DNA of 64,000 bases from Paraphysomonas bandaiensis (taxonomy: Eukaryota; Protista; Chrysophyceae): the NCBI GenBank assembly GCA_965644295.1, contig CBFFRP010000043.1, positions 30,516 through 94,515 of the forward strand, written 5' to 3'. Shown here piece by piece: positions 1-64,000 of this stretch; within the stretch, counting starts at the first letter, position 1, and the number at the start of each line of letters is the position of its first letter. The notes under the pieces are model-generated. The model worked only from the letters and a program-made list of their open reading frames with translations, did not search any database and was not told the DNA's origin. The translations under genes were made by a program, and so were the position numbers.

Positions 1-201
1 GAATTTGAAGAAGAAGAAGACCCTTTCGCGCAGGAGCTGGATATTGTGTCAGAAGAAGTGCCCCAACAGACTCCATTTGATGCGGCAGATGCTACTCCTG
101 AAGGCGACACAGCCGTTGCTGTGGAAGGCGATGCAACTGCTGCAACTGAAGGTGAATCCGCACCCGGAGCGGAAGATGCCGCTGCTCCAGCTGATTCTTG
201 A
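1..201 (+). CDS. 3' end of an upstream gene (acidic, Ala-rich C-terminus), partial
   Basis: Frame 1 is open from base 1 (EFEEEEDPFAQELDIVSEEVPQ...APADS) to TGA at 199-201, followed by AT-rich 3' UTR-like sequence. The listed 5..217 ORF is the wrong frame. Confidence 0.7.
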   Translation, partial: EFEEEEDPFAQELDIVSEEVPQQTPFDAADATPEGDTAVAVEGDATAATEGESAPGAEDAAAPADS

Positions 202-1622
202 TTGGGGTAATCAATAGCGACTGTGACTTATATCTGCATTTTTGTCCTACTGTAAAATCAATTCACTAATTGTATGGTTTTGTTAATGTTTCACTATATT
301 AGTTAGCAGTCTTTGCACGTATTAGCTTCGGTATTTTATATATTTGAGGCAGATACCGCTATATTTAGTCGATAATTATAGCTGTAGTGGTGCAGCAGTC
401 GTTAATCTACGTCACAGATCACAGAGTAATAATGTGCTACATATTCTAGAAACGATAAGGACGTCGGCATAATCAAATTTAAAAAATAAAGTGGCCCTTG
501 ATTCTTATGACTAAAATCGAAAGAAGCATTGATTTTTACTGTATCATACATTTTAAATTTGAACATATAACATATCATCTAGTTCATCAGTTGGCTCCGA
601 GCAAGATGGTGCGTACATGTGCCAGTCGTAAATAAAAGTCCTTAATCTGTGTTCCGTAGTTGTAGGCAAGTAAACGCAAGTGGTGACACTAAATAATCTT
701 ACGTCCAACAGAATTATATACACAGCAATAGTCAAAGTCATTCGATTAGTATAGAGAGCTCTGTCACTATAATTCTTGTACATCTTTGGTGACCTATGAA
801 TAGTTCAAATATTCTACATTCTACATAAGTTAATAGTGATGCGGTTGCTAGATTAATAATTTAGATAAAGTAATAGTATGATAAGCTAGAAACTTGGCTG
901 AGAAGCACGCCTTTTGTAATTTTATTATCTACGTCGAGAGGGTGTCGTTCGTCACATGAAATTCCAATAGAGTGTGAGTAATAGCTGCGGAGTAGAATCA
1001 CTTGTTTTCAAAATTTCGGCAATCCATCAGGGTCTTGCCTTGATTAGTATGTCGTTTAATAGCAGTTAGTGTTGCAATCGAAACCTTTCAGGGCTGGTTA
1101 AATTACGTGTAGTATTTATTCGTTTCGCAACATTGCATTATTATTGTTGCAGTTAGAAGACTACATCTAATAGCTCAACAATTAACAATCACGCTACTGT
1201 ACCGATCATTCATATCCTTGGAATGATATAACTACTTGTACGAACTTGCAGTTCCCAGCTGCTGGAATTGATTGTTACAGCACTGGACAGAACTGTATAC
1301 CGCAGTATACATGCAGTATATGACACCTGGTGCCGTATACCGGTATACAGCAGTTGGTAATGAAAATCGAAGTACAAAAAAAACTTCTTTGATGGGGAAT
1401 CCCCCGAACACAAAATTCAGGCCAATGACATGCATGGACATGCTGTAGCTCTCTCGCTTGATGTCAACGTATGCACAGCCGCAGTATGTGTATGTGTATG
1501 TATTTATTACATATGGATACCACTACACCGAGACGTTCCAATGGCACAGGCAGATGTCTATAGTTAAGGTGCTACATATATGAGATCCCATTGAAATGAA
1601 TGTACATATTTGTTGATTAATT

Positions 1623-4600
1623 ATGAAGAATAGGATGATAGCCCTTGTGTGTTACGCAGTACTACTGCCTCACATCTGTATAGCAGTCAGCACTATGAGA
1701 GACTATGTGAATAACGCAAAACAAATAGAAACAAATACACGCCACCACTTTGATCCGCTGTTGCTTACTTTGCCGCCTATAGGATTTCCAGCTCCAACCC
1801 CTGCTCCGTCTTATAACCCTTCTAGTGTGCCCTCTATTATTCCAACTGGGGAACCGACAGGGGAACCGTCCTCTGTACCAAGTGTTATTCCAACTGGGCA
1901 ACCCACTAGCATACCAAGTACAAGCATACCGACTTTTCACCCATCGTCCTATCCCAGTTTCGTGCCATCAACTCAACCGTCAAGTCCTCCATCTTGTTAT
2001 CCGACAGGAGAACCTAGTGGGATACCAAGTGGTGAGCCCTCTGGTGTGCCTTCTGTATTGCCCACGGGTTTTCCGAGTGGTTTGCCGACTACGGAACCAA
2101 CGGGCACTCCAAGCGTGGTTCCTAGTGGTCAACCGAGCACAGCCCCAACTGGCGCGCCATCAGGCATTCCAAGTGGGATACCAAGTGGTGAGCCCTCTGG
2201 TGTGCCTTCTGTATTGCCCACGGGTTTCCCGAGTGGTTTGCCGACTACGGAACCAACGGGCACTCCAAGCGTGGTTCCTAGTGGTCAACCGAGCACAGCC
2301 CCAACTGGCGCGCCATCAGGCATTCCAAGTGGGATACCAAGTGGTGAGCCCTCTGGTGTGCCTTCTGTATTGCCCACGGGTTTCCCGAGTGGTTTGCCGA
2401 CTACGGAACCAACGGGCACTCCAAGCGTGGTTCCTAGTGGTCAACCGAGCACAGCCCCAACTGGCGCGCCATCAGGCATTCCAAGTGGGATACCAAGTGG
2501 TGAGCCGACCATGCTCTCACCGTTTCCTACATCCATACCATCTGGTGATCCCAGCGGTGCTCCTACTTGCCAGCCCTCTGGTTTGCCAACGTTGACACCT
2601 TCTGGGGAACCTTCTAGTTTGCCAACCTGTGTTCCATCTGGCGAACCATCTAACCAGCCCACCCATGAGCCATCAAGTGGTCCGAGTGTGGCACCTACAG
2701 GGGAACCATCTTCTCTTCCCACCAGTTTTCCGTCATACGAACCATCCGGACAACCTTCGTATTCCCCTACTATTGCTCCTACAGGATTCCCATCAGAAAT
2801 GCCAAGTAGTGCTCCATCTTTTCGTCCATCCAGTCAACCGTCTACGGTCCCCACATCACAGCCTACATCTCCTAGTCGCATGCCAACATCTGAACCTAGT
2901 GTGACCCCTACTTCTCAACCTTCTAGTGAACCCTCTCCCGAACCATCTGGCCCACCCACAAGTTCGCCAAGTGGGTTTCCGAGTACACTTCCTAGCAGTA
3001 TCCCGTCGAGGCAGCCCTCCGCTGTACCAACGAATATTCCAAGCAATTGTCCAACTAGTTCTCCTACTGTTGTACCCAGTAAGATTCCGAGTGGTATCCC
3101 GTCCTTCTTACCCACAGCATTACCATCTGGAGAGCCCTCTGGATTACCTTCAGGTTTTCCGACAATGTATCCCTCGTCCCTGCCCAGTGTGATTCCTTCT
3201 GCTGCACCTAGTTGCTGCCCCAGCAGCGAGCCGTCCAAGGGACCTAGTGCAGTACCAAGTAGTTATCCGACTGATAGCCCTGTGAGCGTTCCAACCTATA
3301 TGCCTTCATCGGAGCCGACGGGGTGGCCTACTGCGTTACCTAGCTTCAGACCATCTAGTAGTGAACCGACTGGGGTACCCTCCGCACTGCCATCATTATT
3401 GTCTCCGCCGCCTACATTTACTGTGATGCCCTCTTCGCACCCTAGTAGTGGCCCTTCGCAGGCCCCTCTAGCAGTACCTACAAGTAGGCCGACGGACATA
3501 CCTACACTGTTACCCTCTTCTTTGCCGTCGTTATCTCCCTCAAACCTTCCGACTGCAGTACCAACAGTAATTCCGTCGTATACGCCCACATCTGTTCCAT
3601 CTGTATACCCAAGTGCAGAGCCAACCATGTCTCCAACAAGTGTTCCAACCGGGTTACCGCACATACTGTCACAAAATGTCACAGCTGGAAAGACTAGCCT
3701 TACGGTGGGTATTTTGCTATCATTGGATGGGGAGGTATACTGTGCGGCGTATGTGCTCACAGAGCATCCGATAACAACGGACGCTGTAGTATACACGAAT
3801 AGGATGGCAACATCCATAAATCAATATGCGTATATTCATATTACCGAACTTGTACCGGCAACTGAGTATGCGGTGTATTGTGTGTCTCTGAACTCAAATA
3901 GAGTTACTGTGACATCATACAGCGATATGATTACGAACAGAGTGATAGCGAAGACGCACTGCTGTCGTGAAATAGTTGTGCAGTTAGCAGCAACAACTGT
4001 GTCTTCCAATTTGTCAATGCTCGATATGGTGTTGCTCGAGTGGACCCGTGCGACGGATATTGAGCCATTAGATATTCAACTTTGGACGAATTACACTCCG
4101 GCATTAGCTTCCGATTCCGTAACTATGAATCCATTCGTTCCCACTATGGTGAATATTTTGCCGAGTTCTCTTGCGACCTACGCTTCGGCCTCTCTGCCAT
4201 CGGGATTAGCAGTTGGTGACTACGAGCTATTCTTTACCGTATCTGGAAGCAATTATTCCATTTATAAGTTGGTGTACACGCCATCCTTGCCAGTGTTTTC
4301 TGTAGTGGAGAGTGGGGGGGAGTATTTACCTGATGCCCCCATCGTTAACACTGCAGAGTTTTCTAATGATGGTTCATCTGTCATAGTGACATTTGATATG
4401 GCCACAGACAAGGCTGGCTTGGGTTCGACTTTTCAGTGCTCGAAATTGTTTACGTTTACACAAAGCAGCTTAGGAAGTTGTATTTGGTCTTCTTCCAGTA
4501 AAGTTCGCATATATGCTTCCAGCTATTACCCACTTGATGTGGGCAGATCTATTATTATCAACTCTGGAGTGTTGCGAGCAGAATGTATTTCTGGGTATAC

Positions 4601-7600
4601 AACTTGTGAGTCCTATCCGACGTCTACCACCCATTCTGTCAATATAACTGCTCCTTTATTTCCTGTGCACCCTGTTGTGGTAGTGACTGCTGCTACTGCT
4701 ATTGGACCTTGCGATGACTTTGTTCTTGACCTGACAGCCTCAACAGGAAGTGCGAGTCGATCGTGGAGCAATATGACGATATATGCTTCATCCATAAGTG
4801 ATAATACAACAGATATTAATAATTTTTTCAGAAATAGTTTTATGATTGATCCACCAACTGCAGTTCCGTCCAGAGCTATGCGCGCGGGAAGTACTTACAG
4901 GTTCTCCATCATTCTATGCAATTTTTTACAGGCGTGCAGCGCACAGATTAGTCACACACTCTCAGTGCAGGCAGAACCGTTGCCAGTGGTGAGCATACTT
5001 GGAAAGAAATCTAGAATCATTCGCAAGAGAGATACGCTCACTCTGTATTCTACTGTGTACACCCAGTCCTGTGAAACCACAAGCAGGACATCGGAAGGCA
5101 TGTCTTTCACCTGGGAGATATTTGAAAATAGCATGCCGAAAAATCTTGTGTCCTTATCGAAGATTCCTGCCCAATATAAACTTCCTGGAAGCTTATTATC
5201 AATCGGGCTCGTGTATGAAGTAAAGCTGACTGCCCTCCATTCCTCCACAGGAAATTATGCGTCGACCAGTGTAGATGTACGTGTAGTACCCTCTGATATA
5301 GTGGCTGTAGTGAGTGGAGGGTCGCATCGCAGTTTGCGATACGGCAGCTCGATTACACTGGATGCATCTGGCAGCTACGATGAAGATGTTGTTGGTCTGA
5401 CCGGAGCAGATGCCGGATTATTGTTTTCCTGGCAATGCATAATGATCGATCCTCTAAATATCACTTCATGTGGCGTCTTGTTGCCCTCTGGATTTGAGAA
5501 AGTTGTAGTAACAGCAGATGATGCGGAATATATATCTACTACTTCGGAGGTCACTTGCCGTGTGTATGATTCATCCTCACGTTACGATGAATTCAGTGTA
5601 GTTGTGGAGGTTTTGCCCCCTCAATCTCCTCAAGTATTCTTATCTTCGACAGTGCTTTCCACGACACGCAGAAAAAAACTGAAACTTCTTTCAATTGTAA
5701 ATTCGTATGTGGCTAGTTATGTGTCATGGTCAGTCGAAGGAGGTGTAATTGATTTAAATGCTGCCTCTCTCACCCCAGTGTCATCCACCCTTACTAGCGG
5801 CACTCATAATTTTAATCTTGGTCTGAAGTCGAATGTTTTACCGGAGTATACCTCTCTATCATTTCGATTGACCTCTGGAAATAGCTACGCATCTGTTACT
5901 GTTTTTGTCGCAGGCCCCCCGATCTCAGGTACTTTTCATGTTATGCCGTCCATTGGGGTGGAGTTGACTGATAGCTTCACGTTTTCTACTTCCAATTGGG
6001 TTGAGAGCGACGTGAACTTACCTTTGACCTATATATATACTTTTATATCAAATGTTGGGTCGTATATGGTTGTCCAGGGACGGTCAGAAAAAACATACAC
6101 CTCCACTGTACTCTCACGTGGTCCATCAAGTGATAAAAATGTTTTACACTGCTCCGTGGAAGCATTTAACGTTCTGGATGCGTCATCCAGCCTTACAGCT
6201 GATGTTACGGTGACACCTCTGACTATCGAACCTGCTGATTTTGATCAACTGGTGGAAGTGCAACTGTCATTTGGATCTCAGCAGGCTGAGTTATCTCACA
6301 CGAAACAGGCTATATCATCTTCAGTGAGTAGTATGAATTCAGTTAATTGCTCACTTGCCCCCAATTGCACCGCTCTATTTCGTCGAGATTGTTCGTACCA
6401 ACCTCAAACTTGTGGAGGGTGCATCGATGGTTACTTTGGTGATAATGGAGATGATAACACACTCTGTTACCCGGTGGAGTTGTCGTCTAGTGCTAGGGAT
6501 GGCAAATTTTACTGCTCTTCTGACAGTGATTGTGGGCTCTACGAGCTTTGTGATATGAATGCTTCAGTTTGCTATCGCCCTTCGAAAGCATGTTCGAATA
6601 ATTGTACCAGTCATGGGAAATGTTTATTCAGAATATTATCCTCTGGATCTATCACGGACTCATGCTTGAGTGGTGACTCAGAATGTGCTGCGGTGTGTGT
6701 ATGCAATGAGCACTATTCGGGTGATGACTGTTCGGTTTCGCAGTCTGAGTTGGCTATCCGAGTGCGAACCCGTGAGCGGCTTGTTGCTGCATTAGTAAAT
6801 ATGACTCTCATCGAAGATTTGACTGTGCAGACGACCGAAGAAATTGTAACGATGGTCGGCGAGATAGCATCCAATCGGCAACAAATGTCCGTCGCGGTGT
6901 GTAATGGACTACTTTTTGTCACTGAAATACTCCTGAATTCGGCTTTCGAAATAGGCTTGTCGTACGATACTGTCAATAAATTAGCACCTGTTATCGATAA
7001 TTGCATTGGGTTTTATAGCTCTCTTACTGACGAAACATTAAAGGCTGCCTCCTTAGATTTTTCTTTTGAGCTAATGGATCTTCATTCTAATGTTGTCTTA
7101 AACGATATTGTCGTTGGTGAAGGAAGTGTTGAAATTATGGGGTCGACATCGCGCAAGAGTATCAATGAGCTAACATCTGAGAACCCTTCAACTACTGTAT
7201 TTCTGCCTCAAACCGCTATAGAGCGGTGGAATGGCCGAATTCAATCTAGTGTGAATTTGACTTGGTCTACGAATAGCACCACAACTAGCGTGGTAGTGTC
7301 AGAAACCCAAGCTGCGTTGTATACAAACGCTTCTATCTACGCTACGAATCCAATTAAGTTACAGATAACAGATACTTCAGTTCTGTCAGATGAAGTTTCG
7401 TTTCTTATCTCTACTCATTCTGGCACCACTTTTTCCAATGGCACCGTACAGCACGGAAACCTTACAACTATATGCCCCAAAGGAATGCTTATGCATGAGG
7501 AATACGAATGCACCAATGGCGACAAGATTATTCATGAATGTGATGGGGAGGAAAGGACGTTGTTTACTGCATGTCCTAATGTGTCTAGTTTTCCGAAATG

Positions 7601-10600
7601 TGCACTTATCGTCGAAGGGGTTGCTCTGGAGAACACTGCATGCTTTGTGTCCAATTACACTAGTAACGGCGTTGAATGTACCTGCTCGTTGACTGCTGCT
7701 AACACGCAACGTAGATTGGATATTTCAATAGCTAATGAAGTCGACAAGACAGGATATCTGGAGGTGGCTGCCATTTCAGTGTATATTGCGGACGAGTTTC
7801 TGACAACCATCAAGTCATCGGATGAAATTACGATTGAAAAACTTCAAGGCTCAGTTGCGGTTATATTGATGTTCGTTGTACTGTGGGCATCTGTTCTCTC
7901 TGTTATTGCATTCCTCTCGGTTACTGATATTACTCACCGTCAGAAGGTATACAATGAAAAATCGAAGAAACAAAGTCGGGTATCTCGCACGTCTCGTACC
8001 GCCCGTACCACTGCAACCACAGCTACACCGTCGACACAGGACCCGGCTGCAGTCCACTCCTACCTTACTATGTATATCGATAATATCATACCGGTCATTT
8101 TCCGACCAACAGTTTCCGTATTTAAGAGTTTTTTTGGTGAGATTAGCAATCACCACAGGTATCTCAAGGTTCTTACGTATGATGGTCTCGACGCGGATGA
8201 GGTTCGTTTCAGAGTGGGACTGCAGGTGTGTATGTATATATTATAATAATAAATATTCATATACCAATGCAGTTGCTTACGGTGCAAAGCATGCTAATGT
8301 TTTTCATGGCCCTCTTCTACGAAATAGAGTATCCGAGAGATGATGGTACTTGTGAGACGTACGATACCAAGGACAATTGTCTTGAAGAAACGTCTATTTT
8401 CGACCCTGATGTTTCTCGGTGTAAATGGGTTGTGGATGGAGATGACGACTTAGCACCCGCCAATTGCCAGTACCGAGAAGTTAATATCACATTCCGGGTA
8501 CGTTATATTGTGTTAGAAGTTTCCAAATTTGTTTAATATTTTTATATAGTTGATGTTTATTGTGGTGGTGTTTCTCTCAATCTGTGCTGCCCCTGTAAAC
8601 TTTATGGTGGATTATATCTTTGAGTAAGTATTGCACCTACCCTTCACTTTATTGGTGATTATTGTTGCACAGCAATATCATCGCAGCACCTGTGGCAGAT
8701 GACGTCAAAGTGATGCACGAAACTCCACAGATGGGAAGAAGATTTACCAATGCCTTGATTCGTGGAGTATCGAAGTTGAATGCTCAATTAACGAAGAAGT
8801 CACCACTAGATTATGTGAAGAATTCCGTTTTCCCTAAGCAGTCTCGAAAGGTGCCCAAGGATGTAGTAAACTCTCACAATGTGGCTATGCTAGCTCTGAA
8901 CTTCGCACATGGTAAACGTGACGCTAACAATAATTCAAGTGAGGATGAATTTGCGACAAAGTTGAAACGGGCCATGTCCGTTACATGCAATGATTTTCTT
9001 GATAAACTGTCAGAACAGCACTTTGCTCTAACAGGCGACGCAAGAAATTCCTTCGACAAAACTTGGGGGTAAGCGAATTGAGCACAAAATTGTCAATGTC
9101 TAAAACGTGCTGCCAGCATTGACCCCTCCGGTAACATACCAGACGTAGAATCACGAAGGCTGTTATGTTGTAATCTATCCAGACCTGGAATGCCCGAACT
9201 TATTGACAAAGAAATTAATCATGTTGAGGATATTGCTTTAAAGAAAATTGCGAAGCTGAAATATGCCCCAGAGTAAGGCAGTGCTAATATATTACTGCTT
9301 GGCTGACTTAATTGTTCTGAAGTTTGCATATTGGAATCGAAGTAATACATTTATTTCTGTTGGATTTACTTGGACGCGACACGCCTGAAGGCCGCATATT
9401 CAGCTACAAGATGGACCAAGAGTATGTATAAATATTATTTTTGTCCATCTCAGTTCATATGTCTTTAGCTTTGGTCATAGCTTTCTCGTGTCATATTGGG
9501 CAAAAATTCTGGCGTGGGTATTTGTTGCTTTTTTGAACATCTTCTTCGTTTACTTTTCGATACTGCGTGCTATTGACCGCGACATTCATTGGCAGATGGG
9601 TTATATTACCGCCTGTATATTACGTAAGTCAATTATGCTTTGCATTACATACTTGATGGTTTTTTTAGAAATGGTGATAGAAGTTTTGTTTTTTGAAACC
9701 ACAGAATGTCTTTGGATTAATTGGCAAGGTTGTTTAACGATATACTATATATATGTGATAACATTGTCGCAGCACCTCGTTTGGTCCAGCCAGACGTTGA
9801 GGCAGCTGTTCGTGTCTTGTACAGATCGCTCGACTTCGCGCTTGCCAATACCGACACTAATAATGTTGTGCTTGATGTTCCACAGTTCCTTTTCGTTTCT
9901 ACTAGAGTTGCTGAGGCGTTCCCGCGACTGTTCGAATGTAAACTCATCTTGAAATTCAAAACTTATTTAGGGGGAAAGATAGCAGAGAAAATTAGACAGG
10001 AGTCTATTTTGAGTCACGAGCGGCAGCCTCTGTGGTTAGTTTTGTGTCAATCTTTCCTCCGAATGATATCCGTTTTTTCGGTCGTATCAATATTGAGATT
10101 TGTTGGGACTCTCGACGTTGCCGTTCAACGTGTGGTAATTCATGTGCTCCAGCGTGTTCTTTTCGTCCTAATTGTAATTTTCATCACTGTGATTTCCTAT
10201 TATCCCTGGTTGGGTTTCGTTCCCGCCCTCTTGTTATTGTACCAAATCAAAAGCTGTTTACATCATAGGCGTGTACAAGCGACTGATGATGACGATTTCT
10301 TTTCCCCTATTCCTATTGCCGATACCCCATTTGCGAAATGTCCCAGTCCTTCAGTTGGAGTGGACAATAGTTCCCCAAATCATGGGTCTGTCCAACTCAC
10401 TGACCCAGCAGACAGTGCCATTCTTCCTGGTCGCAGTGAACGTAGTCCCTATGCAACCAGTAACAATAAGTCGAATAGCATCATGTCAGCGCTTGGAGGG
10501 GATAGCATCCTGCTCGGCGACGAGGACGATGAGGCTGAAAAAGTGGATGATTCTGACCCGAAGCTTAATAAAAGTGTCGACCCGTTCATATGGTCGCTTT

Positions 10601-11415
10601 TCAACATGGACACGAGTCCCGGTACTGGTGACTCTGATGGGAACATCGAAAGCAATGCTGGTGTTGCAAGTAATCTTACAAGCACTTCGATTACAGAAAA
10701 AACGATCCCACCTCAAAAGTCGATCGGAAAGCTATTCGATCCACCAAATGAATCTGAACTGTCTCATGCACCCCCGACTTATCGAGGGGCGTTTGTGCGT
10801 GCGGTCGATCCCTGTGATTCCTTGAATAGTTCAGAAAACGAACAAACTCCTGTAAGTAAAGTGAGACGGTTCTCGTTTAAGAGCACTGAATCCACAGAAC
10901 TTCAGGTAAAGAATGAAAGAGACGAGTCATCAAATAAGAAATGGTTTGGGCTTCCTCGCATGCTCTCTTTTCCCGAAGACTCTGAGTCAGAGAATGACAA
11001 AAACGGTAGTCGCTCAGTTAAAAGGGACGAACCATCAGATAGTATAATTGCAGATGACAAGAAAGACTTGTCAGTACACTCTGCCACCGACGTGCGTAAG
11101 GGAGAAGAAGCACTGGGGGACTCTTCTTCTCCATCTGTTGAGACTGATGAAAGATCGAGGAGACGCATGTCACGCTTGAGGCGGCTGTTCTCTTGGGGCT
11201 CTGTAGATGGCGATGAGGAGGTTGAAGTCAGTATTCGCACACCACAACAGAGTAATTCAAGGTGCCACACCCGCCCTCCAACGAAAGGTGGATTTAAAGC
11301 CCGTGGCAGGGATGAATCGGTGACTGGTATTGAAGCCAACCCTAAAAGTGATAAAGCGACTGAGGCTGGGGTGTGTATATCCTGTGAGCGCGATACCTCG
11401 AGTGCAGATATTTAA
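1623..11415 (+). CDS. Very large membrane protein: signal peptide, P-S/T-x-x repeat stalk, REJ/PKD-like region, EGF-like Cys repeats, GPS-like motif, multi-TM C-terminal region (polycystin/REJ-like); multi-exon
   Basis: First exon ~2200 codons with hydrophobic N-terminus, PSxxPT repeats, REJ-like motifs (LDASGSYDED, FSWQC, PLTYIY), Cys-rich NCTSHGKC...YSGDDCS, CFVSNYTSNGVECTC then a TM helix. Short GT-AG introns (e.g. 8226-8272, 8498-8549, 9729-9772) link the downstream TM-coding ORFs to the stop at 11413-11415. Confidence 0.8.
2017..2506 (+). repeat. Coding tandem repeat, ~3.1 copies of a 156-bp (52-aa) unit
   Basis: ccaagtggtgagccc recurs at ~2025, 2181, 2337 and 2493; the copies are almost identical. 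Confidence 0.95.
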
Positions 11416-11991
11416 AATTTTGTAGTTTTTGAAATACATAGAGTAGAGTAGGATAGAATGGAAACGTTGCATTCTGCAATATTGAGGAATTTCGTAGTTT
11501 ATGGGCGCGCGGCACTCAGTCGATATAAATATATATGAACTGTATTGTAGATCAACAGATTGTATATTTCTATGATGTGTGGTGTATATCACATATAACT
11601 TTAAAATGGAATTATTTATATATATATATATTTTTAGAGCACCTTATTTAACCTACAAAGGAATGGTTAGAGAGAGGTGCAGGTGTAGCGTCTTCCAAAA
11701 TAGTAGATTACTGTGTATATATATGACGAAGTTGTACTAAATGTTTCGCTGCCAACATAGTTAGCTCAACTGTCATTTCATTCCAGAAGTGAAAATGTCA
11801 AGTTAGTCATAACAATCTTTGCTCTACTAAAAACGTTTTGGTATGCAGGTGCCTTATGCTACGCAATGCACCAATACTATAGTAGTGATGTCTTATTCAG
11901 GGTTTGGCAGCAACATTGATTGATGGACCGGCCCAAAATTCCATCACTTTTGTTTTTGTTAAAGCGGCTCACAAAAATATATTGTATATTA

Positions 11992-12125
11992 AAAGTCTTA
12001 TTACTTAGCAATTGGCGTTAAAAACCTGCACCAAAATAGTGACTAGTTGAATGCTAGACATACTAGTTAGACTGCTACCCATAACTAATCAGCACAAATT
12101 CTATTATCCTACTATTTAACGCTAC
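11992..12125 (-). repeat. Dispersed repeat family copy (matches the terminus of the insert at 25471-26251)
   Basis: gtcttattacttagcaattggcgtt...catactagttagac...atcctactatttaacgctac aligns with 25480-25609. Confidence 0.8.
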
Positions 12126-12250
12126 AGAAAGTAAAAGTTGAAGTATATAAGTACAGTTGCTCGAGTCATGTTGTATTTTAGAGTCACATTATTTTAGTAA
12201 CTTCTCATGACACTTCATTAAAACTGTATATAATAAGCAGCCAATATTTT

Positions 12251-12440
12251 CTGAAGTTAGCAGATGTCATATATATCAACATTATTCTGTTTACCATAGA
12301 GCGAAAGTGGTTTCACCTTGACGCTTGCGGTGACGCACAAGCAGCTTTCGTAGCGTTAAATAGTAGGACATCAGAGTTCAGCACTAGTTCGTTAAATTAG
12401 TTCTGACTTACACGCCTATTGCCAACAAGAAGACGTTCAC
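12251..12440 (+). repeat. Dispersed repeat family copy (SINE- or MITE-like), opposite orientation to 11992-12125
   Basis: gacgcacaagcagctttcgtagcgttaaatagtagga is the reverse complement of ~25591-25627. The 5' part ctgaagttagcagat is shared with 33588. Confidence 0.8.
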
Positions 12441-12776
12441 TTCTAATACGTACCTTACATACTGCACTTAGTTATCCAGCTATAAGAAAACTCAAGACGG
12501 TTATAATTTTGGGTCTGATGCAACGTAAATTTCAGCAGGTGATGTGGATGCGCCTCAGAATGTACCACTTCATGCTGGGGGACTTCTCATCAACTTCGGA
12601 AACAGATCAGATCTGAACATTACTTGAATTGCGGCTGCAAAGATAGATGAATTAATTTATTCAAAACCTTCGCCATTGATACTACACACCAACAACATTC
12701 ATATAAATACATTTCAGACAAGAATACACGATGAAATTTTTACTACAACATTAACCACTACTGTCTACATAAATAT

Positions 12777-26724: not shown

Positions 26725-28043
26725 TATTGGCATGACCCGCTTCGCTTTTGGGATTAATCGCAAGATAGAAACCTCATATTCATCTTGTGGACTCCACAGC
26801 ATAGCAATACAGTACTTGTTGCACAACAGCCAACGACACAGCAAAATAATGTTCACTTCAGCACAACTCCATCCAACACAAACTAAATATGATTGATAAC
26901 ATTTCCTTAATTATCTTCTGCAAATACTTTATTATAAGGTTGTTCTCGATATTTTTTCTGGTATATTTTATCTCTTGACAAAAATAAAAATGTTTGTCAT
27001 TCATAACCAACCGGTTGTACCAGTGATGCAAATTCCGGGCATAAGGCCCTCTAACCGCCTGAACAGAACCACTTCCAGATAATACAACTTGGATTTTCTC
27101 ACCACACCAACCCTCAGAGACTTGGCGTGGTTTTGCTTCAATAGTGCCATATTCGGATTTCCTTCTTTAGTTCAAACAATGCTCGTAAAGTATGTTTATG
27201 TAATTCTACTCTGACGAAATAATAAGCATTGCTATTTAATCATACTATTATTACAGTATCTTGCACACTAACTACTGGTGATACAGCGTGACAAATAGTA
27301 GTCTCAAACGAATATGCTATTATTCAAGAAGCCGTCGACTTATGTTATTTAGGGTTCATTTCTACTATATAATATAATAGTGTGTGAAATAAATTAGCCT
27401 AAGCCCCCACTTATTCATAACATGATAAGACGCTGAGGTATATGCTTGGATTCAACAGATATTATCGTCGTGGGGACTCTATTACATGACCTAAAGATGG
27501 TTAACTTATTTGTTCTCAATTTAATACGTCATTCCACAGTATTATACGTATAAAGAAATGCTAATCAAATGGAAGCTGCCAACATTGCCTTGAATCTATA
27601 TACGCTTTGCATGTTGATTTTCTTGCCAGCTCTCAACAAAGTCGGACTCGCACCTTTTCGTGGTGTCCTGGGGGATAAGTACCGGAGATATTGCCCCGGG
27701 AAACTAACGTGAGCCGCAAACATGGACAGAAAATAATTTCTGCCCACTCAAACCCAAGTGCTTGCGTGGTACAAGGGACACTAATACAAGTGTTACTTGT
27801 GTATACGTCTTTGGGCCCTGTCGAATAACCAGCCATCCGGGCATCCGGGGTATTTGGCTGTCTGCTGAAGTCAAGTACCCAGGTTGTCCACGTTATAGGT
27901 TAGTCACTACTTAGTTAAAATGCTTGTTGTAATAATTATAGCAAAGACCAACAAGTGAATTGTATGTTCAATAGATTGTCACCAAACGCCACGAAGCGGT
28001 TACCATGTATTATGTACTATGTACCTTTGTATGCAGTTTTTAC

Positions 28044-28167
28044 CAGGGCTGCGTAACAATTAAGTTAATTGCAATTATAACTGCGCGAGATATAACTAAT
28101 AATTGAAATTTAACTAATAATTGAAAAACATCTACAACTAAATTGCAATTAATTGTTACAGACCCGG
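28044..28167. mobile_element. Small degenerate hAT-like MITE
   Basis: Imperfect TIRs cagggctgcgtaacaattaa ... ttaattgttacagacccgg around an AT-rich core. No clean TSD. Confidence 0.45.
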
Positions 28168-28462
28168 TTTAACCAGATATCATGCGCTCACAAGGTACAT
28201 CCTCAGATTAGTTCCGTGATTCTTCCGCTCACGGTCCGTGCTCATATCCTTCGTTTTGTCAATACACTGTTCATCTAAGTCTAATCTAGATATTGGTAGT
28301 TGATATCTAATATATACTGTAGTGAGGGTTTACAATACATATTCTACATAGGATCGTGCGATTAGACATAGTTGGCGCTATTTCACACTATTACAGAAAA
28401 AAATAAACAACGAGTTCAGAATTTATCCAATTAAACAAAAAGTCTATAAACAACTTAATTAT

Positions 28463-29865
28463 TCATTCACGATGTACAAGCATACTGCTCGTAAAATCGG
28501 ACAGCATTCCCGATTCGTTGTAACCTAATATAGAACTATCTGAACATGTCTTCTGTTTACTTCTTTTCTCCGGAATAAGTGGTGGCATTTCCTCGCATCC
28601 CTCACCCGTCTCCGAATTTTTAATAATATTAGGAACCCCGGGCGTTCTTCCTCCAAGAACTTCCATCGCCGGAGTATTTAAGCAAGCCAGCGCAACCTAT
28701 ACGTGATCAGAAACCACACACAAGAACAGAATTCTGCGAACAATACCTGAAGGGCAGTATTTCCTTGTGAATTCGATATTTTAGTACTAGCCTTATTGTA
28801 AATAAGGCACGAAAGTACAGGAACAGGAGACGGATGTTTTGCAGCTACATGCATCGCTGTATTTCCATCCACGTCAACTGCATCCAAATTTGCTCCCAAT
28901 GAAATGAGAACTTCAATACATTCTAAATGACAGTTTTTCGCTGCTGCAACAATAGGGGGGGTTCCTGCACTTCCTGTCTCTTCTACACTCACCCCAAAAG
29001 ATGCGAGAACTTTGATAACATCCCCTTGGCCATTTTCAGCCGCCAGTACCATAGGAGAAACACCAGTTAGGTACGCCGTAGCATCCGATCCAAATTCCAG
29101 AAGGAGTTGAACAATCGGAACATGACCACTAGAGGCGGCGTAGTGAATCGACAGAAAACCGGCAGAGTCTACTTCGTTTATGTTTACTCCTCGTCGGATC
29201 AAATCTTTACATCCTTCTAGGTCACCCATCTGAGAGCAGTTCGACAGATCTTCGATCATTTTTTCTTGAACGGAGAGATAATTCAACAACAACTTCTGGG
29301 AGGATTGTGTTTTCTCAAGTTTATCTAATTGTTTCCGCATTTTAATTAAACGTACAGGCTCTTTCTTTACATTAGACATGCTGTGATCGATCATCATCAG
29401 TCTTAAGTCTTCATGCATCTTTTCTATTTTCTTCTTTTCACGTTCATACCTTTCAAACTCTTCTGATTTCATCTTTCGTCGATTAAAAGTTTCAATTTTA
29501 TTTCGCTCCATTCTTAAAGTTGTTGAAAATTCAAGAATTCGTGATTTATAAGCTTCTGAGGTTTGGATCGCTGTCGCAGAGGCTGATTTCTGAGCTTCGA
29601 CTATATGTAAAGCATTCTGAAGCCGTCTACTGAGATCACCAACCAACAACTGAAGAGTCTCAACATCAGTGGGTAAATTAGATATATCTTTTTGTAACAC
29701 AGTTTGATTATTTGATTCTTCAATAATGATTTCATCACATGTGTTGATGTTCTTCTCGCTGATGCTGTCATGGACTTGACTCCCCACTTCAGCTACTTTT
29801 GAATCCACTGAAAGAGACTGTCCATCAGTAGGATTAGAGAATGAACTATCTTGCTCACTTGACAT
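28463..29865 (-). CDS. Coiled-coil plus ankyrin-repeat protein, 2 exons
   Basis: Canonical ankyrin motifs (GFLSIHYAASSGH, GTPPIVAAAKNCH, GNTAMHVAAK, GNTALQ). An intron at ~28698-28747 links to the terminal exon. Confidence 0.85.
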
Positions 29866-30528
29866 GTCTATCAGTAGCAGTTTATTGCATTATCACTATA
29901 TATAGATGTCTATTCCTCTATATAACTCTCATATCGACCTCTGCATGTGATAAAGCAAGCAGTTACTGTATCAATACTCTAATTTTTAGGTTATAGAGAC
30001 TAAATATCTGCATAATGAGTGCTTTCTTTAGCTAATTTTTCCTACTATTTTCTTACATATACTTTCAATCAACTCAAAAAGTGCCGTTTTGGATTTTCCT
30101 GAAAGGGGTTTTCACTCGAAAATCATTGTTTTGGATTCCAAAACGTATGCACCTGCTATTTGAAACAGTCGTTTTTTTGACAGTTCTCCACTCCTTTTTT
30201 ATGAACTATAGTACGATCCTTGTCCTGTATTTCAGGATATTTAGAAAAAAAAAGTATTTTTTAGATTTTTTCAATTTCTGTCACTAAAAACACGAAATCC
30301 CTCATTTCCATGAAATGACGGTTTATATCAATCCACTTCTCTAATATTCAAAATTCTATGAAAAACCTTTGACTATTTAAGATACGAATAATTTTGAAAA
30401 AATAGCATCTCATGATGCCATCAAATGTGAATATACGCGAAAACTCCTCAAAAACTTGTCGATTTCCTGGTTTCATAATCCAAGAGGTCCAGTTTATTGA
30501 TTTTATCCCATAGATCTCCGTCTCCATC

Positions 30529-31274
30529 ATGTCTGAAGAAGCCTCCAATGCTGTGGTATGTATATCTTCGTTCATGGAACAGATTGTGGTAATGTTTTGT
30601 TTGTTTAGCCCTCCCCTGCCGTCGATTCTCCCGCACGGTTAAAGTTCCTATCAGAGGTCGAGAATGCTCTCACTGGACCTGATCTTGTTAATGCCGCAAA
30701 AGCATATGCAGAGTATGAGAAGGGTCAAGCAGCCTTTGCTTTCAATAGAGCGAAGAAGGTGCTGGTTCATACGGGTGTGTTAGATGGGGAGAAGTGGCAG
30801 CGTACGTATGGCTCGATGGGGAAGATGAGAGCCGACTTCTATGCAGCCTTTAACAGTGTCCCTCCAGAGATTATGGAGCATTTGAAGAACGCCATGTTCT
30901 TTGATTCTCGTGTTAACAAAAGTTATCGCTCCCCGAACTCTCTTTTCCCGGATCGTCACGGAAGAAATTTGGAGGACGTTGGAGTAGTGAAGACTAGCTC
31001 TTCGAAGAAACGAAAGAATAGATCAAAAGTGGTTAATGCAGTCCAGGATCCTCTAGCAGAAGTTGTTGATGCTACCGGGGGTAATGTGACAATTGCTACT
31101 GCTGGTCTGGATAATCTTCCAGAGCCTGTGAGTGCCGTGGAATTGGAGGAAAGGGTGCGATCCATCAAGTCTGCTCGACTAGCCAATGCCCTTAGTCACC
31201 CTTCCTTCAGCTCACTCGATGAGCAGTCTCAAGGTCTTATTAAGCAGCAATGGCTTTCTACCCTTGTGGAATAA
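30529..31274 (+). CDS. Hypothetical protein with NLS-like KKRKNRSK, 2 exons
   Basis: ATG at 30529, intron gtatgt...tttag 30556-30608, then an open frame to TAA at 31274. Confidence 0.55.
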
Positions 31275-31698
31275 TCACTCTGTTCACGATGTCCTGTTGC
31301 GGGAGTTGAGGATCGTATGTGTTTTGACGACGATGTGTGTGCTGCTTGTGTGCGTGCATGAAGTGTCGCCCCATTAGATGCTATTAATATCTGAATGTAG
31401 TAGAATATTAAACCAAAGTATAATAATTAGCTTGTATATTTACTTATCAATCTTTACAATATCGAAGCAACTGCACGGTGTGCTCAATCCCATCTTTCCA
31501 GCCAGCAGGGCTCAATTATTATGAGTAACATACGAGACATGCTTTGATGGAAGTACTGTATAATGAAGCAGATTTAGTATATCTATGCTAGTCAGAAAAT
31601 AAGCCTGCTGTGTGTATATATTTATTACATGATTGGTGAGAATATGGAAACCGATTAACCTATGTTCAAAGGTGAGTAGGTGTCAGGGCTAGGCAAAC

Positions 31699-32971
31699 CA
31701 GGGATAGGGAACAATATATTGCAATACTATTGTTAGGTAGCGTTCCATCAATAGTATTGATGGATTTTTTAAACCGGCCCTACAATACTATTGCAATATA
31801 TTGCAATATATTGTACAATATATTGCAATATATTAGTATGACTAATCAGTAAGTAAACACATCCGTAGTTTTCATTTTTAGTACTTGCCATATTTTATAA
31901 GGTCTAAGGTCACTTGATAATCAAACCCACTACTCTTAACTAATTAAAAGTTTCCTCATACTCATCCTCTGAGCCATCATCGGTGACATCATCATCACCA
32001 TATTCATTCAATATTGATTGAAATATGCTTGCATCCGGCCACAACTGTCGGTTAGCTTTCAGAAACAACAGCATATTAAGTGTAGTAGGATGCATACGTT
32101 TGCGCAACACTGATATAATCAGTTTTGCTGCGCTGAACAGGCGTTCACACGTATTGGAAGTACATACTACATGACTCGTGCACCTGTACTTAGATATTTC
32201 AACTTTTCGCTTCTTAAGTTTTTGAGCTGATTGAAGAATTTTTTCCGCATAGCCAACTTCAGCTTCATCATCCTCTGTATTGTTGCAATAATCACTGTCT
32301 GAACGGAGATATATTCTAACAGCATCTTTCTCAGATCTTGTCAAGTCCAATTCTTCGCCTGCTTGGAGTTTTGCAATTCCATTCTCGAAATTCGGATCAT
32401 TAACAATGGGACTGTTTTTCTGTAAAGCAGATAGTGGATACTTTGGCCTAAAGTCCCTCAATAAGCCATCAAATATGTTCCGGCATTCATAAAGATTTAC
32501 TTGACTTGATCCTCCAGTTTGAAGCAATTTCGAGACGCTTTCAAACTTCCTCAGGTCGTCTACAAGGGCGATTATTTCGGTATTCTGTCATCATTCAGTT
32601 GTCTCTTCTTGTCACTATAGGATATATATACTATATTAAGAGAAGTACTGTACATACATGTGGAGAGGTGTAGAGTGCTGTTTGAGCTGGCGATACATAA
32701 AAAATAGAAAATAACATCAAAAATAGGCTTTTTTTCTTATTTTCCGGATATTTGTATACAGAGGCGTATATTTTGCACCATACAGTTGAGGATCTTCTCT
32801 TATATGACTATCATAATATTGATTGCAATATATTGCAATAGTATTGTGAGCTCTATTAACAGAAACACTATTGATGGAATATTTGACCAGTCCACCAATC
32901 AATATATTTTACAATATATTGCAATATATTGTACAATATATTGCAATACAATATATTGTTCCCTATCCCTG
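31699..32971 (-). mobile_element. Non-autonomous hAT DNA transposon (internal deletion derivative)
   Basis: 23-bp TIR cagggatagggaacaatatattg; 8-bp TSD AGGCAAAC at 31691-31698 and 32972-32979; subterminal aatatattgc repeats. Confidence 0.95.
31940..32585 (-). pseudogene. hAT transposase C-terminal fragment with dimerisation domain
   Basis: DLRKFESVSKLLQ...FENGIAKLQ...TSNTCERLFSAAKLIISVLRKRMHPTTLNMLLFLKAN; the N-terminal and catalytic part is missing. Confidence 0.9.
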
Positions 32972-33587
32972 AGGCAAACTATATTGGATTTAAATATCAA
33001 GTTATTTTTGCTTGCTACAATATATTTATATTATTATATAAATTTGCAATTTAGATTGTTATATATTGCTCATGCTTGTGTGTATTTGAAAATAGATTTG
33101 ATTAATCATAAATTACTCTTCATAACTCATATATAAAACATCAAACAATTCGGATAGTTACCTGCAATGAGGAAGGCTAACCGTAATCGATTTTAGAACT
33201 CGTGCTTTCTCTGTCAACCTTTAACCAAATAGTAGCATACTGCTGGCAACATATTGTTATCGCCCCCTGGTCTGGACAGTATCAATTAATTGTCATTTAT
33301 TAAAGTTTCAACAATTGAAATTGAGACAGCAAATATATTTGCAATTATAATTGACTACAACCTGCGTAAATTGAATCGCAGTCCTGGTAGGATATGAAAA
33401 TTTACACTAGTTAGCTACTGATAGATGTCGATCTAGCTTGACTAGTCTTCATCTAACTACTTATCTGGTTTTGATTCTTGACGCCTACTGCAAATAATAA
33501 GACTTTCACCTCATCCAGGCATTCGGGGTATTGGGCTGTCTGCTGAAGTCAAGCATCCGGGCTGTGCACCTTAAGGACTCAAAAATC

Positions 33588-33784
33588 CTGAAGTTAGCAG
33601 ATATCAGGTATATCAACATTCTGCTTGCTCACTATGTTTGCATTGTGTTAGAGTTAGCGAAAGTGGTTAAATAGTAGGATGTAGGATGTCAGAGTTAAGC
33701 ATTAAGCACTAGCCAGTTAAATTTCATTGCTAAATTGCTTAGTTCTGACTTTTAAACGCCTATTGCTAATAATAAGACTTTCAC
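33588..33784 (+). repeat. Dispersed repeat family copy; a further terminal fragment lies at 33481-33509
   Basis: ctgaagttagcagat...aaatagtagga...ttagttctgact...acgcctattgctaataataagactttcac matches 12251-12440. Confidence 0.8.
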
Positions 33785-34044
33785 GACTATACATGTCTAG
33801 TAAGTTATATCTCAATGAAATTCTTATTTACATGCTACCCCGTAAAAAGTATAGGAATGTAATGCTGGTCGTGGTGACTGAAAACACGTTGTAAATCTTA
33901 CGAAGTCAGCGGAATGTATTGTAAACTATATCAACTGCCCCTACCCTCACATCACAAGAAAAAAACATATCTAACAGGTATGCCTCGTAGTAATAAACCA
34001 GAACAAAATTTGCAACAATAGAATGACAGCTACTTAACCAGACT

Positions 34045-37000
34045 CTACACTGTTTCATCTGCAATGCCGTCAGGAAGAGTCCAGTATGTTTGTTTAGTCC
34101 TGTGATTGACATAATAATGACGACCATCTTTAGACAACTTCCTTTCCCATTGCGGGGGCAAGCGGTTATCGAACTCGTCGAATGTACTACAATTCTCTGC
34201 GACCACAGGTAGTTGACCAGAGGATTGTTGCTTGCCGTCTAAACGCCGCATAGATCTAAATGTGCGACGTAGGTGCTCGGGGAGACTGCTCTGTGGTGGT
34301 GGGGTCCACGATATATCCATCAGGTTGAAGTCCACATAAAACACGCGACCATCATCGCATCGCCGTTTCTCCCATCCGTCCGGCAGAGTTTTGTCATCAA
34401 TAATCTCTGACTTTTCGAAATCCTACAATTTCTATCAGAATACGAAACTAAGCGCGTATATATATACCGCAGGAGTAATATGTCGTGTTAGAGACTCCTC
34501 CACTGCCAAATCAACTTGCGCTGTATCAAGGCGGGTTAGTTCAAACCCCCCTTCATCGTCAGTACAGGAGTGATCCGCATCATCTTGTGCATGTGATAAA
34601 GTCGCTACGACTTCGGGCATAGCATAAAACTCTATTAGGCTAAAACAAGACTGCAAATACTAGTCAGTTAGATTGTACATACAACACGAACGCATACATG
34701 TTTAGCTGAGCCTTCCAACTCAGGATAGTCCCCACTCTTGAAAACGGAGAATTCTACAGGATCGTGCTGCTCATCCCAGCTTCCACTTATACGCACCGGA
34801 CTGAAACGGGTTGGTACACGACTTACATCGCAGCAAATAATGGGCGCCAGTAGCTGTTTGCGTTCTACAACTGGCACATATGCTGGAGCTCCCTGAATAC
34901 AACGAAAGGTGGCAGAGCCGTTTGAATGAGTTTTGTCGTTCACAGACTTCATCATAGAAGGACTGAACAACTTTAAGATGCGTTTCGACACGCGGTAGAG
35001 TAAACCCCAGGCCAATAGAATTGATAACGCCACTATACAGGCATAGCCATATAGCTTCACCAATTTAGACTGGTCTTGTGTCATATGCCTGCCCACAGTT
35101 CTATTAATTGGACAAACAACAAAGCAGTGGAAATACTTACGGGGTTATATCACAGCTAATGCGACATACAGGGGCATCCTCAATGTCAGTCCCACAAACG
35201 CCACGATACGGCCAGTTGGCGAAATACCGCATGGATATGTAAAGGTGGCACCAAACCGTTGCAAAGAAAAAGTACCGAGACAACTGGGCAAGGCCCTCGT
35301 TAATCTGTGGCTTTCGCTTCCACAAACGAAATAGTGAATATTTGTCCACCATGTACGTGGATATCATTGCAAATGCCGTTATGAATTGTCCAGTGGGTAT
35401 CGGCACTGCAAAGAAAAGCCCAGTGAAAACGCTCTTCAGACAGTCAGTATATCTTTCAGCCAGAGTCCACTCCGCACCTTGCCACCGAGCATTGAACTGT
35501 GTCTGCGTAGTCCCGAATAAGGGAGCCAAAACATACCGTTGAAACGTGTCCCAGAGGTTCAGAAAGCGGAACACTGGGGTGGCGATAGCGTCGGCAATAA
35601 GAACGGTCTGCATGCGCTCAAGACTTTCTAGTGAGAAGAATTCATCGTAGTCTACTACCAGATAGATCAACAGGGCACTGTTGATACAACGAGCTGCCAT
35701 CAATTTTACCAATACCGACCGTTGTACGTGTCCTTCATCGAAGTGTAGCTCTAAGCGCTGGGTGATTATCTTGATGACCACAGGCAAGCCCGCGTTAATT
35801 GCAGAGATGACAATTGCCACGAATATGACATTGCTGTTATTGTCGTTGATAGTGAGATACTGCATTACAGTCAGTTGGAAACTTTAGTTTCATGGAACGG
35901 ATATAAGTATGTATATAATTATACTTACACATGCATTTATATAGGTGTGGCAATGTGACTTACGTAGACGATAAGGAACGACACATGAATCATGCAGTAG
36001 CAGAGAGCATAGCTCATGAGGTAGTGCAGCATACGGATTACAAAAGACGTGTGGCTATGTTCATATATAATATCCGAAGGTTCGGGAGCCTTCTTTACAC
36101 GCAGGACCTACACCAACGATTATAAGAAGTTGCACAGATAAAAAACAATATAATTGCCACTTACCTTTCCGTGGAATGCGCAGTGTGAATTCTTCGAGGC
36201 TCGATTCATCCATATATCCAATTTCCCTGTTAATAATATAATCTACAGTTACCTAGCGTTTTGTACACAGTGTTCTGCTACGCACCGACAGCCATGCGAC
36301 TTAAGCAGTTTTCACGTTCTGCCTCCGTGTTGAAAGTCACAAAAACTCTCCACGGCTCATAGTCCCTATTACAGAGACCTTCAATACGGGAGGTAACTTT
36401 CTCGATATCCCTTGTAAGACTGGCTACAGATGGCAGCACTCCCACTTCCTGCATGAATACATTCAGTTATTTTTGTGAACTCCATTACCATAAAAACAAC
36501 ACACCCGGAGGTAGCGCAAAGCAGATATGATGGGGGGCGGCAAGCTATAACAGGCCACAGGTGTCTCCAAGGCAGCAAAGCGCGTCGTCAATAACTTCTT
36601 ACGGGCAATTGCCCGCAAGAGCTGTCCGTTCTTCTTGGCTACAGTTACCAGTACGACTTGGCCGAATTGGCTAAAGAATTCATAGTAGTCCTACATAACA
36701 GCCACATCGCATTTTGTCAGGAACAAAGATACACTTCTCTGCCAATATCATACCCTGGGTTCAGATCTGGTTGTGGGCGGATTTTCCACCACCACAGAGT
36801 AGTCAGAGGTTGTCTGCTGAGCTTCATCAATCTTCTCTACCTCAGACTTCTCTATGTAGTTGGCAACTAGTGCTACCAGAGTGGTCAAAACACAGGTGAC
36901 TATATCAGCTACACCCTGCCGATTGAACTTCAAATCTTCTCTGGTCACTCCATACACGCTACCCGTCATGCGCATAGGCGTTTCCACATCAGGGGAGTAG

Positions 37001-37461
37001 GTTCCATCACAATTCGGCTCCTCTGCAGGCCCTGAGTGAGATTTTTGCACCTGGTTCACTCTATTGGCATCCACAGCCAGAAGAGAAACACAGCCGCAAA
37101 TCAAGAACACAATACAGAATGCTTTTAGTGTGCGGAAGTACAAACTGACTCCAACACCGAATTCGTCTAACGCGTTCGCTTTCGACTCAAAAAAGTCATA
37201 TAGCTTAGCTGGTTCCCCATTCTCGTCAAATAATTCTCCTGGTAAAGCCATTCTATACCCACTAGGCTGTGTTTTGTCTGCTATACGACGAGGAAGTAAC
37301 GTATTTCTAAACTCTCTCGCTGACATGAAATTTGGAGCCACGTACTTCGGTGGAGGTACATCCTGTTCATTATCTGACTGATTAGTAATATATGATGCTT
37401 TAGGAGAGAGTGGTACGTGTCCCACTGGGAACAGATCCTCGTCATCGGAATCCACACTCAT
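34045..37461 (-). CDS. OSCA/TMEM63 (CSC1)-like multi-TM channel with two C-terminal WW domains; multi-exon
   Basis: GVGVSLYFRTLK, TTSDYSVVVENPP, FVTFNTE, LAERYTD, YMVDKYSLFR; WW domains LPDGWEKRRCDDGRVFYVDF..SWTPP and LPPQWERKLSKDGRHYYVNHRTKQTYWTLP. Intermediate introns were only partly traced. Confidence 0.75.
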
Positions 37462-38154
37462 ATCTACTGTCCGTAAACTCTATCGGGTTATTCTAACACT
37501 CACAAGGCTATAAAACAAGGGAGAGTATACAAACATCAATTGAGATGAAAGTATCGTTGATTCTATCTCGGTTGAACATATGCGTCACTGTGTTAATATC
37601 ATTAACAGGCAGTTAATATATACATACACATCTACTCATTGGAGGACTGCATAACAATAAACTGTATACCATATACATACAGCTGTATGACCTGTATATA
37701 CATCTAGAAGTAGATACCCATCGCATCCCATATCCAGATATGCAGCCATTCTGCATTTCAAAATTAAGTTGGAGAATACCGAATACGTTTTCTGTATACT
37801 TTTTCTATTCCACCCCACCACTCTGTGTCTTGTACGAAGTACAGGATGTACATAAGTCTAGAAGTACGGATCGGATTGTGGGAAGACCGCCAAACCAGAA
37901 AAAGGGGGATTTTGTAATAGACAGTTCAATCTACTATACTGTAGGTTTGTGTTCAAATTCAAACCAGAAAGCCTTTGGTGCAATAATGCGATAGATATTT
38001 ACTTCAAAATACTGGATATTTAGTTAAAAATAAGGATATTCTGCTGCATAAAATGAAGTAGAGTACTATAATCCCATCCATTGCAGTATATACACAACAT
38101 CTCTCCCAATTTATTTTAAAATAGAGATATACATTCTTCGAATTCCCTACCACC

Positions 38155-39960
38155 ATGCGAATCAACCCAGTGCTAAAGTTCAGTGGTTTAGTGTTTATCT
38201 TACTTTTTTGCAGCTGTGAATGCAAGCAAGTCTCTCGATCGCGATGGTTGAGTACAGGCAGCTCTAGAAAGATGTCTGAGCTGGAGAGGTTGAGCTCAGA
38301 AATACCCGATTATATTCTTCAGATATCCGAAATCTTGGAACCTAAGTTGAAAATAGTATCGAGCCTGCTACGTAAGCCCCCACCGCCGAAGAAGGGTATC
38401 ATATCACGCTATTTCAACCGCAAGAATTTAGCTCTATGTGCAACAGTATGTGTATCTGGAATAGCTGTATCGAGAATGTATTTTCAGCAAATGAGTGCAT
38501 ATAACTTATTCCCAACAAATTCGATAAACAACCTGTTATGGAATAGATTAAGCGTTGTCGGTCATAACGGTACTGTAACATACAGAAATGCATCGCTGTC
38601 AGGAGAAGATGATAGCCACACACTGTTAATATTCGACTGGAATGCCTCCACCGTAGCGGAATCGAAATTTAGGTTTGAACAGTTAGAGATGTTATCTAAA
38701 ATATCAATGCTTTCTCATTCAGTGGGACGTAAGGTGTGTGTCATAATTTGGTTTGTATTGATTAACGGGAATTTTGTCGTAACAGTTTGAGCTAGTGTAC
38801 GTGCCCCATGAGAATGTTCCTCATGCAATTGAGTCCAGCTCTTCTTTCCGACCACTCTCCTGGAAATTTCTGTCATCTAAACTTGCCGACAAAGAGTGTG
38901 TTTTTCTGCATTTGCATTGCTTGTACTGATTTGATACCTGTGTAGGTTGGTGCGGGTGGTTCGTGAGAAATACGCTATACCTGACGGTGGTTTGCGGTTA
39001 GTTGTACTAGACTCTGCAGGGCGGGTTCTCTCTGATCGTGCTGAAGAATTATTCCGAATTTCACCACAGAGCCTTCCGTGGCCCCCCAGACTGGTGCAGG
39101 AAGAGGTGCTATCGGGACCTGTTCTCGATCCGAACGAGACAATCCCGACAGTGCCCCTGAATACCACCAACAAGACTGTTGCACTATTCTTCTCTGCTTC
39201 ATGGTGCGAGCCTTGCAAAAAAGTTTTGCCATTGCTCAACGCATCTTTAGATGACTTGCGGAGCCGGGGTGTGGATGTGGTACTTGTGAGTTTAGACAAG
39301 TCGGAGGACGAGTTCGACAGATATAGAGGCTCCCTCCGCTTTCCTGCTGTACCGTACAAAGACTCGCGACGGTTATTACTACAGTCTGGACTCGGTGTAC
39401 GCGCAATTCCGTCATTGATTGTGCTTCGTAATAACTCTGTGGTTACCTCCTCCGGGGTTCCGGCACTACTGGGCGGTGATGACAGACTGTGGGAGGAAGG
39501 GGTTTTGGATCTGTCTGCACCATCGAATATCCAACAGCTTCAGTACCGACCCGTTTTGATTGCCTTCACTGAACACTGCGACAGTCTCGTGAAGGATTCT
39601 GTCAAGGATGCGCTGGAGGAATGTCGGGCCTCAGTCTCTTTCCCTGTTACCGTTCCCCGCCTCTCCCGCAACGATCTCATGGTAGGAACTGTTGAGGAGG
39701 CCTCTCGTGTGAGTGAGGTGCTGCGGACTCTTTGTGGTATGCCTGACGCGAGATCTAACATACCTCAGTTTGCTATCTTGGACCTTAGCACTGAGAGAGC
39801 TTTTGGTAACCTCACGTGGGATACTGACTCTTTCAGAGATATGCTTGCTACTGGAGCTCTTAAAACGACTGTAGTCGACGCGCTAGAAGACATGACAACT
39901 AGATTTCTGGACTATAGTCTGCAGCCTAGAAAGGTTGATATTGGGTCTCTAAGTATATAG
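38155..39960 (+). CDS. Nucleoredoxin/tryparedoxin-like thioredoxin-fold protein with signal peptide, 3 exons
   Basis: VALFFSASWCEPCKK, VVLVSLDKSEDEF, AVPY, GVRAIPSLIV; hydrophobic N-terminus; two short GT-AG introns near 38734-38785 and 38896-38945. Confidence 0.85.
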
Positions 39961-40331
39961 CTAGTTGTGTGTAACAAGTGTTAGAAATAGAACTGAGATG
40001 TGTCGAGCTTGATGGTTTGCTGCTCTCTGTATGATGGTTTGACGGGCGGGTGCGTAATTTTCATCAGAGTATTAATTAATTTAATATAGTTTATGTCGTC
40101 TTGTCATTTAAGTCTTATAGAGTACCTCTACGACTATACTTTTTAAATAAGAGTGTGGAAGTATTATAAATATTTTATACGATATGTACACCAATGTACT
40201 CTACCATACAATCCAAGCATTCAAAATGATTTTGTAAATACTTATTAACATCATTAACATACATACTCTCTATCTAAAAAGACAATTGTTAAATGAAATA
40301 AAACAGAGGTACAAATATAAAGATAGAGCTA

Positions 40332-40602
40332 TCACTTTGACGTAGTAACTCCACCATCCCATACATTTTTCTCCAATATTTCCTCTATTTGGGTGTTACA
40401 GTAATCAACATAAGAGGAATCAATTATAACATGAGTTTCATCGATATCTTCCAATACAAATTGCTTCTTCTGATTCAAAAACATTATGAGTTGTTTTATA
40501 GGGACATCACTGCAACAATTCTTACTCTTGAGTTAAACGTAAACACATAACTTACCAAGTGATAAGAGTTCCACGCTTAGGATCAGGCAGAAGAAACGGC
40601 AT
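40332..40602 (-). CDS. TFB5: TFIIH subunit p8/Tfb5 (GTF2H5/TTDA), 74 aa, 2 exons
   Basis: Exons 40602-40556 and 40509-40332 splice to MPFLLPDPKRGTLITCDVPIKQLIMFLNQKKQFVLEDIDETHVIIDSSYVDYCNTQIEEILEKNVWDGGVTTSK, matching the Tfb5 pattern (G.LI.CD...KQ, F...DID.TH). Confidence 0.9.
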
Positions 40603-41100
40603 TGGAAATGTTTGGTGGGCTCGAAATCGCAACTCTTCCAACTAGATTCACAGTTCGAAAGCACTTTGCATTACCATTCATGCAGTATATGGAAAGCGTC
40701 TTGTCAGAGAAATGAATTGAACTCACTGGTGGATGCATTCAGGGCAGCTAGAAATCCCGAATATTTCACACAGAATAGAAAATACTCAAAAAAATGTCCA
40801 GGATTTATATACATCAGACCTCTATCTTGTCGAGTTTTCGAGAAGAACCGGTCGAGTGTAACCCGTATGCTATGAACAATACTGTACGGGATACACAGAT
40901 GTATGCTTTGGACACAGATCAACCACAACCGCAAAAATACCATTGAAATCAACACATGCGTCGAAGCAAATACAAATCTTCGAATGCTGTGGTGTCATTC
41001 TATCAATATTCACAGCATTAGGGTTTAATATATAGACCTCCCTGGATAGAAAGAACGCGTATATAGTAGTATCTGTGATCCTCTTTATTGACTGTTTAGG

Positions 41101-41784
41101 ATGGGAAACTGCTGTCCTTGCTTTAGAAGCCCGGAAAATGAGTATAGCCGAGTTCCAACGACTAGTGACACACCTGATGTACCTGTCCCTCAGAAATACT
41201 ACCAGACAGAGCAGCCAGAAGCAGTTAGTGTAATGGCGGGCGGAAATGTAGATTCACACCTAAGTAAAGCTGTTAGAGAATCAAGTGACAGTACCGCCAC
41301 AGAAAACCCCAGCTGTAATAACATTTCATCGACCCAGAACTGCACTGATAAGTCCCCGTCGCTAGACACTAATGGAATACAATTAATTGAAACTACCGAC
41401 TCTGCGTCACTTAGCGCTTTAACTCCAACCTCATCTAGCTATATCACAGCTAATTCATGCAGCGCAGATTCAAACGGAGGAGTCGGGGTCACACAGCAGA
41501 CACAATCTTCCTCTACTGCACCCCATAATCCACCCGAACCTCTTCCTCCTGCTGCCCTAGGAGTGATGTCTGACATAAACGTTGCTACCTCCTCTGATCA
41601 ACACAGTGCCAACGAAAAAGCAACACCATCCGACATTACGAAAAACAAAATATTTTGCACCCGCTGCAAGTGTTACAAGGCTAAGAAGGAATTTAGTAAT
41701 CACCAACAAACAAAATACAAAGCTGGAAGACCGGCTAACTGTAAGACGTGTGTAGCAGAACGTGCGCGTAGAGGTGATGTTTAG
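41101..41784 (+). CDS. Putatively acylated protein with C-terminal Stc1-like C4 zinc finger
   Basis: N-terminus MGNCCPC; S/T-rich disordered linker; CTRC...KKEFSNHQ...CKTC. Confidence 0.7.
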   Translation: MGNCCPCFRSPENEYSRVPTTSDTPDVPVPQKYYQTEQPEAVSVMAGGNVDSHLSKAVRESSDSTATENPSCNNISSTQNCTDKSPSLDTNGIQLIETTDSASLSALTPTSSSYITANSCSADSNGGVGVTQQTQSSSTAPHNPPEPLPPAALGVMSDINVATSSDQHSANEKATPSDITKNKIFCTRCKCYKAKKEFSNHQQTKYKAGRPANCKTCVAERARRGDV

Positions 41785-42947
41785 TCATAACGAGCCGTTA
41801 GTTTAAAGAATATCTGAGAAATTATTTAATAATTTTAACCTTGTTTTCAAGTTCAAGAGCAAGCCCTGCTTTTATGCTTAATAAAAACAATATATATAAA
41901 TGCACCGAATATGCGGGCATTGGGTGGTTGAAATGGGTAGAAAGTCTGCTGAAGTGGATGGCTGCCATCCAGTGCAAGTGCAAAAATTGCACAATACACT
42001 ACGTAGACAATTAGAGCTCTTCTTTGTGGTAGACCGTACATACTGAATATATTGGTATAGTGAATGAGGAAGACACTGACAAATGCTAATTGTATGATAA
42101 TGTATTTTGGGGAGGCGTGTGTTACTGGAGTAATCACATTCAACTTATTTACTGCTAAAAAATTTTGGGTAGCATAAATGAAATACGAAAACTTAGTCAA
42201 TGTACTGTTTTAGGCACTGAAACATTATAACTTGTAAAGTTACTAAGCGCCATGCATTACTTTCTCCATATCAATACCGGCTCAATTATAGCGTCGTATA
42301 CTGGCTGTTACGTCAAACAAGTATTTAAAATTTATATCTCCAATCTAACTGAAAATAATGATTAAAAAGTTACCACACATCAATCTCTTCTATATCAAAC
42401 GCAGTTCTTCAGAAATGATCAATTCTATTGATGGATGTTCTATTTTATAGGTGATTACAAGACATTTTTCTATAATGTTTTCACTGGTAAAAGACTGGGC
42501 ATTATTATCTGTGTTTCGCGTTAAGATTTATATAAAGATAGCTATTACTTTGCATCTTCAATCGATATCTATTACCAGATATCTGGATATCTTGATATAG
42601 AATGTTATATAGCCATCTCGTAAACCTCGCATCTTCATTGTAGATATATAGAGTGCTCTACTGTATATGTGTGCCCCTATATACTGTACTGGGATACAGA
42701 AAGAATACGTACAGTAGATACACTGTATAGCCTCTTGACCTCCTCATAGCTAAACACGTTGTACATTGTAATTTCACAAAATCCCAGGTTTTCATATCTC
42801 TATCTGTAAAAAATGAAATCTCTCGTTGCTATAAGTCTGAATATCATCATCGTCAACAGGCAGTGTCCACATTTAATACATCGATACATGTATGGGATTC
42901 ATCCTCCAGGATAGTTAAGTAGCATTCTCTCTTCCTGATTCGAAAGT

Positions 42948-43400
42948 ATGCCGGTTCGATGTGCCACTATAGACGATATAGAGAAACTATCACATTTATT
43001 CGATTGTTATCGAGTGTTTTACAGACAGGAGTCTGATATCACTGCTGCTAAACAGTTTTTATTGGATCGAATAAATCAAAATGATTCTGTTATATATGTA
43101 GCAGAGTCTGAAATAGACAACAACATTGTGGGATTTACGCAATTATATCCACTCTTTTCGTCTGTTAGGCTGAAGCGCCTGTGGCAATTGAACGACTTAT
43201 ACGTTGATATTAATTATCGACAACAGGGGTTTGCAGTTGCTTTGATTGAGCAAGCCAAAAGTTTGGCGAATAACACGAATTCATGTGGCCTGTTCCTCGA
43301 AACAGAAAAAACAAATGATGTTGGGAATAGATTGTATCCTAAAACAGGATTCGTATATGACGATGAGTGTAACTACTATCATTGGAGCCCCACTGTTTAG
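42948..43400 (+). CDS. GNAT family N-acetyltransferase, bacterial type, intronless
   Basis: LFDCYRVFY, GFTQLYPLFSS, WQLNDLYV, RQQGFA (acetyl-CoA motif A), LETEKTN..GNRLYP..GF. Confidence 0.9.
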   Translation: MPVRCATIDDIEKLSHLFDCYRVFYRQESDITAAKQFLLDRINQNDSVIYVAESEIDNNIVGFTQLYPLFSSVRLKRLWQLNDLYVDINYRQQGFAVALIEQAKSLANNTNSCGLFLETEKTNDVGNRLYPKTGFVYDDECNYYHWSPTV

Positions 43401-45289
43401 GATTACACTCTAGTTATGCACGTCCCATTTTATTTTGATATCGTTTGACGCCTTATATCTAGGTAGGATGTATTGCACATTCTTAATTGGTTCTTTGTGG
43501 TTGTTAGTCTATTATTAAACAGCACTGATGTAATGGAATGATATTTTTTTGTCTAAAAAATATCAGCTGGCAATGAGCAGACCTAGAAGGAAATCAAACT
43601 ACAACGACAAGTGTCAAATGCGATAAGTTAGTTATACTTGGCTGTTACGTACTTTTCTTAGGAACACACCACGTAGTGTACAACTATAAGTATTCCATAT
43701 TATATCATCCCGTGCCCAGAGAAGAAATTAAAATGACTGACTAGCTATAGGAGAATGAAATAATAGTAAACCTGGCATTTCTCGATGTCGTTATCCAGAA
43801 GAAGAGTATTCGATTTATTATAGCAAGGAAACTTTTTCCACACACGTGATAATTCTTTCAAAAACCGTGGCTGCGAACACGATACAATGACATTTATCAC
43901 CAAAAATTAAACAATTCAAACCTTGACATTTCCTCTCCCGTCTACGTCAGGGTTATAACAGCGTGTTGACTCGCCTTGAGACCAAACAAAGAGCAATTTC
44001 GTCTTTTCAAACAAGTCTAAGTCAATATGTTGGCACAACTCCATGCAGCTATCTCAAAATGTTCTTCACATAAAGCTAAAAACTCTTCAAAATAAGGTTT
44101 ATTATGATATTGACAGTGATGTATGAGATTTAATTATAGTACACAATTGTAGACAAAGCTGATCATCAAACACTCCAAGTTGTATTCCATCCTTCGTCTG
44201 CTGTAGAAGGTAGAAGATCATAGTGTCGTTAATGCAAACTTCGAAACAACTTCAAGATTATTTCAGAAGAATTTAAGTGCCATATCTGATGCTGTATAGG
44301 TAGTTAAGGGCAGTAGCACCCAGCTCTTTCAGGGTTTGGGCCGCATATTGTGCTTATGAGGATATTGTGTACCATGCTACTCACATCTCACATCATGTGC
44401 ACTAGCAGAGGTTAAGCCTATTGCATATAATTGTGATGATAATGCTAATTAAGGCAATAAGAAGCCTTTCGTGTGACTACAACTGTTCGCATTCATCATC
44501 ACACTTATCTACGAATTTCAACACCTCACAGTTGCTTTTCCCTCAGTACTATTCTGTGGTAAGAGTACATTTGTTTTCGCTATTATATAGGGATATATTA
44601 TTCAACCTAGTCAATTTGGTGGAATTTCCTAGTCATTCCATTTTCGGTGTAAAAACCTAGTCACAGCCATAAATGACTCAACCTAGCCAATTATAGTATT
44701 AAACCTAGTCGTTCTTATATCCATTGATTACACATTGCGACTGTCTAAGATACGTGCACACACCACACAACATATTGATGGCTCGGAGAGCATCACAACA
44801 AACATAGCAATTCATTCATATCTACATATCTACATAACAGTGTATGTGTATATATATGCAGCATATCTGTGTAGCTTATTAGTGTACGATGGTCTCTTAT
44901 CAGTGTTATGAGGAGGAGGAGTGGTCAGTGTAGCTGTGCTGCGGACATACCCCCATGAATATACGTAGACAGACACCTGGAGATCTTCATACGCTATGAG
45001 TGAGATCGCTTCCCTTCCTTCAGCGACTTGCTTGTTGAATGAGCGACTGCTTTGACTTCCAGGAGGGCATGAATACCCCATGTTTCGAGACCGATTAACA
45101 AAAAAGAGGGGTTTTTATGTCAAAGTCTGTGTATTTGTAAAAACAACATCACTGAAATGGACTGCCTTTCCAGGAGCAAATCAAACGATGAGGAGTCCGT
45201 CGTACAGTGGAGCCCTTTAATCTCTCTGCCACGGGATGGATCACTGGCAGTCTCCCGCAATAGTCTCTTGATGCTCCCATTATGATCTG

Positions 45290-45475
45290 TACACTATAGT
45301 GACATTGTGGCCTCTATACACTGTAGTGGTTGTGACCTGTACACTGCAGTGGTTATGATATGTACACTGCAGTGGTTGTGACCTGTACACTGCAGTGGTT
45401 ATGATATGTACACTGCAGTGGTTATGATATGTACACTGCAGTGGTTATGATATGTACACTACAGTGGTTGTGAAC
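45290..45475. repeat. 23-bp minisatellite, ~8 copies
   Basis: Units gtacactgcagtggtt followed by atgatat or gtgacct. Confidence 0.9.
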
Positions 45476-45582
45476 ATGTAAGTCAACTTGTGTTTCAGAG
45501 GTGCACACAGCTCATACAGCCACAACCCTTCCTTGTCCTGTTTCATGTAAACAACACGTACATCTGGACTTTTACCTGCAAA

Positions 45583-46222
45583 TCAATATTCTATTACGTA
45601 TATAGTAAGCAATATTTTGCTAGCACCTGAAAAATGTAGAAGCTTCTCATCTCCAGCAAGAGCACGACCAATCCCTCTAAGGATGCTTCTGAAGTTCGAA
45701 GATATACCTTCAGAGTAGCGCTTGTCCAACGTAAAGTTGGAAGTGAATATTTCGGCAAATCGTATGCCAAACGACGAAATCGTAGGATAATTTCTTCTGA
45801 ACTCTTTTCGGTAATACTCAAGTTGTGAACGCAGTGGACGGATATTCTTCTGGACACCAGTAAACACGAACTGTTCGCCATAAATACGAATCCAAATGGC
45901 AAGCATCTTGTATATCTTACTCACAGATAACAGCACGGAGTCCCCTCTGTTGTAAAGGAGGTGCTCAGGATCTATATCTCGGGCAATTGTCGTGACAAGT
46001 GCAGGTGTAACAAACTTCAGAAATATGCTCAGAAGCGTTGTCCTTCGCAGCTTAAACGTCGGATTTTGACTGAGAAGGTCTGAATTTGGCAAATGAAACG
46101 TGTCTCAAATCAACCCGCTTCCACTGCTTTTTAAGCTTCTTCGACTCAGCCCTAATTTTGGCTTGTCGTGCAGCCTTCTCTGTGCGCTCTTTTGTATTGG
46201 ATCTGCTCTGCATTGGAGACAT
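45583..46222 (-). pseudogene. Hypothetical gene, apparently frameshifted
   Basis: MSPMQSRSNTKERTEKAARQ...WKRVDLRHVS from 46222 terminates shortly after overlapping a 169-aa coding-like ORF (45583-46092) in another frame. Confidence 0.35.
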
Positions 46223-46313
46223 CTTTAAGTATAAGAATGAGTCGAATATAATGAAGTTACCTGCACATCATTTTGCCTTGTGATTGGGTCACTGGGAGTA
46301 TTGTCCGCTGCTG

Positions 46314-47903
46314 TCATATGAATTCACATACTTCATTTGAGTCGAGTCTGAATTGACTGTTACGTTTTTTCCGTACATAACAACAGTGTTTATTGTGTTT
46401 TTTGTGCTGTGATGGTGAGTGTGGTTTTTGAGTGTGGTTAAAACCAAACATGGACATTGGACATCGAGGGTCCTGTGAACGAAGCCAATCCAGAACATCT
46501 AGGTGCCCACCCTGTGCAGCAGCTTTGCAAGAAACAAAACTCCATGGACATGGAGAGTCCTGTGAACGAAGCCACTTCAGAACATCCAAGTGTCCACCTC
46601 TTGCAGCAGCTTCGCAAGTCTTGTTATTCCATGGACATGGAGGGTCCTGTGAACGAAGCCACCTAAGAACATCTAGGTGCCCACCCTCTGCAGCAGCACT
46701 GCAAGAATATTCATTCCATGGACATGGTGGATCCTGTGAACGAAGCCATCTAAGAACATCCAAGTGTCCACCCTGTGCAGCAGCTTTGCAAGAAACAAAA
46801 CTCCATGGACATGGAGAGTCCTGTGAACGAAGCCACTTCAGAACATCCAAGTGTCCACCTTCTGCAGCAACTGCGCAACTCCGTTCATTCCATGCACATG
46901 GAGGGTCCTGTGAACGAAGCCACTTCAGAACATCCAAGTGTCCACCTCTTGCAGCAGCTTCGCAAGTCCTGTTATTCCATGGACATGGAGGGTCCTGTGA
47001 ACGAAGCCATCTAAGAACATCTAGGTGCCCACCCTCTGCAGCAGCAGCACTGCAAGAATATGAATTCCATGGACATGGAGGGTCCTGTGAACGAAGCCAC
47101 TTCAGAACATCCAAGTGTCCACCCTGTGCAGCAGCTTCGCAAGTATATAAACTCCATGGACATGGAGGATCTTGTGAACGAAGCCATCTAAGAACATCCA
47201 AGTGCCCACCCTGTGCAGCAGTATTGCATGTCCAGTGATCCCATGGACATGGAGGGTCCTGTGAACGAAGCCACTTCAGAACATCCAAGTGTCCACCCTC
47301 TGCAGCAGCAGCACTGCAAGAATATGAATTCCATGGACATGGAGGGTCCTGTGAACGAAGCCACTTCAGAACATCCAAGTGTCCACCCTGTGCAGCAGCT
47401 TTGCAAGTATATAAACTCCATGGACATGGAGGATCCTGTGAGCAAAGCCATCTAAGAACATCCAAGTGTCCACCTCTTGCTGAAGCTTTGCAAGTATATA
47501 CATTCCATGGACACGGAGGGTGCTGTGCATGAAGCCACTGATGTGTATTCAATTCAATAGAAGCATGATCTGCATTATGTGTATGTGTATGTGTATATAT
47601 ATGTGTGTGTAAGTATATCATCTGCTGTAGTCTGCCGTATAGTGCACATGTATCCATTAGTTTGAGGTGTGGGCAGCCCATAGCCAGAGCCCATGAGACC
47701 ATGGAGTTGGTCATGCAGTAGTGAGATGCATGTGACTCAAGTCTCTCTCTGCTCTTGTCTCTGCTCTTAACTCTCGTGTTATCAGCCATATCGTGAAGTC
47801 TCTTGCAAGTCATCATCACAGGAAGGAGAGCTTTGTGTGGGATCATAGAGATGATGATACGAATCACGTCATCGTTGAGATCAGATATACTCAACATACC
47901 CAT
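46314..47903 (-). CDS. F-box-like N-terminus plus 12 ankyrin-like 'CPW' repeats (29-30 aa), paralog A
   Basis: LSISDLNDDVIRIIISMIPHKALLPVMMTCKRLH; 87-bp tandem units encoding xxx(T/S)CxxAAxGGHLDVL(K/R)WLRSQDPPCPW. Confidence 0.9.
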   Translation of the reverse strand: MGMLSISDLNDDVIRIIISMIPHKALLPVMMTCKRLHDMADNTRVKSRDKSRERLESHASHYCMTNSMVSWALAMGCPHLKLMDTCALYGRLQQMIYLHTHIYTHTHTHNADHASIELNTHQWLHAQHPPCPWNVYTCKASARGGHLDVLRWLCSQDPPCPWSLYTCKAAAQGGHLDVLKWLRSQDPPCPWNSYSCSAAAAEGGHLDVLKWLRSQDPPCPWDHWTCNTAAQGGHLDVLRWLRSQDPPCPWSLYTCEAAAQGGHLDVLKWLRSQDPPCPWNSYSCSAAAAEGGHLDVLRWLRSQDPPCPWNNRTCEAAARGGHLDVLKWLRSQDPPCAWNERSCAVAAEGGHLDVLKWLRSQDSPCPWSFVSCKAAAQGGHLDVLRWLRSQDPPCPWNEYSCSAAAEGGHLDVLRWLRSQDPPCPWNNKTCEAAARGGHLDVLKWLRSQDSPCPWSFVSCKAAAQGGHLDVLDWLRSQDPRCPMSMFGFNHTQKPHSPSQHKKHNKHCCYVRKKRNSQFRLDSNEVCEFI

Positions 47904-49423
47904 ACTGATGATATGATGAGGTTACGTGAGGCTGATGGAGTGTGTATACATACACAGCAGATGACAGTCAAATGCATGCGACTCGTATCTTGCTGTATAC
48001 ATACATGCACATACACAACTGTATGTGGCAACACAGCAGCTGAAGAGAAGAGCAGGCGCATACTGGGGACACTTGCTGGGGCACAGAATACTGTATATGA
48101 TGGTATACCAGTGGAATACAGTCTTCTCCAGCACAAGAAATCTTCCCACACCCATTCAATAAGACAGTTTTTTCCAATAATCCTGCTGTTTCTAGACTTT
48201 CGGAGTGAAAATGTCCACTTGTTATGTCAACGAGAGGCACTAAAATGACTGTTTTTTGTTGTTTTTGATGGTTTTGTTTGTATTTCGATGTTTTTATTAT
48301 GAAGATTAGGATCACGTTAACACCATACTGCACCCCTCATACCATACTCTGATACCTCCACAACAATAACATCTAGACATGAGATCATTGTAAGTGGATA
48401 TAACAATATGCATATCACATAGCCTGTATTAGGCTTGACAAGGGATGGAAATGGGTGCATAGATCGATTAGGGGATAATCAGAGAGGTGAGCACACTGTA
48501 AGAGGAAGAGGGGCAGCACTCATAAATGGAGAGTTGGGGACTGAAGAACAGCGATGAGAGATATTTTTCCAATATGTAGAGGGGTGAGAGGGCTCTGTGC
48601 AGTGTGTATATTTGGACAGCTCTGACGCCCTCTGTATACATCAGTAAAGAGCAGCACACACACATATGGATGAGAGCATACAGAAGATCAGCCACCAGAT
48701 AACTGTGTATTTATGTATTTGAGAGTCCCCCAAAAGAGTTTTGATGTCATCGGAGACATTATGTCGAGGTATAAGGCTTTGTATAGATGTTGACAACATG
48801 CCTTGCAAAATACGTTCAGGGATGTATGAGGTTGAGTTCGATGTCGACGATGCAGCACCAGTTGCGACGTAGAGGTGGTACGGCAGGGATGACCACCAAC
48901 CGTCGTATACTTATATAGAATAGCTACCAGAGAATAAAATGTAGAGTCCAGTAGTGGTAGTGGGATCATAGCAGGAAGGAGGAATAGCAAGAAGGCACTA
49001 TAAAGGTATGTGTGATGCTTGTATCTATATACCTACCAGTGCTTATGGCCTATCTTTGCTGATTTTTGACATATCTACGAATTTCTGTTGACTACGTACG
49101 TCGAATCAGTGTATATATAATACGTTAATTTAAATTCATAGCTCTCCTGGGATTAGTGTTAATGAATTTACATTAGTCGATCGGACTATAAAGTATATAT
49201 GTAGTAGGTAGTAGGGCGTGTATAGTGCACATGCATACATGCCACAACTAAATTTATCATGTATATAGATACACTGATAGATACTTATTCGTTATTATCT
49301 ATCCCGAAATCATCCCACAGTCAAGGCTACTAGAATGCGTTTTTCAGAAACATTATTTTGCTAAGATTTCAACCTGACATCGAAAGCTGATTCTTGATAT
49401 ATGGCTCTTTAAGCTATTCGAAG

Positions 49424-50672
49424 CAGGGCTGGAAACCATTAATGGTAGTGGCATTAATGGCCATTAATGGTAATGCCATTATAATTGCCGGGACTTTTTT
49501 CATTAATGCCATTATAATTGCGGGAAACTGGACTACCATTAATGGGCCATTAATGGTATCCCATTAACAATGACCTGTACTGCTATATATAGAACTGAGT
49601 GTTATTAAGATAATATAGAATATAGTATCTCCTCTATGCTCCGAAGAAACTCTAAACAATATTCATGCAACTCTACAGGCACTCTGTGGCAACTCTGTTC
49701 ACTATCTTCTTAATGCATTCCACAGGTAGAGAATAGTGTCCTGACGATATCCATGCATAGCAACGTACCCATATACCCAAAAACTCTAAAATAACCATTG
49801 AAAATATGCATATTTCACCTAAAAACATTAATTAAAACACTATTTTCCCCCAAAGTTGAAAGAAGCTACAGCAGTACACAACTAAGCGAAGTAATATACT
49901 CTGTATTTATACCATATATATACAATATACAATATACACAGCATATTAAGCAACGATGATGGCCGAAAAAATTGATGGCAGTGTAATTTACAGAGTCTTC
50001 TTCCGAGTGGATTCAGAGAATCCTCTGTATCATATTTGTTCTTTGTGCAATAACCGCCTTAAATTCAAGGGAACGATGAAAGAGAGTTGACAGGCAATGA
50101 GAGAAAAGAGCAGTTAGACATTTGCAACTGGATTCGTCCATGGAGGTTGGTGTACCCGACAGAAATAACGAGGACGAGAGTGAAGGAACTGATTTTGTTC
50201 TAGACAGCGTCGAGGTCACCAAGAGAGCCTGACTTGGTCCAACTACCGCTGCTTGCTTCATATTGAAGCACAATCTAATGTTGTTGAGAGGCTCTTTAGT
50301 CGTGCAAAGTTGATTATGACACCTGAGCGTAGAAACATGAATCCATATCGTCTAGAATTGTTGTCATTCCCACGAGCCAATTACATGTTGTGGGATGTAT
50401 ATACCCTCCATGAAGCCCTGCAAGAAGATCCTGATGTGCCAGTAGAGAGCGAGAAGTAGTAGTTAAAATTGTAGTCTGCTATTTAACTAAAAATTAGTAA
50501 TTAAGAGAGCACAACACTATCTATTATATGAGTGGTGTCATCTACTTTAAGTTAGTAGGTATTAATGGCCATTAATGGCCATTATAATTTCCGGGACATT
50601 TTTCATTAATGCCATTATAATTGCCGGGAACTGGACTACCATTAATGGGCCATTAATGGTTACCAGGCCCTG
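49424..50672 (+). mobile_element. Non-autonomous hAT DNA transposon (second family)
   Basis: TIRs cagggctggaaaccattaatgg ... ccattaatggttaccaggccctg; 8-bp TSD ATTCGAAG at 49416-49423 and 50673-50680; palindromic ccattaatgg subterminal repeats. Confidence 0.93.
50253..50459 (+). pseudogene. hAT transposase dimerisation-domain remnant
   Basis: SNVVERLFSRAKLIMTPERRNMNPYRLELLSFPRAN..LW. Confidence 0.85.
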
Positions 50673-51117
50673 ATTCGAAGTATATCAGATACTCATCGTG
50701 AGCTCAATACTCATGAGATAATATCCTATGTTGATACAGAAACAAGGAATTAAATTGATAATGCAGTTATTTTTGAAACTGTCACCGTTGAAACTCAAAC
50801 TCTACTTATGTCATGGCATTGGGCATTGTCTCACATCTAACTTAAATATCAACAAAGCATTCACCGGCCAAATATCCATCACTATTATGATAGCCATATA
50901 CGAAAAGATTCCAATTTCGTATTTCGCATTTCCCTGTATGTAATACACTCGATGTGGATTTTAAAAATGCTCTCTTTATCCATATACAAAAAAATCATGA
51001 GATTGTTATTATTTCATGTCTGATTAGATACCTCCTAAAAACTAGGCCATAATGCCTACTATGTGTAAAGGTATTTCCAAAAACACAAATGTCCATACTA
51101 AACAGCAGAGAAGCATA

Positions 51118-52926
51118 TCATTTCAAAACATGGACATTGGACATTGAACATGGAGGGTCCTGTGAATGAAGCCACCTCAGCACATCAAGGTGCCGACGCT
51201 GTGCAGCAGCTCTGAAAGTCCGCCCATCCCATGGACATGGAGGGTCCTGTGAACGAAGCCATTTCAGTACCTTCAAGTGACCACCCTCTGCAGCAAATTT
51301 GCAGGTATATTCATTCCACGGACATGGAGGGTCCTGTGAACGAAGCCATTGAAGAACATCCAAGTTTCCACTTCTTGCAGCAAATTCGCAGGTCTCTTCA
51401 TCCCATGGACATGGAGGGTCCTGTGAACGAAGCCATCTCAGTATATCCCAGTGCCCACGTCTTGCAGCAGCACTGCAAGAATATTCATTCCATGGACATG
51501 GAGGATCCTGTGAACGAAGCCATCTCAGTATATCCCAGTGCCCACGTCTTGCAGCAGCACTGCAAGAATATTCATTCCAGGGACATGGAGGATCCTGTGA
51601 ACGAAGCCACTGCAGAACATCCAAGTGCCCACGTCTTGCAGCAGCACTGCAAGAATATTTATTCCATGGACATTGAGGGTCTTGTGAACGAAGCCACTGC
51701 AGAACATCCAAGTGCCCACCTCTTGCAGCAGTTTCGCAAGTAACACAACTCCATGAACATGGAGGTTCCTGTAAACGAAGCCATCGAAGAACATCCAAGT
51801 GCCCACCTCTTGCAGCAGTACTGCAAGTCCGGTCATTCCAAGGACATGGAGGGTCCTGTGAACGAAGCCATCTAAGAACATCCAGGTGCCCACCTCTTGC
51901 AGCAGTACTGCAAGTCCGGTCATTCCAAGGACATGGAGGGTCCAGTGAACGAAGCCACTTCAGAACATCCAAGTGTCCACCCATTGCAGCAACTTCACAA
52001 CTATATACATTCCACGGACATGGAGGGTCCTGTAAACGAAGCCATCGAAGCACATCCAAGTGTCCACCCTCTGCAGCAGCACTGCAAGAATATTCATTCC
52101 ATGGACATGGAGGGTCCTGTGAACGAAGCCATCTAAGAACATCCAAGTGTCCACCTTTTGCAGCAGCACTGCAAGAATAATCATTCCATGGACATGGAGG
52201 GTCCTGTGAACGAAGCCATCGAAGAATATCCAAGTGTCCACCCATTGCAGCGTATTTGCAAGTATATAAACTCCATGAACATGGAGGGTCCTGTGAACGA
52301 AGCCATCTAAGAACATCCAAGTGTCCACCCTGTGCAGCAGTACTACAAGTCTCTTCATCCCATGGACATGGAGGGTCCTGTGAACGAAGCCACTTCAGAA
52401 CATCCAAGTGCCCACCCTCTGCAGCAGTACTACAAGTCTCTTCATCCCATGGACATGGTGGATCCTGTGAGCAAAGCCATCTAAGAACATCCAAGTGTCC
52501 ACCTCTTGCTGCAGCTTTGCAAGTATATACATTCCATGGACATGGAGGGTCCTGTGCATGAAGCCACTGATGTGTATCCAATTCAATAGAAGCATGATCT
52601 GCATTATGTGTATGTGTATATATATGTGTGTGTAAGTATTTCATCTGCTGTAGTCTGCCGTATAGTGCACATGTATTCATTAGTTTGAGGTGAGGGCAGC
52701 CCATAGACAGAGCCCATGAGACCATGGAGTTGGTCATGCAGTAGTGAGATGCATGTGACTCAAGTCTCTCTCTGCTCTTGTCTCTGCTCTTAACTCTCGT
52801 GTTATCAGCCATGTCGTGAAGTCTCTTGCAAGTCATCATCACAGGAAGGAGAGCTGTGTGTGGGATCATAGAGATGATGATACGAATCACGTCATCGTTG
52901 AGATCAGATATACTCAACATACCCAT
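51118..52926 (-). CDS. F-box-like N-terminus plus 16 ankyrin-like 'CPW' repeats (29 aa), paralog B
   Basis: N-terminal ~130 aa nearly identical to paralog A; 16 tandem 87-bp units. Confidence 0.9.
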   Translation of the reverse strand: MGMLSISDLNDDVIRIIISMIPHTALLPVMMTCKRLHDMADNTRVKSRDKSRERLESHASHYCMTNSMVSWALSMGCPHLKLMNTCALYGRLQQMKYLHTHIYTHTHNADHASIELDTHQWLHAQDPPCPWNVYTCKAAARGGHLDVLRWLCSQDPPCPWDEETCSTAAEGGHLDVLKWLRSQDPPCPWDEETCSTAAQGGHLDVLRWLRSQDPPCSWSLYTCKYAAMGGHLDILRWLRSQDPPCPWNDYSCSAAAKGGHLDVLRWLRSQDPPCPWNEYSCSAAAEGGHLDVLRWLRLQDPPCPWNVYSCEVAAMGGHLDVLKWLRSLDPPCPWNDRTCSTAARGGHLDVLRWLRSQDPPCPWNDRTCSTAARGGHLDVLRWLRLQEPPCSWSCVTCETAARGGHLDVLQWLRSQDPQCPWNKYSCSAAARRGHLDVLQWLRSQDPPCPWNEYSCSAAARRGHWDILRWLRSQDPPCPWNEYSCSAAARRGHWDILRWLRSQDPPCPWDEETCEFAARSGNLDVLQWLRSQDPPCPWNEYTCKFAAEGGHLKVLKWLRSQDPPCPWDGRTFRAAAQRRHLDVLRWLHSQDPPCSMSNVHVLK

Positions 52927-55900
52927 ACTGATGATATGATGAGGTTACGTGAGGCTGATGGAGTGTGTATACATACACAGCAGATGACAGTCAGATGCAT
53001 GCGACTCTTATCTGCCAGGGTGCGAAGTACTGGGGACAGCACATGTACAGAGTGTGTGAAGCATCAGTTTTTGGGATTATAGAAACTACTCTGTGAAAAA
53101 GAAAATCGCCACTTTTCTATGCAATACAGAGTAGATGCCTTGTTCGAAAAATACATTTTTTTGGGAAAGATGCCACTTTTGTAGTTGTAAAAATACCGTT
53201 TTGTTGGAGCCCGCACTCACTGTACGTACGAGTACAATCTACAATCGTAAGCAGCGGCCGCACAGCAGGTGCGCCCATGGAGTGATCCAATTGGTTGCTT
53301 TGATTTTAGTATGATTGGCTGTGCAGATATGACACGACAGCCATATGCGTCCCCAGCACATACACATTGAGAGCTTCAATGCCAGGTGAGAACATGCTCC
53401 TATCATCTTGTTTCATGAACTGTGAGATATTCAGTTACTGGACGAGGTTCACTGTATAAGGCTGTATATAGAGTAACGGTAAAGGGCTGTATATTATGGT
53501 ATGATATGGATAGAGTGGTGTACGGTATGGTGCTGTATGATGTTGTGGGATGATATATGCATGATTTATACTATCGATATACAAGATGCTGCACGATGCT
53601 GTGGATTAATAATATATGTCACTGTTGGGGCCTCACTTTGCCTGGATTCATTTGATAGGCTAGATGCCTAATGCAGGAATGTCATACACTGGAGCGATAC
53701 TTATGACGGACAACTATATGCAGTAAACATACATGAATGAATATTTGAATGCCAGGAAATTGCATGCTCCCATCATCTTTTTTAAAGTGTCAGAAATGTA
53801 GACAGATGACCAGTGGTGCGGGTGAAGGAATAGAATGCTGTATATCATGATATGATATGTACTGGATGACATACACTATGATGGATGTACTATGTTATTT
53901 GATGGTATATGATTTGATTGCACATGGTATGAGATGCTGAACGCTGTGATGGTTTATACTTCCCAGTGCAAGAGGGATGCCACAAGCGCCCGCTTGCCGC
54001 TGTTCCTTCTTGTGTGTTGATTATATATAATGCTATATTGTATGATATGTTTAATTCATTTGAAGTGAAGATGTACCATGTTGTGTAATGATATACAGTA
54101 TGGCTGTATGTGATAAAAAATCTGAAAGGTGTGTAATATAATATAATATTGGTTAATGCTAAGCTGTACGAAAGAAATGGCTGCATGATATGGCTGTATA
54201 TGATATAATACTGAACACTATGGTGGCTAATTATGCTGTTGTACGCTCTGTTAAGCGGGCTTCAGGGTACGGTACCTTCGACATTTTACAGATAGAGTGC
54301 AATATACAGTACAACATACCGCTGTACATATAGCAGAGTATCTCTTCGATCACAGTTGCTACAAAGAGATTCAGAAAGATACGAATATGAGTCATTCCCG
54401 AAAACAAGAGGAAGATCTGTTTCTTCTACACTCTATGCCATGACTCGTCTATAGTCTGGTTGGGTGATGATAGCTGTATATGAACAAACTACCATACTAT
54501 ATATGTACTAGTATATATATCAGATCAGATGATATCATAATGAATACTACTGATACTAATTAATACGTCATATATATTAGTTCCTTGAGATGAACACTAG
54601 AGTGATTTTTTTTTATGAGCATTCTTACGTATTATTAGAGGGTCTTGCAAATGATATTGACTAGTACTTGATATATATGCTATAAAGAATAAGTGTTTCT
54701 ATATATAGCGTATCTTCTCTATTCTCCGAAGTCACTCTAAAAACTGTTCATGCAACTCTACATCTACTTTGTGGCAAAGTTAAAGCTATTAGAGTTGGAA
54801 TATAGTTTCGTGAGCAACAATATACTCGACAATTGAAGTGTCTGCTTCGTGGAGTTTGCAATTATCACTTTTAGTGTTTAATGTACCTCACATTTATACG
54901 CTCTAATAATAGCGATAGTACAACAAATATAACGGCGATAGCAACTTTCATATTATTGTATTATACACACTGCTTACATTTCATATTCTTATTAACATTT
55001 ATTTACATGTTCATTAATAAATCTCTACTACATGCATGGTAATGATATTTGCTCTCGTGTAATGAAAGAGTTCGCTTCCTTTTATTATGCTCATAAGGCA
55101 TCAGGCCGATCCCATGACCTAAAGAAAGCATTGAAAATATACTGATACCAAAAGTCATTGCACGAGTGTTCTTTGAAAAATAAATGCTATTAATGAAGAG
55201 GTTGTAGTATAGACTTGGCAATGCCGGGAGTATTTTGTGTAGGAAAAGGTGTTCTGAAAGACGTCCCTTGGGATTGGTCTCTGCCGGATTTGAGGTAGCG
55301 CAGGGTTCTGAATGAGTAAGTCGAGTGTTCCAAACCTGAAAGAAAAGGGTTGATTAAGACTCCAGCGAGTTGGGCCTGGGGCGAAGGAATAGCCGACGGA
55401 GGCGGAGCCGTGGCTTTTCCGCTGGTGCAACTTCTTAGCTGATTATAACAGAAGTTGACTTTATTTGCTAAGATTTGCTGTTCTCAATTGTATACGATTG
55501 AAAATTATAGCATTACATGATAAAGAACCTAGGTTGTATTCGGTGTGTTCAACACCAATCATTTAAATCATTTACTTTTCTATAATGTACGAACCACACA
55601 CTCAGTAATAGTGTATAGTCACCAACATATACTTCAGTTTCATACTACAATATATAATATACTCTAATTACATATAGATATAACTTTCGATCCTTGCATC
55701 TCACATATAATACAGCACTTTGCAAGCATATATAATCTTCAGATCTCAACAGATTACATTTGTGCAATAAATTCCTATGTAGTTAAGTTTACGTAACAAG
55801 ATCAAACTGTATCTAGCAAGAGGATCACAAATCACTCAAAATTACCTTATCTGTGTTTTAATCTTTCCTGAAGATTGCCTTGCACAGCAAAATCATGTCA

Positions 55901-55978
55901 CACTTGATATGAATACATGAATTTGATGATACGATTATTTTTTATAAAATGTATGACATACATATTTTTACACACTAC

Positions 55979-58081
55979 TTACTGAACTGTTCTGAACTTC
56001 TTTAGATGTGCCAGTAGAAGTACTAAACTACTGTTTACTAAAGGTAGAAAATCGCGCCTTGACAGCTCTAACAAAAACTGTGCATTACATATGGGTGCCG
56101 CATGAGATCCTCCGGTAACTGTGCGGAGAAGAGTTTCAATTACAAGTGCTTCGCCCGCCCAGAGAGTATAATCTGCCGCAGAAGCTTCCTTGAAAATTTT
56201 ACGACAAATGCTAATTGCAACGGAAGGTTCAATGTAGGCCATGACCAAGCACTGTAATATTTGTGCTTGAAAGAGTGCGTTCGACAATTGCTTGGATTCC
56301 TTTACTAGTTGAAGCAGAGAGTCACAATCTCTAAGTGCTTCCCTCATACAAGATTCATTTCTACGCTGAGGGACTATACTATTACGAATTCTGAGAGAGA
56401 GACGGGTGTAGAGGATGGGGGTAGACACACTCGAAGCATTCGGATGCGGAACAAGTTGTTCAGAAAGTGATAATAAGCGATTAAGCCGTTCTTCTCGTTC
56501 CACATCAATATCTGTACTCTGCATCCTCAGTTCAGGTAGTAGATAATGCACAGCGGACAGTCTCTCCCCGCCAGTCATCATCTGGGTGTGAATGTCGATT
56601 AGCCGAGTGCATATGTGTACCAGGAGCTCAGTAGACACCATAACCCCACACTGCCTGAGAGCTCGACGACACGCTAACTCTGCCATCGGCAACATCCCCA
56701 ATCTTTCCCAAAATTCCGCTGCCAAGAGACCAACATGTGCTACCGTGTTGGCGTGAGAGAGAACCCAATCTGTATCATTAGACTCCGATGTGCTAGGAGT
56801 AGACTGCTGTTGATTCTGACGGCTGATGTTAGAGTTGGGCTTGTTTCGAAGTTGAGACATATCCAACAGAGCAGAGGACAGAAGAGTCCAGAGGCAATGA
56901 GGGGGCAGACGATCAACACCACTATAGAGTTCTTCCGCATTTCCTTGCTGACCCTTTGAGGGAAAGGTGTAACCAAGAAATGCGCTTACCGGAGGTCGAA
57001 TAGGGCCACGAGCCCGCTTACGAAACAGAAGCAGAGTAGCTTGAACTTCTAGCGCCCGCATATTGAGCTCCGCACAGCGTTGTATACATCGGATGAGGAC
57101 ATTTTCTGATGACACAGTACCATCCCCTTCCTCATGTTCGTCAGGTTGTTGACCTTCAACTACATGGTGTAGCAGTAATAATGCGCGAGCAACAGATGCA
57201 TGGTCTCCAAGTTGGTGAGCCATCTTCATTCCCTCCTCTGTAGCAATAGTCGCTTGAGTATAATACTCTCCGCGCACCCACATATCAGCTAGACTCAACA
57301 TAGCTTGCTGGTATCTCGCCCGCTGTGCGGGCAGGCCCTGCGACAGCGCCTCCATCCCACCACCCTTGGGAGCGAGGGGGTCCACACCGCTGCTGTCAAA
57401 GTAAGAATGAAGGCTCTCTTTAGCCGGGTGGAGGTCATTCTGCAGTACTGCTCGCTCCGCATTCAGGAGATGGCCACGGGGTTCAACTCTTTTTCCAGAA
57501 TGGCAATTCAATATATCTACATAACACGCATCTTCATTCTGGCCTAGCATAAAAGGAAGAGAATCGCATGCCTTCTTTGTCTCAGTAGGACTTAGTTCAT
57601 AATACAAGTCGTCTATGCAACCCTTAAGAAATCGTGCATACACCTCAAAGAGATACGCGATGTCACCAAACGAGAGTTGTCGCCATTTCACTAATTGCGT
57701 CCGAGCATATAGACCGATAAAACTATCTCCTTGAATTATAGATGGAGCACATGCACCATTTGGATCAGATAAATTGGGATTAGCAAAGAAGTGGCCCATA
57801 GAATCCATTATCTGTATCATATCATCAACTGCTTCAATATTTAACTTTGACCGCAAATCCAAAAGAAACACAGACTGGTCTGAAATATATTTCGATATTA
57901 CTGTAAAATATTCATCAGCAGATTGAAAGCGTCGACAGGAACCCATATCGATAACATCAGCAAAGAAGCATAACAGACCGTGTACATCTTTCTTATCACA
58001 ACTAGAGGATGATCTGCCGGCTTGAATCATAGATGCAATGCTGCACACCACAGCAACATCTGATGGTGTTATGGCGACCAT
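55979..58081 (-). CDS. APC5: Anaphase-promoting complex subunit 5
   Basis: ITPSDVAV, SFIGLYAR...LSFGDI, ESLHSYFD, YQQAMLSLA, EEGMKMAHQLGDHASVARAL match the APC5 signature motifs. Confidence 0.8.
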   Translation of the reverse strand: MVAITPSDVAVVCSIASMIQAGRSSSSCDKKDVHGLLCFFADVIDMGSCRRFQSADEYFTVISKYISDQSVFLLDLRSKLNIEAVDDMIQIMDSMGHFFANPNLSDPNGACAPSIIQGDSFIGLYARTQLVKWRQLSFGDIAYLFEVYARFLKGCIDDLYYELSPTETKKACDSLPFMLGQNEDACYVDILNCHSGKRVEPRGHLLNAERAVLQNDLHPAKESLHSYFDSSGVDPLAPKGGGMEALSQGLPAQRARYQQAMLSLADMWVRGEYYTQATIATEEGMKMAHQLGDHASVARALLLLHHVVEGQQPDEHEEGDGTVSSENVLIRCIQRCAELNMRALEVQATLLLFRKRARGPIRPPVSAFLGYTFPSKGQQGNAEELYSGVDRLPPHCLWTLLSSALLDMSQLRNKPNSNISRQNQQQSTPSTSESNDTDWVLSHANTVAHVGLLAAEFWERLGMLPMAELACRRALRQCGVMVSTELLVHICTRLIDIHTQMMTGGERLSAVHYLLPELRMQSTDIDVEREERLNRLLSLSEQLVPHPNASSVSTPILYTRLSLRIRNSIVPQRRNESCMREALRDCDSLLQLVKESKQLSNALFQAQILQCLVMAYIEPSVAISICRKIFKEASAADYTLWAGEALVIETLLRTVTGGSHAAPICNAQFLLELSRRDFLPLVNSSLVLLLAHLKKFRTVQ

Positions 58082-58177
58082 TCCGTATGATGTGAGTAAC
58101 GGAAAAGGAGAGTTTGATGGTGACTTACTCCTCCACTATTCGAATACAAATGCGATTTACACACACAAACGTCTCGG

Positions 58178-59627
58178 CATACATACATACACACATACAT
58201 ACATACATACATACATACATACATACATACATACATACATACATACATACATACATACATACATACATACATACATACATACATACATACATACATACAT
58301 ACATACATACATACATACATACATACATACATACATACATACATACATACATTCATACATACATACATACATACATACATACATACATACATACATACAT
58401 ACATACATACATACATACATACATACATACATACATACATACATACATACATACATACATACATACATACATACATACATACATACATACATACATACAT
58501 ACATACATACATACATACATACATACATACATACATACATACATACATACATACATACATACATACATACATACATACATACATACATACATACATACAT
58601 ACATACATACATACATACATACATACATACATACATACATACATACATACATACATACATACATACATACATACATACATACATACATACATACATACAT
58701 ACATACATACATACATACATACATACATACATACATACATACATACATACATACATACATACATACATACATACATACATACATACATACATACATACAT
58801 ACATACATACATACATACATACATACATACATACATACATACATACATACATACATACATACATACATACATACATACATACATACATACATACATACAT
58901 ACATACATACATACATACATACATACATACATACATACATACATACATACATGCATACATACATACATACATACATACATACATACATACATACATACAT
59001 ACATACATACATACATACATACATACATACATACATACATACATACATACATACATACATACATACATACATACATACATACATACATACATACATACAT
59101 ACATACATACATACATACATACATACATACATACATACATACATACATACATACATACATACATACATACATACATACATACATACATACATACATACAT
59201 ACATACATACATACATACATACATACATACATACATACATACATACATACATACATACATACATACATACATACATACATACATACATACATACATACAT
59301 ACATGCATACATACATACATACATACATACATACATACATACATACATACATACATACATACATACATACATACATACATACATACATACATACATACAT
59401 ACATACATACATACATACATACATACATACATACATTCATACATACATACATACATACATACATACATACATACATACATACATACATACATACATACAT
59501 ACATACATACATACATACATACATACATACATACATACATACATACATACATACATACATACATACATACATACATACATACATACATACATACATACAT
59601 ACATACATTCATACATACATACATACA
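58178..59627. repeat. (TACA)n microsatellite, ~1450 bp (~360 units)
   Basis: Nearly pure repeat with a few point variants; source of the spurious HTYI/MYVC ORFs. Confidence 0.99.
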
Positions 59628-60461
59628 GCAGGATATGACATCCAATATCTGGATATAAGTATAGAATGATTGTAGAGAGAACGTAGACTCATATAAACGA
59701 ATTAACTATTGTTTTCAATGATCATCAATATATAATGCAGATGTCAGCGATGGTTCATTTGATTGGATTATATAGAAGATGTGTCATTATTCCAAGTAGT
59801 GTTGAATTATTCAGCTTGTTGTGGACAGCACTGCCAAAAACTTAAAAGCACATCACATGTTCTGGTTTGAAAATGCTGCCACTATGACTTAAAATGCTGC
59901 GAACTCAGTACACACTTTCTATGCTGTACACTTTAATTGCTGTTTTGGATGTTTAGCACGAAAGCTGGATTATAGCTTCTATATATACATGATACGTTTA
60001 TACTATCGATATGAGGTGCATGGTGCATGTATGCTACAGTTAGTATTCCGGTTACGACATCATTGTCTTTTGTGTTTTGTTTTTGGCTACTACTCTTTGA
60101 TACCTCTCATACGCCTCGGTTAAGCAGAAACGTTTCTGTGAAACCACGGAGATGCTGTCCGAGGTTATGGCGTTTTGATTTGGATACACTGCAACCTGAA
60201 GCAGATTTTAAAAGTCCCTGTTTTTGTCCATGTTAGCATGATGAGGTCCCTGGTATGCAATCAAATCGATCAAATTATCATTTTGAGCGAATTGAGCAAA
60301 ACTTGAATGATATAGTATACAGGTGTAATCCTCTATATATTATAGTCTTATAATGAACTTGCTTTTAGTGTGGATATTTCACTATCACATTAACTTTTCA
60401 AGTTTCACATCAAATAAGATTTAAGGTTAGTCTTGATATTTAGTAAGAATATACTTGATAT

Positions 60462-60667
60462 TATTAGAGATAAAGATTGAACGATAAGGCCTAATAGTAT
60501 AATAGCAAGACATGTTTGAGCAGAGCGTTAGCACCACACGTGTGCGTATCTTGTACAGTCGCGTATCATGTATAGTTTGGTAATTATTCAGTCTATTTGG
60601 TATTTCATTGTATACGTGTGTTGTATTCACGCGTTAAGAGATATACGTGAATCAATGACTCCTAATA
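60462..60667 (-). repeat. 3' LTR of the Copia element (~206 bp), preceded by the PPT at 60668-60678
   Basis: On minus, PPT ttgagggggag is followed directly by tattaggag... with inverted match ...tctctaata ending at 60462. Confidence 0.65.
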
Positions 60668-60832
60668 CTCCCCCTCAATGAAATAATCATATGACGTATA
60701 CATAGATATATGAATATAGGTGTATATTTTTGGAGATAGTTCTACTGAGGGTAAAACCCACGAGTACAATCACAGATTGTGGATTACACTGATGTCAACA
60801 TACATCATACTCGTGGGAAACTCCGTAGATCT

Positions 60833-63800
60833 CTAAGTCATCCATCGTGGTCTCTTGGTTGAGTTCTCTGCCGGTGGGATAGATACTTTTGTTCTTTTAT
60901 TGCTAGCAGGTATGTTGATACCTCCCCCCTCCATTAGTGAATCCCGCAATCTGTGGAACGTGTTTGATGTGAGGGGTTTAGTTAGAATGTCGGCCAGCAT
61001 CTGGTTTGTAGGCATGTAATCAACAATAATAGAGTGCGATGCGACTTGTTCTCTTATAAAGTGATATCTGATGGCAATATGTTTTGTTCGTCGGTGGTGT
61101 ACGGGGTTTAGGCATAGTTGAATTGCACCTTTGTTGTCACACCATATGGTTGTTGAGTATGGCATGTGGAAGCCCAATTCCGAGAGTAGTGACCGTAGCC
61201 AAATAGCTTCTTGACATGCTGTTGATAGTGCCATGTACTCCGCTTCTGTAGAGGATAGAGCTACAGTTGTCTGGAGTCGTGATTGCCAGGAAATGAGACA
61301 ATTTCCGATAAAGAAGCAAAACGCTGTAGTCGACCTGCGAGTTAAGTTGCAGCGTGCCCAATCACTGTCAGCGAATCCAGTTAAGGTAACAGACTTCCCG
61401 GAGTACTGTAGACCTTGATCGATAGTGCCTTTGAGGTACCTAAGTATGTTTAATGCGGCTTTGCATGTAGTTAGATTTGGATTAGTACTGAAACGAGCAA
61501 GGGTGTTTACAGCATATGCAATATCAGGTCTGGTGCACACAGCAATGTACATAAGTGAACCTATGAGCTCCTTGTAAGGAAAATTTTGGACAAATTCTTG
61601 ATTTTCTTGGGATAGTTGTTTCTTTTCGAGAATGTCTATATGAAAATTTGTTGTCATGGGGTGACTACGTGGCTTGCAATTTTCCATGTTGAATCTGTGG
61701 AGTAGGTTCCGTATGTATTGAGATTGATTTAGTGTCGTAGTTCGATTCTGTATATCCTGTTTGACGAATATGCCGAGGTAGTAATCTAGGAGGCCGAGAT
61801 CATGAATGTCGAATTTTTCAGCTAACGAATTCTTGATTTGGATGATGTCAGTCCTACTTTTACCGGCGATAATGATGTCATCGACGTAAACTGCCAGAAT
61901 TATGGGTCGACCGTTGATTGACTTCGTGAATATGCACGGGTCGGACACTAATCTGGTAAAACCACAGTCTAACAAATAATTAGTACAGCATTTATACCAA
62001 TTTAACCCGGACTGTTTGAGTCCGTATATACTCTTTAGAAGTCTGAGGACTTTACCGTTTGGAACATTGAGACCAGCGGGTGGATACATGTAAATTTCCT
62101 CTTGGAGGTCTGCATTGATGTAAGCAGTGGAGAAATCTACCTGGTGAAGCTCCAACCCAAGTATAGTTGCTAGTGCTATGACTGTTCTCATTGATGTGGC
62201 CTTTGCGACTGGGCTGTAGGTTTCGTTGTAGTCTTTACCCTCGACCTGGGAGAAACCTTGAGCCACTAACCTCGCCTTGAAGGTAACCTCATCTCGCTTG
62301 ACCTTTACCCTAAACACGAATTTTCCCCTTATGATGTTGGAATTTGCTGGTGGTGTCGTTATCCTCCAACAGCCTTTGCTCTCTAGAGACTTGATTTCTT
62401 TGTTGATGGCTTTCAGCCATTGTTCCTTGTACCTGCCTGATAGTGCCTCGCCAACATTGTTAGGTGTGTTAGGTACATCATTGCTACATGTGTCATTTGC
62501 ATGCATAATGATGTCAACATCATTCATGTATAATGTTCTGTAACTATCATGTTTATCAGGTGTTTTGTGGTTGTACAAATATCTTTTATCAACATCACAG
62601 TGGTATATATTGTCACCAAATTTGTGTACATTCATGATTACCCTTTTTCTGGTCTGCCTCTTGCTGTGGAGACTTTTCTTTACGCAACGGCTCACCTTGT
62701 GACGGTGGGGTGTCCTTACACCCGTAATTGTGCCATCCGGGCTTTGCCGGCTCCTGTCACCCTGGGAATTCACAGTCTTGATAGCTCGTTTGACCTTACG
62801 AGCAGGGTAATCACACTTGTTGTCACCCCGTGCCTCCTTCGGCACTGTATTCCGCTGAGCTTCTGCTGTGCGGCGAGGCCTTGCCTCCATTTCATTTGAG
62901 TAGGGTCCTCTCAAATGGCTGTGACTCCCGCCCCGTCGTGTGGCGTCATGACGGCTATCGGTTGAACTACTCCTCCCTGGAGCTATTCCTTCCACGGGGC
63001 ATCCTGGTTCCTCTTGCGGGGGTGATACCGCGTTCTGATAACTAAAGTGCTCGGTGTATCTTTCGATGTCCGCAGCGTGTATTGGATCATTTAACTCGAT
63101 GACCCGCCCTTCATTTTCTCGTGGGGCCAATCCTCTGTAAGCAGCCACGTGGCCTTTGATGACTGTGATTCTTGTCGTGATGTATTGGAGGCCATCCTGT
63201 GGATCTGTGTGGGTCATTCCAACGAGGTATTGGAAGCTCTCGGCTGTTCGATTCTCTGAATTTTCTTCTCTCAGTGATGATTCGATTTCAGCGTAATAGT
63301 TTTCTTTGACGTCGGGGATGCACTCATTGAAAAAGACGTGACTTGAGATTACAAAGTCCTTGAGTGAAGGTACATATATGACGTACCCTGGTCCATCCTC
63401 TCGGTATCCCATGAAGTACCCGATATGGCTGTGTGGAGACCAATCGTTTCTTCTCTGAGACTTGTCTATGAATGTATGGCATTTGCAGCCCCAAATCCTG
63501 GCGTAAGATAAATCGGGGGCCTCGTCGTGGATGAACTGATACGGGGATATGAATCCCTTTGCAGTGGCGCATGGCAGGCGATTTTTCATGTGCGTGACGG
63601 TGGACATGGCCTGTTCCCAGAAGTTGGGTGGTAGGCCCGAGTTGCAAATGGATGCAAGCGTTCTTTCCTTGGTCGTGCGCCATGGTCGTTCTTGAATGGG
63701 GTTGTCTTCAGGCGTGTATGGAGCGTTGAAGGTCCAGGTTGATCCTAATTTTCTCAGCAAGTTCAGTACACGATGTGATACTAGCTCACGGCCACCATCA

Positions 63801-64000
63801 GCATGATAGTGTATTAGCCGTTTGCCTTTCGAATGCAGATAATCCACAATTTTCTGAATGCACTCAATGACAAAATCCTCGGTTCTGTGTTTTCCATAGA
63901 ATGTCCAACCTGTATCTTGAAGCTGCATCGGTAGCTCCGAAGACTACGGTGTTTCCTGTGACTATTGCTGGAGGTGAGAATGGTCCAGTAAAATCAACTG
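60833..64000 (-). pseudogene. pol: Copia pol (integrase, RT, RNase H) with one frameshift in the integrase core near 63908
   Basis: DFTGP...TDAASRY in one frame and WTFYGK..ADGGRE..PEDNPIQER in the next; KARLVAQGFSQ, YGLKQS, YVDD, TRPDI, ADSDWA, SSTEAEY, ADILTKPL. Confidence 0.93.

Follow-up and report, generated by a model that had tools for sequence, protein, structure and literature searches.

The window analysed here is a stretch of 64,000 nucleotides of the Paraphysomonas bandaiensis contig CBFFRP010000043.1. It contains two intronless genes on the minus strand, gene 1 (46314..47903; 529 aa) and gene 2 (51118..52926; 602 aa), whose products share the same order from the N- to the C-terminus: an F-box, a basic linker, degenerate capping repeats and an array of 29-aa ankyrin units. 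The F-box covers residues 6-46 of both proteins (47766..47888 and 52789..52911; Pfam PF00646). In gene 1, it is followed by the basic linker, which includes a His/Thr/Tyr-rich stretch, and two degenerate capping ankyrin-like repeats (47505..47765); the equivalent linker and capping repeats of gene 2 lie at 52534..52788. As this region is conserved at the protein level in the family alignment, we consider it coding and free of introns in gene 1. Tandem Repeats Finder detected 87-bp arrays at 46458-47539 (12.4 copies) and 51148-52566 (16.3 copies). Cutting at the C-P-W anchor delimited 12 units in gene 1 (46455..47504; 29 aa each, except for two of 30 aa) and 16 units of 29 aa in gene 2 (51142..52533), leaving C-terminal tails of 46 and 7 aa, respectively.

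The homology between both genes begins 86 nt upstream of their ATGs. These leaders (47904..47989 and 52927..53012, minus strand) are nearly identical, and their last ~25 nt represent a motif conserved before the ATG throughout the F-box ankyrin family. Over the N-terminal 300 nt the genes show 98% identity, and the N-terminus of gene 2 is 96% identical to that of gene 1. The original prediction had described two paralogs with near-identical F-box N-termini, a common 5′ flank of ~80 bp and arrays of 12 and 16 units; both minus-strand reading frames and their 87-bp arrays were recovered, confirming this description as a whole.

The repeats had been called ankyrin-like, and profiles and fold agree with this assignment. 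In the two proteins, Pfam ankyrin profiles were matched with E-values of 1e-32 to 1e-42 overall (Ank_4: 2e-32 and 1e-41), and Ank, Ank_2, Ank_3 and Ank_5 were each above their cut-offs. The period of 29 aa (87 bp) differs from the 33 residues of canonical ankyrin repeats, and the T-P-L-H motif is absent, with T-C-x-x-A-A in its place, where HMMER puts a 4-residue deletion. An AlphaFold2 model of units 1-8 of gene 2 (pLDDT 94.5, pTM 0.87) showed its best structural match to the ankyrin repeats of Espin-1 (TMq 0.68, rmsd 4.9); FEM1B/C, NOMPC and ankyrin-1 reached 0.5-0.58, whereas PPR proteins reached just 0.37-0.40. Profile and modelled fold thereby support a short, 29-residue variant of the ankyrin repeat. 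Helix 1 of the model comprises unit positions 2-10/11 and helix 2 positions 14-21, so that positions 2-3, 6-7 and 10-11 share one helical face.

Analysis of 494 gap-free units from 42 paralogs revealed entropy maxima at unit positions 1, 2, 3, 6, 7, 10 and 11 (2.0-3.75 bits), with all other positions below 1.3 bits except position 18 (1.9 bits). The near-invariant scaffold and the variation at positions 1-3, 6-7 and 10 were thus as anticipated, and position 11 joins the list. Position 11 was picked only after the data had been seen. It had further been suggested that these positions correspond roughly to the face randomised in DARPins. Like the units described here, DARPin repeats vary at only a few surface positions on an otherwise constant consensus scaffold, but they are designed and 33 aa long, in contrast to a natural unit of 29 aa without the T-P-L-H motif. 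The positions randomised in such ankyrin binders were reportedly set out by Binz et al. 2003. Of the variable positions, 10-11 fall on the two residues ahead of G-H that are randomised in DARPins, whereas 1-3 and 6-7 match only approximately because the 4-residue deletion falls there.

Selection was assessed by Nei-Gojobori counting, which does not account for recombination, on short recombining units, and dN/dS at the variable positions amounted to 1.4-1.85 overall compared to ~0.3 in the scaffold. On a minimum-spanning network, the values were 1.5-1.85 and 0.29, respectively, and the bootstrap interval lay above 1 at edge cut-offs of at least 6. Tree-based parsimony counting on 40 genes, with both window genes left out and with positions 1, 2, 3, 6, 7 and 10 named beforehand in the original prediction, resulted in a dN/dS of 1.41 (p = 2e-5) and of 0.38 for the remainder, so the expected excess over 1 also appeared in independent genes; in this analysis, positions 2, 3, 7 and 10 individually did not significantly exceed neutrality. 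Pairwise estimates without a tree gave 1.4-1.66. Synonymous rates were equal at variable and scaffold positions (0.099 vs 0.104), which argues for selection rather than targeted mutation. By these counting methods, the variable helix-1 positions are under diversifying selection, and the scaffold is under purifying selection. This pattern is typical of genes involved in recognition or conflict, yet many algae and giant viruses have repeats of this type.

Comparing the arrays unit by unit, we found only unit 1 to be colinear between the window genes (98% nucleotide identity); every other unit has its best partner elsewhere in the index order or within its own gene. For 68% of units the nearest relative lies in the same gene, compared to 2.8% expected, and lags of one to three units dominate among the nearest units within an array. 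Near-identical units in different genes are confined to physically linked paralogs, and the comparison of nearest relatives gave no sign that the two window genes had exchanged cassettes. The proposed shuffling of arrays by recombination between genes is therefore not borne out. Because most nearest relatives belong to the same array and sharing between genes is limited to linked paralogs, the arrays appear to change mainly by in-register duplication and loss of units rather than by cassette exchange.

The two genes belong to a large family, as had been supposed: the 62.5 Mb genome contains 93 N-terminal matches and ~70 full-length paralogs, nearly all with open frames free of stops, which are spread over more than 50 contigs amid ordinary cellular genes. 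Contigs from a polyA metatranscriptome and from RNA-like runs sit on the gene ends, while the flanking intergenic bins are empty. A contig of the polyA metatranscriptome X18 extends to 47961, within the leader of gene 1, and exact-match contigs from RNA-like runs lie on gene 2 at 51115-51252 and 52524-52668. All of this RNA evidence consists of assembled contigs, and the 5′ part is common to several paralogs. The RNA-library contigs on the genes thus agree with the expected expression, and family members may be expressed; for the two window genes themselves, this is suggested only for gene 2, by its unique 3′ end, which was matched in a run that we can only guess to be RNA.

The assignment of the N-terminus as an F-box is supported by PF00646, which was matched by 38/42 family members at E ≤ 0.01 (best score 25.6 bits). 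Gene 1 scored 22.0 bits as a whole protein and 25.6 bits with the N-terminus alone, and gene 2, at 19.8 bits in the whole-protein scan, fell slightly below the cut-off of 20.5. All 42 members carry Leu-Asn-Asp-Asp in place of the canonical Leu-Pro at the start of F-box helix 1, and with this start and its marginal Pfam scores the F-box of the family is divergent. Three helices are modelled for gene 1 at residues 11-19, 23-32 and 34-41, the F-box portion having low confidence (pLDDT 45-65). Conservation within the family is highest in the N-terminal 95 residues, whose 35 invariant columns argue for a conserved partner. A profile search found no solved-structure relative of this domain; the family profile also retrieves weak metagenomic relatives, which themselves bear Pfam F-box and Ank domains.

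Skp1, the proposed partner, is encoded in the same genome (PF01466 at two loci, 93.6 and 54.6 bits; three exons visible). The predicted complex between the part of Skp1 encoded by exon 3 and the F-box N-terminus reached an ipSAE of 0.35 compared to 0.01 for the best control, in a score range (≤ 0.60) that includes only 5/78 solved complexes plus all 4 mismatches that passed; the mark itself is passed by 51/78 solved complexes and 2/108 mismatched pairs. Contacts agreed between runs by at least 66%, and the partner pLDDT was at least 50. The expectation of a Skp1-compatible F-box thus holds for the presence of a Skp1 gene, while for docking, tested with one Skp1 exon, the model offers weak support.

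As had been stated, the C-P-W-type repeat is common in giant viruses and algae. Green algae, other protists and giant-virus MAGs contain the same 29-aa unit, in some cases together with an F-box or RING domain, so that the F-box/29-aa ankyrin architecture is not peculiar to this genome. Among the giant-virus MAGs, five contigs (GC 25-36%) carry genes for arrays of this unit with 41-63% identity over 240 aa; these arrays are joined to a RING at the C-terminus (L053, L054) or to a weak F-box (L057). Public proteins include a “putative ankyrin repeat protein” of Chloropicon primus and C. roscoffensis and an “F-box domain-containing protein” of Raphidocelis subcapitata, as well as proteins of Balamuthia, Tribonema and Seminavis. 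The W-L-R-S-Q-D-P-P-C-P-W scaffold and its spacing are equal in the giant-virus MAG, Chloropicon and Raphidocelis proteins, and 615 units from 103 unrelated public proteins vary at the same positions, which makes the pattern a property of the repeat type. In these algal and protist proteins, some of which have an N-terminal F-box or F-box-like domain, unit length, scaffold and variable positions are the same as here; our literature search found no selection or functional analysis of them. For the N-terminal 95 residues of the family, in contrast, a search of 1.84 billion representatives gave only a single strong relative, a fragment of 133 aa, and the viral collection gave none; a profile comparison with the viral N-termini was not significant.

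The concept of expanded, positively selected F-box and MATH-BTB adapter families in nematodes and plants is said to go back to Thomas 2006. Those F-box families resemble the one described here in their lineage-specific size, a conserved docking domain and a substrate domain under diversifying selection, and the targeting of pathogen proteins has likewise been proposed (Thomas 2006 is cited in PMC4063957 and PMC8665587). Unlike these adapters, which use FTH/FBA, LRR, Kelch or MATH domains, the family of this marine protist uses a short ankyrin tandem array and also gains diversity from the number of units. Fungal NOD-like receptors contain highly internally conserved ANK, TPR or WD repeats (Dyrka et al. 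2014, PMC4986451), with a similarly near-identical scaffold, few positively selected hypervariable positions on the inner helix/loop face and changes in repeat number via recombination within arrays. They differ in their NACHT/NB-ARC domains, of which no Pfam match was found in either window protein, and in units of 33-34 aa, whereas here an F-box is the effector and units have 29 aa. The units of gene 1 have a mean pairwise amino acid identity of 0.77 and those of gene 2 of 0.72, below the >85% over ≥100 aa that defines the fungal class; a few paralogs reach 0.84-0.92. Ankyrin arrays are also joined to ubiquitin-ligase modules in giant viruses, in Legionella AnkB (PMC5506055) and in poxviruses, where the F-box-like/PRANC domain is C-terminal (Sonnberg et al. 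2008, as cited in PMC5871332) and not N-terminal as here. Those proteins are pathogen effectors that hijack host ligases, whereas the genes studied here are dispersed in a cellular genome and carry an N-terminal module absent from the viral collection.

In our view, these genes probably represent a lineage-expanded family of SCF-type substrate receptors, in which a Skp1-docking F-box is combined with a diversified ankyrin solenoid for target binding. The N-terminal F-box would dock on Skp1 and the C-terminal solenoid would bind the target. The almost invariant helix 2 and proline/cysteine/tryptophan loop would keep the fold in every unit, whereas positions 1-3, 6-7 and 10-11 would line up as a stripe along the exposed side of helix 1 and its N-cap that carries the variability under diversifying selection. 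New specificities could arise by point substitution at these positions and by in-register duplication and loss of units, followed by duplication of whole genes, either side by side or into dispersed parts of the genome.

A degenerate F-box-like fold without Skp1 recruitment, with the arrays acting outside SCF ligases as scaffolds, inhibitors or decoys, would fit the Leu-Asn start, the marginal Pfam scores, the lack of a solved-structure relative in the profile search and the weak complex score. We give this reading little credence, since no other part of the family is as conserved as the N-terminal 95 residues with their 35 invariant columns, the predicted complex scores 0.34 above every control, at 0.35, and the distant profile matches carry bona fide Pfam F-box domains. 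Only slightly less improbable is a giant-virus origin, in which the genes would be endogenised or domesticated viral ankyrin effectors whose variability was inherited from viral “accordion” expansion instead of reflecting a host recognition repertoire. Such an origin could draw on the five MAG contigs with the same unit and on the documented expansions of ankyrin genes in giant viruses (PMC5871332). However, the copies lie amid cellular genes on more than 50 contigs, their frames are open and their scaffold is under purifying selection. The gene-bearing 2-kb bins have a GC content of 0.47 and 0.43-0.44, near the usual 0.35-0.47 of the window and far higher than the 0.25-0.36 of the viral contigs. 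Moreover, the N-terminal module has no viral counterpart in the collection searched, and green algae and other protists commonly carry this 29-aa unit in their cellular genomes, so that transfer between virus and host could have gone either way.

It is also conceivable, though rather unlikely, that no adaptive diversification took place: the helix 1 surface would then be unconstrained, concerted evolution and folding constraints would keep the scaffold uniform, and the proteins would serve ordinary endogenous regulation. The recurrence of the same variable positions in unrelated public proteins and the lack of significance at four single positions would agree with this, whereas the pooled dN/dS exceeded 1 in three counting schemes, one of them with prenamed positions and unseen genes, and synonymous rates were equal in both position classes. 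Nei-Gojobori counting is conservative where transitions are favoured. Counting methods can be inflated by recombination (PMC4986451), which would agree with a lack of adaptive diversification.

Returning to the receptor family that we favour, recognition of rapidly changing partners would most likely be its biological setting. These partners could be viral, parasitic or selfish-element proteins, which would be ubiquitinated once recognised; an anti-viral or anti-parasite role is pure conjecture. The most far-reaching version, which we regard as unlikely, is that the protist keeps a germline set of more than 70 F-box receptors, with 29-aa ankyrin arrays under selection for capturing viral or other parasite proteins for ubiquitination, while giant viruses turn the same scaffold, with RING or F-box, on host proteins. 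This would amount to an antibody-like innate immune repertoire coupled to ubiquitin in a single-celled eukaryote, with its scaffold swapped horizontally between host and virus.

In nematodes and plants, fast-evolving F-box families are regarded as immune-like receptors, a part that hypervariable repeat arrays take in fungal NLRs; to our knowledge, marine protists have so far provided no characterised counterpart. The family offers a compact natural binder scaffold whose 29-aa unit varies at seven positions, a visible connection to giant-virus proteins made of the same unit, and the prediction that targets would be bound on the helix-1 face and then passed to the SCF. If this role is confirmed, host-virus arms races in the plankton would become testable for each receptor-target pair; if not, the family would still be a well-defined case of repeat-array diversification.

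Both window genes are intronless open reading frames on the minus strand, encoding 529 aa (gene 1, 46314-47903) and 602 aa (gene 2, 51118-52926). Their proteins show the same order of parts: an F-box (residues 6-46), a basic linker, two degenerate capping repeats, the array and a short tail. Splitting the proteins after the C-P-W anchor yielded 12 units of 29 aa in gene 1, two of which have 30 aa, and 16 in gene 2. Tandem Repeats Finder placed the underlying 87-bp arrays at 46458-47539 and 51148-52566 and detected a higher-order period of three units (264 bp) in gene 1. Over their first 300 nt the two genes share 98% identity, and their similarity starts exactly 86 nt upstream of each start codon, in line with the original prediction of two paralogs with near-identical N-termini and differing arrays. 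The capping repeats of both genes contain a His/Thr/Tyr-rich stretch encoded by microsatellite-like DNA. An intron in this (CA/TA)-rich stretch, which codes for His-Thr-His-Ile-Tyr, was ruled out: since paralogs conserve the stretch at the protein level, it is coding, and it corresponds to a degenerate repeat. Directly upstream of the ATG lies a ~25-nt motif (consensus roughly ACACTCTATCAGCCTCATATAAAC; 47904-47930 and 52927-52953). The motif is conserved throughout the family, at the same place in 40 paralogs (among loci L001-L047 of the same genome) and even with otherwise unrelated flanks, making it a candidate for a leader or core-promoter element common to these genes.

The window derives from contig 43 of a eukaryotic assembly of 62.5 Mb in 669 contigs, and the sequencing runs containing this stretch are marine. 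The N-terminal 120 aa matched 93 genomic places, nearly all in open frames of 260-2280 aa; about 70 span the entire N-terminus and eight copies are clustered on one contig. The two genes are thus members of a large family, as had been proposed, rather than an isolated pair. A three-unit query gave 794 first-look candidates in the genome. The family analyses rest on 42 extracted genes of the ~70 full-length ones, with 1-50 units per gene; their N-terminal 95 residues, with 35 invariant columns, are the best-conserved part of the family. The longest array seen belongs to a paralog on contig 218 (L032, 1562 aa, ~50 units).

The proposed F-box was recovered at the N-terminus, as Pfam PF00646 matched 38/42 family members (best 25.6 bits, cut-off 20.5), with gene 2 at 19.8 bits vs 20.5 in the whole-protein scan. 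The domain is divergent, showing an invariant Leu-Asn where the canonical Leu-Pro is expected. A profile of the N-terminus found no match among solved structures at E <= 10, and in a first structure model (residues 1-250) the F-box part was too poor for fold comparison. The Skp1 gene of the same genome (locus L051, 1489-2175, contig 421) has at least three exons with short introns, whereas the F-box/ankyrin genes are intronless. For docking we used a single Skp1 exon of 83 aa, comprising its C-terminal helices. The docking mark was calibrated on 78 solved complexes, of which 51 passed, and on 108 mismatched pairs, of which 2 passed. The complex of the F-box N-terminus with this exon was graded as “weak support” at a score of 0.35 (best control 0.01); scores of <=0.60 comprised only 5 of the 78 solved complexes plus all 4 passing mismatches. 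Contact agreement between runs was at least 66% and the partner pLDDT at least 50. The predicted compatibility with Skp1 is weakly supported by this score for one exon, and the F-box of the family may bind Skp1.

Regarding the repeat itself, both window proteins matched ankyrin profiles with E-values from 1e-32 to 1e-42. An AlphaFold2 model of eight gene 2 units, computed with 32 paralogous arrays as input, reached a pLDDT of 94.5 and a pTM of 0.87 and placed helix 1 at unit positions 2-10/11 and helix 2 at 14-21. Its top structural match was the ankyrin domain of Espin-1 (TMq 0.68, rmsd 4.9), followed by FEM1B/C, NOMPC and ankyrin-1 (0.5-0.58), whereas pentatricopeptide proteins reached only 0.37-0.40. 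The unit comprises 29 residues vs 33, with T-C-x-x-A-A in place of T-P-L-H and a four-residue deletion there. Based on these profile and structural matches, the repeat is a genuine though short ankyrin.

Entropy, computed over 494 gap-free units of 42 genes, reached 2.0-3.75 bits at unit positions 1, 2, 3, 6, 7, 10 and 11, compared to 1.9 bits at position 18 and less than 1.3 at all remaining positions. Variation thus peaks where the original prediction had placed it (1-3, 6-7 and 10), and additionally at position 11. Nei-Gojobori counts along a minimum-spanning network of 456 distinct units gave a pN/pS of 1.70 for the seven variable positions (of which position 11 joined the set only after the data were seen) vs 0.29 for the scaffold, with bootstrap intervals above 1 at edge cut-offs of 6 nt and above. 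A tree with parsimony counts, based on 40 genes without the two window genes and restricted to the previously named positions, yielded 1.41 (p = 2e-5) compared to 0.38 for the rest, with positions 1, 6 and 11 individually significant. Tree-free pairwise estimates at the variable positions ranged from 1.4 to 1.66. All three schemes, which are counting methods applied to short recombining units, agree in placing the variable positions above 1. The synonymous rates in the network counts were the same (0.099 at variable positions vs 0.104 in the scaffold), which argues for selection over targeted mutation.

Positions 2-3, 6-7 and 10-11 lie one helical turn apart and in the model thus line up as a stripe along a single face of helix 1, with position 1 as N-cap. 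Positions 10-11 correspond by alignment to the residue pair preceding G-H, which is randomised in designed ankyrin binders. Positively selected sites of fungal NLR ankyrin repeats likewise fall in this region of inner helix and loop (PMC4986451).

How the arrays change was assessed by comparing individual units. Colinearity between gene 1 and gene 2 is limited to unit 1 (98% nt); each remaining unit has its best partner at a different index, within its own array (99%, 97%, 93%) or on another contig, in a paralog (94-95%). The closest relative of a unit lay within the same array in 68% of cases, most often 1-3 units away, vs 2.8% expected by random assortment, and near-identical units in two genes occurred only among physically linked paralogs. 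Cassette exchange between gene 1 and gene 2 was not supported, since their best inter-gene units reach 85-92%, below the 98% seen in the N-terminus and in unit 1. The earlier description of the arrays as “shuffled” by exchange of units between genes is thus not supported, and the unit relationships point instead to remodelling through duplication and loss of units in register.

Between the two genes, pS was 0.034 in the N-terminus and 0.17 in reciprocal-best units; this contrast would fit a recently homogenised or duplicated 5' module as well as arrays turned over since duplication. Homology of the two loci is confined to the region from -86 through the array, plus a 73-nt patch 1.7 kb upstream. 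An origin by retroposition or small ectopic duplication is possible but unsupported, and transport as mobile-element cargo was rejected because inverted repeats around gene 1 or gene 2 are absent.

Expression was assessed in four runs, all present as assembled contigs. Run X3 is DNA-like (30/30 bins covered), whereas the bins 48000-48199 and 50800-50999 are empty in X18, a polyA metatranscriptome, and in two RNA-like runs, X8 and X14. Contigs of these three runs lie on the 5' part of each gene (47803-47961 and 52524-52922), and one X8 contig matches the 3' end of gene 2 (51115-51252), which is unique in sequence, with zero mismatches. The family is therefore transcribed, with limited attribution to single genes, as the 5' part is common to paralogs.

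The region between the genes contains further elements. A transcribed, unannotated unit at 48361-49117 is covered by polyA metatranscriptome and RNA-like contigs with empty flanking bins, and includes a 100-aa ORF (48688-48990, minus strand). At 49400-50800, summed contig depth in X3 rises to 20,000-50,000 vs ~100 in adjoining bins; with direct repeats inside it (49475-49557 / 50578-50660, 95%) plus an inverted pair of weak similarity (49436-49466 / 50618-50648), this very high-copy element probably represents a non-autonomous transposon of ~1.2 kb. Gene 1 is closely followed downstream by a 23-bp tandem repeat (45317-45473, 6.8 copies, 91% matches). The stretch 58000-60000 (GC 0.29, GC skew -0.61, AT skew +0.25), with long ORFs of 430-543 aa on both strands, probably consists of low-complexity or satellite DNA. 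Other neighbours, namely a 2207-aa ORF with PT repeats and a REJ domain (1623-8246), a CD36-like ORF (13167-16148) and a Copia-type reverse transcriptase (60833-63928), are ordinary cellular or transposon genes and non-viral.

Outside the genome, a word-index protein search with the N-terminus gave zero matches, which is uninformative given the later exhaustive profile matches. Among 1.84 billion representatives, the N-terminal profile found one strong match (a 133-aa fragment) and 17 weak ones; Pfam F-box and ankyrin domains are present in several of the weak matches. The array, by contrast, is by no means unique to this genome, with 2629 public relatives at E < 1e-20 and top hits in Chloropicon primus, C. 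roscoffensis, Raphidocelis (annotated as F-box domain-containing protein), Balamuthia, Tribonema and Seminavis. The inspected Chloropicon, Raphidocelis, Tribonema and metagenome proteins carry the 29-aa unit, while a spacing of 27 residues predominates in those of Balamuthia and Seminavis. The variable positions are the same in 615 units of 103 public relatives.

As the proposed comparison with giant viruses had anticipated, five giant-virus MAG contigs (GC 25-36%) encode the 29-aa unit at 41-63% identity, joined with either a RING at the C-terminus or a weak F-box at the N-terminus. The family N-terminus is missing from the viral collection (zero of 27 pattern matches in viral contigs were confirmed), and its profile gave no significant match to the N-termini of two viral proteins. 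In two of these contigs, L053 (2752-4140) and L054 (2656-4287), the array precedes a C-terminal RING finger, which represents a second coupling of the 29-aa scaffold to ubiquitination.

Our literature searches returned no published description of this repeat class or family, and only generic mentions of ankyrin expansions in phytoplankton. Overall, an expanded family of F-box receptors with a diversifying ankyrin binding face is reasonably supported. It is of a kind known from fast-evolving F-box families and from hypervariable repeat arrays, and differs by its short ankyrin scaffold, which giant viruses also have.
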